64,000 bases of DNA from Alkalispirochaeta sp. (lineage in GTDB: Bacteria > Spirochaetota > Spirochaetia > DSM-27196 > Alkalispirochaetaceae), in NCBI GenBank assembly GCA_965601925.1, contig OZ271854.1:1216001-1280000 (forward strand). Direction: 5' to 3'. Under the pieces are notes generated by a model. It ran no database searches. It had not been told where the DNA came from and saw nothing but the letters and a program-made list of their open reading frames with translations. This document shows, one piece after another, positions 1 through 64,000 of the stretch. Each line of letters begins with the position of its first letter. Position 1 is the stretch's first letter. The position numbers were made by a program, and so were the translations under genes.

Positions 1-2375
1 ACGTTTACCGCAAGGTCCGCGACGTCACCGCCCGATAGGTCCGAGAAGAGCTCGAGGCCGGACAACGCTACGGCGGACTCTTCCGGCGTCATCTCGATCG
101 GGATGATGTCGGCCTCGCCGCGGCCTTCGACGTTCCCGGGTACTCCGATGTCGTCGAGCCGTCCGGCAATACGGTCGCGGAGGATCACCTGGAGAGTTTG
201 GGTCGCCGACGTGTGGCGCGACAGAAACGCGATGACCTCGTTACGCCCCAACACGAGCGTCGCAACCTCGCCTTCGGCAACGACGGTAGCAGAGCGCCGC
301 TCGGGCAGAATCGCCGACAGCTCACCGAAGCAGCTTCCGGCCTCCAATCTCGCTAAGGTGTGATCGCCGCTTCGTACCGATACCTCGCCGTCGGTCACGA
401 CATACAGAGAGTCTCCCGCCTCATCTTGAGTGACGATACGCTCCCCCGCGCCGAATGTTCGCCGCTCGGCGTGCCGCGTAAGCTGATGGAGATACTCCAA
501 GGAGAAGGCGGAGAACAACTGAGATCGCTTCATGTGCCGCAGATTCTCATGGTCGGCGGCCCATTTCGTCTCACGGTCGACGTCTCGCGACAGCGCGATG
601 ATCGAGCGCGTCCAGGCGCTCACCGCTGCGGGATTGTCCGCGTGGTTAATCGGCGGCAACTGCTCCGCGTCATATCCCTTCATCGCGCGATCCAAGAGAA
701 ACAGTTCGTCCTTCTCCAACAGTGCCAGAAATGGTTCTCGATACCGTTGGGGAATGATGGGAGCCAATCCATCTACCGCGGTACGATACTGGGCACCCTC
801 GAGCCCTTGTAACCGTACGAGCCGATCCGAGAGCCGCGCGGTGCCCATCGTCGCATCGATCAACGCCGCGACTTCGTCGATGGTGCGGCTCCATTCGTGG
901 TTCCATGCGTCGGCAAACGGGGGCCATCGAACATCATACGTCGCCCCCATGGTCAACAGGGCGCGCGCGCGGAGCAGGCGCTCGACGACCGGATCGCCGC
1001 TCTCGCCTGCAGATGACATCGACCGTCGACCGAGGGCCGTTCCACCTTCCGGGTTGCGCCCGCCGACCTCCGGTGGAAGGGGTCGGTCGGTGGGCCATCG
1101 CTTGTACGACGGTGGTGCGAGACGGTGTGCGGCGACCGCACGGTACTTCCGCGCCGCGGCAACGGCGGCGACGATCCAGCCCACCGAGACCGCACAGCCC
1201 AGGAGATAGATGTGGCGGAGCGAAAAGCGGTCGGTCTGACGCGCCAAAATCAACAGAAACCCGGCGACACTCGCGATTCCCTGCCCGATGAGACTCTCGG
1301 CCAAAAGTTGATTGCGCGCCTGGACTCGCGGACGGAATGCTTGAAAAAGGCCGTAAAAGCTCGGCAAAAAAATGCTGCCGTCGAGCACGCGCTCGGCGGC
1401 CTTCAATGCAATCACGATAACCAACGGACTCACGCCGACGGCCGCCCCCAAGGGAGACTCCGATATGGGTGCCAGGACGAACAGCGCGAGGAGGCCGACC
1501 GGAGCGATAAGCAAACCGGTTAGAAGGCCGAATGAATGGAGCAGCCGGCCGGTGACGAGCAGCTTGACGATCAACGCGGCTAAGCCCACGAAGAACCAAA
1601 AACGGGCAAAAAAGACGCCGAGATCGATATCGGGACGCGCGCCGGTGTCGACTCCCCCCAAAAAAGCCGTATCGACCAAAAAATAGACGAGATACATCGC
1701 CGCGATCAAAAGAAAGACCCTGGCCGTCAGCGGTGTGTCCGCATCGGCATTCGAATCGTCCGCGGGCGATACACTCCCGCTACGGGGAAAGCGCGAGACG
1801 TGCACGAGAGTCGCGATGTGGGCGCCGAGAGACGCGAAGATCAGTCCTTCGGGCGACATGCGCCGCAGGACAAGGGGGATAAGTGCGCCGCCGGCGACCA
1901 ACGTGATGACTTGTCCGGTTGTGGTGAAACCCAATACGCGTCGACTCGAGCGCGGCGAGAGGCGATCGGTCGCGGCGATCAAAAAAACGACGGCCAAGAA
2001 AACGTTCTCTATACGGCTCCAAAAATAGAAAAGTACGGCGACGCCCGCTCGTCGAGTTCCCCAAATTGAGTACAGGGCAACCAGGACCGTCCCCGCAACC
2101 AAAAAGATCGACAGAAACACGATACGTCGTTTCGGTGTCTTGCGGCGAAAGGTGCGTAGGAAGAGCGCTGCGATACCGCCGAGCCCGACGCCCGACCCCA
2201 AAACGAGCCACGGTAGGGATTCGGGAGACAGCTCCGACACTACCAGGGCTGAGGCGGCGGTCATCGTGGAGATCTGGGACACTCCGATGAGTAGACTCAA
2301 CACAAAAAGCGAGGTCACCGATCGACGCTCGCGCGACTGAATCAAAAACAGTTCTCTGATCTTTGTGCGGCTCAT
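1..2375 (-). CDS. NTT/TLC (Npt1-like) MFS membrane transporter fused to cyclic-nucleotide-binding domain(s); 3' end lies outside the window
   Basis: Manual translation from ATG 2375 (MSRTKIRELFLIQSRERRSVTSLFVLSLLIG...) has no stop down to base 1 (>=791 codons). About 410 aa of multi-TM segments are followed by a helical linker, then a cNMP domain (FGAGERIVTQDEAGDSLYVVTDGEV...GSCFGELSAILPERRSATVVAEG) and the start of a second (LSGLELFSDLSGGDVADLA). Absent from the ORF track because it is open-ended. Confidence 0.8.
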   Translation of the reverse strand, partial: MSRTKIRELFLIQSRERRSVTSLFVLSLLIGVSQISTMTAASALVVSELSPESLPWLVLGSGVGLGGIAALFLRTFRRKTPKRRIVFLSIFLVAGTVLVALYSIWGTRRAGVAVLFYFWSRIENVFLAVVFLIAATDRLSPRSSRRVLGFTTTGQVITLVAGGALIPLVLRRMSPEGLIFASLGAHIATLVHVSRFPRSGSVSPADDSNADADTPLTARVFLLIAAMYLVYFLVDTAFLGGVDTGARPDIDLGVFFARFWFFVGLAALIVKLLVTGRLLHSFGLLTGLLIAPVGLLALFVLAPISESPLGAAVGVSPLVIVIALKAAERVLDGSIFLPSFYGLFQAFRPRVQARNQLLAESLIGQGIASVAGFLLILARQTDRFSLRHIYLLGCAVSVGWIVAAVAAARKYRAVAAHRLAPPSYKRWPTDRPLPPEVGGRNPEGGTALGRRSMSSAGESGDPVVERLLRARALLTMGATYDVRWPPFADAWNHEWSRTIDEVAALIDATMGTARLSDRLVRLQGLEGAQYRTAVDGLAPIIPQRYREPFLALLEKDELFLLDRAMKGYDAEQLPPINHADNPAAVSAWTRSIIALSRDVDRETKWAADHENLRHMKRSQLFSAFSLEYLHQLTRHAERRTFGAGERIVTQDEAGDSLYVVTDGEVSVRSGDHTLARLEAGSCFGELSAILPERRSATVVAEGEVATLVLGRNEVIAFLSRHTSATQTLQVILRDRIAGRLDDIGVPGNVEGRGEADIIPIEMTPEESAVALSGLELFSDLSGGDVADLAVN

Positions 2376-2618
2376 TCGTCGTCTTTACCTGCGGATCGTC
2401 GTCGATGGACACCCACCGTCTCACCACGCAACGTCCGCTTCAATAGTAGCATCGCGGCCCGACGGTTCACAACAGAAGCCGTCGATCCCGCGCGCGCGAT
2501 CGTGTATCCGCACGGTACCGGCGACACGCAGTAATTTTGCATTCTCGATTTTGATCTACTACACTCCATAACGCCCCCGACCGGTTTCATCTATCCGACC
2601 GCGGGCCGGAACGATGCG

Positions 2619-4415
2619 ATGGACGACGGGATGCGAAAAACGATCCTCCTCGTCGAAGACGAGGCGATTATTGCCATGTACGAATCCAAACAACTGGAGG
2701 CGTACGGCTACAAAACGATACATGCCATGAAAGGCCACGAGGCGATACGCCTCGTTTTTGATAGCACCTTCGGCATCGATCTCGTCCTGATGGATATCGA
2801 TCTGGGTGAGGAAAAAGACGGAACGGAGATCGCCGCGGAGATACTGACCAGGATCGAAATTCCGATCGTGTTTCTTTCAAGCCATACCGAACCGAAAGTC
2901 GTTGAGAAGACCGAGAAGATCACGTCGTACGGATATGTCGTCAAGAACACCGATATTACCGTTCTCGATGCGTCCATCAAAATGGCGTTCAAACTGTTCG
3001 AGATAAAAAACGCGGATCGAAAAAAAGAGGAAGCGTTAAAAATAAGCGAGGAGAAGTATCGCGCCTTGGCCGACACATCACCCTACGGGATTCAAATGAC
3101 CGACGTCGACGGAACCATTACATTCGGCAACCCCGCGCTTCACCGTGTGTTGGAGTGTTCCGACGGCGAGCTGGTGGGCAAACGGATGTGGGACGTCACC
3201 GTCGACGCTGCGGGAAAGAGACGGTTGAAGCGGTATCACGAAAAGTTGGTGGCCGAGCGCCCCGGTCTCGCCACGTATTACGACACGATCCAGACGCACG
3301 CCGGATCGTCGGTTGCCGCGCAGATTAACTGGAGCTTCATCGATTCGCCGGATAATCGATCCCAAAACATCATCGGCGTCTTTACCGACGTTACCGATCT
3401 CAAACGCGCCGAGAGCGAGCTCAACGAAAAGAACGCGCGACTGACCGCCGCGCAGGAGATCGCCAAACTCGGTTGGTGGGAGTACGACATTGCGACGAAC
3501 GCGGTAACGTGGTCCGCCGAAATGTTCCAAATCTACGGAATCTCCGAGGACGAGGGACCCTTCCCGTTTGAGCGGCTTATGGAACTCGTGCATCCGGATT
3601 ACCGCTCCTACCATGGCAACCAAGTCGAGGTGTTGTTACGGGACGGTGAGGCGGACTTCGAGTATCCGGTGCTCAGGCCCGACGGCACGCTCCGATGGGT
3701 ACACGCCAAAGGAAAGCTCTCGTACGACGACGATGGAAATCCCGTCAAGATGTTCGGGATGCTACAAAACATCCATGTGCGCAAGACGGCGGAAGAGAGG
3801 ATACAATCGCTCCTCAATGAGAAAGAGCTCATTCTGAAGGAGGTTCACCACCGGGTGAAGAACAACATGGCGTCGATAGAGAATCTGCTCTCGTTGCAGT
3901 TGGAATCTCTTACCGACCCGGCAAGCATCTCGGTGCTTACAAAAGCGCTCGGCCGTGTCGCCGGCATGCGCATACTGTACGACAAGATATTGGTCTCCGA
4001 CGCCTACCAAGCCGTCTCGCTACGGGACTACCTCGGCGAGCTGGTCGAATCGCTCGTGACGTTGTTCGACGACTCGAGCAACGTCACACTCGACATGCGG
4101 GGCGACGACGTCGCGATTGCGTCGAAGAAGGTGTTCCCCCTCGGCATCATTATCAACGAGCTCGTCACGAATGCGATGAAACACGCTCCCGCCGCCGACC
4201 GACGCGGGGCGATCGTGATCACCGTAACGAGTGAACACGCCCGCGTGACGGTTACCGTGCACGACAACGGCCCGGGTCTCCCCGCCGGATTTGATATCGA
4301 CACATCCCGAGGTCTCGGATTACTGCTCGTCGGAATGTTGAGCCGGCAAATCGAAGGTGTCTTCGCACTCGAAAACGAGGGTGGCGCAAAGGCGACGATC
4401 GAGTTCAACCGGTAG
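2619..4415 (+). CDS. Hybrid sensor kinase: REC - PAS - PAS/PAC - HisKA_2/HATPase
   Basis: N-terminal receiver (ILLVEDE...VLMDIDL); two PAS domains; H-box LKEVHHRVKNNM; N-box NELVTNAMKHA; DNGPG and GLGL boxes. Start may be ATG 2631. Confidence 0.92.
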   Translation: MDDGMRKTILLVEDEAIIAMYESKQLEAYGYKTIHAMKGHEAIRLVFDSTFGIDLVLMDIDLGEEKDGTEIAAEILTRIEIPIVFLSSHTEPKVVEKTEKITSYGYVVKNTDITVLDASIKMAFKLFEIKNADRKKEEALKISEEKYRALADTSPYGIQMTDVDGTITFGNPALHRVLECSDGELVGKRMWDVTVDAAGKRRLKRYHEKLVAERPGLATYYDTIQTHAGSSVAAQINWSFIDSPDNRSQNIIGVFTDVTDLKRAESELNEKNARLTAAQEIAKLGWWEYDIATNAVTWSAEMFQIYGISEDEGPFPFERLMELVHPDYRSYHGNQVEVLLRDGEADFEYPVLRPDGTLRWVHAKGKLSYDDDGNPVKMFGMLQNIHVRKTAEERIQSLLNEKELILKEVHHRVKNNMASIENLLSLQLESLTDPASISVLTKALGRVAGMRILYDKILVSDAYQAVSLRDYLGELVESLVTLFDDSSNVTLDMRGDDVAIASKKVFPLGIIINELVTNAMKHAPAADRRGAIVITVTSEHARVTVTVHDNGPGLPAGFDIDTSRGLGLLLVGMLSRQIEGVFALENEGGAKATIEFNR

Positions 4416-4482
4416 TTGCGTTTCGGTCATATCGTTCCAATGCGGTGCGCGTCGCGTTCCGGTCGCGCTATTGCGCCGCACT

Positions 4483-4809
4483 TCATGACGGCGGCAGCGT
4501 CACCTCATGCTCCGCGGTGTAGACGAAGGTGACCGACTCGGCGAATCGCGCGGTGTCCTCGGCCGCGAGAACTCCCTCCGCAGAGGACATGCATCGCTGC
4601 ATCGTCTCGAAGTCGTCCCACCAGATCTCCGCAGTACCGTCGTACTCGGCGGTGCTCGGCGTCGGAGGATCGGGAATGCGGACATTGATGATGTATTTAC
4701 GCATCCCGATCACCGCGGAGAGTCTGGTGTGATTATCCAACCAATAGCGTTCAAACTCCGCGTGGCTGAGATCCGCGCGCTTCTTCACCAGCGCTACCAT
4801 CTTGATCAC
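4483..4809 (-). CDS. EthD-family (dimeric alpha+beta barrel) protein
   Basis: GTG start just after the SDR stop; MIKMVALVKKRADLSHAEFERYWLDNH...YDGTAEIWWDD...EDTARF is the typical EthD pattern. Confidence 0.85.
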   Translation of the reverse strand: MIKMVALVKKRADLSHAEFERYWLDNHTRLSAVIGMRKYIINVRIPDPPTPSTAEYDGTAEIWWDDFETMQRCMSSAEGVLAAEDTARFAESVTFVYTAEHEVTLPPS

Positions 4810-4811
4810 GA

Positions 4812-5579
4812 CTATATCCCCAAGTACCCGCCGTCCATGATCACCCCCGTGGCGGTGATATAGTCGGCTTCCGGTGAGACGAGGAAGGCGGCGAGACCGG
4901 CGACCTCCGCGGGTTCCGCTCCCCTGTCGGCGGGAATACTCGCCTTCACGCGCGCAAGCGTCTCCTCGCCGAGCGCCGCATTGGCCTCGGTGAGGACAAG
5001 TCCGGGAGCGATCGCCACCGACCGGACCGACGGCGCGCACTCACGCCCTATCGCGCGCGTCATATTGAGAATCGCGCCCTTGACCGCCTGGTAGGCGCTG
5101 AATCCGGGTTCGCCGAAGTAACTCTGCACACTCGCAGTATTAAGAATAACGCCTCCCCGGTGCGCCATCATCCACGTTGCGGCCAGTTTCGCGCCGTACC
5201 AGTAGGGTCGCAGGGAAACCTCGATGGTGGCGTCGAACTCCTCGAGACTCTGCTCATGGATCGGGTGAAACGTGCTGTGGAAGGCGTTATTGTGCCAGAT
5301 CGTGAGGTCGCCGAACTCCGAAACGGTAACCTCGCGTAGCCGCTCCAACGCGGCCGGCTCTCGCACATCGGTCGCGACGAAGAGCGCCGCGCCGCCGGCC
5401 GCTCGAATCTCGTCGGCAACCTTCGATCCCCCGTCCTGAATATCGGCGATCACGACCGCCGCCCCCTCGGCGGCGTATCGCGCCGCGCAGGCGCGACCGA
5501 TGCCCGCCGCGCCGCCGGTGACGACGGCCACTTGGCCCCTCAATCGCTCCGGATTCGGGAATGCTCGATAGTTGCTCAT
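4812..5579 (-). CDS. SDR-family NAD(P)-dependent oxidoreductase
   Basis: TGGAAGIG, NNA, NTAS and YQAVK catalytic motifs; ATG 5579 overlaps the lactonase stop. Confidence 0.92.
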   Translation of the reverse strand: MSNYRAFPNPERLRGQVAVVTGGAAGIGRACAARYAAEGAAVVIADIQDGGSKVADEIRAAGGAALFVATDVREPAALERLREVTVSEFGDLTIWHNNAFHSTFHPIHEQSLEEFDATIEVSLRPYWYGAKLAATWMMAHRGGVILNTASVQSYFGEPGFSAYQAVKGAILNMTRAIGRECAPSVRSVAIAPGLVLTEANAALGEETLARVKASIPADRGAEPAEVAGLAAFLVSPEADYITATGVIMDGGYLGI

Positions 5580-6502
5580 CGTTGTACTCCTCGTGCCGTC
5601 AGTCGGATACGATAGAGCGAGGTGACGGCGGTCATGTAAAGATCGGACCGATCGGGCCCACCGAAGCATAGGTTGGTTACCATTTCAGGTACGGGAATGA
5701 GGGCGAGGAGCGTACCGGATCGGTCGTAGACGTTCACACCGTTGCCCACCGCGACATAGAGACGATCGTCTTCGTCGATGCGCATGCCGTCGGGCACGCC
5801 GTGATCGATAACGGCAAACGGAACCGGCGTATCGACGGGTTCTCCCTCCTCAACGGGAAGATAATAGACTGCATGATGCCGCTCGCTGGAATCGGAGACG
5901 TAGAGACGATCCTCCGACAGCGAGAAGCACAGGCCGTTGGGCCGGTAGACGGATCGGGCGACGAGTCGCGGAGACGATGCGTCCTCGCCCACGCGAAAGA
6001 CACCGCAAAAACCGTACTCCATACCGTGCTGATATCCGTGGAGCGCTCCATCCTCCTGCCGCACTCCGAAGGGCGGGTCGGTGAAGTAGATCCCGTCGGT
6101 GGAGGGCCGGTGGACGACGTCGTTGGGCGAGTTGAGCGCGTAGCCGCGCCACAAATCGGCCAAGGGCTCGATGTCCGGACGCGTATCCGGCGAGGCGGGC
6201 TCGCTCCGATATCGCACGAGGCGCCGCGTCGTATGCTCGCAGGCGAGCACACGACCCTCGCCGTCACCGTAGAGTCCGATCGCAAAGTGGCTGCGATCGG
6301 TAAAGGTTCGAACGCCGGCGTCATCGCTCCAAATGTGGATCCGGTTGGCGGGAATATCGGTGAACAGCACTCGATCGTTCGCGGCGTCGTACCACGGCCC
6401 TTCGGTAAACGCACACGAGTCTACGAGTCGCTCAAGTACGCCGTCGGGGGCGACAATCTCCGCGGCCTCCGGCGCATAGGGAACGATCGGTCCGTTATCC
6501 AT
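5576..6502 (-). CDS. SMP-30/gluconolactonase/LRE-family lactonase
   Basis: FTEGP, LNSPNDV, YFTDPPFG, PNGLCFS, PDGMRID and TNLCFGG motifs. Confidence 0.93.
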   Translation of the reverse strand: MDNGPIVPYAPEAAEIVAPDGVLERLVDSCAFTEGPWYDAANDRVLFTDIPANRIHIWSDDAGVRTFTDRSHFAIGLYGDGEGRVLACEHTTRRLVRYRSEPASPDTRPDIEPLADLWRGYALNSPNDVVHRPSTDGIYFTDPPFGVRQEDGALHGYQHGMEYGFCGVFRVGEDASSPRLVARSVYRPNGLCFSLSEDRLYVSDSSERHHAVYYLPVEEGEPVDTPVPFAVIDHGVPDGMRIDEDDRLYVAVGNGVNVYDRSGTLLALIPVPEMVTNLCFGGPDRSDLYMTAVTSLYRIRLTARGVQR

Positions 6503-7448
6503 GGTTTCGCTCCTTCTGTAAGAGGCTGTCGGCGAGAACGGCGGCGACGATTACGATGCCGCGTACTACCAGCTGCCAATCGTGGTCGACGTTCATGAGA
6601 GTGAGACCGTTTCCGAGGACGCCGATGAGAAGCGCCCCCAGGACGGTCCGACCCAAGGAGCCGCGCCCTCCGGAGAACCGGGTCCCTCCGATCACCACAG
6701 CGGCGATGGCGCTCAACTCAATGCCGATCGCCCCCTCGGGTTGGCCGTTGCCGACCCGGGCGACCATAATGACCGCCGCCAGAGCGGCAACGGCTCCGCT
6801 CATGGCAAAGACCGATACTTTGACCCGAGCTACGGGAATCCCTGCAAGGCGCGCCGACTCCGCGCTTCCCCCGACGGCAAAGATATTACTCCCCAACCGC
6901 GACCGATGGAGCACGACGAACAGCAGTGCGAACACTACGACGGCGTACCACACCGGGGCGGGTATCCCCGCCATCTCGCCGCGCGCAAAGACCATACGAA
7001 ACGTCTCGTTGTCGAAGACGATCGTCGATGCATTGGTCCAAGCCAGGGCGAGTCCGCGAATGACGTTGAGGGTACCGACGGTCACGATAAACGAAGGGAT
7101 GCCCCCCGCGACGATGATACCTCCGTTGATCGCACCGATCGCTCCGCCGAGAAGGACACCACAGAGAACGGCGACGGGCCACGACCAGCCGGACTCCAAC
7201 GCGAATGCGATCGCCACGGCGGCGACGGAGGTGATCGCACCGATGCTGATATCGATCTCGCCGGAGATGATTACGAAGGTCATTGCGAAAGAGATGACGA
7301 CGAGAAGCGTCGTCTGTCGTCCGATGTTGGCGATATTCTCAAAGGTCAGGAAAAACGGATTGGCGACGGCAAAAAAGGCGACGACAACGACGATCGCGGC
7401 GAAGATGCCGTACGACCGAGCCCAGGAGCGTACTCCCGTCGCCCTCAT
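6495..7448 (-). CDS. Monosaccharide ABC transporter permease (RbsC/BPD_transp_2)
   Basis: GEIDISIG, AVGGSAESARLAGI and ELSAIAAVVIGGT motifs. Confidence 0.92.
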   Translation of the reverse strand: MRATGVRSWARSYGIFAAIVVVVAFFAVANPFFLTFENIANIGRQTTLLVVISFAMTFVIISGEIDISIGAITSVAAVAIAFALESGWSWPVAVLCGVLLGGAIGAINGGIIVAGGIPSFIVTVGTLNVIRGLALAWTNASTIVFDNETFRMVFARGEMAGIPAPVWYAVVVFALLFVVLHRSRLGSNIFAVGGSAESARLAGIPVARVKVSVFAMSGAVAALAAVIMVARVGNGQPEGAIGIELSAIAAVVIGGTRFSGGRGSLGRTVLGALLIGVLGNGLTLMNVDHDWQLVVRGIVIVAAVLADSLLQKERNHG

Positions 7449-8383
7449 CCCCCTCTCCTCCGGGCGTACTGATCGAGAGCGACGGATACGACGATGATCA
7501 CACCCTTGAGGGAGATTTGATAGTAGGTGGGCACGTTGAGCAGATTGAGCCCGTTGTTCAGCACGCCGATCAACAAAACGCCGCTCATGGTTCGCATCAG
7601 CGAACCGCTGCCGCCGAGAAAACTCGTACCGCCGAGTACGACCGCCGCGATCGCATCGAGCTCCAAGTTGCGCGCACCGTCGACGAATCCCGTACCGAGA
7701 CGCGCCGAAAGGAGAATCCCGCTAAGGGCGACCAACACGCCGTCGAAAGCAAACACGGTGAGGCGGGTCCGCCGCACCGCGATGCCGGAGTAGCGTGCCG
7801 CGGAGGCGTTCCCGCCGATCGCGTAGACTCGGGCGCCGAAGGTGGTTCTACTCAATAGAAGATGGAGTGCGATAAAGGCGAGTACGGCGTACCAGATCGT
7901 CGCCGGCACGCCGAGTGGTGTCGCCTCGGCAAAGGTATAGAGATATCTGATATCGAGAATGGCGACGGCGCGCCCGTCGGTTATCGCAAAGGCGACGCCG
8001 CGGGCGATACTGAAGGCGCCGAGGGAGGCGATAAATGACGGGATACCCCCGTACACGACGAGCAGGCCGATCAACACCCCGATAGCGAGGCCGGCGCCGA
8101 GACCGATCGTCACCGCAGCAATGGTGCCGATTCCCGCGGCGAGGGTCATAGCGACGAGGATGCCGACTAAGCTCGCCACCGGTCCGACGCTAAGGTCGAT
8201 CTCGCCCGAAATGATAACGAACGTCATCGCGTACGAAGCCACGGCGAGCAGCGTTATCTGGCGACCGATGTTCACGAAATTCGAGACGCGAAAAAAGACG
8301 GGGCTCATAACCGAAAAGAGCGCCGCCAGGGCGAGCGTTACCATGAACACCCCGGCGCGCCCGGCTAACTGTGTCGCCTTCAC
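7445..8383 (-). CDS. Monosaccharide ABC transporter permease (RbsC/BPD_transp_2)
   Basis: GEIDLSVG, AIGGNASAARYSGI and ELDAIAAVVLGGT motifs. GTG 8383 overlaps the ATPase stop; the longer ORF-track start is unlikely. Confidence 0.9.
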   Translation of the reverse strand: MKATQLAGRAGVFMVTLALAALFSVMSPVFFRVSNFVNIGRQITLLAVASYAMTFVIISGEIDLSVGPVASLVGILVAMTLAAGIGTIAAVTIGLGAGLAIGVLIGLLVVYGGIPSFIASLGAFSIARGVAFAITDGRAVAILDIRYLYTFAEATPLGVPATIWYAVLAFIALHLLLSRTTFGARVYAIGGNASAARYSGIAVRRTRLTVFAFDGVLVALSGILLSARLGTGFVDGARNLELDAIAAVVLGGTSFLGGSGSLMRTMSGVLLIGVLNNGLNLLNVPTYYQISLKGVIIVVSVALDQYARRRGG

Positions 8384-9918
8384 GCGACCTCTCCCGTATC
8401 GCCGAAGGCGAGGGCTATGATACGCTCCTCGGTCGCCTCGTCGGCGGGGACGACGCCGGTAATGCTCCCTTGCCACATCACCATGATGCGATCGCTCACC
8501 GCCAGAAGCTCGGGTAGCTCCGAAGAGATCATCACAACCGCCACGCCGCTGTCGGCGATACGGCGCACGATTGCGTGTACGTCCGCCTTGGCGCCGACAT
8601 CGACTCCCCTGGTCGGCTCGTTGAGAATCAGAAGGCGCGGATCGCGAGCGAGCCACTTGGCGAGTACGACTTTTTGTTGGTTGCCGCCGCTCAGGGTCGA
8701 AACGATCTGTTCCGCCGAGGCGGCGCGAATGGAGAGTCGATCGCGCCATCGGTCGTACAGCGTCGTCTCGGCGCGGTCCCGCCGGAGCCCCAGGCGAGAT
8801 ATGACGCGCAGCACGGTAATGCTCATGTTGAATCGCACGCTCTGGGCCAGTATCAGACCGAGCCCCTTGCGGTCGTCGGGCACGTATGCGACGCCCGCGG
8901 CCATGGCGGCGGCGACGTCTCCCAGCTCGATCGGCGCACCGTCGATACGTATCTCCCCGGAATCGGGTTTGCGAAGTCCGAAGATGGTCTCGGCAACGGC
9001 GGTACGCCCCGACCCTATCAGCCCCCCGACCCCGAGAATTTCACCCGGCGCGACGGAGAAGGCGACGTTGGAGAACGTCGTACCGAGGGAAACTCCGGTC
9101 AGCTCGAGCCGCGGCGGAACCCCTCGATGTCCTTCGGTGCTTCGTTCCGACGACCGCTCTCGCCGTCCGTACGTTTCGTCGACGAAGCGTCCTACCATCG
9201 CCTTGACTACCCCATCGCGGTCGATTCGCTGTGTAGTCTCGGTGAAGATGTGGAGGCCGTCCCGCAGCACGCTAACGCGATCCGACAACGCAAAAACCTC
9301 GGCCATACGATGCGAGACGTAGGCGATCGCCACACCCCGATCGCGGAGGCGGTGGATCAAGGCAAAAAGAAGCTCTTCCTCACGTCGCCCCAATGAGGAG
9401 GTCGGCTCGTCCATAATAATCAGGCGCGGATTCGCGGCGACGATCCGGGCGATCTCGACCATCTGCTTGCGCCCGATCGTAAGATCCCCCACCATAGCGC
9501 GCGGATCGAGATCCAACGAGAGATCGTCGATGATCTCGCCGGCCCGTCGATACAAGGATTGACGGTCGATGAGGTGCGGCCCTCGAAGCGGTTCGCGACC
9601 GAGCAGGAGATTGCGCGCCACGTCCACATTGTCGAGGACGGTCAGCTCTTGGTAGACCATCCCGATTCCGAGCTCCCGGGCGTGTATCGGACTTCGAATG
9701 CGGACCGACCGCCCGGCTACGATGATCTCGCCCTCGTCGGGAGGCTGCGCTCCGGAGATGATCTTCATCAGCGTCGACTTACCGGCTCCGTTTTCCCCCA
9801 TGAGCGAGTGCACTTCGCCGGCAAAAAAGGAGAGCGACACCCCGTCGAGGGCCTTCACCCCCGGGAACCGCTTGGAGATGTTGCGTAGCTCCACCAACGG
9901 ACGGCGATCACTCATCAT
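8380..9918 (-). CDS. Sugar ABC transporter ATP-binding protein (RbsA/MglA type, two ABC domains)
   Basis: GENGAGKST, DEPTSSL, LSGGNQQKV and EPTRGVDVGAK motifs. Confidence 0.95.
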   Translation of the reverse strand: MMSDRRPLVELRNISKRFPGVKALDGVSLSFFAGEVHSLMGENGAGKSTLMKIISGAQPPDEGEIIVAGRSVRIRSPIHARELGIGMVYQELTVLDNVDVARNLLLGREPLRGPHLIDRQSLYRRAGEIIDDLSLDLDPRAMVGDLTIGRKQMVEIARIVAANPRLIIMDEPTSSLGRREEELLFALIHRLRDRGVAIAYVSHRMAEVFALSDRVSVLRDGLHIFTETTQRIDRDGVVKAMVGRFVDETYGRRERSSERSTEGHRGVPPRLELTGVSLGTTFSNVAFSVAPGEILGVGGLIGSGRTAVAETIFGLRKPDSGEIRIDGAPIELGDVAAAMAAGVAYVPDDRKGLGLILAQSVRFNMSITVLRVISRLGLRRDRAETTLYDRWRDRLSIRAASAEQIVSTLSGGNQQKVVLAKWLARDPRLLILNEPTRGVDVGAKADVHAIVRRIADSGVAVVMISSELPELLAVSDRIMVMWQGSITGVVPADEATEERIIALAFGDTGEVA

Positions 9919-9974
9919 TTTCTCCGGGGCCGGACCGCTGGGACGGTCCGGTATGTTGGATGGCGACAGCTATC

Positions 9975-11039
9975 TCACCCCTCCCAGGGCGCCGCGACGC
10001 CGGGATAGAGCTCCGACCACCGGTCGCGGTAATCGTCTTGCGTCACGAGCACGGTCGGTACAAGCACCTCACCAGCGATCGGGCGTCCGAGAATCGCCTG
10101 CACCAACACGTTAATCCCGGCGCGGCCCTGCGCTTTTGCCTGCTGTCCGCTCAGGCTCACAAGGTGAGGACTGCCGTCGTCAAGCGCTTGGAACCCGGCC
10201 CGTTCGGCGTCGTATCCGGCGAGCATAATATCGCGTCCCGACGCTTCGATGGCGGCTAAAGCGCCGTTGACGGCCAAGCTCCAGGTGGCGAAAATCGCGG
10301 TCAAATCGGGGTTGGCGGTGATCATGTTCTCGGCGGCGGCCAACGCCTCGTCCTGGGTCCATACCGCCTGCATGGAGACGAGCTGCATATTACTCTGACC
10401 GATCGCGTCCAACGTACCGGTCTCGCGGTCGCGGATCGTCTTGAGGGCGAGGGGAATCGACAAGACGCCGATCTGACCTTCCCCTCCGACCGACTCGACG
10501 AGGTGGGCGGCCGACGCGTACGATCCTTGGTAGCTCGTCGAATTGAGCACCGTTACCACCTCGCCGCGCGACGGTGGACCGCCGACGATGACGACCGGAA
10601 TCTCGGCCGCGTTGGCCTCCAATATCGCCGATGAGATCGCCGCGCTATCGACGGCGACGGTGAATATCCCGTTCACCTCCTGCTGCACGAGATCCTCGAT
10701 CTGACCGAGCTGACGATTGGCGTCGAACCCCGCCTCGCTCACCAGTAGCTCGATCCCGTACTCAGCGGCGGCCTCCTCGGCGCCTTCGATCAAGAGGTTA
10801 ATGAAGTCGTCGGTACGGTGGTTGGTGTTCATACCGAAGGTGAGTCCCATGCCGGAGATTTCACTCACCTCGTCGGCGGTCAGTTGGAACTCCTCAGCGA
10901 GCGCAACGCCGAGCGCCTCCTCAGAAGCCTCGGTGTCCGACGGCGTCGCGGTTTGCGGGGCCTCCTCGGGGGCACATCCGGTCAGCACGAAAAGCAAAAC
11001 GACGATTCCCGCCCCCAATGGCAGCAACCATTTTCTCAT
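9975..11039 (-). CDS. Sugar ABC substrate-binding lipoprotein (RbsB-like)
   Basis: Lipobox-like LTGC after MRKWLLPLGAGIVVLLFV; periplasmic-binding fold motifs; SD GAGGAGG before ATG 11039. Confidence 0.9.
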   Translation of the reverse strand: MRKWLLPLGAGIVVLLFVLTGCAPEEAPQTATPSDTEASEEALGVALAEEFQLTADEVSEISGMGLTFGMNTNHRTDDFINLLIEGAEEAAAEYGIELLVSEAGFDANRQLGQIEDLVQQEVNGIFTVAVDSAAISSAILEANAAEIPVVIVGGPPSRGEVVTVLNSTSYQGSYASAAHLVESVGGEGQIGVLSIPLALKTIRDRETGTLDAIGQSNMQLVSMQAVWTQDEALAAAENMITANPDLTAIFATWSLAVNGALAAIEASGRDIMLAGYDAERAGFQALDDGSPHLVSLSGQQAKAQGRAGINVLVQAILGRPIAGEVLVPTVLVTQDDYRDRWSELYPGVAAPWEG

Positions 11040-13555
11040 ACGTTCCTCCTCTGTTCGGGCGCCTCGGGCGTCCGAGTTTGGATCAGATTGAAGGGAGCCT
11101 CCTCCGTGGGGAGCTCCTGCACGAACGGTTCCCAAGTCTCTCCGTCGGCATCGCGAACCAGCCATCGCACCCGCTCTATCTCCGACGGCCCGCTACCGGC
11201 GCACCTCACTGCGACTCCGTCGTCGGTCACCTCGGCGGCCAGCTCGACCTCGACGCCGTTGCGATCACAGAAGGTAAAGGAGGCGCGCTCGACAAGGTTG
11301 AGAAGCACCTCGATCTCGCTCCACCGCCGTTCGCCGGTGTGTTGCGCCAAGGGCACGAGGGGAAGCAAGGAGTCCGGACGGAGATACAGCGGCATCTCCG
11401 ACAGCTCGGCGGTCGCAGTATGCCATCCCGTATCGGGGGTCGGGGCCGCCTTGCCGAATCGGTCGCCGTCGAGGGGCGCCCAGCCGCTGCCGGGCAGATA
11501 GACGCGGCGTGTCGTACCCTCATCGAGGATCGGTGCCACAAGCAACGATCGCCCCAACAGGAACTGATCGTCGATCGTCGCGACCGTCGGATCGGCAAAA
11601 AAATCGAAGACCATCGCTCGGTGCACCGGTTCGCTCAACCGCACGGCGCGGCGCGCCTCGCTCCAGATGTATCCGATCAACCGGTAGCGCACCTCGATCC
11701 AACGTCGGACGATCGCCTCGACCTCCTCCCCGAAGGCCCACGGCTCGCGTTCAATCGGTCCGTGAGCGCGCGGATGCGTCACCATGAGTCCCGCCTCGGC
11801 CCATCGCACATACATCGCCGGCGTCGGCGTCCCCCCGAAGGCACCGATGTCGACGCTCCAAAAGGGCACGCCCGAGAGACCGAGGCCCAGACCGCCGTGC
11901 CACAGGTTGGCGAGATCCTCCCACAGCGCGGCCGGATCTCCGCCCCACACGACCGGATAGCGTTGAGAACCGGCCCACGCCGAGCGACCCCATACCAAGG
12001 TGTCCTCATTCAGAGACTGAAGATGGGGATAGATCGCGCGGTTGTAGAGGAGCGGATAGAGATTGTGCATCTCCCGCCCGGGCCCTCCGTGATAGACGCC
12101 GTCGATCGGTGCACCCTCGCCGAAGTCGGTCTTAATCGCCGCGACGCCGTCGTCGATCAGCGCCGCGATGTGGTGACGATACCACTCAACCGCCTCGGGG
12201 TTGGAAAAATCGATCACCGCCGCGGTGCCGAAGAACCCTTCGAGCATCGCCGGATCCCCCGACTCGGTACGGACGAAGAAGCCCTTCTCACGCCCCTCGG
12301 CGAAAAGGGCGCTCGCCTCGGCGATGTACGGAATCTGCCACAAACTGAGTCGAAACCCCGCGTCGCGCAACCGGCGGATCATCCCGCGATGGTCGGGAAA
12401 GCGCTCCGGTGAGAAGGTGAGATCGTTGGCCCACGGCACCGCAAACCAGTCGGTATCGACATGGATCACGTCACAGGGGATCCGACGGGCGCGAAGCTCT
12501 CGCGCCACCGCCTCGACCTCGTCCTGACGCTTGTAGCTCATGCGGCTCATCCACAGCCCGAAGCTCCACAGGGGCGGAAGCGCCGGAGAACCGGTGAGTC
12601 GCGTGTAGCGCGCGACCGCGGCGCCGAGGGGAGAGCCGCCGTCCCCGCCGGCCGTGCTCAAGAGAAACAACTCCAAGCGATCGCTTCCGACGAGGAGCGA
12701 TTGGCGCGTGTGCGAACGATCTCCGAGGTGATAGACGATCGGTGCGGAGGTATGGACGAAGAGCCCGTATCCCCGCGAACTCAGCGAGAAAGGTATGTTT
12801 TTATAGCTGTCGGTCCACGTGTTGCCCGCGGCGTTCGCCATAAAAAGCTCCACGCGCTGTCCACGTTTGTCGAGATCCGAGTACTTCTCGCCGAGCCCGT
12901 AGATGTGCTCGTCGTGAAAGAGCCTGGAGGTCAGGCTCGTCGCCAAAATCTCACCGTCGGGGCTCTCGATGTGTCCCAAAGGATGGAGACCGCGAAAGAA
13001 CCACGGCCATCCGTCGGCGAGATCGCCTCCGTCGATCGATTGCGAGCCGGTCGGGGGATGTTGAAACAGTACGCCGGGAATGGACTGGTACAGAAGGGTG
13101 CCGGCGCGGTCGAAGATGCGAAAAAAGAACGGATCGTCAATGAGCTCGACGCGAAACAGGCCGGCCTCGATGCACCATACCCGCTCCGCGTTCGCCGCTC
13201 CGATGTACCCGGCCCCGTTTCGCGGTCCCTCGAGCGAGACGGGGATCGTCGCGGGGGCCTCCTCCACCATTGCGCTGCCGTCGTCGAACAGCGTGCCGGT
13301 TCGACCGTAGCGCAGACGAAGCGTCCCCTTCTCGTGGAGGGAGAGCGTGAGAAGGGCCGGTCTGCCGACGGCGCCTTCCACCGCGATTTCCAAGGGAGTG
13401 CCGTAGCGCTCTCGCATCGAACGCTCGAGAACGACCGTCTCGAGTTGGACGCGAACGGATCGGCCGTCGAATGAGACATCATCGACACGTCGCGGTACGA
13501 CAAGACGATTGCGATGATCGTCGACGAGCCGATCGAGGCCGCTCCGATCAATCAC
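11036..13555 (-). CDS. GH31 glycoside hydrolase, YicI-like alpha-xylosidase type
   Basis: YGLGEKY, SYKNIPF, PLWSFGLWMS, nucleophile KTDFGE, acid/base WGGD and WSVDIGAF motifs. Confidence 0.9.
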   Translation of the reverse strand: MIDRSGLDRLVDDHRNRLVVPRRVDDVSFDGRSVRVQLETVVLERSMRERYGTPLEIAVEGAVGRPALLTLSLHEKGTLRLRYGRTGTLFDDGSAMVEEAPATIPVSLEGPRNGAGYIGAANAERVWCIEAGLFRVELIDDPFFFRIFDRAGTLLYQSIPGVLFQHPPTGSQSIDGGDLADGWPWFFRGLHPLGHIESPDGEILATSLTSRLFHDEHIYGLGEKYSDLDKRGQRVELFMANAAGNTWTDSYKNIPFSLSSRGYGLFVHTSAPIVYHLGDRSHTRQSLLVGSDRLELFLLSTAGGDGGSPLGAAVARYTRLTGSPALPPLWSFGLWMSRMSYKRQDEVEAVARELRARRIPCDVIHVDTDWFAVPWANDLTFSPERFPDHRGMIRRLRDAGFRLSLWQIPYIAEASALFAEGREKGFFVRTESGDPAMLEGFFGTAAVIDFSNPEAVEWYRHHIAALIDDGVAAIKTDFGEGAPIDGVYHGGPGREMHNLYPLLYNRAIYPHLQSLNEDTLVWGRSAWAGSQRYPVVWGGDPAALWEDLANLWHGGLGLGLSGVPFWSVDIGAFGGTPTPAMYVRWAEAGLMVTHPRAHGPIEREPWAFGEEVEAIVRRWIEVRYRLIGYIWSEARRAVRLSEPVHRAMVFDFFADPTVATIDDQFLLGRSLLVAPILDEGTTRRVYLPGSGWAPLDGDRFGKAAPTPDTGWHTATAELSEMPLYLRPDSLLPLVPLAQHTGERRWSEIEVLLNLVERASFTFCDRNGVEVELAAEVTDDGVAVRCAGSGPSEIERVRWLVRDADGETWEPFVQELPTEEAPFNLIQTRTPEAPEQRRNV

Positions 13556-14564
13556 TGGTCGTCCCCCTCAGAACGAGCTTGGGATCGAAGAGAACGTGAC
13601 GCGGCGTGCGCCCGTCGCCCCCCGCGATACGATCGATCAACATACGCGCGGCCTCGTACCCCATCTCCTCGGAGGGAAAATGAACGGAAGTCAACGGCGG
13701 CGTGGTCATCTCCGCAACACTTTTCGTCGCGATCGATATCACATTGACGTCCTGCGGGACGCGACGCCCCAGCGACTCAAGGGTACGTATGATGCCCACG
13801 GTGCTTCTCCCGTGTGTCGCGACGATCGCATCCAGATCGGGGAGCTCGTCGACAAGAGATCGCGTAGCCGCCGCGGTCTGCGTCGAGTCGAGCTCCGTCT
13901 CGCGCAACGCGGTGTTGAAAAAGAACGCCGCTCGGGAGCGTTTGTAGCCCTCCAAAAGGCGCATGGCCGATCCGAGTTGTCGCTCGCGCATCTCGGCCGG
14001 ACGGGTAATGAACCCGATGGTGGACCGCCCGCGACGCACTAAGTAACGAAAACTCTGAAAGACGGCCTCTTCGAAATTAAAGTCTGTGTAGGACAACCCC
14101 TCCACATTCGCAGGACGACCGATGAGCACGAACTCGAGGTGATGCTCACGCAGGACGCGAATACGCGGATCGTCCATCGTTACTTGCATGAGAATAGCGC
14201 CGTCGATCTGTGCGCCATGGTACAAGCGCAAGAGATCTTCCTCGTCGGTATCGACGTGCACGAAGTTGAAGTAGAAACCTCGCTCCGAGGCGGCCCGCGC
14301 TGCACCGACGACAAAGCGAAGATCGAGCTGCGTGGACTCCTCGTGGCCAAGGGGAAAGAGAAGCGCGATCGTTCGGCTCCGCCCCGCCGCGAGACGCTGC
14401 GCCTGAATATGCGGGGTATACCCGAGACGCTTGACCACCTCCAGCACCCGCTCGCGCGTCGATGCCGAGACGTCCGGCTTGTCGTTCAATATGCGTGATA
14501 CGGTAGCAGTTGAGCAGCCCGCTTCGCGCGCTACGTCGTTGATTGTGACAACCCGTTTCATCAA
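13548..14564 (-). CDS. LacI-family transcriptional regulator
   Basis: HTH VTINDVAREAGCSTATVSRILN; C-terminal PPLTSV. Confidence 0.95.
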   Translation of the reverse strand: MMKRVVTINDVAREAGCSTATVSRILNDKPDVSASTRERVLEVVKRLGYTPHIQAQRLAAGRSRTIALLFPLGHEESTQLDLRFVVGAARAASERGFYFNFVHVDTDEEDLLRLYHGAQIDGAILMQVTMDDPRIRVLREHHLEFVLIGRPANVEGLSYTDFNFEEAVFQSFRYLVRRGRSTIGFITRPAEMRERQLGSAMRLLEGYKRSRAAFFFNTALRETELDSTQTAAATRSLVDELPDLDAIVATHGRSTVGIIRTLESLGRRVPQDVNVISIATKSVAEMTTPPLTSVHFPSEEMGYEAARMLIDRIAGGDGRTPRHVLFDPKLVLRGTTSD

Positions 14565-14599
14565 AACCCTCTTCCCAGCGTGACGTTCAAACCGGCGCC

Positions 14600-14624
14600 G
14601 TAAGCGTTACCGTAAGCGCTTACA
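14600..14624. promoter_or_regulatory. Tandem LacI-type operators
   Basis: GTAAGCGTTAC (14600-14610) adjacent to the perfect palindrome GTAAGCGCTTAC (14612-14623), between the lacI-family gene and the divergent oxidase; central CG core typical of LacI sites. Confidence 0.75.
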
Positions 14625-14676
14625 TTTCTCCCAAAGTACCCTTGAATCTTTCTGCCGTCAACCGAATATTGTAACT

Positions 14677-15747
14677 ATGAGAAACGTAGCCTCCTTTGAA
14701 GGGCCCGCTCGGGAACACATGTCGCCCATGGCGTGGGATTACTACGACTCGGGTTCGATGGATGAAATCACGCTCCGCGCTAATCGACAGGCGTGGGACG
14801 ATATCAGATTGCGCCCCCGGGTACTCCGCGACGTAGGTCGTCGCTCGGGCGAAACGACGGTGCTGGGGAGGCGTTGGAAGAGCCCCATCATGGTCGCCCC
14901 GATGGCTTTCCAGAAACTGGCGCATCCCGACGGCGAGGAAGCGACGGCCCGAGCGGTGTACGAGGCCGGAGTGGGACTGGCTCTGAGTACACTCTCGACG
15001 GTAGCCTTGGAGAAAGTAGCGGCGGCGGCGGGAGACGTACCGAAGTGGTTTCAGCTCTACGTACACCGCGACCGCGGTCTCACGAAGGAACTGGTGGAGC
15101 GCGCGGCGGCGGCGGGGTACGAGGCGCTGTGCGTGACCGTCGACGCGCCCCTTCTCGGGAGGCGAGAACGGGACGAGGCGAACGCCTTTCGCCTTCCCGA
15201 CGGTATCGAGCTCGAAAATCTCAGAGGTTTGGGCGCGACAACGACCGTCGAGTCCGACGCATCGTCGGGCCTATTCGCCTATTTTCTCGGTCAGATCGAC
15301 GCGACGCTCCACTGGGACGATATCGATCGACTCGCCTCAATATCGCCGATACCTGTCGTCCTCAAAGGCGTCCTCCACCCGAAAGACGTCGCGATCGCGG
15401 CGGAACACGGTGTGTCGGCCGTCGTCGTCTCAAACCACGGCGGTCGGCAATTTGATACGGCGGTCGATACCGCAACCGCCTTGAGAGAGATCGCCGAGGT
15501 CCACGCCGGTACGATCGAACTGCTGGTCGACGGCGGCATACGTCGCGGAAGCGACATACTCAAGGCGATCGCCTTAGGAGCCGACGGGGTGCTCGTCGGG
15601 CGACCGATCTTGTGGGGCCTCGCCGTAGACGGTGCAAAAGGTGTCGAGCGGGTACTGCGGATTCTCATCGATGAGTTGGATCTGTCGATGGCGCTCTGCG
15701 GAGCGGCGTCGATCGAGGAGATCGGTCGCGCCGAGCTCCTGTCGTAG
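14677..15747 (+). CDS. FMN-dependent alpha-hydroxy-acid oxidase/dehydrogenase (lactate/glycolate oxidase family)
   Basis: WFQLY, TVDAPLLGRRERD, VSNHGGRQ and DGGIRRGSDILKAIALGA motifs. Confidence 0.95.
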   Translation: MRNVASFEGPAREHMSPMAWDYYDSGSMDEITLRANRQAWDDIRLRPRVLRDVGRRSGETTVLGRRWKSPIMVAPMAFQKLAHPDGEEATARAVYEAGVGLALSTLSTVALEKVAAAAGDVPKWFQLYVHRDRGLTKELVERAAAAGYEALCVTVDAPLLGRRERDEANAFRLPDGIELENLRGLGATTTVESDASSGLFAYFLGQIDATLHWDDIDRLASISPIPVVLKGVLHPKDVAIAAEHGVSAVVVSNHGGRQFDTAVDTATALREIAEVHAGTIELLVDGGIRRGSDILKAIALGADGVLVGRPILWGLAVDGAKGVERVLRILIDELDLSMALCGAASIEEIGRAELLS

Positions 15748-15837
15748 GACGGCATTCCGGTGCGGGGGACGGGAAGGCCGGACGTGTGCTACCGTATATG
15801 AGCATCGACTATCTCCGGTATCACCGTCGGGTTCCCT

Positions 15838-17211
15838 CTATGGCAGTCGCAGTCTCTCCAACACGGCCGGCGTCATCCAAGAGGAGGTCTGTTGAGCGAT
15901 GGACCACGCGGTTCGTCCGGATTCATCTTTCATAGCGATATCCGCTCCCGCAGCGAGGAGAGCTTCGACGACTTCATCCCTCGTACTACCCGCTACCGCA
16001 GCCATGAGGGGTGTTATTCCGCGACCATCACGGACGTTAACGTCCGCTCCCGCGGCAAGGAGCACTTCGATGGTGGGAAGATAGCCGCCGTTTTCCGCAG
16101 CGACAAGCAACGCGGTCCGCAACTCGGCATCCCGCATTTCGAGTTCGGCGCCCGCTTCAATCAAGGACCGAACTTTGTCTCGGTTGTTGCTTCCGGCCGC
16201 ATAGATCAGGGCGGTCTTTCCCTCCATGTCCTGGGCATTCACGTCGGCTCCTGCTGAGATGAGCTCATCGATGATGTGGTGATTCGCGTTCGCCAAAGCC
16301 GCGACCATGAGGGCCGTCATGCCGGAGTCGTCCCGGGCATTCACATCGACTCCGGCGGCGATCAGAGCCGCGCTTACACTTAGTTCCTCGTTCCACCCCG
16401 CCTCGATCAACGCCGTCTCCCCATGCTCGTTCCGGGCGTGCACATCCGCACCCGCGGAGAGGAGCGTCTCGACGATTCCCGGGGTGGTGTTGGATCGGGC
16501 GGCCCGCAGCAGCGCGCTACCCCGACTGTTACTTCGCGCGTTCACATCGGCGCCGGCGGAAAGAAGCTCATCGATGACGTGGTGATTCGCGTTCGCTAAG
16601 GCCGCGATCATCAGAGCCGTAACGCCGGAGTCGTCCCGGGCATTCACATCGGCTCCCGCGGCGAGGAGCGCCGCACTTACACTCGGCTCCTCGTTCCATC
16701 CGGCCTCGATCAACGCGGTCTCTCCCTCCTCATTCCTCGCGTGCACGTCCGCACCCGCCGAAAGCAATGTCTCCACGACTCTCGGCGTGGTACTGTATCC
16801 GGCCGCCAACAACAGAGGACTGTTCCCACCGTCATTTTGCGCGTTCACGTCGGCTCCCGCCCCGATGAGCACGTCAATGACTTCTACGGGCGCATTCGAC
16901 ACGATCGCCCACATTAACGGCGTTTCGCCAAGGTCATCTCGTCCATTCACATCGGCTCCGGTGTCGATGAGCGCCGCGGCCGCGGTCGGGTTGCCGTGAT
17001 GCCGCACGAGCAAAGCAAGGGCCGTGGCACCGGACTCGAAGCGTCGATTCACATCGTCGCCGCGTTCCACGATCCGCTGCACGTCTCGGGCTGTCAGTGA
17101 TTGCCAAACTTTCAACTCATCACCATCGGGCCACTGTGTCGGTCCGCATCCCGCTATGAGAGTACACGCCATCATTATCGAGACGACTCGTCGGTGCATC
17201 GCCACCTCCAT
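15838..17211 (-). CDS. Ankyrin-repeat lipoprotein
   Basis: About 11 repeats of GxTALxxAA...LLxAGADVNA; signal peptide ending LIAGC. Probable start is ATG 17199 after GGAGG. Confidence 0.92.
   Translation of the reverse strand: MEVAMHRRVVSIMMACTLIAGCGPTQWPDGDELKVWQSLTARDVQRIVERGDDVNRRFESGATALALLVRHHGNPTAAAALIDTGADVNGRDDLGETPLMWAIVSNAPVEVIDVLIGAGADVNAQNDGGNSPLLLAAGYSTTPRVVETLLSAGADVHARNEEGETALIEAGWNEEPSVSAALLAAGADVNARDDSGVTALMIAALANANHHVIDELLSAGADVNARSNSRGSALLRAARSNTTPGIVETLLSAGADVHARNEHGETALIEAGWNEELSVSAALIAAGVDVNARDDSGMTALMVAALANANHHIIDELISAGADVNAQDMEGKTALIYAAGSNNRDKVRSLIEAGAELEMRDAELRTALLVAAENGGYLPTIEVLLAAGADVNVRDGRGITPLMAAVAGSTRDEVVEALLAAGADIAMKDESGRTAWSIAQQTSSWMTPAVLERLRLP
16243..16848. 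repeat. Internal 303-bp tandem duplication (three-ankyrin block) in the ankyrin gene
   Basis: The 101-aa unit VNA...GETALIEAGWNEE...ALANANHH...AGAD occurs twice; DNA offset is 303 bp (e.g. GCTCATCGATGA at 16263 and 16566). Confidence 0.85.
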
Positions 17212-17301
17212 TGCAGACTCGAAAGCCGCTCGCCGACAGGACTGCGACGGCGAGAATCATCGAACGTGGACAACTACCTATTCGCATCCTATAGTGAATC
17301 A

Positions 17302-17916
17302 ATGACTAAAGCCACTATGAAGTTCTTGGGCGCCCTTGTCCTCGTTCTTTCGGGGATCCAACTTCAGGCCGACGAACCGCATATCGAAACCCAACTGCAA
17401 TCGATACGTTCCCTGTACCGCGAGGCGACGGAAGCCGGCAGATTCGACGATCTGCGCTACTCGCTCTCTTTGAATACGATGTACCCCGCCACCGGTCTCC
17501 AGACCACGGAAATCACGTTTTGGTACATCAATCGCCAGGACGACGGGGCGAACGATCCGTATGCCATCGAAGCATCGGTGCAATTGGTGGTCGTCGAATA
17601 CAACATTTCGGTACATGTTGAGTACCATATTGAGTATCTATTCGACGAGAGCGGGCACCTCCGCTTCTGTTTTCGGCAAGAGCAGCTGACTCAGGACGGG
17701 GCCCTGCCGTCGGAGCGACGGTATTACTTCTCGGAAGAGGGGAGTTTGATTCGGGCGGCCGGGGATTTTAGCGCTATGGACGGGAACCCAATGGAATCCC
17801 GGCAAGGCAGCTCGATTTCGCCCGAGGTACACGAAGACGCGGACAGCATCCGCCGCACGGCTCGGGTCTATCGCGAGATGTTCGACCGACTTGCCGTTCT
17901 TGCAGAGACGAAATAG
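17302..17916 (+). CDS. Hypothetical exported protein
   Basis: Signal-peptide-like MTKATMKFLGALVLVLSGIQLQA followed by an acidic, aromatic beta-rich body (IEYLFDESGHLRFCF, ERRYYF). No family recognised. Confidence 0.7.
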   Translation: MTKATMKFLGALVLVLSGIQLQADEPHIETQLQSIRSLYREATEAGRFDDLRYSLSLNTMYPATGLQTTEITFWYINRQDDGANDPYAIEASVQLVVVEYNISVHVEYHIEYLFDESGHLRFCFRQEQLTQDGALPSERRYYFSEEGSLIRAAGDFSAMDGNPMESRQGSSISPEVHEDADSIRRTARVYREMFDRLAVLAETK

Positions 17917-17959
17917 TGTGCTGCTCCCGAGACCGACGGGAGTTACGCCGCGTCGGTCC

Positions 17960-18211
17960 CGGAGCGTTACGATCGATCTATCGGTGCTGATTCAGCTCAT
18001 TTTCCCCACTCATGATAGTCATTCACCGGAGTCCGAAACGTCTCACCCCGTATACTCGTGACTTCGAGAACGAAGTACTGACACTCGTGCGTTCCTTGTG
18101 CGACTCCAAACGCTGGTGTGTCGATGTAAGGGTTAGTCGTCCGAGTATGCGACAATCTTCGTCTTCGGGCGCGTCACCTTCTCTTCTCGGATAACGGCTT
18201 CATTCGTCGAT
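17960..18211 (-). pseudogene. Decayed copy of the 23427-23783 PH/GRAM-like gene
   Basis: Aligns by eye to 23409-23772 with a 112-bp internal deletion, two 1-bp indels, an ATG->ACG change and loss of the 5' end. Confidence 0.85.
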
Positions 18212-18222
18212 ATACCGGGCCG

Positions 18223-18852
18223 TCACCCGTTGGCACGGAAAGGGCTCGGAGTCCAGTTGTACGCCGCGAGCCGGAGAGGGGACTCTCCTTCAGGGGTTAA
18301 GAACCCCGTCACGACGGTTAGGCTCGCCGGGGCCACCGGCGATAAACGGTGCGGTGGAGTCTCGAGAAGCCGGCTCACGGCGGCTCGAACGACGCCTCCG
18401 TGGGCGACGACGAGCAGCGTCTCCCCGTAGGCGACGTGCGGTCGGATTGCCGCCTCCACGCGATCGGAGAAGTCCCCCCAACTCTCACCCCCCGGCGGCG
18501 ATGCTTCGCCACGTCTCCACCGGTGGTAGATCGCCCCATGCCTCTCGATCAGCTCGGCTGTGGCCCGGCCGGTCCACTCGCCGACGTCGTTCTCTCGGAG
18601 AGCATCTTCTATCAACGGGGTGGAGTATCCTATCAACGCCGCGGTCTCTCGAGCTCGTTTTAGGGGCGAGCAGAGTACGATTCCGGGAGCGAGGCGCGCT
18701 ACGGTCGTCCGTACGGAGGACGCCTGCTCCCGACCCCGATCGGTCAAGTCTACGTCCCGCTGTCCGGCAAGGCGTCCGGAACGGTTCCACTCGCTCTCGC
18801 CGTGGCGCATGAGGATAATCGTAGACTGCGCCTCCCCTCCTCCGCGTCTCAC
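18223..18852 (-). CDS. Histidine phosphatase (phosphoglycerate-mutase-like) family protein
   Basis: LMRHGESEWN, SPLKRARETA, LRENDVGEWTG, GGES and VAHGGV motifs. Confidence 0.93.
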   Translation of the reverse strand: MRRGGGEAQSTIILMRHGESEWNRSGRLAGQRDVDLTDRGREQASSVRTTVARLAPGIVLCSPLKRARETAALIGYSTPLIEDALRENDVGEWTGRATAELIERHGAIYHRWRRGEASPPGGESWGDFSDRVEAAIRPHVAYGETLLVVAHGGVVRAAVSRLLETPPHRLSPVAPASLTVVTGFLTPEGESPLRLAAYNWTPSPFRANG

Positions 18853-19973
18853 GATTCGGTGCTCCCGCCGGCTGCATAAACTCGCGCCGGACGATCGGGA
18901 AACTCCAGAAAAAACGTGTCGCCGGAGCGCGCTTCCATCGCGTCGTCGGAGACGATGCTTATCCGTTTGTTTTCGTGCCAGACCGTTATGAGCGTCCTAT
19001 CGGCCACCGGCGTCGCCTCGACGAACTCCACCTCCATCTGGTCGGTTCGCTCCCCGTTCGAGCCGGCGGCACCGCCGGCTCCCGACGCTGCGGCACGCAA
19101 CTCCAAGTCGTGGGCGCGGTACATGAGTAGGCACCCTTCCCCTTCTGAGCGCCCCTGTGCCGGTCCGAAGTCGAGCGAACCCGAGCGGTAGCGCCCGTTA
19201 CGCACGGACGCGTTAAAAAGGTTGGCCGGAGGTGTACCGATAAACTGAGCGACAAAGGGTGTCTCCGGGTCGTCAAGGAGCGCCCGGGGCGCCCCGAACT
19301 GCTCGATGTTGCCGTCCTTCATGACGGCGATGTGGGTTGCCATGGTCATCGCTTCGACTTGATCGTGGGTTACATAGACGCTTGTCGACCCCGTCAGGCG
19401 GTGGATTCGCATGAGTTCGGTACGCATTTCCGCCCGCAGCTTGGCATCCAGATTCGAAAGCGGCTCATCGAAGAGGAGAACCTTCGGTTCCGGGGCGATG
19501 GTCCGGGCGATGGCGACCCGCTGCTGCTGCCCTCCGGATATCTCCCCGGGATAACGCCCCGCCAGTGGGAGAATACCGAGAAGATCCAGGACCTCCTTGA
19601 TCCGGGCTCGCCGCCGCCGGGCCGACCATCGTTTCACCTTGAGAGGCCATTCGACATTTGCCCATACCTTCATGTGAGGCCAGAGGGCGTAACTCTGAAA
19701 GACCATCCCCGTGTCGCGTTCCCCGGGTGGGACGACCGTCCCTTTCCTGCCGTCGGCTATGCGATGTCCCGCGAGGTAGATCTCACCGTCGGTCGGCTCC
19801 TCGAGACCCGCGAGCATCCTCAACGTGGTAGTCTTTCCACATCCCGAAGGGCCCAAAAGGGCGAGGAACGCGCCGGGGGGCACCTCGATATCGACGGCAG
19901 ATACGGCCTCCACCTCGCCGAATCGCTTCGTCACCCTATCGAGTCGTATCATCGCACGCTCTGCTTCGCTCAC
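18849..19973 (-). CDS. ABC transporter ATP-binding protein (FbpC/AfuC/PotA type)
   Basis: GPSGCGKTT, FQSYALWPH, ISGGQQQRV and DEPLSNLDAKLR motifs; GTG 19973 has an AAGGA SD. Confidence 0.92.
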   Translation of the reverse strand: MSEAERAMIRLDRVTKRFGEVEAVSAVDIEVPPGAFLALLGPSGCGKTTTLRMLAGLEEPTDGEIYLAGHRIADGRKGTVVPPGERDTGMVFQSYALWPHMKVWANVEWPLKVKRWSARRRRARIKEVLDLLGILPLAGRYPGEISGGQQQRVAIARTIAPEPKVLLFDEPLSNLDAKLRAEMRTELMRIHRLTGSTSVYVTHDQVEAMTMATHIAVMKDGNIEQFGAPRALLDDPETPFVAQFIGTPPANLFNASVRNGRYRSGSLDFGPAQGRSEGEGCLLMYRAHDLELRAAASGAGGAAGSNGERTDQMEVEFVEATPVADRTLITVWHENKRISIVSDDAMEARSGDTFFLEFPDRPARVYAAGGSTES

Positions 19974-20045
19974 TATTTCATCCTTTTTTGCGTTCCCCGT
20001 GCGGCCCGTGGTCTCAGCCCTCAAACCGCGTCCGGGACTACGGGG

Positions 20046-21827
20046 TTATGCGCTCTCGGCCCAGGGCTGGGTAGCTCCTTGGAGCCGGCGCGTCCAGAGG
20101 GTAACGACCACGGATATCGTCGCAATGATCACCGTAATGGCGTTGGCAAACTGGGCAAAGCCCTCGGAACTGTACTGAAAGGCGACGACGCTGAGGACCG
20201 AGTTTACCGGGGTCACCAGGAGGATGACCAGTGAGAGATCGCGAACGATCTTCACAAAGACCAGTACCGCCCCGGCAAAGAGCCCGCGCGCCGCCAAAGG
20301 CAGAACGATACCGACGAGGCGACGGAAGAGCCCGGCGCCGACTACTATCGCAGCCTCCTCGAGTTCCTCGGCTATCTGGCTGACCGTGGCCCGCCCCGCC
20401 TGAGCGGCAAAGGGGAGATTGTAAGCCGCCGCCGCAATGACGAGCAATGTAAAGGTGCCGTAGAGGGATGGGAACGGACCGATCGGACGACCGAACAGCG
20501 CAATGTATGCCGCCCCGAAGGCGATGCCGGGAATGAAGAAGGGGATATAACTAAAAGACTCTATGATTCTGTTTACGGCGCCACGCTTCTCTCGGGCTAC
20601 ATATCCGATGAGCAATCCGACGAGCGAGGCCGCCAACGCCACCGACAGGCCAAGGCCTATCGTATTGAATGCGGCGAACGCCACTTGGGGATTGCGCAGC
20701 ACCCCCTCCTGCCCCTGGGCGATCGACGGGTTCGCGCGACCGATCCAATAGTGGAGCGTCAGCCCCCCGGTAAAGGAGCCCGTGCGGCGCGTCAGGCTGG
20801 AGCCGATGAGCGCCAGCAGGGGCAACACGGTGGTAGCAAAGCAGATCGACCCCGATAGAAGAAGGAGCGGCCACTTGGCGGCTCCGAGGGCTTGTCGCTT
20901 TCGTCTTCCCGCTTTCCCGGTCAGGGTCGCAAAGGAGCGCCGCCCCCCTATCAGGCGCGTGTTGAACCACAGGAGGAGCGCGGCAATGAGGATCAAAATG
21001 ACGGTGAGTACAAATCCGCGCTCGGTCTGGCCGATGCGAATCATGCCGAAAATGCGCGTCGAGAGTACCTCAAAGCGCACCGGAAGGCCGAGGATAGCCG
21101 GTGCGGCAAAGTTGCTGACGCCGTTTCCAAAGGAGAGGAGAATCGAGGACATGACCGCCGGGGTAACGACCCGAAAGGTGATATCCTTCAGAACTCGAGC
21201 CTTACCGGCGCCGGTCATCGCCGCCGCCTCCAGGAGCTCGGAGTTTATCGATGCAAGGGCGGCGCTGATGAGCATGAAACCCAACGAGAAGTAGTGGATG
21301 CTCAGCACGATGGTAACCGGCACAAATCCCCAGGCGAGCCAGTCGGGCACGGCAAAGCCGAGTTCCTGGAAGAGGCCGACGCGCCCGCCGAGGCGGTCGT
21401 TCTGAAAGAGGGTTTGCCACGCCAGGGCGATCGCGAAGCTCGGAATGATGTAGGGAATCGACGCCAACGCGCCGATGATGCGGCGACCGGGCATGTCGGT
21501 CATTACCACCAGCCAGGCGAGAAGACCGCCGACAACGACGGTAAAAAGGGCGACGAGCGCCCCGACGGCAACGGTATTGCGAAGGGGCTCCCAAAGGAGG
21601 TTCGGCGCGAGACGCCCGCGGACGACGTCACTCCACGCCTCTCGCCCTTCGGATCCCAGGGTCGTAAGGAGCAGCCGCAGAAGGGGCGTTACGACCAGAA
21701 GTACCAAAAAGGCGAGGAGGATCAGGCGAATGATGTCGGCGGCAGCTACTCGCTTGAGGGAGAGATAGCGAGGGGAGTGTCCATGGTCGAGCGTCTCGTG
21801 CACGTCGGGGCCTTTCTCGGGACGCAA
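20046..21827 (-). CDS. ABC transporter permease, FbpB/AfuB type (two BPD_transp_1 domains)
   Basis: Two EAA loops (LLEAAAMTGA, LEEAAIVVGA); about 12 TM segments. Start uncertain (21827 or 21803). Confidence 0.9.
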   Translation of the reverse strand: MRPEKGPDVHETLDHGHSPRYLSLKRVAAADIIRLILLAFLVLLVVTPLLRLLLTTLGSEGREAWSDVVRGRLAPNLLWEPLRNTVAVGALVALFTVVVGGLLAWLVVMTDMPGRRIIGALASIPYIIPSFAIALAWQTLFQNDRLGGRVGLFQELGFAVPDWLAWGFVPVTIVLSIHYFSLGFMLISAALASINSELLEAAAMTGAGKARVLKDITFRVVTPAVMSSILLSFGNGVSNFAAPAILGLPVRFEVLSTRIFGMIRIGQTERGFVLTVILILIAALLLWFNTRLIGGRRSFATLTGKAGRRKRQALGAAKWPLLLLSGSICFATTVLPLLALIGSSLTRRTGSFTGGLTLHYWIGRANPSIAQGQEGVLRNPQVAFAAFNTIGLGLSVALAASLVGLLIGYVAREKRGAVNRIIESFSYIPFFIPGIAFGAAYIALFGRPIGPFPSLYGTFTLLVIAAAAYNLPFAAQAGRATVSQIAEELEEAAIVVGAGLFRRLVGIVLPLAARGLFAGAVLVFVKIVRDLSLVILLVTPVNSVLSVVAFQYSSEGFAQFANAITVIIATISVVVTLWTRRLQGATQPWAESA

Positions 21828-21902
21828 CGACGTCCCGTCGGACGGTGAAAAGAGGTAGAAGCGTAGGGCGCCTCCACCTCGTTACGCGGAATAGACCAAC
21901 AT

Positions 21903-23063
21903 CTACTTGAGCGAGAGAATCAAATCCGCCACGTCGTTGCGGATCGTCAACGTCTCTTCGGCATCGACGAACCACGCTCGGAACTCTTCCAGGGGAATCG
22001 CGTCGGGATGGGGCTCGATGTCGGTGCGTGTCGCGTAGTCGCCGGGGACGTAAAAGGGAGCGAATCCCGGACCGCCGTCGGGACTCTCGTCTCCCATGAT
22101 GAAATGGATGAAGAGCCGCGCGGCGGCGGGATTCCGGGCACCGTCAACGAGGCCGAGGGAGGCGGGGAAGTAGATGCCCGGCGACGGCTCGACGTCATTA
22201 GCTATCTGAAGCGCCCCCCCCTCTTCCTCGTTGTCCCGCCGGTCTGAGTATGACGTAAAACCGAGGGGAGGACTGCTCTGACCGACGGCACCCACGGCGG
22301 CGTTCACGTCGTCCGTGTCGCCGACGAGGATCAAATCATTGGCAAAGAGGTCGTGAATGAACTGCTCTCCGGCACTCGAAATGCCGTCGTCGAGGGCGAC
22401 GACCGAGCCGAAGTAATCCTCATAGGCCTCTTCCATGGCGTCGGATTGGAGGACGATCTCGGTCATGAGGTCGAGGTAGTCTCCGCGAATGAGGGGATCG
22501 ACCATGAGGACACGCCCCCGCCACTCGTCGGTGGTCAACGCCCAGAGGTTGTCTATCGGAGGGCCGGCGGGATGAGCCTCTTCATTGTACATCAGCACCT
22601 TCGTGGAGAGGCGGTTTGCCAACAGCGGATCCCGGAACTGCGTGGGTACCCGATCGGCAAACTGGGGCGGTATGTAACGCTCCAGGATACCTTCCTGAAC
22701 GAGCTCTCCGAAGACGACCGGCGCATCGGAGATATATGAGACGTCCGCTTGCACGTTTCGTGCCTGGTGTTCCGCCTGGAGACGGGCTATCTGCTCCGTC
22801 GAGGAGATATCAAAGCCGATGAGGTCGATTGCGGGGTACGCCTCCTCGAAAGCGGTCTCGACCCGGGCGATACGGCTGGTGAAGGAGTAGACGACTACCT
22901 CGCCCTCCTCCTCAGCGGCGGCGATAAGGGCGTCGAGATCCTCCCCGCTCAAGAGTACGTCGTCTTGGACGGCGGACGACGATCCATCCTCTTGCCCTCC
23001 TCCGGCAAAGCTGAGCGAGGTTACAATCACTCCGATAGCAATAGCGAACAACAGGTGTTTCAC
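21903..23063 (-). CDS. ABC substrate-binding protein, FbpA/AfuA (cluster D) type
   Basis: Signal ...SFAGGGQE; AAEEEGEVVVYS, LTTDEWRGRVLMVDP and ARNPAAARLFIHF motifs; SD AGGAGG. Confidence 0.88.
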   Translation of the reverse strand: MKHLLFAIAIGVIVTSLSFAGGGQEDGSSSAVQDDVLLSGEDLDALIAAAEEEGEVVVYSFTSRIARVETAFEEAYPAIDLIGFDISSTEQIARLQAEHQARNVQADVSYISDAPVVFGELVQEGILERYIPPQFADRVPTQFRDPLLANRLSTKVLMYNEEAHPAGPPIDNLWALTTDEWRGRVLMVDPLIRGDYLDLMTEIVLQSDAMEEAYEDYFGSVVALDDGISSAGEQFIHDLFANDLILVGDTDDVNAAVGAVGQSSPPLGFTSYSDRRDNEEEGGALQIANDVEPSPGIYFPASLGLVDGARNPAAARLFIHFIMGDESPDGGPGFAPFYVPGDYATRTDIEPHPDAIPLEEFRAWFVDAEETLTIRNDVADLILSLK

Positions 23064-23426
23064 GGTCTCCTCCTAAGAAAACTTCATATGGTTAACGGCA
23101 TTCGGCGGATTAAAAGCACATAAGTATTAGATTTGTATGAAAAATTATGCACCATGAATCCTCAGTCGCCGTCGAAAGGTGGATTGCCGCGAGGATTGAC
23201 CGGCGCCGGACACCCAGGCGAGACGGATTGTAAGACGGGAACCGCATCGGCCTCCTCCAACTTCGTCGTCCATGGCGTGGGCGAACACCGCAGCGCTATG
23301 AGTCCGTGCGGTGTGAGACCTGTGTGTGAACGCATATCTCGCGCGAGATGGGCTTGATCGACTCAGTGCAATCCGGCGGCGGCCCGCAAGGTTGCGCGGC
23401 TTCGCTCACGGAGCGTTACGACCGAT

Positions 23427-23783
23427 CTATCGGTACTGATTCAGTTCGGTTTCCCATTCGTGATAGTCACTTACAAGAATCCGAAACGTTTCACCGTGTG
23501 TGTTCGTGACTTCGAGAACGGAGTCCTGACGCCCGTGTTTTCCTTGTGCGATCGTTGCAATCTGGTCGAGCCTCCAGAGAAAGCCCAAGTCTTTTTTTTC
23601 CACCAGGCGCTTGTTGAGGAGGTTGACGATAAGCCCCATTCCCTTGACTCCCACCTTATGCGACTCCAGGCGTAGGTGTGTGGGTGTGAGAGACAGCCGT
23701 CCGGGGTATGCGACCATCTTCGTCTTCAGGTGCATCACCTTCTCTTCTCGGATAACGGTTTCATTCATCGATGGTTCGTCCAT
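23427..23783 (-). CDS. Small PH/GRAM-like domain protein (118 aa)
   Basis: ATG 23783 with AAGGA SD; GRLSLTPTHLRLESH...RLDQIATI...LEVTNTHGETFRILV...WETELN matches the pattern of bacterial PH/GRAM folds. Fold call is an inference. Confidence 0.65.
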   Translation of the reverse strand: MDEPSMNETVIREEKVMHLKTKMVAYPGRLSLTPTHLRLESHKVGVKGMGLIVNLLNKRLVEKKDLGFLWRLDQIATIAQGKHGRQDSVLEVTNTHGETFRILVSDYHEWETELNQYR

Positions 23784-23994
23784 AACTGATCCGTCCTTTT
23801 TATACGTTGTTGCTTCGTATTTCACCGGATGACGCGGTTCAGTTTCATGGTAACCGCAACTATCCTCCCAGTACAGGCTTCTCATGACGCACGAGACACA
23901 ATAGCCGACTTCGGTACCGGAACGGAACGCGCCGGGCGGTTCGTGACGCCTCAGTGCTACTGACCGTCTCGTTTCGAAACGGACGGGGAAACAC

Positions 23995-24023
23995 TTGACC
24001 GCGCTGCCGATTACGCATATATA
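23995..24023 (+). promoter_or_regulatory. Putative sigma70 promoter of the attenuated ABC operon
   Basis: TTGACC (23995-24000) - 17 bp - TATATA (24018-24023); predicted +1 coincides with the uORF ATG at 24030. Confidence 0.55.
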
Positions 24024-24029
24024 CATACT

Positions 24030-24107
24030 ATGATATCAATTCTTACCGCGCTACAGCCGACGAACTCGTGTGTCGTAGTCGTCTCTCCCGGGAGAGTAGT
24101 GGGGTAA
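24030..24107 (+). CDS. Putative attenuator leader peptide, 25 aa (MISILTALQPTNSCVVVVSPGRVVG)
   Basis: ATG 24030 to TAA 24105-24107; six Val codons, four of them consecutive; the stop overlaps the antiterminator strand. Confidence 0.65.
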   Translation: MISILTALQPTNSCVVVVSPGRVVG

Positions 24108-24131
24108 GGTCTATTCCGGTTTGCACAATGC

Positions 24132-24162
24132 GCCCGCGGGACCTGACCCGCGGGCTTTTTTT
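24132..24162 (+). terminator. Intrinsic terminator (attenuator) in the 5' leader of the ABC operon
   Basis: Perfect 9-bp stem GCCCGCGGG/CCCGCGGGC, 6-nt loop and T7 tract, 45 nt upstream of the ATPase start. Confidence 0.88.
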
Positions 24163-24207
24163 ATACCCGCGAGTCGTCCACGGTCGCCGGCCTAAGAGGA
24201 GGAGCGT

Positions 24208-25323
24208 ATGGAACCGATCGTCCACGTCCGGGGACTCACCAAGCACTTTCGAATCAAGACAAAGGAACCGGGATTCGCTGCAAGCGTGCGAAGCGTCGTG
24301 CGCCCGACCTACCGCACGGTGAAGGCGGTGCAAGGAATCGATTTTGCCATTCAACCCGGAGAGGTTCTCGCCTTTATCGGCCCCAACGGTGCGGGCAAGT
24401 CGACGACGATCAAACTCATCACCGGTATTCTCCACCCCGACGGCGGTACGGTCACCGTGCTGGGACTGGATCCGCATAAGGCGCGTAAAGCCCTTGCATA
24501 CCGCATCGGAACCGTCTTCGGCCAAAAAAGCCAGCTCTGGTTCCACCTTCCCCCGACCGATTCGTTTCATCTTCTCGGGACGATCTACGATATGAGCCCC
24601 ATCGAGACGCGAAAGCGCATGGACTTTCTCATCGAAGTCTTCGAGCTCCGCGAGTTCATGGATCAACCGGTGCGCAAGCTCTCTTTGGGCCAAAGAATAC
24701 GGTGCGAGATGGCGGCATCGCTCATCCACCGACCGCAGATACTCTTTCTCGACGAACCGAGCATCGGGCTGGACGTGGTCGTCAAACAGCGTATCCGCGA
24801 CCTCATCGGTCGCATCAATACGGAGGAGGGCGTGACGATCTTTCTTACCTCCCACGACGCAGGCGACATCGAGAAGATCTGTCGGCGTGCCATGGTCATC
24901 AACCACGGTGGAATCGTCTGGGACGGGACGGTCAAGGCGATGAAGTACTCGCTCCTTAACAAGCGTATCGTCGACGTAAAGATGGACGGCCCGGCGCGAG
25001 TCGAAATATCGGGAGTTACCGAACTCAAGCGGAAGGAGCACTCCCTCAAACTCGAGGTTGACCTCTCGGTCGCGTCCACTGAGACGGTTATATCGGCGTT
25101 AATGCGTCAGTCGAGTATTCGCGACATCACGATCTCCTCCACACCCATGGAGGAGGTCATCGCTCACATCTACGAGCGGAGCGCGAAGGGGGCGGTGGAA
25201 GATTCGACGGCTCGTGGGAGCGGTGAGTCCACCTACGGCGTCGGCGGTGGGCCGCGTGCGCCCCGGTCCGATGTCGATACGACGAAGGAAAACAGCACCG
25301 GAGGTTCCCATGGCGCTCCGTAA
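24208..25323 (+). CDS. ABC-2 type exporter ATP-binding protein (DrrA-like)
   Basis: GPNGAGKST, FGQKSQLW, LSLGQRIR, DEPSIGLD and TSHD motifs; strong SD GAGGAGG. Confidence 0.93.
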   Translation: MEPIVHVRGLTKHFRIKTKEPGFAASVRSVVRPTYRTVKAVQGIDFAIQPGEVLAFIGPNGAGKSTTIKLITGILHPDGGTVTVLGLDPHKARKALAYRIGTVFGQKSQLWFHLPPTDSFHLLGTIYDMSPIETRKRMDFLIEVFELREFMDQPVRKLSLGQRIRCEMAASLIHRPQILFLDEPSIGLDVVVKQRIRDLIGRINTEEGVTIFLTSHDAGDIEKICRRAMVINHGGIVWDGTVKAMKYSLLNKRIVDVKMDGPARVEISGVTELKRKEHSLKLEVDLSVASTETVISALMRQSSIRDITISSTPMEEVIAHIYERSAKGAVEDSTARGSGESTYGVGGGPRAPRSDVDTTKENSTGGSHGAP

Positions 25324-26098
25324 ATACGCGACGATCTTCGCGGTGGCGAGCCGCGATCAATGGATCTATCTCCCGGCCTTTTTGGCGCGTAACATCTTTT
25401 TCGTGATCATCCTCTTCATCTTCTTCTCCCTGTGGCGCGTTATCTTCCGCGAGGAGAACACGATTGCCCAGTTCACGATGACGCAACTGCTGTGGTATCT
25501 CACCTTCACTGAGGCGATAGAACTCTCCCAGACGCGCATCTTCGCGCCCATATCCGAAGAAGTGAAGGACGGTACCGTCGCCTACTCCCTCGGAAGACCG
25601 TACTCCTACGTGCTGTACTGGATCAGCCGCGCCATGGGAGAGAATCTCGTCAAAGCGCTGCCGCTTTTGGTGGTGGGTGCCGTTGTCGCCACGCTCATGG
25701 TCGGGCCCCTCCCGGGCTATTTTCGGGCGTTGCCTTTCGCGCTCGTCACGATCATGGGCGGCATTCTCATCGGGACGACGCTTCAAACGATCATCGGCCT
25801 TCTGGCCTTTCGATTCGAGGAGGTGATGCCCTTTTGGTGGATCATCCAGAAGCTGATCTTCGTAATCGGTGGGCTGTTCATCCCGATCGACCTTTACCCG
25901 CCGCGGCTTGCGCGCATCGCACGATTGACGCCGTTCTCGTTCGCCGCGTACTGGCCCGCCTCGACGTGGGTCGACTTCAGTTGGGGACGCCTCATGACGA
26001 CCGTCGCCGGCCAAGCGTTCTACGTCGGTCTCTTCGCATTGATCGCGGCACTGCTCTTTCGCTCCGGCGTCCGCTCGCTTCACGTACAGGGAGGATAA
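25310..26098 (+). CDS. ABC-2 family permease (ABC2_membrane_6/DUF990-like)
   Basis: ATG 25310 after GGAGG; about 6 TM segments; ISEEVKDGTVAYSLGRP motif. Confidence 0.85.
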   Translation: MALRKYATIFAVASRDQWIYLPAFLARNIFFVIILFIFFSLWRVIFREENTIAQFTMTQLLWYLTFTEAIELSQTRIFAPISEEVKDGTVAYSLGRPYSYVLYWISRAMGENLVKALPLLVVGAVVATLMVGPLPGYFRALPFALVTIMGGILIGTTLQTIIGLLAFRFEEVMPFWWIIQKLIFVIGGLFIPIDLYPPRLARIARLTPFSFAAYWPASTWVDFSWGRLMTTVAGQAFYVGLFALIAALLFRSGVRSLHVQGG

Positions 26099-26099
26099 C

Positions 26100-26918
26100 A
26101 TGCATGGAATCGACGGTCCGCGCCCGCGCCGAGGCGGAATGGCGAGGTTGGCGCTCCACTATTTTCGATTCAATCTCAGCGCCAACATGGCCTACTCGAC
26201 GAGTTTTCTCGTCCAGGTCTTCGGAATGGCTCTCAACAACGGTGCATTCATCATTTTCTGGTTGGTACTCTTCGAGCGAATCGGCGGCGATATTGCCGGC
26301 TACGGCTTTCAGGAGGTGATGTTTCTATGGTCTCTCGCCGCCGCGGGATTCGGCCTGAGTGTCGTCGTCTTCGGTAACACCCACCAGCTGTCGCGGATCA
26401 TTTACTCCGGCGAGCTCGACGTCTATCTCCTGCAGCCCAAGCCGATCCCCCCCAATGTGCTCATGAGCCGGATGGTCGTCGCCGGTTGGGGCGATCTCCT
26501 CTACGGCGCCGTACTCTTCGTCGCCACTCAGCCGATTACGCCGCGAGGCGTGGTTCTCTTCACACTCTTCTGTGTACTCATGACGTTGGTGGTGACGGCG
26601 GTGCGCGTCTTCTATCACTGCCTTACGTTCTACGCGGGTAACGCCGAAGGGTTTGCCGGCCTCGCCGGCGAGATGGTCATCAGTTTTATGCTGTATCCTG
26701 GCTCGATCTTTCGCGGCCCCGCCTCCTGGGTCCTGCACTCCCTCATCCCGGCGGCTCTCGTCGCCTACATTCCGGCGCGGATCTTTCAGGAGTTCGATCT
26801 TACGTTGCTTCTTGTCGTTCTCGCGGCCGACGCGGCCATCATCGCAGTCGCACTGGTGATGTTCCGCCTCGGCCTCAGGCGCTACGAGAGCGGCAACCTC
26901 ATCGGTACGCGCATGTAA
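26100..26918 (+). CDS. ABC-2 family permease (ABC2_membrane_6/DUF990-like)
   Basis: About 6 TM segments; IYSGELDVYLLQPKP, YPGSIF and GLRRYESG motifs. Confidence 0.87.
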   Translation: MHGIDGPRPRRGGMARLALHYFRFNLSANMAYSTSFLVQVFGMALNNGAFIIFWLVLFERIGGDIAGYGFQEVMFLWSLAAAGFGLSVVVFGNTHQLSRIIYSGELDVYLLQPKPIPPNVLMSRMVVAGWGDLLYGAVLFVATQPITPRGVVLFTLFCVLMTLVVTAVRVFYHCLTFYAGNAEGFAGLAGEMVISFMLYPGSIFRGPASWVLHSLIPAALVAYIPARIFQEFDLTLLLVVLAADAAIIAVALVMFRLGLRRYESGNLIGTRM

Positions 26919-27024
26919 TAGAGGCACGCCGGAACGGCTCGACGCGCACAGTCCGGTGGAACCGGAGTCGAGTCCGCCGATCGAGGGAAGCGAGGGTACG
27001 GTCGTATCGCGTACGATAGACGCC

Positions 27025-27468
27025 TCACCGTCGTCGCGTTACGCGCCGCTTATCCCGATGATAGGTCAACGCCGCAGCGACCAGCTCTCGTATCTCAGCT
27101 ACCGGGAGCGTGTCGTCGACGCCGAAAAGGACGCCTCGATTTCCGTCGTAGACAAAACGGTCGGCGTGCTGATCACGAAAGGTCGGGATGAGGGTCGTTC
27201 GGCAGTGCACGTAGAGGCCGTACCGATCGTGCGAGGCGGCGGGGCGTCCGATTCGTACCGTCGTGCCGACCCGTGATCTCATCGGTAGATAGCTCGGCTC
27301 GCCCCACTTGAGTGTCTCCCTTAGCCCGCCGACTTCCGGTATGCCCGAGGCCACGTCGAACAAGAGCCCACGGAGCGACAAGAGCCGAGCCCCGATCTCG
27401 CCGGGATACGCGGCGAAGACCGCCGCTACGGCCGACTCCTGAAAGGCGATCGCTCCCGAACCGCTCAC
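27025..27468 (-). CDS. DUF1801 (YdhG-like) domain protein
   Basis: VFAAYP...LRETLKWGEPSY...GTTVRI...HCRTTLI...ALTYH. GTG 27468 has a GGAG SD; the ORF track extends to 27510. Confidence 0.85.
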   Translation of the reverse strand: MSGSGAIAFQESAVAAVFAAYPGEIGARLLSLRGLLFDVASGIPEVGGLRETLKWGEPSYLPMRSRVGTTVRIGRPAASHDRYGLYVHCRTTLIPTFRDQHADRFVYDGNRGVLFGVDDTLPVAEIRELVAAALTYHRDKRRVTRRR

Positions 27469-27901
27469 CGATACAACTCCGGCGGGCATATCGAAGGGAG
27501 TGTTGTCCAAGTCGGCGGCGTCTTCGACGCACGCCTCGATGTCGGCAATACGGCACTACCGCGCGTGATGCCGCTGTGACTCTCTTGCGTGCGATTCATC
27601 GATCTTCCTACTCCCTGATATATATAATACAGCCGCCGCCCTGCGGCGGGTTTGATATAATGTGCGCACCGTTCCGAAGGCGACCCGCTTCGGCCGGCGG
27701 ATACGCTACGTTTCGTGCCGCGGATGAGCCATCCGATATTCGTATCGGATTCGGTCGACGAGGCGTGGAGACTGGGTGCGCTCCTCGTCGAGAGCTGACA
27801 CCGCTTGCGCCATGCACCGTGCGTGAGGCAACGATACCGCCGGGCGACAAATCGTTCGGGCCCAGGGTCGCGGCGTCGGTACTGGGCGCGCCCGATGCTA
27901 T

Positions 27902-29158
27902 TTACGGCCGAATATCGGAGCCCAACGGGTCGTCGATAACCGCTTCCGTCACCATTGCAATCGCCCCTCGAGTGCAGGCGTTGTCCAGAGCGGACACCTC
28001 TACCGCCACGTGCTCATGCGGTCCGACCATCGCCTCACGATTTACGTTGGCGTCGAGCCGATCGACGAAGTACGGGGCGATGGTACGCAACACGCCGCCG
28101 ATAATCACCTTGTCGGGATTGAAGATATTGATCAAATTCGTCACGCCTACGGCCATCTTCGCGCCGACATCCCCCATCATCGCGATCGTCGTGGGATCGC
28201 CGGCTTTGCAAGCGGCCGCGACCATATCGAGTGTCAGTGTGTCGCTGCGGCCACCGCATAACTCGTAGAGCGCGGAGGTATGGTGACGATCGGCCTCCGC
28301 GCGAGCGCGATTGAGGATGACAATCGGCCCGATCTCGGTCTGCCAGCAGCCGCGGCGTCCGCACCGACACCGGTCGCGGGCACCGGTCACCGCCATATGC
28401 CCGATCTCACCGGAGTATCCGGTACGACCGTGAAGGAGATTGCCGTCGACAAAGATACCTCCGCCTATACCGAACTCGCTGGATTCGATATAGACGAAGT
28501 TATCGACACCCTGTCCGACTCCGAAGTATCGCTCGCCCAGAGCGGCTGAGGCGGCGTCGTTGGCCAAGTGGAGCGGATAGGGAAACCGTTGCGCCATCCG
28601 ACGGCCTATCGGTACGGAACGCCACTGCAGATTGGGGGAGAAGGATATGACGCCGTCGTGCACGTCGATCAGACCGGACAGCCCCATACCGATGCCCAGA
28701 ATGGGGAGACGCCTCGCCCGTGCGCGCTTCACGGCCTCGTCGGTCAGCGCCTCTACCAGAGATAGCACGGACTCGACCGCCGGATCGTCAAAATAGACGC
28801 GCTCGCCCCACAGGAGGCCACCCTGAAAATCCGTAAGCCGCGCCGACACGAAGCTGTCTTTGAGCTCGATACCGATACACGCACCGCCGACGGGATTCAG
28901 ATCCAACTCGACGCCCGGCCTGCCGCCGGCGGACCGCCTCACACCGACCTCACGAATCAGACGGCGACGGCTGAGTTTGTCGACGATATTCGTGATCGTG
29001 CCGCGGGTGCTCCCCAAGCGAGCGGCGAGTTCGGCGCGAGTCGTGCCCGGACGCTCCCGGAGGTGTCTCACGATAAGCGAGGCGTTCCGCCGTTGCATCG
29101 CTCCGTGATCTATCGCTCCACCCGGCGTCACTATCGTGTCCTCACGCGGCTGCCGCAC
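27902..29158 (-). CDS. ROK-family transcriptional repressor (XylR/NagC-like)
   Basis: N-terminal wHTH (TRAELAARLG...GGRP); NDAASAALGE; GEIGHM...CRCGRRGCW motifs. Confidence 0.93.
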   Translation of the reverse strand: MRQPREDTIVTPGGAIDHGAMQRRNASLIVRHLRERPGTTRAELAARLGSTRGTITNIVDKLSRRRLIREVGVRRSAGGRPGVELDLNPVGGACIGIELKDSFVSARLTDFQGGLLWGERVYFDDPAVESVLSLVEALTDEAVKRARARRLPILGIGMGLSGLIDVHDGVISFSPNLQWRSVPIGRRMAQRFPYPLHLANDAASAALGERYFGVGQGVDNFVYIESSEFGIGGGIFVDGNLLHGRTGYSGEIGHMAVTGARDRCRCGRRGCWQTEIGPIVILNRARAEADRHHTSALYELCGGRSDTLTLDMVAAACKAGDPTTIAMMGDVGAKMAVGVTNLINIFNPDKVIIGGVLRTIAPYFVDRLDANVNREAMVGPHEHVAVEVSALDNACTRGAIAMVTEAVIDDPLGSDIRP

Positions 29159-30305
29159 CGGTACGCTCGAGACCGATAAAGATGCCGAGCGCGAGGACCG
29201 GCACTATGAGCACGGCGACGGGAAGTACCGTCTCGAGACCGTGGAGATCGGAGAGTCCTCCGACGAGGACGGGGAAGCTCAGGATGGCCGTTCCGGAGGC
29301 CATCACGATCCGCGCGCTCGCCGCCTGTTCGCGTAGCGGCACCTCCTTGAGTCCACACTCGAGCGCAACCGGGTAGAGATTGGCGATCCCGAGTCCGATC
29401 AACAGCGCACTCCCGCGCAACAGAGGAATCGTCCGTGCGCTATATACACCGCCGATACCGGCAAAAAAGAGCAGGAGCGCCGCAAAAAACAGTGCGCGCG
29501 CCGATACGACTTTGAGGAGGACGCTCCCGGCCGCACGCCCGGCGAACATACCCACCAGGACGAGGCCGACGACCGCCGCGGAACGGGCGCCGCTCAATGA
29601 GAACGCAGAGCGCAGATAGTCCGGTCCCCAAAAGAGGATGCAGAACTCGACGCCGACGACGAGAAAGACGACCGTCCACCGCAACCAAAAACGCGCACCG
29701 AATGAGACGCGTACCCGCCGTTCTCCGGCGTCTATATCGGGAATCGATACGGAACGCGGAAACACGAGGCGCAACGTAAGCCACACGATACCGGCGACCC
29801 ACAGAGCGGCGCGCCATCCCACGCTTCTGCCGGCAAAAAAGGATACGAGAAACGGCGCGACGATTGAGCACCCGCTTGCGACAAAGTTCGCCTCCGTCAG
29901 CGCCCGCAGACGTCGTTCGGGGTGGTGATTCGTCAGCGCAACGGGAATCAGGGAAAACGTCACCGAACCGAGAGTACCCATTGCGAGCGCAGAGGCGACG
30001 GTAACCGGCGCCGAGCGTCCGGAGGCGAGGCCGAAACAGCCCGCGACGATACCGACGCTACCCATCCAGAAGACTCGCTGCGCGCCAAAACGCCGGGCTA
30101 TCCGCTCACCGAAGGCTCCGGCCACGACCGTACCGGCCGCAAAGGCGCTGAAGTGAAAGCTGCCGACCGTATAGGAGAGTCCCAACTCGTCGCGGAGGAA
30201 CGGTGTGACCGGTCCGAGAATATTCAACGCATAGGCGTAAAATCCCAGCATTGCATAGTTGAGCCACGTGATGCGATCGCGCCGAAACTGCGTAGCGGTA
30301 GTCAC
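29142..30305 (-). CDS. MFS transporter
   Basis: About 12 hydrophobic segments; GERIARRFG loop motif; overlaps both neighbours. Confidence 0.88.
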   Translation of the reverse strand: MTTATQFRRDRITWLNYAMLGFYAYALNILGPVTPFLRDELGLSYTVGSFHFSAFAAGTVVAGAFGERIARRFGAQRVFWMGSVGIVAGCFGLASGRSAPVTVASALAMGTLGSVTFSLIPVALTNHHPERRLRALTEANFVASGCSIVAPFLVSFFAGRSVGWRAALWVAGIVWLTLRLVFPRSVSIPDIDAGERRVRVSFGARFWLRWTVVFLVVGVEFCILFWGPDYLRSAFSLSGARSAAVVGLVLVGMFAGRAAGSVLLKVVSARALFFAALLLFFAGIGGVYSARTIPLLRGSALLIGLGIANLYPVALECGLKEVPLREQAASARIVMASGTAILSFPVLVGGLSDLHGLETVLPVAVLIVPVLALGIFIGLERTGAAAA

Positions 30306-31945
30306 GCGTGCATACCCGGGAACTCATCGATCAGAATCACACACCCCTCGTCGGCGCGCACGCGTATCGAAGAGCCGCACCGCTCGTCGCGGCGATCCAT
30401 ATGGGTCGAGATTGCCACGATTCCGGCACCCGGCAGCGCCACATCGACCGATGCAACGCCGAAGTTCAGCGCCACGATGATCCGACGCCGCTCGTCTTCC
30501 TGCTCGTAGACGAAGCAATCCTTGCAACTGCCGTGAATCGTACGATAGCCACCGGCGGCGAGCGGCTCGTAGTCGCGGCGGAAGTGGAGTAACTCGCGGG
30601 TAAGGCGGAGCAACGATCGCTCGTCCTCGAGCTGGTCTTCCACGTTGCACGCCGCCGTATCGCCCACCGGTAGCCACGGTTCGTCCGTAGAATCGGAAAA
30701 CCCGCCGGTCGGTGACGCATCCCACTGCATCGGCGTACGCGCCGGATCGCGGCTCAACTCGGGGATTGTCCGCGCCCACGGATCTTGCGCACGCGCGGCC
30801 GGGATCGGGACGTTGGTCATACCGATCTCATCGCCGTAGTAGATGAACGGCGTCCCTCGGAGCGTCAAAAGCAACATCATGGCGACGCGCGCTTGACCGT
30901 CACCCACGTGCGATGCGATGCGCGGCTTGTCGTGGTTGCCCAACACGTAATTGGGCTGTGCAAAGTCGGGTAGCGCCTCCTCGTAGCGCTCCACGAACTC
31001 ACGCACCGTCGAGGCGTCCCACGGCATCCCGATCAGGTTGAAGTTGAACGGGAGATGGACGATGGGGTCCGCCGCGGTTCCGTAGTGGCCGGCGAGGACC
31101 GATAAAGGCGTCGAATACTCGAACTCGCCGATGAGCACCACATCGTCGAACGCATCGGTGGTCTCGCGAATCTCGGTAAGGAGCTCGTGCAATCCCGGTT
31201 GATTGGTGGTGTAGATGTGATCCATGTCGTCCCACGGAAAGTGAACGCTCCCGTCGAGTTTTCGGTGTGCCGACGGGGTCGTTCGCGCCGGCTCGTCGCG
31301 CCACAGTTCATCCTTGAGGAGAAATCCGATCATATCGACGCGAAATCCGTCGACGCCGCGCTCCAACCAAAAGCGCAGAACATCGTGCATCGCACGCCGC
31401 GTCGCCTCATTGCGCCAATTGAGATCCGGCTGATTGGGCGTGAAGGTCGCCAAGAAGTACTGCTCGGTACGCTCGTCCCACACCCACGCCGACTCACCGG
31501 TACTGATGCACAACCAGTTGGTAGGGGGCGATCCGTCGGGTTTGGCGTCCTTCCAGATGTACCGGTCGCGGAACGGATTCTCCCGATCGGAGCGCGACTC
31601 GAGAAACCAACGGTGTTGGTCGGAGGTGTGGTTCGGCACGAAATCGAGAATGATTTTCATGTCTCGCCGATGGGCCTGAGATACCAACTCGTCAAAGTCG
31701 GCAAGGGAACCGAACACCGGATCGATATCGCAATAGTCCGCCACGTCGTAGCCGAAGTCGACCATCGGAGAGGTAAAGATCGGCGAAAGCCAGACACCGC
31801 CGACACCGAGCCACCGGAGGTAGTCCAACCTCCGTACTACACCCGAAAGATCGCCCACTCCGTCACCGTTCGTATCCTGAAACGACCGCGGATAGATCTG
31901 ATAGATCGCCTCGCGTCTCCACCACTCTCTCGTACGGTTCATCAC
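30302..31945 (-). CDS. GH13 alpha-glucosidase (oligo-1,6-glucosidase/maltase-like)
   Basis: YQIYPRSFQD, DFVPNHTS, QPDLNW, DGFRVD, IGE, GNHD and SRDPARTPMQW motifs. Confidence 0.93.
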   Translation of the reverse strand: MMNRTREWWRREAIYQIYPRSFQDTNGDGVGDLSGVVRRLDYLRWLGVGGVWLSPIFTSPMVDFGYDVADYCDIDPVFGSLADFDELVSQAHRRDMKIILDFVPNHTSDQHRWFLESRSDRENPFRDRYIWKDAKPDGSPPTNWLCISTGESAWVWDERTEQYFLATFTPNQPDLNWRNEATRRAMHDVLRFWLERGVDGFRVDMIGFLLKDELWRDEPARTTPSAHRKLDGSVHFPWDDMDHIYTTNQPGLHELLTEIRETTDAFDDVVLIGEFEYSTPLSVLAGHYGTAADPIVHLPFNFNLIGMPWDASTVREFVERYEEALPDFAQPNYVLGNHDKPRIASHVGDGQARVAMMLLLTLRGTPFIYYGDEIGMTNVPIPAARAQDPWARTIPELSRDPARTPMQWDASPTGGFSDSTDEPWLPVGDTAACNVEDQLEDERSLLRLTRELLHFRRDYEPLAAGGYRTIHGSCKDCFVYEQEDERRRIIVALNFGVASVDVALPGAGIVAISTHMDRRDERCGSSIRVRADEGCVILIDEFPGMHA

Positions 31946-32008
31946 AAAACCTCATTCCCTCTCAGCCCTCTCCGCCACGAAACGTGAATCGAAGATATCG
32001 GCTACGAT

Positions 32009-32034
32009 GTTTGTTTATTTATTATACAAACTAA
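32009..32034. promoter_or_regulatory. Putative ROK (XylR-like) operator
   Basis: GTTTGT-N11-ACAAAC(TAA) AT-rich inverted repeat upstream of the GH13-MFS-ROK operon; resembles the GTTTGTTT...AACAAACTAA arms of XylR operators. Confidence 0.6.
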
Positions 32035-32193
32035 ATATCGCACAGGATACCGTAAGATGAAAGGAAAAACACGTACGAGTCGTGCCCGTCGTCGTGTTCC
32101 CGATTATGCTTCTCGATCTTCAGCGGTATCTCATTTCGCCGCCCCGGCGACGTCTCGACGGATTGCATCGCACCTCTCCTTCCGTCGCGTGAG

Positions 32194-33165
32194 CTACTTT
32201 GAGACCATGTCGGCCATATGGTTGAGTGCGGTGGTCAAAAACTCCGACTTCCCGAAGCTTCCCGATTTGAGAACGACCATCATGCGGATAGCGCCGATGG
32301 AAACGCCGACCGGCAGTCCCGGCTCGATCTGTTCCAATACGACGTTACCGCGCAAGCCGAGCGCCTCGCAGACGTGGTTCGACGTCTCTCCGCCGGCAAC
32401 GATGAGCCGAGAAAACGGCTCCGTATCGTGTACCGCCCGCGCAATACCGCCCAGGGCGCGACTCACCGCTATGTTCGCGCCGATCTCGTCGACGCCGTTT
32501 GCTGCAGCGGCGCGATAGGTACGCTCGATATCATCGGTCTGCGAACGGGTGTATACCAACACTCCCACACCGGCACGTATTGCCCGGCACGCCCTATCCA
32601 CAATCTCGGCTTGATATTCATAGCGATCGGAGTCGAACAGACGAGGCCCTTCGAACGGTATCGAGCTCCCACCGGAGTCGATGAAGTGTGCGACCTGGGA
32701 TTTTGTCTGGGGCGTTACGCTTCCTGCCACCAGCAACACGCCGCCGGCTATCGGAGGCAATGCGTATGATTGCATTCCGTAGGCGGGCGACGCGCGATAC
32801 TTTGGAATCTCCTCGCCGATCGCGGAACTCCCGAACATACACCGCTCGCCGGCAAAGGCCTTTGCGAGGGTAGTAAGATCTCCTTGCGTCTCGCCGTCAC
32901 AGAGCAAGTACCCGCCGACGGAACGCGCCTCCTCGGCGCGACGACGTATCGCCTCCTCTCCCGCGCGAATCGTATCGAGTGAGAGAAGATGAACCGGCCG
33001 CTCGGTTTGCGCTGAGAGAACGGCGACAAGATCGCTTTCGGTTGTCGGGTGTGCCGGGTCGGTCCTGAACGGCGACTCGTGAAGCGGTACTCCCCACACG
33101 AAGTGAATACCGTCTCGCGTCGTACGCCCGTTGTCGGGAAAGGCGGCGACCACGACTCGGGAGAG
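32194..33165 (-). pseudogene. N-terminally truncated four-carbon acid-sugar kinase (DUF1537, DtnK/OtnK family)
   Basis: AFPDNGRTTRDG, ESPFRTDP, AGSVTPQT, AGGETS and KSGSFG are present. The family's N-terminal ADDxTG and KxDSTLRG motifs were not found upstream, and there is no clear start. Confidence 0.7.
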
Positions 33166-33659
33166 CCGCCTCCGAAAGCCGATGCGCAGCGGAGTGCGCG
33201 CTCCGCCGTACAACGTTCATGTTTTGCGAGATAAGGTCTTGCGCGATCGACGCCGGTCGCGCTAATGTGGTGGTAGTGAGCGCAACGTGCGCTCGCAATA
33301 GATGACGCATTTCAACCGGATCGTTGTACCGGTCATGGACGGGAGGTACCGAATGGCAAAGCTGAGCACTGTATTCGTCGCTTTTTACGATGGGTTCGTG
33401 CACGCCGAGTCACGCGGTTGCCTGATCCACGATTCAGGGTTGAGCCGAATCGTCAGATTTCCCTGACGATCTCCTCCTTATCGTTTTCAGAATCAGCAAC
33501 CACATAACTCGGAACGACGCACACGGCGCCTAAGCGTTGTCGTGTCATTTGGGCACGGCTACACGTTTACGAGGTCGCCGTGTGGAGTGGGCCCGGGGGT
33601 CGAGTCGGGCGTGCGCGCGGTTACGCGCACGCGATGGTGAATGAGGGAGCAGAAACAGC

Positions 33660-35483
33660 ATGAAAGAGCAGGGTAATGTCGAACTACTGTGGCGTAGTAC
33701 CGCCGGCTTCCGTCGGTACTACGGTGTCGCAGCACTCGCGATGACGATCAGTACGGCGCTCTCCTACGCAGTGCCGCTGATCGTACGCTTTACGATTGAC
33801 TCCGTATTGGGCGGGGAACCGGCGAACATACCACCGGCGGTGGCAGCGCTCGCGGGACCGCTGTTCACTCCGGAGCGGCTACGGGCCGACCTGTGGATCG
33901 CCGCGTTGGTGATCATCGGGGCGACGGTGGTGGGAGGTGTATTTCAGTTCGTCCAACAGAAGCAGTCGGCGTTGGCGGCGGAGGGCATCGCACGGCGAAT
34001 GCGAGAACGCCTCTACGACCATCTGCAACACCTCTCCTACGCCTACCACGTACAGGCCGCGACCGGGGATCTCATCCAACGGTGTACCAGCGACGTCGAC
34101 ACGGTGAGACGGTTTCTCGCGGTGCAAATTATCGAGGTCGCCCGAGCACTCATCCTCTTGGCCACCGCCTACCCTCTACTGTGGCACCTCCACATCGGGC
34201 TGACGCTCGTGAGTGCGCCTCTGGTAGCCGTAATCTTCTTTCACGCTCTGCTCTTTTACGGCCGTGTCCAACGAGCGTTCAAAGAGAGCGACGAAGCGGA
34301 AGGGCGCTTCTCGACCGTACTCCAGGAAAACTTGACCGGGGTGCGGGTGGTACGCGCCTTCGGGCGCCAACGGTTCGAGGAGGCGAAGTTCGAGCGCAAA
34401 AACCGCGACTATCGCGATATCACGATGCGCATGGTTCACATCCTGGCGCGATATTGGGGGAGTTCCGACCTGTTGGCGATGAGTCAAATGTGCCTCGTCC
34501 TATTCGCCGGTACGTGGCTCGCCCTCTCTGAGGCGATCTCCATCGGCGATCTGGTGGTCTTTATCAGCGTAGACATGATGATCCTATGGCCGGTACGCCA
34601 ACTGGGACGCATCCTGGCCGACATGGGAAAGGCGACCGTCGCCGCCGGCCGAATCGGCGAGATACTGTCTGAGGAGACCGAATACCCATCCGAACCAGGA
34701 CTCACGCCGCCGATCGAGGGGCGCGTCGAGTTTCGAAACGTGCGCTTCTCATACGAAGACGGAAGAGAGGTGCTTAAGGGCATTAGCTTCGTCGCGGAAC
34801 GCGGTATGACCGTCGCCGTTCTCGGCCCGACGGGAAGCGGGAAAAGCTCCCTCATGCAGCTCCTCTCTCGGTTGTACGATTACACCTCCGGCTCGATCCT
34901 GGTGGACGGCGTTCCGCTTGCGGATATCGACAAGAAGTGGATACGCCGCCACGTCGCCTTCGTGCTCCAGGAGCCGTTTCTCTACGCCAAAACGGTGCGG
35001 GAGAACATCGGCTTGGCACGACGAACCAGTAGGGACGCGGAGATATTCGAGGCGGCGCGCGACGCGGCGGTACACACCGTGATCGAGAGGTTCGAACGGG
35101 GCTACGACACGCTCGTGGGGGAGCGGGGCGTGACGCTGTCCGGAGGTCAGAAGCAGCGAGTGGCAATCGCCCGGGCGCTGATTACCGGGAACCCGATCCT
35201 GGTGTTCGACGACAGTTTGAGCGCCGTCGACACCGAGACGGACATCGCCATACGTCGGGCGTTGGCGCGCCGTACCCGGCACGCGACGACGTTTATCATC
35301 AGCCATCGGGTAACGACGTTGGCGTCGGCGGATCTCATTCTGGTGATGGACGACGGACGGATCGTCCAGCGGGGAACACACGAGGAGCTCGTCTCTATCG
35401 ACGGGCTCTACCGAACGGTATGGAACATCCAGAACTCGCTCTCCGACGAGATGGAAAAGGAGCTCGACCGTGAGCACATTTGA
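33660..35483 (+). CDS. Type IV ABC exporter, fused TMD-NBD, subunit 1
   Basis: TMD plus GPTGSGKSS, LSGGQKQRV and degenerate Walker B FDDSLSAVD. Confidence 0.93.
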   Translation: MKEQGNVELLWRSTAGFRRYYGVAALAMTISTALSYAVPLIVRFTIDSVLGGEPANIPPAVAALAGPLFTPERLRADLWIAALVIIGATVVGGVFQFVQQKQSALAAEGIARRMRERLYDHLQHLSYAYHVQAATGDLIQRCTSDVDTVRRFLAVQIIEVARALILLATAYPLLWHLHIGLTLVSAPLVAVIFFHALLFYGRVQRAFKESDEAEGRFSTVLQENLTGVRVVRAFGRQRFEEAKFERKNRDYRDITMRMVHILARYWGSSDLLAMSQMCLVLFAGTWLALSEAISIGDLVVFISVDMMILWPVRQLGRILADMGKATVAAGRIGEILSEETEYPSEPGLTPPIEGRVEFRNVRFSYEDGREVLKGISFVAERGMTVAVLGPTGSGKSSLMQLLSRLYDYTSGSILVDGVPLADIDKKWIRRHVAFVLQEPFLYAKTVRENIGLARRTSRDAEIFEAARDAAVHTVIERFERGYDTLVGERGVTLSGGQKQRVAIARALITGNPILVFDDSLSAVDTETDIAIRRALARRTRHATTFIISHRVTTLASADLILVMDDGRIVQRGTHEELVSIDGLYRTVWNIQNSLSDEMEKELDREHI

Positions 35484-37299
35484 AGAACACGACTACAGCG
35501 GGCGTTTCGATTTCGGATTGTGGCGTAGACTTCTGCGCCACGCTGCGCCCTATCGCAAGCAGCTGATCGCCCTGGCGGCGGTTATGGTACTGGTGGCGCT
35601 CGTCGACGCGCTCTTTCCCATGATGAACCGCCGCGCAGTGGATGAGTTCATCGTGCCGGGAAAGACCGAGGGTCTCTTGGGCTTTCTGGGCCTGTACCTC
35701 GGCATGATCGTCGTCCAGGCGCTCAACGTGTATCTCCTCATCGCGTTGGCGGGGACGATCGAGATGGGACTGGTCCACGATCTCAGGCGCATCGGTTTCC
35801 GCCGTCTACAGGAGCTCTCGTTCAGCTACTTCGACCGCACTCCGGTGGGGTGGATCATGGCGCGGATGACATCGGACGCCCAGCGGCTGGGAGATACGAT
35901 CAGCTGGGGACTCGTCGACATCGTGTGGGGCGCGTGCATGATGGTGGCGATCGCGATCTTCATGTTCATCATGAACGCGCGCCTCGCATTGGTAGTCCTC
36001 ACGGTCATGCCGCCGTTGGTGTGGGTCAGTCTCTATTTCCAGCGCCGTATCCTGGCCGTGAACCGCGACGTCCGCAAGACCAACTCCCGAATCTCGGGGG
36101 CGTACAACGAAGGAATCACCGGCGCCAAGACGACGAAGACCTTGGTCCAGGAAGAGGCGAATCTCCAAGAGTTTCAGAAGCTAACCGGCCGTATGCGTCG
36201 CATGAGCGTCAGGATGGCGGTCTACAGTGGACTCTACCTCCCGATCGTACTGGCCTTGGGATCGGTGGGAACGGGGCTGGCGCTGTGGTCCGGCGGTGCG
36301 GCGGTCCTCGCCGGTACCGTCACCTACGGCACTCTCGTAGCGTTTATCGGATATACGGTGCAGTTCTTTGAACCGGTGCGCGAACTGGCGCGAGTGATTA
36401 CCGAGCTGCAAGCGGCCCAGGCGAGCGCAGAGCGGGTCATGACGCTCATCGAGACGGAACCGGAGATCCGCGACACACCCGAGGTCGAGGCTCGCTACGG
36501 CGACGCATTCTCGCCCCGCCTGGAGAACTGGGAGCGGCTCTCCGGTGCGATGGAGTTCCGTGACGTGAGCTTTCGCTACAAGGAGGGTGAGAGGGTACTG
36601 GAGCACTTCAATCTGAAGGTATCCCCGGGGCAGACGATCGCTCTGGTAGGCGAGACCGGCGGCGGCAAGAGCACGATCGTCAACCTCGCCTGCCGATTCT
36701 ACGAGCCGACCGAGGGTCAAATTCTCGTCGACGGCACCGACTATCGCGCGCGGTCGATCCTCTTTCATCAGTCCCATTTGGGATATGTGCTGCAGCAGCC
36801 GCACCTGTTCAGCGGTACGGTCAAAGAGAACATCCGCTACGGTCGACTCGAGGCCACCGATCGCGAGATAGAGGAGGCGGCTAAGATGGTGAACGCCCAC
36901 GACTTCATCATGCGTATGGAGGCGGGCTACGAGAGCGAGGTCGGCGAGGGAGGCGACCTCCTATCGACGGGGCAAAAGCAGCTGGTTAGCTTTGCCCGGG
37001 CGATTATCGCAAATCCGACGTTCTTCGTATTCGATGAGGCGACCAGTTCGGTGGATACCGAGACCGAACGGCTGATTCAGGACGCGGTCCAAACGGTCCT
37101 TACGGGACGAACGAGTTTTATTATCGCGCACCGCCTCTCGACGATCCGCAGGGCCGACCGGATTCTCGTGGTCGACGGAGGACGAATCGTAGAAGACGGG
37201 ACGCACGCCGAGCTCCTGTCCATGCGCGGTAGATACTACCGGCTCTATACGAGTCAGTTTCTCGAGGAGGAGCGCGAACACACGCTTTCGGGACGATAG
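35470..37299 (+). CDS. Type IV ABC exporter, fused TMD-NBD, subunit 2 (heterodimer partner)
   Basis: GETGGGKST, degenerate signature LSTGQKQ and DEATSSVD; overlaps subunit 1 (TmrAB/TM287-288-like asymmetric pair). Confidence 0.93.
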   Translation: MSTFEEHDYSGRFDFGLWRRLLRHAAPYRKQLIALAAVMVLVALVDALFPMMNRRAVDEFIVPGKTEGLLGFLGLYLGMIVVQALNVYLLIALAGTIEMGLVHDLRRIGFRRLQELSFSYFDRTPVGWIMARMTSDAQRLGDTISWGLVDIVWGACMMVAIAIFMFIMNARLALVVLTVMPPLVWVSLYFQRRILAVNRDVRKTNSRISGAYNEGITGAKTTKTLVQEEANLQEFQKLTGRMRRMSVRMAVYSGLYLPIVLALGSVGTGLALWSGGAAVLAGTVTYGTLVAFIGYTVQFFEPVRELARVITELQAAQASAERVMTLIETEPEIRDTPEVEARYGDAFSPRLENWERLSGAMEFRDVSFRYKEGERVLEHFNLKVSPGQTIALVGETGGGKSTIVNLACRFYEPTEGQILVDGTDYRARSILFHQSHLGYVLQQPHLFSGTVKENIRYGRLEATDREIEEAAKMVNAHDFIMRMEAGYESEVGEGGDLLSTGQKQLVSFARAIIANPTFFVFDEATSSVDTETERLIQDAVQTVLTGRTSFIIAHRLSTIRRADRILVVDGGRIVEDGTHAELLSMRGRYYRLYTSQFLEEEREHTLSGR

Positions 37300-37372
37300 C
37301 GAACCGCCCTCAGAGGCGCAGCTCGCCGGTTACGCCGTCGACGAGGCACGTTGCGGCGTGCGGCGGCCCTCG

Positions 37373-37960
37373 CTACGGCGCGACACCGTTCCACAACAGG
37401 TCGATCAGCATCGAAATGTACGAATCGGCCGCCTCCCCGGAGGGATCCTCATTGAACATCTTCGCGTTGAAAGACCAGTTTCTCAGAGCCCCAAGCAAGG
37501 TGATCGTGAGAGCGGGAATGTTACACGGGGCGATGAGGCCGCGCTCACTGGCGCGACTGAGCCACCCGGAGAGCGCCTCAAAGGCGTGTGTCGGAGAGGA
37601 TGGTTGGCATCGCGCGAATACGCGTTCGGTGGAGATACCCGCTCCCTGTAGGAGAGTCAGCCCCTCGGCGAGAGTGGTAAAGAACCGCGATACGATCGTG
37701 GCGACCTCCTCGAGCTGTTCGCGCATCGGCCGCTCGTCGGGTCCGTTTTCGAGAACGGAGATCCACGCAGGCCGCTCCGGCGGGCCGAGCGCGGCGATCA
37801 TGAGCGCTTCTTTGGATCCGAAGCGGTTAAAGACCGTCGCGTGGCTGATGCCGAGCTCCCGAGCTATGGCGGACGTCGGAATACCGGTGCCGCAATGGAG
37901 GAACCGCCGCCGAGCTACGTCGAGAATCTCCTTGTCCGATACTTCTTTGGGGCGTGCCAT
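37373..37960 (-). CDS. TetR/AcrR-family regulator
   Basis: MARPK...IARELGISHATVFNRFGSKEAL; own extended -10 TGGTATAAT at 37985-37993 (minus strand). Confidence 0.92.
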   Translation of the reverse strand: MARPKEVSDKEILDVARRRFLHCGTGIPTSAIARELGISHATVFNRFGSKEALMIAALGPPERPAWISVLENGPDERPMREQLEEVATIVSRFFTTLAEGLTLLQGAGISTERVFARCQPSSPTHAFEALSGWLSRASERGLIAPCNIPALTITLLGALRNWSFNAKMFNEDPSGEAADSYISMLIDLLWNGVAP

Positions 37961-37999
37961 CGTTCTCTATCTTTCGTCGTACGGATTATACCATTGGGG

Positions 38000-39034
38000 C
38001 TATCGTTCGCGCGCGGCGCCGTCCAACACGTCGAATATCTGCGTAAAAAGCGCCTGCAGCGCGGCGTTGATTCGCTGCGAGTTCGATAATGCGGAGGTGA
38101 GCGCGCCGGCCTCGTCTATGTATGACGATACCAGCGGCGCGACCCTACGCTCCAGGGTGGCGGCTACCCCGGGTTCTCGGAGCATGGCAACGACCGACGA
38201 GACGATGGAGTCGCGATTGAGAGCGGCCGTGTCGATTGCGCCTTCTGAGGCGAACATGGCGTAGGCGAGATTGAACTCCCACGGCGTTGACGTGGCACCA
38301 TCGGAGCCTCCGTCGAGCGCGGAACGGATATCCAAGAGATCGTCCTGCAACTGGTACGCCCTTCCGAGCTGTATTCCGATGGAACGCAGAAGCGGGAGGT
38401 CCCCGTCGGGACCGTTGGCGAGTAGGCGAGCAAGCTCCATGGGAGCGGCAAACGTGTAGATGCCCGATTTTCTATCATACAAGTCGAGTAAGCGCGGAAA
38501 GATGTCTGCCGGCGTACCCTGGGGGATGAAGTGCATCTCCTCGAGTTGGGCGAGGCTCGTTATCGCCGCAACGTCGAGAATATGCTCCAGAAGATTCCGG
38601 CGAGTAACACCGGGGCCGTCACCGAGAAGCAGTCGCACTGCAAAGGTATACAGAAGATCGCCCGCCAGAACGCCCTTACCGACGTTCGAAGCGGTCGTCG
38701 CGTCGCCGCGCGAATGGTGAAAGGCCGCACCCTCACGCCGAACCTCGGCGTCATCGACGATATCGTCGTGTATCAAGGCACAATCGTGTAAGAGCTCGAT
38801 CGCCGCGGCAACCGCGAGCACCTCTTCGTCCAGGTCCACGCCGTACCCTTCCAACACGGTAAGAAAGAGTATGGGACGTAACCGTCGCCCCGGACGCACC
38901 ACAAACTCCCGTAAGTCCTCGCCGAACCCGGAGAGTGCACGATCGAAATCGTATCGCGCGTCGAAGCGTCGAAGCGCATCACGCAACGCGCGATCGATCA
39001 ACGCTCTTTTTCGGTCCCACGGTGTCATACGCAA
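38000..39034 (-). CDS. Polyprenyl diphosphate synthase family protein
   Basis: GRRLRP, ELLH...HDDIVD (FARM), RKSGIYT and AYQLQDDLLD (SARM). Confidence 0.88.
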   Translation of the reverse strand: MRMTPWDRKRALIDRALRDALRRFDARYDFDRALSGFGEDLREFVVRPGRRLRPILFLTVLEGYGVDLDEEVLAVAAAIELLHDCALIHDDIVDDAEVRREGAAFHHSRGDATTASNVGKGVLAGDLLYTFAVRLLLGDGPGVTRRNLLEHILDVAAITSLAQLEEMHFIPQGTPADIFPRLLDLYDRKSGIYTFAAPMELARLLANGPDGDLPLLRSIGIQLGRAYQLQDDLLDIRSALDGGSDGATSTPWEFNLAYAMFASEGAIDTAALNRDSIVSSVVAMLREPGVAATLERRVAPLVSSYIDEAGALTSALSNSQRINAALQALFTQIFDVLDGAARER

Positions 39035-39149
39035 TCGTCCGCGTGTCTCGTATGGAAATCAATGGATGCCGACTGAACGTACGCGGCGCGGCCCAGCTCT
39101 CCGCGAACGGTCGGGAAAGCACGGAGTGCGGACGTCGACGCCACCGTAG

Positions 39150-40328
39150 TCATCGACTACTCCGAGCAGGACGGACTCGGGGGAGTCGTAGCGCGTGGCC
39201 AAGAAAAGCGAAAAAGTTCCGCGCGTTGAAGTTACGATATCCATTCATGAGGTAGTGCAGTCGCATGCCGAACCGTCCCTTTACCCGGAACCTCCCGAAC
39301 ACACGCCCGACGCTGATCTCGCTCAGGGGAATGACCCAGCCCAGGTCGACGGGCCTGAATCGCACCGGCTCCTTCCCGCGCACTCGCCGCGCGATATTGA
39401 GCCCGCCGTGCCGCCCGCCGTAGAGGGAAAAGTTGATCGCCCGACGCAGAACGGCCTCCCCGTCGCGAATCGCCGCACCGTCGCCGGCGACAAAGACCCC
39501 GGGATACCCCGGAATCTCCAGATTTTCGTCGACGAGTATCCGCCCGTCCCGAGCGCGTGGAACGTCATCCCCGAAGCCGTCCAACGCCTGCTCGGCCCCC
39601 GCCGCCCAACAGAAGAAGGGCCGCTCTATTCTAAGCTCCCCGTTTACAAGGAGCGTTCCGCCGGAGAACTCGTCGACGGTGCTGTCCAAGCGTATCGTGA
39701 TGTTTCGTCGATCAAGATACTCGGCGATGTACTCACGCTCTTCGCTCAGGAGGAAGGGCAGCAGGGCCGGCGCCTTCTCGACAACGGTAATCGGAACGTC
39801 GCTCCCCAGAAGATCGGCCCGATTCCGCAACGCCGTCGCCAACTCCAACCCGGTATAGCCGGCGCCGACGACGACCGCGTGGGGTTGCGCTGCGGTTTGA
39901 AGGTAATCGGTGAAGTCGTCCCGAACGCGCACCGCCTCCTCCAAAGAGGTCAACGTGTAGACCGTTTCACCCGGCGCCGTGAACCCGTAGAAACTCGGCT
40001 TCGATCCCGCGGCGAGGAGGAGATAATCGAACCGGTACGTGTCCCGCCGTCCCGTCGCCGTTCGCCCGTCCAAGTCGAGACGCTCGATCCGGTCGGTCGC
40101 GACCGTCACCCGCGACGGCAGGAGCGATTCGAGTTCCTCCCGCAAGTACTCGGGCGCGACACTCCCGGTCACGATATCCGGCAGGGCCGGAAGCATGGTG
40201 ATGTGGGGGCGTTGATCAACAAGAACGATCTCAACATCCGCGGCCCTCGTGTCACGAACGAGACGCTTTGCGGCCCACCACCCGGCAAAACCGCCTCCGA
40301 TAATCAGTATCTTTTTTTTGGCGACCAT
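39150..40328 (-). CDS. NDH-2-like FAD/NAD(P)-dependent oxidoreductase
   Basis: GGGFAG, DYLLLAAGS, GAGYTGLELA, WAAG and VFVAGD motifs. Confidence 0.9.
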   Translation of the reverse strand: MVAKKKILIIGGGFAGWWAAKRLVRDTRAADVEIVLVDQRPHITMLPALPDIVTGSVAPEYLREELESLLPSRVTVATDRIERLDLDGRTATGRRDTYRFDYLLLAAGSKPSFYGFTAPGETVYTLTSLEEAVRVRDDFTDYLQTAAQPHAVVVGAGYTGLELATALRNRADLLGSDVPITVVEKAPALLPFLLSEEREYIAEYLDRRNITIRLDSTVDEFSGGTLLVNGELRIERPFFCWAAGAEQALDGFGDDVPRARDGRILVDENLEIPGYPGVFVAGDGAAIRDGEAVLRRAINFSLYGGRHGGLNIARRVRGKEPVRFRPVDLGWVIPLSEISVGRVFGRFRVKGRFGMRLHYLMNGYRNFNARNFFAFLGHALRLPRVRPARSSR

Positions 40329-40550
40329 CTCGCCTCCCTCGGTTCCATATACATGAGTTTCTGACCGGTTGGAAAATAATTATCGTGACACCGCCGGTCA
40401 ACCGATCGAACCCGAGCGACGTTCTTGAACGGTGGGCATTGAGCACGCTCGGCGATCTCGATGCGTTACGGAACGCCGTTCCGATTCACGATACCGACGG
40501 CAAAACGAGAGTATTTTTCATATTGAATGTGAATTGAGTATTATAGTTCC

Positions 40551-40964
40551 ATGCAACGGTTCGTCTGTATCGTAGGTTTGACGGTAATGGCTACGGGGCT
40601 TCTTGCATATGAAGAGAGTCTGGATTACGCCCAGGTCACCCGGGTCGAGGCACACGAGACCGCCGAAGGAGTGTGGCGATTTTCGGTGACGGTACGTCAC
40701 GCCGACACCGGATGGGACCACTACGCCGACGAGTGGCAGGTAGTCGATCCGGCCAGCGGCGCAGTTCTCGCGCGGCGCGTCCTCGCACATCCGCACGTAG
40801 AGGAACAGCCCTTCACACGCAGCCAGTCGGGTATCGAGATTCCCGCGGAGGTAACGACGGTGATGGTGCGCGCGAAGTGCAATGTTCACGGGTTCGGCGG
40901 GCGCGAAGTCGTGCTCGACCTTACCTCTCGCGGCGGCGAGGGCTACGAGGTGCGACGTCGGTGA
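40551..40964 (+). CDS. Conserved-looking exported hypothetical protein, possibly metal-binding
   Basis: Signal peptide; HADTGWDHYADEW...LAHPHVEEQPFTRS...AKCNVHG (His/Cys cluster). Confidence 0.75.
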   Translation: MQRFVCIVGLTVMATGLLAYEESLDYAQVTRVEAHETAEGVWRFSVTVRHADTGWDHYADEWQVVDPASGAVLARRVLAHPHVEEQPFTRSQSGIEIPAEVTTVMVRAKCNVHGFGGREVVLDLTSRGGEGYEVRRR

Positions 40965-41574
40965 CGCGTACCCCGAGCCGCAGCAACGCTCCCTTCGTCG
41001 CCGACTGAGCGTGCGCGGCGCCGACCGAAAGCCGATACGAGTACCCACTCATCTCGAAACCCACCGCTTCGGTCGATGAGCCGTCGGTCAAGCCGGGTAT
41101 GGGAAATCCGTACGCCACGGCAGGAGCCGGCGGATCGAGAGAACGGCCCATCAGCACTTGTCGTGAGACCGGCCGACCCGCCATGGCCTCGGTGAAATAG
41201 GTCCTGTCACCCCGAAAGCCCGATCCCGTGGAACCGTCCCTCAGGACGAATTGCGTGCCCTCTCCGTCGATCGAGTACAGGGTATACATGTAGTCGTTCA
41301 GTGCGGTGAATCCACCGGCAAATGCGTCGGCGTGGGCACGCGGATCCATGGCGCGTACACCCGCGTTCAACCGGATCGCGTCGGCGGAACGGATGATCGT
41401 CTCTTCCCAACGCCTCACCTCGGCGGCGACGTTCTCCGCGGTCTCTTTGACGTCCGAGAGGGCGTGCTCGAGAAGAACCGCCCGGGCGCGGAGAGTGAGA
41501 AACAAAATCAAAACAGAAAAGATAAAGGCGCCGAACAGCGCCGTGAGCAAAGTAAGACGGTTACTTATCGACAT
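40921..41574 (-). pseudogene. Truncated dCache-domain receptor (chemoreceptor/sensor N-terminal remnant)
   Basis: TM1 plus dCache motifs (IDGEG...GDRTYFTEAMAG...GRS...AYGFPI). Similarity is lost near 41060; no TM2, HAMP or output domain; the tail runs into the convergent gene. Confidence 0.65.
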
Positions 41575-41643
41575 GGATTACCTACCTATCTCAAGAACAT
41601 CACGGTACGACGAAAAATAGGTGGTATATACAACGATCGGCGG

Positions 41644-42876
41644 TCAGCCGAGGGCTCGTATCCGATCTTCCAAAAAGAGCCGCTCCCCGGGATTCCTTGT
41701 CAGCGAAAGGGCGTGCCGAAGGTCGGCCGAGGCCCCTTCCGTATCCCCCGATCGAGAGCGAAGCTCACCGCGCGTGGAGTAAAACCAGCGATACTCGGAT
41801 AGGTGCTCCCGGAGGCGGTGAAGCTCCATCAGCTCCAGCGCCCGCGACGCCGAGGTTCGATACGACTCGGCGACCAGCCACGCCAACAGCACGATGGGAT
41901 CGGGTTTATGGAGGTACAGCTCCGCGTATAGGCGACAGATGCGCCGCCAGTCACTCCGGTCGAACGAGGTCGAGTGTGCGTGTTCGCGCGCGATGGCCGC
42001 CTGAAACGCGTATGGACCGGCGAGGTCCGAGTCGATGCCGGAAATCGCGCGATCATAAAGCCGGTCGGCCTCGTCGATCATGGTGCGATTCCAGAGGGAA
42101 CGATCCTGAAGGGATAAGAGAATCGGTCGACCGTCGGAGGTAGAGCGCGAGGCGGAACGCGAGTGTTGGTAGAGCATGAGGCATAGAAGGGCGAGCGATT
42201 CTCGATTGTCGAGGCGTAGATCCACCAGAATCCGCGCCAGACGTATCGCCTCTTTGCAGAGGTCGACGCGATAGAGGCTGTGGTCGGAGTTGCTGTGGTA
42301 GCCTTCGTTGAACAAGAGGTACAGTATTTTCTGAACGGCTCCCAAACGCTCGCCGAGGCTCGACTCGTCGGGCACCTCGAACGGTATACCGGCGAGCTTG
42401 ATCTTCGTCTTTGACCGCGTAAGCGTCTGTCCCACCGTTTTGGGTTTCATGACTAATGCCGAGGCGATCTCCTCGGTCGTGAGACCGGCGACGAGCCTCA
42501 AGGTCAACATCACCTGCCCACGCTCCGCCAATGCGGGATGGCAGCACAAACACATGAGCCGCAGCTGTTCGTCGAGCGTACGCCCCTCCTCCAGCGCCTC
42601 GATTTCCGGCGCCGGTGCCCCGCGCGCCGGAAGCTCTCCCACGGTCCGTCCGTCCTTTTTTTTCGCGTCGAGGATGCGATTTCGAGCCACGGTGTACAAC
42701 CACGCCGCCGGGTCGCGGGGCCGATCCGAAACCCACCGGCGCATTGCCCGCTCGAAGGCGTCCTGTAACGCATCCTCTACCGCGTCGATGTCGCGAAACT
42801 GTCCGTAGAGCGAGGCAAAGAGGCGTGAGTAATGCTCCCGTACGAGGGTACGGAGTTCGGCGGCGGCGCTCATCAT
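41644..42876 (-). CDS. ECF sigma factor with C-terminal extension (ECF42/DUF6596 type)
   Basis: VEDALQDAF, AWLYTVARNR, CCHPAL, LYLLFNEGY, LQDRSLW and DWRRI motifs. Confidence 0.9.
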   Translation of the reverse strand: MMSAAAELRTLVREHYSRLFASLYGQFRDIDAVEDALQDAFERAMRRWVSDRPRDPAAWLYTVARNRILDAKKKDGRTVGELPARGAPAPEIEALEEGRTLDEQLRLMCLCCHPALAERGQVMLTLRLVAGLTTEEIASALVMKPKTVGQTLTRSKTKIKLAGIPFEVPDESSLGERLGAVQKILYLLFNEGYHSNSDHSLYRVDLCKEAIRLARILVDLRLDNRESLALLCLMLYQHSRSASRSTSDGRPILLSLQDRSLWNRTMIDEADRLYDRAISGIDSDLAGPYAFQAAIAREHAHSTSFDRSDWRRICRLYAELYLHKPDPIVLLAWLVAESYRTSASRALELMELHRLREHLSEYRWFYSTRGELRSRSGDTEGASADLRHALSLTRNPGERLFLEDRIRALG

Positions 42877-42918
42877 CGGAGGAATGGGGGCGTTCCAAGC
42901 GCGCCCCCGACGTTCGGT

Positions 42919-43266
42919 TCAGCTATCGAACACCATAACCGGCCGGACCTCGACGATCCCACCCCGCTTTACATGGGGCATCTGCGAGGCCCAGTCGTTC
43001 GCTTTGTCGAGATCCGCCACGTCAATGAGATAGTAGCCACCGAGGGCTTCTTTCGTCTCGGCGTACGGACCGTCGGTCAGCTCGTGTTTGGCCCCCGTCT
43101 TACCTCGGACGGTGGTCGCCGTGCTCGTCGGCTGGAGCGCATCGCCGCTCAGCATGACCCCGGCCTCCCGCAGACGGCGCGTGTACTCCATCCATTCGGG
43201 AAATTCCGTCTCCTGCACCTTTGCGTCCACCGACTCGTTGTCGTAGATCAATAACATGTACTGCAT
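42919..43266 (-). CDS. YciI/DGPF-family protein
   Basis: MQYMLLIY...TDGPYAETKEALGGYYLID...VEVRPV; usual partner of ECF42. Confidence 0.92.
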   Translation of the reverse strand: MQYMLLIYDNESVDAKVQETEFPEWMEYTRRLREAGVMLSGDALQPTSTATTVRGKTGAKHELTDGPYAETKEALGGYYLIDVADLDKANDWASQMPHVKRGGIVEVRPVMVFDS

Positions 43267-43633
43267 CGTCGTCTCCTTCGTTCAGTATGTGATACCCGGG
43301 TCTATGTGATAGACGATTCATACAGGTGGAATTCTACAAGCAAAGCGGGAAAAAGGAAAAATCGTGCCCATCACACCGCCGCACGGCTCGCACCTGTAAC
43401 GCGCTGCACTCCGTTTTTACCGCGCACGCGCCCGATGAGATGGTGACGACCGAGGAGTGGGGAGGAGAGAAGACAGGCCGGTGCAGCGCGCGTCACGTTA
43501 CCACACGGTAATCGTCGGCGCTTCCGTTGAGCGTCCGTACCCGACGATACCGGCGTGTCGCGTAAAGGGCTCCTCGGGTTTACGCGTCGCGGATGTCGGG
43601 ATACACCCGCGACGGTCCGCCCGATCGGAAGCA

Positions 43634-45595
43634 CTACTCCCAGCGCACGTCGCCGGTCGCCGGGCGGACGGTCGCACGACTCCCGTCGACGTACCGGACG
43701 GTGAGCTCCGCATCATCAAATGACGAATCTTCACCTATGAGGTCCACGACGGCGCCGCGAAGCTGGCGGGGCCGGACACCGCCCCCGCTTCCGGCCACCA
43801 AGGAGACGAGGACAAACGGTTCGGCGTCGGTCCGTGCGACCGTCAACTGCGGAATGATGCTGTGCGTATAACGCACATTGGTGCCTTGGGTATCGAGACC
43901 GTACGGTCGCGCCGGAACGACACGATCATACCCGTGTATGTTTGCGATGAGGGAGCACCGCCCATCGACGACGGCGGCGGTCCAATCCGCATCCGTATCG
44001 GCAGGTGAGGCTCCCACGCCGCTCAGCACGGCGTCTCCTCGATCCCACGCGAGGGGAAATCCGCCCTCGCGAAACCATAGCGGCCTCGTTGGCCTTATGC
44101 CGTGAATCAGCACCAGCACACCTGCGTGAATCAGAATGGTGGTCACCGCCGATCCGTCTGGGTCCGCCCCGAAGAGGGCGTAACGGGCGACGCTGTGTCG
44201 GCTCGAGACGGCGAGATGTTCCATATCCCAGCGTTGATGGAACAGTACGCCGTCGACGGAAAACTGGAGCGCGTTGTCCGGCGCCACCGATCCGTGAATG
44301 GATCGCGATTCGTAGGGAAAGAGCGACGAGTAGGCGAAGTTCGTGTACTTGGCGTTGTACTCCGATTTGTCGTGATACGACTTCTGGTTGATGATGCGCA
44401 CGTGACCGTCGTCCCGAGATCCGACGAGAACGAGCCCCGCGTCATCGATCGGTAGCGCATAGTCGCCGCGCCGGATGGGAAGCTGTTCTTCCCGAGTAGT
44501 CCAAAATGGATGGGACTCGGGCATAAGTAGGACGTTGAACGCCTTGGCCGCCCAATAGGGAGAGCCGCCGCAGCTGTAGTGTTCGAGAATGCTCTCGTTG
44601 GGCGCGATGTAGCCCATACCGAGAAACCCGTCGTCGGTCAGAATCGGTCGATCGGCAAAGAAACGCATTGTGGCGTTGCATACACTACGGACCGCGCCGG
44701 CAGGTGTGTCGAGGGCGTCGAGATAGGCGCCCAGAGCCAACGGTGCCAAATAGGCGAAGCGATAGATCATGGAGCGCCCGAAGATCGGCGCACTCCCGTC
44801 CCCGGAGACGAAATACGGCATCTGTCGGGCGAGTTCGGCGACGCGCCCGCGATGGCGTGTGGCGACCTCCGGCTTCGAGTCGCCGTCGAGGATCGTCCAG
44901 ATCAGGTAGTAGTAGTGAAACGCCCAGGCGTTATAATAGTCGATGCGGTTGAGCTCGCCGTCGCGATACCAACCGGAGCCCAGGTACATGTGCTCGCACG
45001 CCTCGATATTCTCGTCGATCTGTCGTTGGTTGTAGGGCATGTCCAACCGCTTCAATACGGCGTTCGTCACCACGTTGAAGAGCAACCAGTTGTTGCGGTG
45101 ATAGGCTACGCGGGTACATTGAAGCAGGTAGTCGGCGACACGCTTTCTTTCGACTGCCGTGTAGGTGTCCCAGGTCCACCGCCGCGACAGGTAGAGCGCC
45201 CACGACAGGCTGGCCATCTCGACCAAGTGTTGCGCGTAGTCGACGATATCGCCCCAGTACTCGGGATGGTTGGGATCGGTACCGTTCAGTATTGCCTCGC
45301 GATAGAACGCCGCGACGTCACGCCGTCCGTCGACCGACTCGACGATACCGCTGTCGCTTGTGGATAACCACGGTCCCGCCATGATAAATGAGCGCGTGAA
45401 CCCCTCGAGCTCGTCGGCGAGGCGCCCGTGGTGGCTCCGCGGTCCGGGGATCACCTGGCGCGCGCGGCCGACGGATGCGTTGTCGACGATCGGTACGATA
45501 AGATCGGCAAACATCTCCAGCCAGTGGTCACGCGTCCAGCCGCTCTCCGGTGAGAGGGAAAAGTCGTACGGCGTCGATAGGCGAATCGGCCGCAT
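43634..45595 (-). CDS. DUF2264-domain protein (GH154-like candidate glycosidase)
   Basis: LEGFTRS, GTDPNHPEYWG, QHLVEMA, NNWLLF, GWYRDG, DYYNAWAFH, GRSMIYRFA and GSPYWAAKAF motifs. Confidence 0.85.
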   Translation of the reverse strand: MRPIRLSTPYDFSLSPESGWTRDHWLEMFADLIVPIVDNASVGRARQVIPGPRSHHGRLADELEGFTRSFIMAGPWLSTSDSGIVESVDGRRDVAAFYREAILNGTDPNHPEYWGDIVDYAQHLVEMASLSWALYLSRRWTWDTYTAVERKRVADYLLQCTRVAYHRNNWLLFNVVTNAVLKRLDMPYNQRQIDENIEACEHMYLGSGWYRDGELNRIDYYNAWAFHYYYLIWTILDGDSKPEVATRHRGRVAELARQMPYFVSGDGSAPIFGRSMIYRFAYLAPLALGAYLDALDTPAGAVRSVCNATMRFFADRPILTDDGFLGMGYIAPNESILEHYSCGGSPYWAAKAFNVLLMPESHPFWTTREEQLPIRRGDYALPIDDAGLVLVGSRDDGHVRIINQKSYHDKSEYNAKYTNFAYSSLFPYESRSIHGSVAPDNALQFSVDGVLFHQRWDMEHLAVSSRHSVARYALFGADPDGSAVTTILIHAGVLVLIHGIRPTRPLWFREGGFPLAWDRGDAVLSGVGASPADTDADWTAAVVDGRCSLIANIHGYDRVVPARPYGLDTQGTNVRYTHSIIPQLTVARTDAEPFVLVSLVAGSGGGVRPRQLRGAVVDLIGEDSSFDDAELTVRYVDGSRATVRPATGDVRWE

Positions 45596-45597
45596 CG

Positions 45598-47376
45598 TTA
45601 CGCCCCGCTCGTGGTCGGTACCGGCGTCTCTACGACCGGCAAATTGCACGGGTTGTAGTTGAGAAGCGGCCACCTCCCCTCACCGACCTCCCGTCCCAGG
45701 ATCACGTCCCGCATCGTCGCAAGGCCTGCGGGCGTGAGATTCATGCTCAATACGATTGAGGGGGCGTCGGGAAGCATGCCGCCCAAATCCTTAATGCAGT
45801 ACGGCGTATTGGTGACCAGAAGCACCGGCAGTCCCCGCTTAGTCAGGTCGGCGGCATAGCGCTGCGGCTCGTGCTGCCGATCGTAGAAGTTCGTCACAAT
45901 GACCAGATCGAAGTGACCCGGCGCAAGGATGCGCTCGACGCTCTTCTCATCCAGCTCGTTCCGGCCGAACTGCGTCTCGATCGTCTGGAGACCGGGAAGC
46001 TCCGCCTCCATAAGCTCCTGAAAGAGCGCGGGGTGGTCCCACTCATCGTTGGCGGACTTCACCGAGTTTTGTTGGCTGATAAGCAGAATGCGTTTCGATC
46101 GGTCCAACGGAATCGCTCCGAGTTCGTCTTTCACGATGAGCGTCGCCTTGCGGGAAGCCTCCTTCGCCGTTGAAAGAACCACCTGATCGCGATAGGGCGC
46201 GTCGGCGGCCGCCGGATCCACCATGCCGAATGTATCGAAGAGGCCGTAGTCGTACTTCATCGAGAGAACGCGCCGCACCTTGGCGTCCAGTTCATCGGCT
46301 GCGATGCGCCCCTCTTCGACCCAGCGCTCGATCGTGTAGAACATCTCGCCGCGCCACTGATTTTCCGCCTTCATGAGAACGGTGTCGGCTCCCGCGGCAA
46401 GCGCGCGGGCGCACGCCTCGCCCACACCGTAGCGGTCAATCAGCGCCCCCATCGTCATACTGTCGGTGGTGATAAGCCCACGAAAGTCCAACTCACCGCG
46501 CAAAATGTCGGTGACGATGGTGCGCGAAACGGTCGAGATCTCCTCGTCGAGTTGCGGATAGATGCAGTGCGCCACCATCACCGCATCGAGGCCGCGCTCG
46601 ATCAGGTAGCGATACGGATACAGCTCGACGCTTCGCATCCTCTGCATGTCGACGTCCAGGCTGGGGCACGCGTGGTGGGCGTCGACCGCAGAGTCCCCGC
46701 GACCGGGAAAGTGCTTGGCCGCTGCAATCACCCGCTCATCCTTGAAGCCTCGGACCATCGCCTCCGCCATGTGTGCCACGACCGCCGGGTCGTCGCCGAA
46801 GGCTCGGCGTCCGATCTCGGGGTTGGCGGGGTTGATGTTCACGTCGACCACCGGCGAGTGAATCATGTCGATCCCCGACGCCTTGAGCTGACGCGCAACG
46901 GCGCGGGAGACGCGATACACCACGTCGGGATCACCGGAGGCCGCAAGCCCCATACTGGAGGGAAACTGTACGAAGCCGCCGCGGGTAATGTCACGGCTGG
47001 TATCGCCCTCTTGGTCCACCACCATGTGCAGCGGTATCGCCGGCGACCGAGTTGAGGCGAGCCGCCGTAGCTCATTGAGCGTCTCGGCGTACTGCTGCGG
47101 CGTGCGATACGGCGGAAGGCCCTGGTGTGCGATCTTCTCGATCGACGGCTCGTAGTCGTCGCCGACGACCTGCGCTTTCGCACGATCGTCACTGAAGTAG
47201 CGAAAAATCTTCATGAAGGGGCTCAACCTGACGCCGCCGCACTCGTGACGGAGGATCGCCTCCCTCAAATCGTTGGTAATCTGCGTGCCGGACATACCGA
47301 CGACGACGCATTGGCCGATCTTCTGCTGCACGCTCATCGTATCCAGGAGCGCGGTAATATACTGTTCTTTGCTCAT
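45598..47376 (-). CDS. GH3 beta-N-acetylhexosaminidase-like (two-domain NagZ type)
   Basis: VDQEGD, SPVVDVNINPANPEIGRRAFG, KHFPGRGDSAVDAH and ITTDSMTM motifs; ATG 47376. Confidence 0.88.
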   Translation of the reverse strand: MSKEQYITALLDTMSVQQKIGQCVVVGMSGTQITNDLREAILRHECGGVRLSPFMKIFRYFSDDRAKAQVVGDDYEPSIEKIAHQGLPPYRTPQQYAETLNELRRLASTRSPAIPLHMVVDQEGDTSRDITRGGFVQFPSSMGLAASGDPDVVYRVSRAVARQLKASGIDMIHSPVVDVNINPANPEIGRRAFGDDPAVVAHMAEAMVRGFKDERVIAAAKHFPGRGDSAVDAHHACPSLDVDMQRMRSVELYPYRYLIERGLDAVMVAHCIYPQLDEEISTVSRTIVTDILRGELDFRGLITTDSMTMGALIDRYGVGEACARALAAGADTVLMKAENQWRGEMFYTIERWVEEGRIAADELDAKVRRVLSMKYDYGLFDTFGMVDPAAADAPYRDQVVLSTAKEASRKATLIVKDELGAIPLDRSKRILLISQQNSVKSANDEWDHPALFQELMEAELPGLQTIETQFGRNELDEKSVERILAPGHFDLVIVTNFYDRQHEPQRYAADLTKRGLPVLLVTNTPYCIKDLGGMLPDAPSIVLSMNLTPAGLATMRDVILGREVGEGRWPLLNYNPCNLPVVETPVPTTSGA

Positions 47377-47537
47377 CGATCCTTCCTGAGTCGGGTGTGG
47401 TATCGGAAGGGTACGCAACTCGACCCCGTATCGGGGCAAGACCGGGCCTTCCTCCATAGCCGGCGGCCGGTCACCGATCGTGCCGCGTCCCCACCCGGCG
47501 GTCTCGAGAGGCCGCCGGCGGGAATGGTGCGAAATAG

Positions 47538-49079
47538 TTAGTTTCTGCGGTCGTACGCCGCTTGGTAGATCGCCGTCAACCGGGCCAACCCAAGCTCCTC
47601 AAGCTCCTCCACGAACTGGGGAAACTCGTCGACCGACCGGGCGCCGACCATCATCCTCGAGGTGTTCTCGAGAACGTAGGAGCGAATCTGGCTTTGGATG
47701 TCGGTAATCGTATCGCGATCCTCGGTGGTGAAATTGAGCACCGGAAACTCTTCCACGATGTAGTTGTCCATGTAGTCCTGACGCGCCTCGAAGGCGATCG
47801 CGTTGGCAAACTGCCGTTCGTAGTCGAGGTGCTGTCGCATACCGATCTTCCATTGCATACCGCTGGTGACCAACGCTTCATGCATACCCATACCGTCGGG
47901 GTTGTCGGTGATGAGCTCGGTATAGGTCGGCACACCGCCCTCGAGTTCGTGGTGCACGCCGGCGACGCCGAAGTTCATTAGCCGCGTTCCCTCGTCGCTG
48001 TAGATGAAGTCGAAGAAGCGAATCGCGGCAACCGGATCGGGGTTCGTCGCCGAGATCGCCCATGCGCCGTCGTTGCGCACCGTGCTCATCTGTATGCGCG
48101 TGTACGGCTCGTCCACGGTTCCGACCGGCGGAGCAAAGTGACGCAGCTCAAAACCGGGGATCTCGTCGCCCAACGTATCGTTCAAGTTGGCCGTGGAGGC
48201 GAACCAATCGTGAATCGCCCCGGCCTTATCGTCGCTGAAGAGCTCGGTACGGGGATTGCCGGTGCGTGTAAGCACCTCGCGATCGATCAACCCTTCGCCG
48301 TACAACCGCTGAATGTAGGCGAGATAGTCGCGATACTGCGGCTCAGAGGGTCCGAATATGACGCGGCCGTCACGTACTACCCAGTCCATATCGGCGTCGA
48401 AGGCGTAGGCCAACGCGCGAATGTTATAAAACGCGTCGTCACCGCGGCGACGAAAGATAAGCGGTATCTCGTCCTGCTCGCCGTTACCGTTGGGATCGCG
48501 GTCGCGGAAGGCTACCAACACGTCGTAGAGCTCTTCGGTCGTCGTGGGAGCGTCGAGCCCGAGGGTCTCCAACCAGTCGTAGCGGACGAACCAGCCCCGT
48601 GCCGCGTTAATGGCCGCCATCATCGGCACGTAGTAGATGTTCCCGTCTTGTGAGGTGATCGTTCGGCGAATCTCCGGGTCGTCGAGGAGAATTCGCTCGA
48701 GATTGGGAGCGTGCTCCTCAATGAGATCCTGCAGGGGGAGAAACGCGCCCTCTTCTCCGAATCGATTGATCGCCGCGTATCCGCCGCGCCCTTCGAAATA
48801 GGAGATGATATCCGGAAGATCACCGGAGGCCATAATCAAGCTGAACTGCTCGTCCTTGATCTCCGTAGAAACCATGTCCCACTGGAGATCGATACCGACC
48901 CGCTCTTCGACCTCGTTCCAGACTACGCTCGAATCGGGATCGATCGGTAACTCCGCCGCCAGCACCGACCATACGTCCATCTGAACGGGCCCGTCGGTAC
49001 TCGCCGCTTCACCCTGGCCTCCTGCAAATGCAAATCCGGCCAAAGCCGCCAACAGCACACATGCAACACATCGTTTCAT
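47538..49079 (-). CDS. Oligosaccharide ABC substrate-binding protein (LplA-like)
   Basis: Signal ...FAGGQGE; MASGDLPD, RYDWLETLGL, DPNGNGEQDEIP and YQAAYDR motifs. Confidence 0.92.
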   Translation of the reverse strand: MKRCVACVLLAALAGFAFAGGQGEAASTDGPVQMDVWSVLAAELPIDPDSSVVWNEVEERVGIDLQWDMVSTEIKDEQFSLIMASGDLPDIISYFEGRGGYAAINRFGEEGAFLPLQDLIEEHAPNLERILLDDPEIRRTITSQDGNIYYVPMMAAINAARGWFVRYDWLETLGLDAPTTTEELYDVLVAFRDRDPNGNGEQDEIPLIFRRRGDDAFYNIRALAYAFDADMDWVVRDGRVIFGPSEPQYRDYLAYIQRLYGEGLIDREVLTRTGNPRTELFSDDKAGAIHDWFASTANLNDTLGDEIPGFELRHFAPPVGTVDEPYTRIQMSTVRNDGAWAISATNPDPVAAIRFFDFIYSDEGTRLMNFGVAGVHHELEGGVPTYTELITDNPDGMGMHEALVTSGMQWKIGMRQHLDYERQFANAIAFEARQDYMDNYIVEEFPVLNFTTEDRDTITDIQSQIRSYVLENTSRMMVGARSVDEFPQFVEELEELGLARLTAIYQAAYDRRN

Positions 49080-49114
49080 GGTGTCCTCCTTACGATATGG
49101 TTCTCGATCGGGAT

Positions 49115-50023
49115 CTATCCCTTGACGGATCCCAACGTAATTCCCTTAACGAAATACTTTTGAATGAACGGGTAAATCACCGCGATCGGAAGCGTCGCGA
49201 CGACGATCGTGGCGAACTTGATCGCCTCGGCGTTCGTCGCCGACCGCCCCAAATTGGCGTCCATCTCCTCGCCCAGTCGCGCCAATACGATGAGTTGGCG
49301 CAGGATGACCTGGAGGGGAAACTTGTCCTGGTCGCGCAAAAAAACCATCGCCCAGAAGTACCCGTTCCAGCGGTTGATCAAGTAATAAAGTCCGATCGTC
49401 GCCAGAGCCGCTCCCGAAATGGGCAATACGATACGAAGGAGCACCGTCCACTCGCTGGCGCCGTCGATACGGGCCGCCTCAATCAGTTGATTGGGAATCG
49501 TCTCAAAGAAGGAACGCAACAAAATGACGAAAAAGGGAAACGCCGCGAAGACGACCAACAGCGACAAGCGCGTATTCAATAGATTGAGACTTCGAACGAT
49601 CAGATAGAGGGGAATCATCATGCCCGTCGCCGAGATGAACATCGTGAGGGAGACGAAGATGTTCATGAAACGCCGACCGCTGAACTCCGGCCGAGACATC
49701 GGATAGGCCGCGAGTATCGTAATCACGAGGTTGATCGCCGTGCCGAAGACTGCGTAATAGACCGTGTTGGCGTACCCGGTCCAGATACGCTCGTCGTCCA
49801 GAATCAATCGGTACGACTCGACGCTCAGGGGCGCGACCGGCCCCACGGTAACTTGATTCCGTTGAATGGCGACCGGATCGGAGAAGGAAGCGGACAACAC
49901 GTACCAAAAGGGATAGAGCGTGATCGCGCAGAAGAGCACCACAAAAGCGATCGCACATGAGCGCAGAATGATATCGGAGCCGGTCGACCGGCGGCGTGAA
50001 GATCTACCAAAGCGTCGCTGCAT
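49115..50023 (-). CDS. Carbohydrate ABC permease (LplC-like)
   Basis: IEAARIDGA EAA loop; YPFIQKYFVKGITLGSVKG C-terminus. Confidence 0.92.
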   Translation of the reverse strand: MQRRFGRSSRRRSTGSDIILRSCAIAFVVLFCAITLYPFWYVLSASFSDPVAIQRNQVTVGPVAPLSVESYRLILDDERIWTGYANTVYYAVFGTAINLVITILAAYPMSRPEFSGRRFMNIFVSLTMFISATGMMIPLYLIVRSLNLLNTRLSLLVVFAAFPFFVILLRSFFETIPNQLIEAARIDGASEWTVLLRIVLPISGAALATIGLYYLINRWNGYFWAMVFLRDQDKFPLQVILRQLIVLARLGEEMDANLGRSATNAEAIKFATIVVATLPIAVIYPFIQKYFVKGITLGSVKG

Positions 50024-50927
50024 CCCGAAACCTCTTTGCAATGCGGTTGGAACCGACCACCAAAACCAGCGCGACGATCGTCTCGAAGAGCCCCACGGCG
50101 GTGGCGTAGGAGTAGTCGGCGTTTACCAGACCGCGGCGATATACGAATGTGCTGATTACCTCCGACGTCTCGAGAATGACGTCGTTCTGGAGCAGTAGCA
50201 CCTCCTCGAAGGAGACGCTTACCAAGCGCCCCACGCGTACCAGAAACATGATAACGATCGTCGGCACGATACTCGGAAGGGTTATGTAAAACAGTTGCGT
50301 AATCTTGTTAGCTCCGTCGGCCTCCGCAGCCTCGTAGAGCGTCGGATCGATGGAGGTGAGGGCGGCGAGGTAGATAATCGCCTCGTACCCCGTCTCCTTG
50401 AAGATCCGAATAGCGGTGTAAATCCACCAAAAGTAGCGCGGCTCCTGCATGAAGTAAATCGGATCGCCGCCTACCATCGCCACGAGACGATTCACGATAC
50501 CGGTGGACGGACTGAGAAAGTTTATTGCGATCCCTGCGATCACGACGAACGAGACGAAGTGCGGAAGCAACGTAATGGTCTGCGCCGTCTTCTTGAGCGT
50601 CCGATTCTGCACCAGGTTGAGCATGAGCGCGAGAACAATCGGCATAGGAAATGCGATCAGAAGGTAGAGAAACCCGATCACCAGAGTGTTGCGGAGCACC
50701 CGCCACAGGAAGACGGAGCCGAAAAACTGCCGGAAGTACAACAACCCGACCCACTCGCTCTCCAATACTCCGCGAAAGGGACTGTAACGCTGAAAGGCAA
50801 TTACGATTCCCGATATCGGCGCATAGCGAAACAAAAGGAAGTAGAGAATCGCCGGTGCGGCCATCACCCATAGCGCGGTGTTGTATCGCTTTTTCGGTCG
50901 TAAACGTCGGTGCGCTATCGTATTCAA
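50004..50927 (-). CDS. Carbohydrate ABC permease (LplB-like)
   Basis: LPHFVS, IIYLAALTSIDPTLYEAA and YSYATAVGLF motifs. Confidence 0.92.
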   Translation of the reverse strand: MNTIAHRRLRPKKRYNTALWVMAAPAILYFLLFRYAPISGIVIAFQRYSPFRGVLESEWVGLLYFRQFFGSVFLWRVLRNTLVIGFLYLLIAFPMPIVLALMLNLVQNRTLKKTAQTITLLPHFVSFVVIAGIAINFLSPSTGIVNRLVAMVGGDPIYFMQEPRYFWWIYTAIRIFKETGYEAIIYLAALTSIDPTLYEAAEADGANKITQLFYITLPSIVPTIVIMFLVRVGRLVSVSFEEVLLLQNDVILETSEVISTFVYRRGLVNADYSYATAVGLFETIVALVLVVGSNRIAKRFRDAATLW

Positions 50928-50961
50928 TAGTATGTACCACTCAAAATAATTATTATGTGGC

Positions 50962-50979
50962 TTGTATTATACCATACAA
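50962..50979. promoter_or_regulatory. Putative GntR-family operator
   Basis: TTGTAT-N6-ATACAA inverted repeat overlapping a minus-strand TGGTATAAT extended -10 upstream of the lplB-like gene. Confidence 0.6.
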
Positions 50980-51045
50980 TGTTGCGGAGTCAATAAAAAA
51001 GAGTGTCGGACCGCTCGGGCGCCTATGAGCCGAGATGCGGAAGCG

Positions 51046-52143
51046 TTATCGCGGCGGGGCTACCGATTTGCGAAGAATGAGACGCGTTTCCGCGGGACGG
51101 GACAGCGATAGAGCTCCGACGCTCTCGCCGTGTTCCTCGACGATCCGCAACGCCCGGCGTACTACATCGGCGCGGTCTACCCGCACCGTCGTAAGCGGGG
51201 GGCTTGCGAGCCGGGCTGCGAGGATATCGTCGAAACCGGCGACCGACATGTCGCCGGGAACGGCAAGCCCGAGTTGGTGCACGCGGGAGTAAAAAGCGAG
51301 AGCCGAGATATCGTTGAACCCGATCGCACACGTGTACCCGGCCTCGATGAGATCGGTAACATCGTCTCCGGCGGGGCGCTCCGGGTCAAACGCAAACGGT
51401 TCGATTCGTACCGTCCGCGCCGGGCGCCAGCCCTCGGCTACACGCCGGACGGTCTCCAGCCGGCGGTGGTACACCGTCCCGCGCTCGAACTGCTCGGAGA
51501 GCACGAACAGAAGCCGATCGTGCCCCATAGACACGACGTAATTGATCAACTCCGCAAAGCCGTCCTGCCCGAAAATCAAGGAGTATACGTTGGCCCCGGC
51601 TCCCGCCGGCGCGGACCTGTTGATGAGCGCCACCGGAATATCGCGTTCCGCCAGCACATCGAAATAACATTGCGGAAGGTCGCCCTGTACCACGAACCCG
51701 TCGGAGCGTCCGACAATCGAGAGGAAGGCGTCCGAAGGCGAATCGGCGTGCTCGTCAAACACGACGAACTCGGTGCTCACCCCGCGCTCCTTCGCCTCCA
51801 ACATGTAGGTAAGATAGATGTCTTTGCAGTGGTAGGCGTTGACGCTGTCGAGTTCCTGCAACAGCTCGCTCCGCCTACGGTCGACAAGCATGGGAATGGT
51901 GCGTTGGGTGTCCGGCGCCTCGGGAATCGCGGCTACCGAACCGGAACCTTGGCGAGAGACGAGATATCCCAGACTACCGAGGTACGCCGTCGCTTTGTTG
52001 ACGGTCTGCGGATTGATTCCGTACAGCTCGGCAAGATCTCGAATCGGCGGAATCCGCTTGCCGACGACGTATTCTCCGGAGACGATCTTTCGCCTGATTC
52101 GCTCGGCGACCTCTTCGTACTTGTAGCGCGTCTCTCTCAACAT
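51046..52143 (-). CDS. GntR wHTH + LacI-type sensor domain regulator (AraR-like)
   Basis: GKRIPPIRDLAELYGIN...RQGSGS at the N-terminus; VPGDMSVAGFDD...PPLTTV at the C-terminus. Confidence 0.9.
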   Translation of the reverse strand: MLRETRYKYEEVAERIRRKIVSGEYVVGKRIPPIRDLAELYGINPQTVNKATAYLGSLGYLVSRQGSGSVAAIPEAPDTQRTIPMLVDRRRSELLQELDSVNAYHCKDIYLTYMLEAKERGVSTEFVVFDEHADSPSDAFLSIVGRSDGFVVQGDLPQCYFDVLAERDIPVALINRSAPAGAGANVYSLIFGQDGFAELINYVVSMGHDRLLFVLSEQFERGTVYHRRLETVRRVAEGWRPARTVRIEPFAFDPERPAGDDVTDLIEAGYTCAIGFNDISALAFYSRVHQLGLAVPGDMSVAGFDDILAARLASPPLTTVRVDRADVVRRALRIVEEHGESVGALSLSRPAETRLILRKSVAPPR

Positions 52144-52255
52144 GGCTTTATTATCGTACCATCCATATGACAAGATTCGCAACTAGACGGTTTTTTTATC
52201 ATATTGCATGGTTTATTTTTTTCATTGTATCATTTTTAAAAAGGAGTATCTCCCT

Positions 52256-53125
52256 ATGCACACGCTCTCGTTTCCCGATCGGAAGTCCTTTATGGTCTGC
52301 GTCGACTCCGACGGATGCGCCTTTGACACGATGGAACTCAAACACAAACGGGTATTCATTCCCCAAGCGATTCGTTCCCTTGCCCTCCAGGATATCGCCG
52401 AGGAGTATCGCTCGGTCGCCGAACGCGTTAATCTGTACTCTCGAAGCCGCGGGGCGAACCGTTTCGAGGCGATCGCGATATGCATGGATCACCTTCGCTC
52501 CACGCCGAATCTCGCGTATCGCATTCCCGACCCCGCTCCGCTGTGGGGGTTCACCAAAAGCGGCCGCCCTTTGTCTCACGACTCATTTCGCTCATACATC
52601 GACCAGACGCCGCTCGATAAGGACGACGAACGGCTCCTGCGCGCCGTGGCTGACTGGAGCGCCGAAAGCAATCGCAGGATTGCCGAGATCGTAGTGAACA
52701 ACTCACCCTTCCCCCTGGTCGCCGATAGTCTTGAGGCTGCACACCGGTTTGCGAATACCATGATCGTCTCGGCGACACCAACCTCGGCCTTGGAAAGCGA
52801 ATGGGGTGCGGCCGGGCTCCTGGAGCACATCGACACCGTGGGCGGCCAGGAGCACGGTCCCAAAAAAGAGCAACTGGCGCAGGCGATGGAGGCGGGATTT
52901 CGTCCGGAGAACACGATCATGCTCGGCGACGCTCCGGGAGATCACCAGGCCGCTGATGCAAACGGCGTCATGTTCTTCCCCATCGTACCGGGCGCCGAAG
53001 AAGCGTCGTGGCGGCGCTTTGCCGAGGAGGGTTTGGGCCGCTTTCGGGAAGGAACGTACGCGGGATCCTTTGAGGCGGAGTTGACGGCGACGTTCTACCG
53101 CGCCCTGGACGACCACGGTCGGTGA
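52256..53125 (+). CDS. HAD-superfamily hydrolase
   Basis: Motif I VDSDGC, motif II VSAT, motif III K, motif IV GDAPGD; SD AAGGAG. Confidence 0.9.
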   Translation: MHTLSFPDRKSFMVCVDSDGCAFDTMELKHKRVFIPQAIRSLALQDIAEEYRSVAERVNLYSRSRGANRFEAIAICMDHLRSTPNLAYRIPDPAPLWGFTKSGRPLSHDSFRSYIDQTPLDKDDERLLRAVADWSAESNRRIAEIVVNNSPFPLVADSLEAAHRFANTMIVSATPTSALESEWGAAGLLEHIDTVGGQEHGPKKEQLAQAMEAGFRPENTIMLGDAPGDHQAADANGVMFFPIVPGAEEASWRRFAEEGLGRFREGTYAGSFEAELTATFYRALDDHGR

Positions 53126-53141
53126 GACGACGGAGGCGCTC

Positions 53142-53657
53142 CTAATCGATCGTCGCTACGTAGGGCAGCCAGCGATACTTCTGATCGAAGTCGATACCGT
53201 ACCCAACGATAAACAGGTCGGGGACCTCGTGCCCCACGTACTTCACCGGTACCTCGGCCTGTCGTCGCGCCGGTTTGTCGATGAGGGTACAGATTTCGAG
53301 GCTTGCGGGGCCTTCCAGTATGAGGCGCTCGCGAATCTGGCTCAGTGTGAGGCCCGTGTCGATGATATCCTCGACGATCAAGACGTGGCGATCGTGGACC
53401 GACTCGTTCAACCCTTTGAGAATGACGAGCTCGCCGGTACTCTCGCGACCGACGTAGGAGGTGGCCGCCATGAAGTCAACCTCTACGGCCATATCGAGAC
53501 GCCGAATCAGATCGGCCATAAAGACGAACGACCCTTTAAGAAGACCGACCAAGAGCACGTCTTTTCCGTCGTAGTCGGTGCGGATTCGTGTCGCAAGCGA
53601 TGCGACCGTGTCCTGGAGATCGGTTTCGCTGAAGAGCGTTCTGAGTTCCGGCTTCAT
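53142..53657 (-). CDS. hpt: Hypoxanthine phosphoribosyltransferase
   Basis: LLKGSFVFMADL, PRPP loop VEDIIDTGLTL and FIVGYGID...RWLPY. Confidence 0.93.
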   Translation of the reverse strand: MKPELRTLFSETDLQDTVASLATRIRTDYDGKDVLLVGLLKGSFVFMADLIRRLDMAVEVDFMAATSYVGRESTGELVILKGLNESVHDRHVLIVEDIIDTGLTLSQIRERLILEGPASLEICTLIDKPARRQAEVPVKYVGHEVPDLFIVGYGIDFDQKYRWLPYVATID

Positions 53658-53808
53658 GGGGTGAGCATAGCGAAGGAACGCTCCCCAGGGAAGAGCGCGG
53701 CCGGCCCGCAGGGATAAAAGAGTATCTCAAACCAATCCGAAGAACACGCGGAGAACGCATAGCGCATTTTTGTACCATTCAATATTTCCATTTGTTTGAT
53801 ATAAAAAT

Positions 53809-53853
53809 TTGACAGCTCGCGAATGTCGGGCATACAATGACGGAAACTTTTCC
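53809..53853 (+). promoter_or_regulatory. sigma70 promoter with downstream LacI-like operator
   Basis: TTGACA (53809-14) - 18 bp - TACAAT (53833-38), AT-rich UP element, then GGAAACTTTTCC (53842-53) over the predicted +1. Confidence 0.6.
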
Positions 53854-53901
53854 ACACCACCATGCGGAAGAGACACTCTTTTTGACCAGAGGGGGAAGTG
53901 T

Positions 53902-55524
53902 ATGCAAAGGATCGGAAGGCAATCTCTATCGGGATTATGGGCCGCTTTGGTAATGCTCTCGCTTGTGGGTTGCGAAGCAGTTCTACAACCATCCGGCTCG
54001 TCGACCGCGGTCGAAAACGGCGTAGCGACGGTCGGGACGGCGTCGGTAAGCTCCTCATCCGCCCTTGTTACGGCGCTGGCAAACGCATCTCCGGGGGATG
54101 TGATCGAGCTTGCGCCGGGTACCTACACGACGACTCCCACTTCGGTGAACATCGACAACGGCATCGGCGGAACGGTGACCCGTTCGTGGTTTTTTCTCGG
54201 TTCCGCAAATGGAACCTCGTCCTCGCCCATCACGCTCCGGAGCGTCGACCCGGCGAATCCCGCAATCCTGGAAGGAGACGGATGGAACGCCGGCGGGTAC
54301 GCACTGTACATCACCGGCGACTACTGGATTGTCGAAGATATCGTCGTGCGAGGGGCGGCCAAAGGGGTCATGCTGGACAACTCGAACCACACACGCATCC
54401 AGGGGGTGGAAATATACGATATCGGCCAAGAGGGACTCCACGTTCGAGACGGATCCTCGGACGTTATTATCGACGGCATCAATCTTCACGACGTCGGCAA
54501 ACTGAACGACGGCTTCGGCGAGGGTGTGTACATCGGATCCGACAACTCCGTGTGGGCCGAGGGCGACGGCACCAACACCGGTGAGAAGGGCCTGCTCTAC
54601 AGCCGAGAGGTTCACAATACGATCATTCGCAACAGCACCATCGGTCCCAACATTACCGCCGAGCCGTTCGACATCAAAGAGGGAACCACCGGTACCGTCG
54701 TAGAAAACAACGTCATCTACGGCTCCGGCGTGTCGGGTAACAACTACGCCGACAGCCACATCGATATCAAGGGAAGTTGGGCGGTGGTGCGGTATAACAC
54801 GTTTTATCAAAGCGGTAACGCCAACATCGCCCGAGCCGTTATGATCGTTCCACGCCAAAGCGCGGGAGTCGATGCACAATACACGGCGCACGACAACTAC
54901 ATCCACGACAACACATTTCATCTGGAGAGCAGCGTCGAGCTTGTCGTCGCCAACAGTGGATCGGCCGACATCTACGCCTGGGACAACACCAAGGTTCCCA
55001 ACACGGGCAGCTTCTACAACAGCCGTGTGATCCAATCGATCCCTCCGGGATACGACCCCGGCACGAACCCCAACCCGAATCCCGATCCCGATCCGAATCC
55101 CGACCCGGGCACAGGGGAGCTCAAACTCCAGTATGACAACGCCGAAACGGACGCCTCGTCGAAGTCGATCAAACCCGACGTACTCATCGTCAACACCGGT
55201 AGCTCTACGGTAACCTCGTTCTCGATTCGCTACTACTTCACCGACGACGGTCTCTCACCGACGTTCTCAAAGCGCTACTACGAATCGGGGACCGTCTCCC
55301 ACACCTTCGGATTCGACGGACAAGATTACGTCCAACTCGACTGGTCGGGATCGCTCGCTCCGGGGGCCGACGTGAAGTTGAAGTTCACCATCGGCAACGC
55401 GGCGTATCAGTTCTACGATCAGACCGACGACCATAGCTTTGACGCCGGCATCACCTCGTTCACCGACTACGCGAACATCCCGGTGTATCTGGGCGGCGCG
55501 TTGGTTTGGGGGGTCGAACCGTAG
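53902..55524 (+). CDS. Lipoprotein: right-handed beta-helix (PL31-like polysaccharide lyase) + Pro/Asn/Asp linker + CBM3
   Basis: Lipobox LVGC; beta-helix with GEGVYIGS...IGPNITAEPFDIKEGT...ADSHIDIKG; (PN/PD)n linker; CBM3-like IKP...NTG...IRYYFT...YDQTDDHSF...LVWGVEP. Confidence 0.8.
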   Translation: MQRIGRQSLSGLWAALVMLSLVGCEAVLQPSGSSTAVENGVATVGTASVSSSSALVTALANASPGDVIELAPGTYTTTPTSVNIDNGIGGTVTRSWFFLGSANGTSSSPITLRSVDPANPAILEGDGWNAGGYALYITGDYWIVEDIVVRGAAKGVMLDNSNHTRIQGVEIYDIGQEGLHVRDGSSDVIIDGINLHDVGKLNDGFGEGVYIGSDNSVWAEGDGTNTGEKGLLYSREVHNTIIRNSTIGPNITAEPFDIKEGTTGTVVENNVIYGSGVSGNNYADSHIDIKGSWAVVRYNTFYQSGNANIARAVMIVPRQSAGVDAQYTAHDNYIHDNTFHLESSVELVVANSGSADIYAWDNTKVPNTGSFYNSRVIQSIPPGYDPGTNPNPNPDPDPNPDPGTGELKLQYDNAETDASSKSIKPDVLIVNTGSSTVTSFSIRYYFTDDGLSPTFSKRYYESGTVSHTFGFDGQDYVQLDWSGSLAPGADVKLKFTIGNAAYQFYDQTDDHSFDAGITSFTDYANIPVYLGGALVWGVEP

Positions 55525-55812
55525 AAGGCCGGGCGCGACGCCCCTGCACAACATTCAGCACGGGGCTGGCCGCCGGGTGGCGATCACCCAGCACGCGGAG
55601 CCGTGAAGTCGTGCTCGCCGCCGCCGCCCGGCCCCCCCGGCTCATTGTAGTTGGGGGTGCCGCTTCCTCCGGTGCGGCGATGAGAGACCGCACCCCATAG
55701 TGTGTTACGGCCACACACCCTTTTTCACGTTATTTGAAGCACTACCTCCGACCGAATCGTCGTTGCTCTCATGTCCGGAGCAACGGACCGCCAGACTCAT
55801 GCACATCCGATC

Positions 55813-55863
55813 TTGACAGGGAGTATATTTGATGTTAATTTAACTAACATCAAATATACTCCC
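55813..55863 (+). promoter_or_regulatory. sigma70 promoter embedded in a 45-bp inverted repeat
   Basis: TTGACA (55813-18) - 17 bp - TAATTT (55836-41); perfect 19-bp arms at 55819-55837 and 55845-55863. Confidence 0.7.
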
Positions 55864-55921
55864 GCCGCCGATTATTGATATCGACGAACTTCTCTTGAGC
55901 GTCACAAAAGGAGATATCGAA

Positions 55922-57289
55922 ATGAACATCACAGTGTCACCGCGAGATACCATTTTTTTACTCAATGGAAATAATTTCTTTTTTCTTGCAGACACTGTGT
56001 GGAGTGCGTTCAGCAATGCTTCCCTTGAAGATTGGCACGAATACCTCGACTACCGAAAAATGCAAGGCTTCAATGGGCTTCAGATCAATATCCTTCCTCA
56101 ATGGGACAGAAGCAAGAACGGCACGAACGTGCCTGCGTTCACTCGCGGTGCGGATGGTAGGACGGACTATGTACACTACAACGTCGAATATTTTGATAAA
56201 GCAAAAAAGATGCTCGAAATGTCCGGGGAAAGAGGATTTGTCCCCGCCCTGGTAATTCTGTGGAACGATTACATCACGGGGAAATGGTATGAACGTGATG
56301 AAGATGCGGATGTTATGCCGATAGAGGCGGTAGAGCCTTACACTCGTCATGTCTTAGCTTGCTTCAAAAAATTCAATCCCATTTATGTACTATCCGGCGA
56401 CACCAGCTTTAAACATGACAAAGAAAAAGAATATTACAAAATAGCATTTGATACTATAAAAGATCATAGTCCGCGATCATTGGTCAGCATGCACATATCC
56501 GACACGTTACCGGCTCTCCCGGAGGACATTGTCGGCTCATTTGGTCTCGATTTCTATATGTTCCAATCGGGTCATCAGATACACGCAGAAGACAAGCCGA
56601 CCGAGTATGCCGAGAAATCGTGTGCACTCGCTCCGTACAAACCGGTCGTTAACTCGGAGCCCTGCTACGAAGGAATGTCCGCCTTCGATTTCCAAGGTTT
56701 ATCAAAAATGATGATGAATACGAGTGAAAAAAACCTCGACATGTACAAGCGGGTACAGAAGCATTTAGCCAACACGCGCGTGCGCTTCGACGCGTACGAT
56801 GTACGCCGCGCTATGTGGCAAAGTGTGCTGTCGGGCGCCAAGGCGGGCGTAGCCTACGGCGCACAAGGATTGTGGAACTGGCGGACGCACGCTACGCATC
56901 GAGAAATGTCTCCGGATCAATACGGCGGATCATTTACGTGGAGTACCGCATTGCGATTTGAGGGAGCTTGGGACGCAGTATACATAAAGTGGATTTTTGA
57001 AAACTATGATCTATTCGATATTGAGCCGTCGGATCAGTACGAATGTGGAAGTACGGCGGTTACGATGTGTGCCTCACGCGATATGAGTAAAATCATTGTA
57101 TATTTTCCATTTTCATGTGAGATAACACTAAAGGTTAATATGGAAAAATATAAAACAGTTCTTATAGATTTATCGAAGAAAAGATTCATAACTCCCACAT
57201 TGGTGTATGCGCACGGCGGCACATACCTACGCGATTACGATTTCAACTCGGATGCCGTATTGGTTGCGATAAAAACGACGCACGCATAA
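55922..57289 (+). CDS. DUF4038-domain protein (GH140/apiosidase-like)
   Basis: FFLADTVW, YLDYRKMQGFN, LSGD, MFQSGH, PVVNSEPCYE, SVLSGAKAGVAYGA motifs; SD AAAGGAG; AT-rich codons. Confidence 0.85.
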   Translation: MNITVSPRDTIFLLNGNNFFFLADTVWSAFSNASLEDWHEYLDYRKMQGFNGLQINILPQWDRSKNGTNVPAFTRGADGRTDYVHYNVEYFDKAKKMLEMSGERGFVPALVILWNDYITGKWYERDEDADVMPIEAVEPYTRHVLACFKKFNPIYVLSGDTSFKHDKEKEYYKIAFDTIKDHSPRSLVSMHISDTLPALPEDIVGSFGLDFYMFQSGHQIHAEDKPTEYAEKSCALAPYKPVVNSEPCYEGMSAFDFQGLSKMMMNTSEKNLDMYKRVQKHLANTRVRFDAYDVRRAMWQSVLSGAKAGVAYGAQGLWNWRTHATHREMSPDQYGGSFTWSTALRFEGAWDAVYIKWIFENYDLFDIEPSDQYECGSTAVTMCASRDMSKIIVYFPFSCEITLKVNMEKYKTVLIDLSKKRFITPTLVYAHGGTYLRDYDFNSDAVLVAIKTTHA

Positions 57290-57332
57290 ACCGCAGACAC
57301 CTCACATGGAATGAGATCGAGGGAGAGACAAT

Positions 57333-58718
57333 ATGAAACCCGGTGTGACTACGACAAAAGAGAAAATCGCCTACGCCTTGGGGGACGTCGGGTTCAATTT
57401 CATATGGGCATTCGTCTCATCATTCCTGATGTTCTACTACACCGATGTGGTCGGAATCGCCGCCGGAACGGTCGGCACGATTATGCTCACCGCGCGACTG
57501 TTTGACGGTGTCAGCGATTTGGGCATGGGCTCGTTGATAGAAAAGACAAACACACGGTGGGGGAAGGCACGACCGTGGATATTGTGGGGCACGGCGCCCT
57601 TGGTCATTAGCTTTCTTCTGGTGATGAATGTGCCTTCCGGGCTTTCGGAACAGGGGAAAAATATATATGTGCTTTTGACGTATATATTTATGATGGTGAT
57701 ATGTGTCACCGCCACAAACCTGCCGTATCTATCGCTATTGTCCCGGATTTCCCTCGATCAGCACGATAGAAACGTGTTGAGTGTGATAAGAACCGTCTCG
57801 GTGTTAGTCGTCATTGTCGTGGTGGCGGTCATGACGACACGCATCGTGACGTTTTTCGGCGGTGGGCAATCGGCGTGGACCAGACTATCGTTTATATATG
57901 CGTCACTCGCGTTGGTCCTTTTGACGATCACATTTTTCGGAACGAAGGAAAAAATATCCGTTCAAGGGAATGGCGAGGAGCAGCAGGAAACACAGAGCCT
58001 GAAACAAGCAATCATTGCCAATGTAAAAAACAAGTACTTTTACATGACCGCACTGTTGTTCATCGTTGTGTTCGCTTTGGGCGGCGTCGGTCAGGGTAGT
58101 CTCATCTACTATGCAACGCATGTACTCGGAAATGAGAACTTATACGGCGTGATATTGATCATAGGGTTTGCTCCCGCGCTGATCGGGATGCCGCTTGTGC
58201 CAACGCTGTATAAGAGAGTGGGAAAACGAAACGCGATGCTTGCCGCCTCATTCGTCAGTCTCTCCGGCCCATTAGTGGCGTGGATCAATCCCTACAGCGT
58301 AGTGAACATCGCGATATGTTTCTTCCTGATCGGTCTGGGAAGAGCTCCCATGTCGGCAACCCTCTATACACTCGTCGCGGATCTGGTCGATTACGGTGAA
58401 TGGAAGTACGGAATCCGCACCGAAGGACTCGCGTATAGCAGTGCCAGCGTAGGAACAAAGTTGGGAATGGGCCTGGGTTCGGCCGTAATCGGCTGGCTTC
58501 TGGCGTGGGGCCGCTACGTCGGGACGGCCGAGGTCCAACCCGAATCGGCCCTTCGTGCGATGCAGGTCCTGTTTATCTGGGTTCCGTTCGCGCTTTCGAT
58601 CGCATCAATTGCCATTCTATCCTTTTGGAAACTGGATAGCGTTCTTCCCGAGATTCAAGACTCACTACAGAAGAAGTACTTGAATGAAAGTGCACAACTG
58701 TCGTCGGAGAAGGTGTGA
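57333..58718 (+). CDS. GPH-family (MelB-like) glycoside:cation symporter
   Basis: EKIAYALGD, RLFDGVSD, TRWGKARPW and DLVDYGEWKYGIRTEG motifs. Confidence 0.93.
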   Translation: MKPGVTTTKEKIAYALGDVGFNFIWAFVSSFLMFYYTDVVGIAAGTVGTIMLTARLFDGVSDLGMGSLIEKTNTRWGKARPWILWGTAPLVISFLLVMNVPSGLSEQGKNIYVLLTYIFMMVICVTATNLPYLSLLSRISLDQHDRNVLSVIRTVSVLVVIVVVAVMTTRIVTFFGGGQSAWTRLSFIYASLALVLLTITFFGTKEKISVQGNGEEQQETQSLKQAIIANVKNKYFYMTALLFIVVFALGGVGQGSLIYYATHVLGNENLYGVILIIGFAPALIGMPLVPTLYKRVGKRNAMLAASFVSLSGPLVAWINPYSVVNIAICFFLIGLGRAPMSATLYTLVADLVDYGEWKYGIRTEGLAYSSASVGTKLGMGLGSAVIGWLLAWGRYVGTAEVQPESALRAMQVLFIWVPFALSIASIAILSFWKLDSVLPEIQDSLQKKYLNESAQLSSEKV

Positions 58719-58752
58719 GAGAACTCGACTCGGAGCGGTATCGGTATAACGT

Positions 58753-59538
58753 ATGTACATAGGAAACCTCTCGTTAGAACAGATCGCCGATTCGAAGGAG
58801 ATCAAAGACGCGTTGCGAAGGAGCCTGTTTCAGAGCCGCGATAACGCCTTCCATTACCCATACGAGTTGGAAAAGAGACTGTACGCCGCGATGCTCGAAG
58901 GTGATTTCGACACGATTCGAGAGGTGAGCAGGGAATGCAGCAACTTTCCGCCATCCGTTCTTTGTGAGGGCAATCCGCGTCGCTCTCTGAAGAATATGAT
59001 GATCTGCAACTGTGCCCTTATCACCAGAGTCATGATCCAAGCGGGATTACACGAGAACTATGCGTACTTTCTGAATGACTTGTTCATTAACAAAATAGAA
59101 TCATTGACCGAGAAAGATGCGCTGCTGCGCCTCAACACCATCATCATTATTGCGTTCATGTCCGCGGCAAAGAGTTCAGTAGTTTCACGACGGAGCATCT
59201 CGTCGCGCCTCGTGCACAGAGCCGTCGATTATGTCGAGGAACACCTATACGACGATATATCTCTCGAAGCCGCAGCCGCCGCGCTGCATACCAACGGCAG
59301 TTACCTTTCCCGACTGTTCAAACGAGAGGTCGGCCTCTCGTTTACCGAATACGCACACCGCAGCCGTATAAAGAAAGCGCAACAGTTGCTCCTCCTTACC
59401 GACCTGCCCATCGCAACGATTGCGAGTGATCTCGGCTACTCGTCGCACAGCCATTTCACGAGGATCTTCAAGCGAATCTGCGGTGTAACGCCGCAACACT
59501 ACGCACTGCGGCGCAGGGCGGAACGGTTTGTCGTATAA
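58753..59538 (+). CDS. AraC-family transcriptional regulator
   Basis: YLSRLFKREVG...IASDLGYSSHSHFTRIFKRICGVTP. Confidence 0.93.
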   Translation: MYIGNLSLEQIADSKEIKDALRRSLFQSRDNAFHYPYELEKRLYAAMLEGDFDTIREVSRECSNFPPSVLCEGNPRRSLKNMMICNCALITRVMIQAGLHENYAYFLNDLFINKIESLTEKDALLRLNTIIIIAFMSAAKSSVVSRRSISSRLVHRAVDYVEEHLYDDISLEAAAAALHTNGSYLSRLFKREVGLSFTEYAHRSRIKKAQQLLLLTDLPIATIASDLGYSSHSHFTRIFKRICGVTPQHYALRRRAERFVV

Positions 59539-59624
59539 CCGGCGAGAGACCGGTGCATCGTATCGCCGAGCGATCGCACGAATCGACTGCTCGCGCGATC
59601 GCGGAGAGAATCGTTGCCGCTGCT

Positions 59625-61874
59625 CTATGAGCTGATCTCGTCCAAAAGTTGTAGAAGCTGTTTTTCCTGCTCCGGCGCGAGGCGGCCGAGACCGAACGCT
59701 ATGAGCATTTTCAGGGTTAGTACGCCGCTCATCTCCTCGGGAGTCAGGAACGAGACCATGTCGGACGACGAAAACATCGTCCTAACGTTCTCTACGATGT
59801 GAGCGAGCCGTGCCGCGGCTACCGGGTGTTTCATAAGATCACTCAACGGTGAATTGAGCGTGTAGCGCTTCGGCACGTTTACCGTCGATTCCACGTGGAC
59901 CACGCGGCCGAGCGGTAGATCTCGTGATGAGCCGCCGACCAAGATCTCGAAGTCGCCGCTCTCGACGTGCCAATCGGAGATCCGCACGTTGTAGTAGGCA
60001 AAGGCGCGCTTTCCGAGCGTAAAGCGCACCTCCGTCTCTTCCCCGGGCTCAAGGGCTACCTTTTCGAATCCTTTGAGTTCCTTGTCCGGCCTGTTAACGG
60101 TCGACTCAATATCGCGCACATAGAGCTGGGCCACCTCCTTGCCCGGGAGCGGGCCGATGTTCTTGACCGTAAAAACGACCGAGACCTGATCCGTGTCTTT
60201 CATCCGCTCTTTGTCCACGCGCATATCGGAGTACGAGAACGTGGTGTAGCTCAGGCCGTGGCCGAACGGAAACAAGGGTTCGATCTTTTTTGTGTCGTAG
60301 TACCGATACCCCACGAATATGCCCTCGTTGTATGTGACCGTATCCTCTTCCGACCGGAACAACACCGCCGGTGTATCTTCCAGCCGTGCCGGGAAGGTCT
60401 CGGCAAGTTTGGCGGACGGATTCACGGCTCCGTACAAGACATCGACGATTGCAGGGCCGCCAGCCTGGCCGCCGAGATACCCCTCGACTACGGCCCGGAC
60501 GTCGTCGATCCACGGCATTTCCACGGCGCTTCCGTTGGAGAGTACCACGACGACCGGTGTCCCGGTCGCGCATACACGTTCGATGAGCCGTGATTGATTG
60601 TGGGGGATGCGTAGGTGTTTGCGGTCGTACCCCTCCGACTCGTCGCCTTCGGGAAGACCCGCAAATATCACAGCGACTTCAGATCCTTTCGCCAGATCGC
60701 ACGCCTCGCGTTCCAACACGTCATCGGCGTCGTGCGAAGCAAGCTCGTAGCCCGACGCATAACGCGTGCCGCCGATCGTCTGCATCTCCTCCCACGCGTT
60801 GTGCAGAAAAGTGGGATTGATGTGGGAGCTCCCGCCTCCCTGGTAGCGGGGACTCGTCGCCAACGCTCCTATCACCGCAACACGCTTACCGGCGCGCAGG
60901 GGCAGGACGTCGTCGTTTTTGAGAAGGACGATGCACTCCGCCGCCGTCGATCGAGCGATACGGTCGTGCTCTTGTTTATCGTAGGTGGTAGTTCGAGGTC
61001 GATTCTCCGCCTTGAGCAGGAACTCGAGGACGCGTCGCACGGCCTTGTCCACATCGCCTTCATCGAGGTCGCCCGCCTCGACGGCCCGTACGATTGCGGC
61101 ATCACTCGCGCCGCCGTTTCCCGGCATCTCCAAGTCGAGACCGGCCCTGATACCGGCGACACGATCGTCTTCGCCGCCCCAGTCCGACACGACAAAGCCG
61201 TCGTGCCCCCACTCCTCGCGAAGGACCTTCCACAAGAGATAGGAGTTATCTGCGCAGAAGGTACCGTTGAGCTTATTGTATGCGCTCATGACCGACCACG
61301 GTTTCGCCTCTTTGACCGCCGTCTCAAAGCTTGCAAGGTAGATCTCGCGTAAGGTCCGTTCGTCCACGATCGTATCAATGGACATACGCCGGTTTTCCTG
61401 GTTGTTCGCCGCGAAGTGCTTCATCGAGGTGCCGACCCCGCGGCTCTGCACACCTTCGATGTAACTCTTCGCCATCTGCGACGACAGAAACGGATCTTCA
61501 GAAAAATACTCGAAATTTCGACCGCACAACGGAGAGCGCTTGATATTTACCGCAGGTCCTAAAAGCACCGCCACGCCCTCGGCATTACACTCGGCTCCCA
61601 ATGCGGCCCCGACCGCTTCGATCAGGTCTCTATCCCACGACGATGCGAGCGCGGCGCCGGACGGAAAGCACGTTGCGGGAATCGATTGGAGCATACCGAT
61701 ATGGTCGCTCGCCGTACTCTGTTTTCGCAGTCCATGAGGACCGTCGGTCAACACCACCGACGGGATATCGAGCCGTTCGAGCGGTTTCGTACTCGACATA
61801 TCGAGTCCGGAGGTCAGCGATACCTTCTCCTCCAGGGTAAGTTGCGAAAGAATAGTCTCTATCCGGTCGTTCAT
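59625..61874 (-). CDS. GH3 beta-glucosidase with C-terminal Fn3-like domain
   Basis: DGPHG, GRNFEYFSEDP, KHFAANNQE, VVSDW, ESEGYDR and FPFGHGLSYTTF motifs. Confidence 0.95.
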   Translation of the reverse strand: MNDRIETILSQLTLEEKVSLTSGLDMSSTKPLERLDIPSVVLTDGPHGLRKQSTASDHIGMLQSIPATCFPSGAALASSWDRDLIEAVGAALGAECNAEGVAVLLGPAVNIKRSPLCGRNFEYFSEDPFLSSQMAKSYIEGVQSRGVGTSMKHFAANNQENRRMSIDTIVDERTLREIYLASFETAVKEAKPWSVMSAYNKLNGTFCADNSYLLWKVLREEWGHDGFVVSDWGGEDDRVAGIRAGLDLEMPGNGGASDAAIVRAVEAGDLDEGDVDKAVRRVLEFLLKAENRPRTTTYDKQEHDRIARSTAAECIVLLKNDDVLPLRAGKRVAVIGALATSPRYQGGGSSHINPTFLHNAWEEMQTIGGTRYASGYELASHDADDVLEREACDLAKGSEVAVIFAGLPEGDESEGYDRKHLRIPHNQSRLIERVCATGTPVVVVLSNGSAVEMPWIDDVRAVVEGYLGGQAGGPAIVDVLYGAVNPSAKLAETFPARLEDTPAVLFRSEEDTVTYNEGIFVGYRYYDTKKIEPLFPFGHGLSYTTFSYSDMRVDKERMKDTDQVSVVFTVKNIGPLPGKEVAQLYVRDIESTVNRPDKELKGFEKVALEPGEETEVRFTLGKRAFAYYNVRISDWHVESGDFEILVGGSSRDLPLGRVVHVESTVNVPKRYTLNSPLSDLMKHPVAAARLAHIVENVRTMFSSSDMVSFLTPEEMSGVLTLKMLIAFGLGRLAPEQEKQLLQLLDEISS

Positions 61875-62110
61875 TCTCGGCCTCCTTCCGGCGACGATTC
61901 ATGCGCGATATGACCTCACACAAACGCGCCGTATGCTGCGACATACGTTCGTAGCTGCAATGATAGAGGTTCTTACCGTCGGCGCTACAACCGTCGTTGC
62001 CGCTTCTAGCCTATTCTTTACCGCCGCCGCGCTACACTGTGGAAGTTGCTCACGACCAAAATCGTTGCTCTCGGACGCCGGTCGTTCCCTCATGGTAAGA
62101 TCACCGCTGC

Positions 62111-62731
62111 ATGACTCTCCGAGAACGCAAACAGCAGCGCACGCGACGGCGCATCCTCGACGTATCCTTGGACCTCTTCTGCCGTAAGGGAATCGAATCG
62201 GTGACGCTGGCCGAGATCGCGGCCGCCGCCGAAGTGGGCGCAACGACATTCTATCGGTACTTCCCGACCAAGGATGATCTGCTGCAAACGTTGTACGTCG
62301 AGAATCTCACCGCCTTTGGGACGCTCGCGGAAATGATGTCGGATCTCGATATCGCCGACCGTACATCGATCAGCGCCGCATTCCAGTCGATCGTCCGGAC
62401 GTTTGAGGGTGTCATCGAAACCGAGCGGTCCCGTCAGGTGGTAGTCTTCGATCTCTTTTTCAACGTCTACGCGCTCCAACGCCGTCAAGATCCGACAACG
62501 TTCGAGGGACATCCGTTCTCGTCGGAGTGGTACCGACGATTTCACGCCGCCGGTCACGTTGAGGCGGAGCTCTTTTCGGAGAGCATAAACCTCTTGTACG
62601 GCTACGCGCAGCGGCTGATTATGCTCGAATACCAAAAAACGCGACCGGAGTGGGATCGCGTAAAACAGAACGTGCGGCTCCTTACCTCGCTGGTCGAGAA
62701 CGGTTTTCTCAACCGGTCGGACGAGCAGTAA
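62111..62731 (+). CDS. TetR/AcrR-family regulator
   Basis: LRERKQQRTR...IAAAAEVGATTFYRYFPTKDDL. Confidence 0.92.
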   Translation: MTLRERKQQRTRRRILDVSLDLFCRKGIESVTLAEIAAAAEVGATTFYRYFPTKDDLLQTLYVENLTAFGTLAEMMSDLDIADRTSISAAFQSIVRTFEGVIETERSRQVVVFDLFFNVYALQRRQDPTTFEGHPFSSEWYRRFHAAGHVEAELFSESINLLYGYAQRLIMLEYQKTRPEWDRVKQNVRLLTSLVENGFLNRSDEQ

Positions 62732-62836
62732 ACCGATCCCGCAGAGGAACCGACCGGTCCCGACCGCGACCGACAACATCTCATCCTTGCGCCGCGCGCG
62801 GCGACGTCTCTGTATGACACCGTCGGCACGATTGCG

Positions 62837-62896
62837 TTGACACGCCCATCCATCGTTATTATGGTAGTATGACTATCAAACGGTAGTTATACTTCC
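62837..62896 (+). promoter_or_regulatory. sigma70 promoter with two tandem imperfect palindromes (candidate TetR operators)
   Basis: TTGACA (62837-42) - 17 bp - TATGGT (62860-65); TGGTAGTATGACTATCA (62862-78) and CGGTAGTTATACTTCC (62881-96). Confidence 0.6.
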
Positions 62897-62916
62897 TTTT
62901 TATGGAGGTTGAGACG

Positions 62917-64000
62917 GTGGAGCTCGGCGACCTATTCATCGAACCGGAGCGCGAAATCACGATCGCGAGGGGCGTTTACCAGCCGGCAAGTTGGCTGCGT
63001 CGGTCGTTTTCCGTCGACCGACCGATCCGCACCGCCGAGTTAGCGATTACGGCGTGCGGCCTGTATCACGCATCGCTCAACGGCAAGCCGGTCACCTCGC
63101 GCGTTTTTACACCCGGTTGGACCCATTATCAAAAGCGGGTGCGGTATCAATGCTACGACGTCACACCCTTGATGGCCGAAGGACCGAACGCGATCGGCGT
63201 CGTCCTCGGCGACGGGTGGTATCGCGGATCGATCGGAGCTCGGTCGCGCAGGTACGTCTTCGGTGACAAGACAAAACTGGCGGCGATACTCACGATCGTG
63301 TATGCCGACGGGACCACGGAGCGTCTCGTAACCGATGAGCGCTGGAGGGCGACCCAGGACGACCCGCTACGCAAAAGCGACTGGATGGAAGGCGAGGTGT
63401 ACGACGCACGGCGCGCCTTCGCCGATTGGAGTCGGCCGGACTTCGACGATGGCGCGTGGCACGGGGTATACCGGTCGGCGTACGAGGGAAACGTCGTGGC
63501 CGACGACGGGGTGCCGATCGAGGAACACGAGCGCTTTTCTCCGGAGGTGGTGCGAACACCCGACGGCGCGACGGTTCTCGACTTCGGACAGAACATGTTC
63601 GGCTACGTAGAGTTTCGCGTGTCCGGTTCCGCCGGCACGACGGTCACCTTACACCACGGTGAAACGCTGGACGAAGGGGGAAACTTCACCGTCAAGAACA
63701 TCCAAATGGTTCTTCCCGGAACTCCGAAGCTACTCCAACGGATCGACTACACGCTCATGATGGGTCATCAAACATACAAGCCGATCTTTTCGGGATACGG
63801 CTTCCGATACGTGAAGCTTGAGAACTGGCCCGAACCGGTGGTCGCCGCCAACTTCACCGCGATCGCCGTCTATGCGTCGATGGATGAGAGCGGGACGTTT
63901 TCCTGCTCCGACGCGGCGATAAATCGCTTGGTTGAAAATGCGAAATGGAGTCAAAAGAGTAACTTCGTCGCCGTACCGACGGACTGTCCGACGCGCGAGC
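62917..64000 (+). CDS. GH78 alpha-L-rhamnosidase, partial (runs off the window)
   Basis: Manual translation from GTG 62917 (SD GGAGG): ITACGLY...FTPGWTHYQKRVRYQCYDV...LGDGWYRG...LDFGQN...GFRYV...SNFVAVPTDCPTRE. Not in the ORF track. Confidence 0.92.
   Translation, partial: MELGDLFIEPEREITIARGVYQPASWLRRSFSVDRPIRTAELAITACGLYHASLNGKPVTSRVFTPGWTHYQKRVRYQCYDVTPLMAEGPNAIGVVLGDGWYRGSIGARSRRYVFGDKTKLAAILTIVYADGTTERLVTDERWRATQDDPLRKSDWMEGEVYDARRAFADWSRPDFDDGAWHGVYRSAYEGNVVADDGVPIEEHERFSPEVVRTPDGATVLDFGQNMFGYVEFRVSGSAGTTVTLHHGETLDEGGNFTVKNIQMVLPGTPKLLQRIDYTLMMGHQTYKPIFSGYGFRYVKLENWPEPVVAANFTAIAVYASMDESGTFSCSDAAINRLVENAKWSQKSNFVAVPTDCPTRE

What the first reader, a model, noticed from the sequence alone, without database searches (positions are those of the whole stretch)
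23995..26918. Complete leader-peptide attenuator with a Val-rich, leaderless uORF controlling an ABC-2 exporter
Seen, in order: promoter TTGACC-17-TATATA; uORF 24030-24107 MISILTALQPTNSCVVVVSPGRVVG; helix 1:2 CTTACCGCGCTAC (24042-54) with GTAGTGGGGTAAG (24096-108), 12 of 13 pairs; alternative helix 2:3 GGGTAAGGTC (24102-11) with GACCTGACCC (24140-49), 9 of 10 pairs, invading the terminator; terminator 3:4 (24132-55) plus T7; then an ATPase and two DUF990-like permeases. Known: this is the classical attenuator layout, Val runs typify ilvL/ivbL leaders of branched-chain amino-acid biosynthesis, and uORF attenuators also induce antibiotic-resistance genes. Inference: ribosome stalling, through Val-tRNA shortage, an aminoacyl-tRNA synthetase inhibitor or a ribosome-targeting drug, switches on an exporter of unknown substrate. 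I do not know of an ilv-like leader on this exporter family, or of a leaderless one in spirochaetes.
Basis: partly seen in the sequence, partly recalled or inferred. Interest (0 to 1): 0.8.

Follow-up and report, generated by a model that had tools for sequence, protein, structure and literature searches.

The report
Valine-sensing attenuator on orphan ABC exporter
A tiny upstream gene enriched in particular valine, isoleucine and leucine codons sits before an ABC pump of unknown cargo in many spirochaetes and likely switches the pump on when these amino acids run short, which would tie this pump family, preceded elsewhere by RNA switches of the starvation-alarmone type, to amino-acid stress.

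Summary
The anatomy is real: a 25-codon uORF, a 9-bp terminator with T7, then an ABC ATPase and two PF06182 (EVE/DUF990) permeases. Of 35 spirochaete orthologue loci, 23 carry the same layout despite divergent sequence; a promoter-anchored script alone found 17, each with its stop 19-30 nt before the terminator. The leaders select codons, not peptides: GUC 40 vs 21.9 expected, AUU 27 vs 9.1, CUA 13 vs 1.1, GUG 6 vs 26.6. AUU and CUA are the codons used by this genome's cimA and leuA attenuators. Best reading (0.7): a multivalent, Val-centred branched-chain amino-acid attenuator, ilvL-like, on a transporter rather than a biosynthetic operon. Other orthologues carry ykkC-type RNAs instead, matching the published ppGpp riboswitches on this operon type, whose link to starvation the authors could not explain. 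Unexplained extra: 18 of 19 leader promoters lack the -7T. Against: no expression data, the window's antiterminator is not above chance on its own, covariation is not significant, and the cargo is unknown. New variant of a known mechanism; interest 0.65.

The parts
23995..24000 (+). predicted -35 element TTGACC
   Evidence: a TTG-type -35 lies at the same place in 21 of 23 leaders
24018..24023 (+). predicted -10 element TATATA, lacking the -7T
   Evidence: T at this position in 1 of 19 TA-type leader promoters vs 83% of 98 comparable promoters of the genome
24030..24107 (+). 25-codon leader uORF, predicted leaderless (ATG 6 nt after the -10, no SD); AUU at codon 4, CUA at codon 8, GUC at 15, 17, 18
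   Evidence: conserved layout
24042..24054 (+). segment 1, predicted to pair with 24096-24108 when no ribosome is present
24072..24083 (+). predicted main regulatory codons GUC GUA GUC GUC
24096..24112 (+). segment 2, spanning the uORF stop; predicted antiterminator strand pairing with 24139-24149
24132..24162 (+). intrinsic terminator, 9-bp G+C stem plus T7
24197..24204 (+). Shine-Dalgarno sequence of the ATPase gene
   Evidence: sequence
24208..25323 (+). ABC ATPase, 371 aa, catalytic motifs intact; best NCBIfam hit drrA, below its cut-off
25310..26098 (+). permease 1, PF06182 (DUF990); predicted ABC-2 (type V) fold
26100..26918 (+). permease 2, PF06182 (DUF990); true start may be slightly downstream, since most homologues align from residue 5-20

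Best explanation
This is a conserved uORF-terminator leader in front of an EVE/DUF990-type ABC operon that likely works as a multivalent, valine-centred branched-chain amino-acid attenuator: a ribosome would stall on GUC (also AUU, CUA) when charged tRNA is short, which is predicted to free segment 2 to block the terminator and let the pump genes be transcribed. With ample tRNA the ribosome would reach the stop, cover segment 2 and allow termination; without translation helix 1:2 would do much the same. Shown: anatomy, conservation, codon selection, pump family. Inferred: start site, translation, switching, trigger. For the cargo I commit to export of something that starves the Val/Ile/Leu synthetases (an amino-acid analogue or synthetase inhibitor, about 0.4; an excess sister amino acid or keto acid, about 0.25) over uptake (0.15) or cation/membrane stress (0.2); this step is inference only.
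For: (1) 23 of 35 distinct spirochaete loci have the layout: 17 by script (ATG 5-14 nt after the -10, stop 19-30 nt before the terminator), 5 added by hand, 1 recovered afterwards behind a group II intron, with 2 GUC and 2 AUU and a 24-nt gap. (2) In the 23-leader statistics set (17 + 5 + contig-end L089), GUC is 45 of 658 in-frame codons vs 12 of 1270 off-frame; in-frame beats both other frames in 18 leaders, ties in 4, loses in 1, and wins in 9 of 11 families. 22 of 23 have GUC, 21 AUU, 12 CUA. (3) Against each locus's own codon use (22 leaders): GUC 40 vs 21.9, GUG 6 vs 26.6, AUU 27 vs 9.1, CUA 13 vs 1.1, while the C-ending codons of Ala, Thr, Gly, Pro, Ser, Leu and Ile are all below expectation. 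(4) Internal controls: same-layout leaders precede trpE (UGG x3), leuA (CUA 4 of 7 Leu) and cimA (AUU 5 of 7 Ile); CUA is the control codon of the Salmonella leu attenuator (PMC1183508, passages). (5) Window antiterminator strength -13.3 kcal/mol with the ribosome on GUC, -5.9 at the stop, -9.4 with none; GUC beats no-ribosome by at least 2 kcal in 18 of 20 leaders with a core GUC. (6) Substitutions in two close pairs fall evenly on codon positions (3/2/3 and 6/6/7), so the peptide is not what is conserved. (7) ykkC-type RNAs replace the leader in 3 spirochaete and 4 Bacillota loci; ppGpp riboswitches are published on natA+COG3694+COG4587 operons and mainly on BCAA genes (PMC6003355). (8) Seven Bacillota uORFs use GUC for 17 of 18 Val and AUU for 21 of 21 Ile (six are close kin).
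Against: No expression, start-site or ribosome data. The window's antiterminator is no stronger than in shuffled spacers (z -0.02); across leaders 21 of 23 have z below 0 but only 10 reach p 0.05. Covariation on 6 sequences is not significant (antiterminator 292 of 500 shuffles as high, terminator 37 of 500). The GUC-vs-stop folding contrast is partly built in, since masking more RNA removes pairing; L079's terminator was mis-called. GUC is the commonest Val codon in this genome (42%), so it is not a rare codon. Several leaders have a single GUC and L078 has none. Five leaders were chosen by hand. In Streptomyces coelicolor, mutating the BCAA codons of the ilvB leader had no effect (PMC1262725, passages). 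In bmrB, rare codons set basal read-through and not drug sensing (PMC4191407, section 16). No Val-type leader was found before ilvB in 25 scannable loci (360 nt scanned) or before valS here, which is odd for a pure supply sensor. The ykkC-type RNAs are below the Guanidine-I gathering score and their ligand was not tested.
Confidence: 0.7

Rival explanations
1. General translation-stress sensor like B. subtilis bmrB: any drug that slows ribosomes on the uORF opens the terminator, and the odd codons only tune basal read-through.
For: bmrB-bmrCD is a precedent on an ABC exporter (PMC4191407, abstract and section 16). A ribosome almost anywhere in the first 20 or so codons favours antitermination in most leaders. 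The family's one characterised member exports viologens (PMC5417439 table).
Against: GUC is not rare here yet is selected against the leader-wide fall of C-ending codons, and GUG is avoided. The three enriched codons belong to one biosynthetic family, and two match the leuA and cimA leaders. The alternative switch on these operons is of the ppGpp type.
Confidence: 0.17
2. Nascent-peptide sensing: the hydrophobic beta-branched stretch stalls the ribosome together with a ligand, as in TnaC or ErmCL (recalled).
For: Val, Ile and Leu make up 76 of 184 residues at positions -13 to -6; 10 of 23 peptides end in Gly.
Against: No conserved peptide motif; substitutions not skewed to third positions; synonymous codon choice is strongly biased.
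Confidence: 0.05
3. Translation-independent RNA switch (riboswitch or protein-bound leader); the uORF is incidental.
For: Without a ribosome the 5' part folds as a three-way junction closed by helix 1:2.
Against: No Rfam match in the window or at gathering score in the 8 leader-bearing spirochaete loci among the 20 scanned (L009 gave only the intron); no conserved aptamer-like sequence in the 5' half; GUC enrichment is frame-specific.
Confidence: 0.04
4. Non-classical ilvB-type leader as in S. coelicolor: BCAA codons are present but do not control read-through.
For: Published negative result for that leader (PMC1262725); weak antiterminator statistics.
Against: Codon selection and fixed stop-to-terminator distance over 11 families need a selective cause.
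Confidence: 0.04

Closest known systems
Enterobacterial ilvL (ilvGMEDA) and ivbL (ilvBN) attenuators
   Same: Short uORF with Val/Ile/Leu control codons, alternative helices, intrinsic terminator; multivalent control (PMC3783181 passages; PMC1183508 passages).
   Different: Controls a transporter, not biosynthesis; mostly SD-less uORF (21 of 23); in the window the antiterminator takes the terminator loop and 3' arm start; no Rfam match.
ykkC subtype 2a (ppGpp) riboswitches on natA + COG3694 + COG4587 operons (PMC6003355)
   Same: Same operon type (COG-to-PF06182 mapping recalled; ykkC-type RNAs seen directly before orthologous ATPases); ON switch by antitermination under starvation.
   Different: The sensor here is a translated uORF, specific for three amino acids, not an aptamer; the window has no ykkC match.
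B. subtilis bmrB-bmrCD (PMC4191407)
   Same: uORF attenuator controlling an ABC exporter.
   Different: Different transporter family; responds to ribosome drugs; codon identity not needed for sensing; terminator lies inside bmrB.
Ethyl viologen exporter (EVE/DUF990) family, TCDB 3.A.1.141, EvrABC of Synechocystis (PMC5417439 table)
   Same: One ATPase plus two PF06182 permeases, no substrate-binding protein; 52% identity to an Acaryochloris ATPase.
   Different: Natural substrate unknown; no leader-peptide control found in my searches; not compared with EvrABC itself.
Actinobacterial ilvB leader peptides (PMC1262725)
   Same: Short ILV-rich ORFs with terminators outside Proteobacteria.
   Different: There the ORF overlaps the terminator and codon changes had no effect in S. 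coelicolor; the target is biosynthetic.

Membership tests
Classical amino-acid leader-peptide attenuator (ilvL/ivbL type) | short uORF at the 5' end of the transcript | tested here: met
   start site inferred from the promoter only
Classical amino-acid leader-peptide attenuator (ilvL/ivbL type) | selected control codons of one amino-acid family | tested here: met
Classical amino-acid leader-peptide attenuator (ilvL/ivbL type) | intrinsic terminator a fixed short distance after the stop | tested here: met
   19-30 nt in 17 scripted cases
Classical amino-acid leader-peptide attenuator (ilvL/ivbL type) | antiterminator exclusive with the terminator and freed by stalling | tested here: inconclusive
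   direction right; window alone at chance, 10 of 23 significant; covariation not significant
Classical amino-acid leader-peptide attenuator (ilvL/ivbL type) | downstream genes make or activate the sensed amino acid | tested here: not met
   ABC ATPase and two permeases only, variable neighbours
Classical amino-acid leader-peptide attenuator (ilvL/ivbL type) | read-through depends on the cognate charged tRNA | not testable with these tools
   needs reporters
ykkC/ppGpp riboswitch | ykkC aptamer core in the leader | tested here: not met
   no match in the window by Rfam or by model R1
Antibiotic-sensing uORF attenuator (bmrB type) | induction by ribosome-targeting drugs, independent of codon identity | not testable with these tools
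   codon selection argues against
EVE/DUF990 ABC family (TCDB 3.A.1.141) | ATPase plus two PF06182 permeases, no binding protein | tested here: met
EVE/DUF990 ABC family (TCDB 3.A.1.141) | ABC-2 (type V) membrane fold | tested here: met
   model pLDDT 90.5; nearest folds Wzm, TarG, ABCG2, TM about 0.5-0.63, best E 1e-3
EVE/DUF990 ABC family (TCDB 3.A.1.141) | direct orthology to Synechocystis EvrABC; viologen export | not tested
   EvrABC sequences not held; only an Acaryochloris ATPase at 52%

The most novel reading that the evidence does not exclude
The EVE/DUF990 pumps are a widespread defence against whatever uncharges Val-, Ile- and Leu-tRNA (amino-acid mimics, synthetase inhibitors or an excess sister amino acid). 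Lineages have wired them repeatedly to the same alarm with interchangeable sensors: a GUC/AUU/CUA ribosome attenuator in Spirochaetia and some Bacillota, a ppGpp riboswitch in others. In spirochaetes a promoter deliberately lacking -7T adds a second, possibly CarD-dependent, gate.
Probability: 0.35. Interest if true: 0.82.

Novelty: new variant of a known kind. Interest (0 to 1): 0.65.

Why it matters
Sherlock et al. (PMC6003355) found ppGpp riboswitches on this operon type, stated that no link was established, and suggested membrane stress unrelated to the stringent response. A codon-specific Val/Ile/Leu attenuator on orthologous operons points instead to branched-chain amino-acid stress, the main ppGpp-riboswitch regulon. 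It gives a short list of candidate cargoes for a transporter family whose one characterised member in the papers I saw exports a synthetic viologen. It also shows an amino-acid attenuator on an exporter-fold pump and a set of short-leader attenuators (Trp, Leu, Ile, Val) in spirochaetes. All of this is testable with simple reporters.

Tried and rejected
Rfam: nothing at gathering score in the window, in 20 orthologue loci except a group II intron, or in 20 of 24 Bacillota loci, so no T-box was seen on these operons. Single-sequence fold of permease 2 was useless (pLDDT 44); no PDB sequence relative; no NCBIfam family for the permeases. Neighbour analysis of 20 spirochaete loci (26 of 70 neighbours scanned) gave no conserved partner, binding protein or acetyltransferase. 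An AT-rich motif before five Clostridia operons looks ykkC-like by pattern, but model R1 gave only E 0.49 for L028 and nothing for four others: unconfirmed. Eight spirochaete loci have no leader (L006, L007, L014, L017, L067, L020-22), one is cut by a contig end (L004); L067's ATPase is split by a Mutator-family IS. G659's ATPase is fragmentary, no leader found. The distant paralogues L011-13 and two Bacilli loci show no such leader. The 2:3 helix as evidence by itself was rejected. The ATPase tree is the quick tree only (L004, L067, L089, L093 left out). Paper searches found no report of a leader peptide on this family; the library lacks most subscription journals, including comparative attenuation surveys that I recall but could not read. 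Part 2 of the PMC6003355 supplement was not read. Earlier-findings look-ups were blank.
Full report
Observation. All elements are at the stated coordinates: TTGACC-17-TATATA, ATG 6 nt later at 24030, a 25-codon uORF ending at 24107, helix 1:2 (12 of 13 pairs), the alternative helix 24102-11/24140-49 (9 of 10), a 9-bp terminator with T7, a strong SD, an ATPase with intact motifs and two PF06182 permeases. The permease model (pLDDT 90.5) is nearest to Wzm, TarG and ABCG2, the ABC-2 fold (best E 1e-3). No Rfam family matches the leader. Relatives named are Spirochaetales/Spirochaetaceae. The operon was not found in 21 other genomes of the same family and its ATPase groups with family f6 (quick tree), so it may be a lateral gain; this was not tested further.

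Conservation. Genome searches gave 35 distinct spirochaete loci. A script requiring a terminator, a -35/-10 pair and an ATG found 17 uORFs of 22-41 codons, starting 5-14 nt after the -10 and stopping 19-30 nt before the hairpin. Five more were added by hand because the promoter or U-run rule failed or the promoter lay outside the scanned stretch (L008, L062, L066, L069, L078). One more appeared later upstream of a group II intron in G030. Three loci carry a ykkC-type RNA instead, one is truncated and eight have no leader. On the quick tree, 22 of the 26 ATPases in one clade (SH-aLRT 99) have the leader. Two of 23 leaders have an SD, so short-leader initiation is the rule but not absolute.

What is selected. 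The statistics set is 23 leaders (17 + 5 + contig-end L089). GUC makes up 45 of 658 in-frame codons against 12 of 1270 in the other frames; it wins in 18 leaders, ties in 4, loses in 1, and wins in 9 of 11 families (p 0.011 by family). Against each locus's own coding sequences (22 leaders) GUC is 40 vs 21.9 expected, GUG 6 vs 26.6 (core: 1 vs 15.2), AUU 27 vs 9.1 and CUA 13 vs 1.1, while the other C-ending codons tested fall below expectation. Part of the AUU and CUA excess may reflect relaxed third-position bias, but against the off-frame control they remain enriched (p 1e-5 and 0.016). Peptides share no motif, and changes in two close pairs fall evenly over codon positions. The held-out G030 leader has two GUC and two AUU. 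Kin are not independent, so the p values overstate.

Internal controls. A genome-wide scan gave 17 candidates; those with a clear amino-acid run and a strong terminator are this leader and leaders before trpE (three UGG), leuA (CUA for 4 of 7 Leu) and cimA (AUU for 5 of 7 Ile) (genes identified, trpE slightly under its cut-off). Two ilvB paralogues in relatives have AUU-rich leaders (L117, L120). So AUU and CUA are the control codons in this group, and CUA is the proven one in Salmonella leu (PMC1183508, passages). The window's uORF has AUU, CUA and three GUC. The main ilvB (25 scannable loci of 26, 360 nt each; own genome) and valS show no Val leader: the Val sensor sits on the pump.

Mechanism. 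With the ribosome masked on codons 15-18 the terminator segment is captured by segment 2 (-13.3 kcal/mol); at the stop this drops to -5.9; with no ribosome helix 1:2 competes (-9.4). Medians over 20 leaders are -11.8, -4.05 and -7.05. This is weaker than it looks: the window's antiterminator is at chance level against shuffled spacers (z -0.02), 21 of 23 leaders lean the right way and 10 are individually significant, and six aligned sequences give no significant covariation. Many relatives use the textbook pairing with the 5' arm; the window, L002, L016 and L089 pair with the loop and 3' arm start.

The second sensor. L010 and L019 match Guanidine-I below gathering (E 1.1e-6 and 0.0011); L018 shares their motif but gave no Rfam hit. 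Four of 24 Bacillota loci (L131, L132, L143, L144) have the same core. By eye, L132 shares its 5' start, and L010/L018/L019/L131/L132 their 3' tail, with the validated Clostridium sp. BL8 natA ppGpp RNA (supplement part 1). PMC6003355 (passages) reports 12 of 105 ppGpp riboswitches before natA + COG3694 + COG4587 and 78 before BCAA genes, says no link was established, and suggests membrane stress. The COG-to-PF06182 mapping is recalled. Seven Bacillota loci have SD-led uORFs with GUC for 17 of 18 Val and AUU for 21 of 21 Ile (six are close kin); in L030 the antiterminator is predicted when the ribosome sits at codons 4-11, covering two GUC, is partial at 14-17 and is lost from codon 20. Sensor swapping among orthologues is a known theme (PMC2965389, passages).

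Cargo. The operon stands alone with variable neighbours and no binding protein. An exporter-fold pump induced by uncharged Val/Ile/Leu tRNA fits best with removal of the cause: an amino-acid mimic or synthetase inhibitor, or an excess sister amino acid or keto acid (BCAA imbalance; own knowledge). Uptake is not excluded.

Promoter oddity. Of 19 leader promoters with TA at the -10, one has the final T (two others were picked by that T and two had no -35 in range). The genome's TTGAC-17-TA promoters have it in 83% of 98; in five relatives TANNNT sites far exceed the reversed-pattern control while TANNNV sites do not, bar a slight excess in G023 (83 vs 76). The trpE, leuA and cimA leader promoters keep it. 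Promoters lacking -7T are CarD-activated in Rhodobacter (PMC7703639, abstract) and the genome has a short CarD-domain gene. This is a lead only; a misplaced -10 is the alternative.

Novelty. The mechanism is textbook. Its use on an EVE/DUF990 pump was not found in searches, which miss most subscription journals. It works like ilvL but is not filed as a member, since its target is not biosynthetic. The nearest uORF-exporter precedent, bmrB (PMC4191407, abstract and section 16), senses drugs without codon specificity; the S. coelicolor ilvB result (PMC1262725, passages) warns that BCAA codons need not be regulatory. PMC10687018 and PMC12452182 (passages) added nothing. Verdict: real; likely a Val-centred BCAA attenuator (0.7); new variant of a known kind; interest 0.65.

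Noticed in passing
window 23995-24023 and 18 orthologous leaders: The -10 element lacks the -7T in 18 of 19 leader promoters although most promoters in these genomes keep it; many have an extended -10 TG. Possible CarD or other activator dependence.
   Followed up: partly
G000:C1 4087567 (-), L096: Leu-rich short-leader attenuator (CUA x4) before leuA.
   Followed up: partly
G000:C1 2536532 (+), L098: GTG-initiated, apparently leaderless uORF with three Trp codons before trpE.
   Followed up: partly
G000:C1 3608164 (-), L097: Ile-rich (AUU) attenuator before cimA; already noted as e1-9052916.
   Followed up: partly
L167 about 2150-4125 (G030): A group II intron with RT lies between the attenuator and the ATPase; splicing would be needed to restore the operon mRNA.
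   Followed up: partly
L161 (G638): Mutator-family transposase inserted in the ATPase gene; no leader found.
   Followed up: partly
L028, L037, L038, L040, L041, L054 upstream of the ATPase: Conserved AT-rich RNA motif with terminator, ykkC-like by eye, not confirmed by covariance model; possibly a divergent ppGpp riboswitch.
   Followed up: partly
L029-L035 upstream of the ATPase (Lachnospiraceae): SD-led uORF with a five-segment attenuator, all Val as GUC in most and all Ile as AUU; leader peptides are unusual for amino-acid control in Bacillota.
   Followed up: partly
L117, L120: AUU-rich attenuators on second ilvB paralogues, while the main ilvB has none.
   Followed up: partly
window 24165-24170: A CCCGCG stretch just after the U run can pair with the terminator 3' arm; similar stretches in L002, L008, L065, L093.
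   Followed up: no
window 23427-24026 (-): Divergent 199-codon open frame that overlaps the promoter; the part from 23783 (118 aa) has no Pfam match.
   Followed up: no
G000:C1 1203364-1205946 (-), L013/L127: A second, distant EVE-like operon (38% ATPase identity) without this leader.
   Followed up: no
window 18223-31945: Flanking cluster of an ABC importer with binding protein, phosphoglycerate-mutase-like gene, ROK regulator, MFS and alpha-glucosidase-like gene (labels from reading the translations, not scanned); unrelated to the operon.
   Followed up: no
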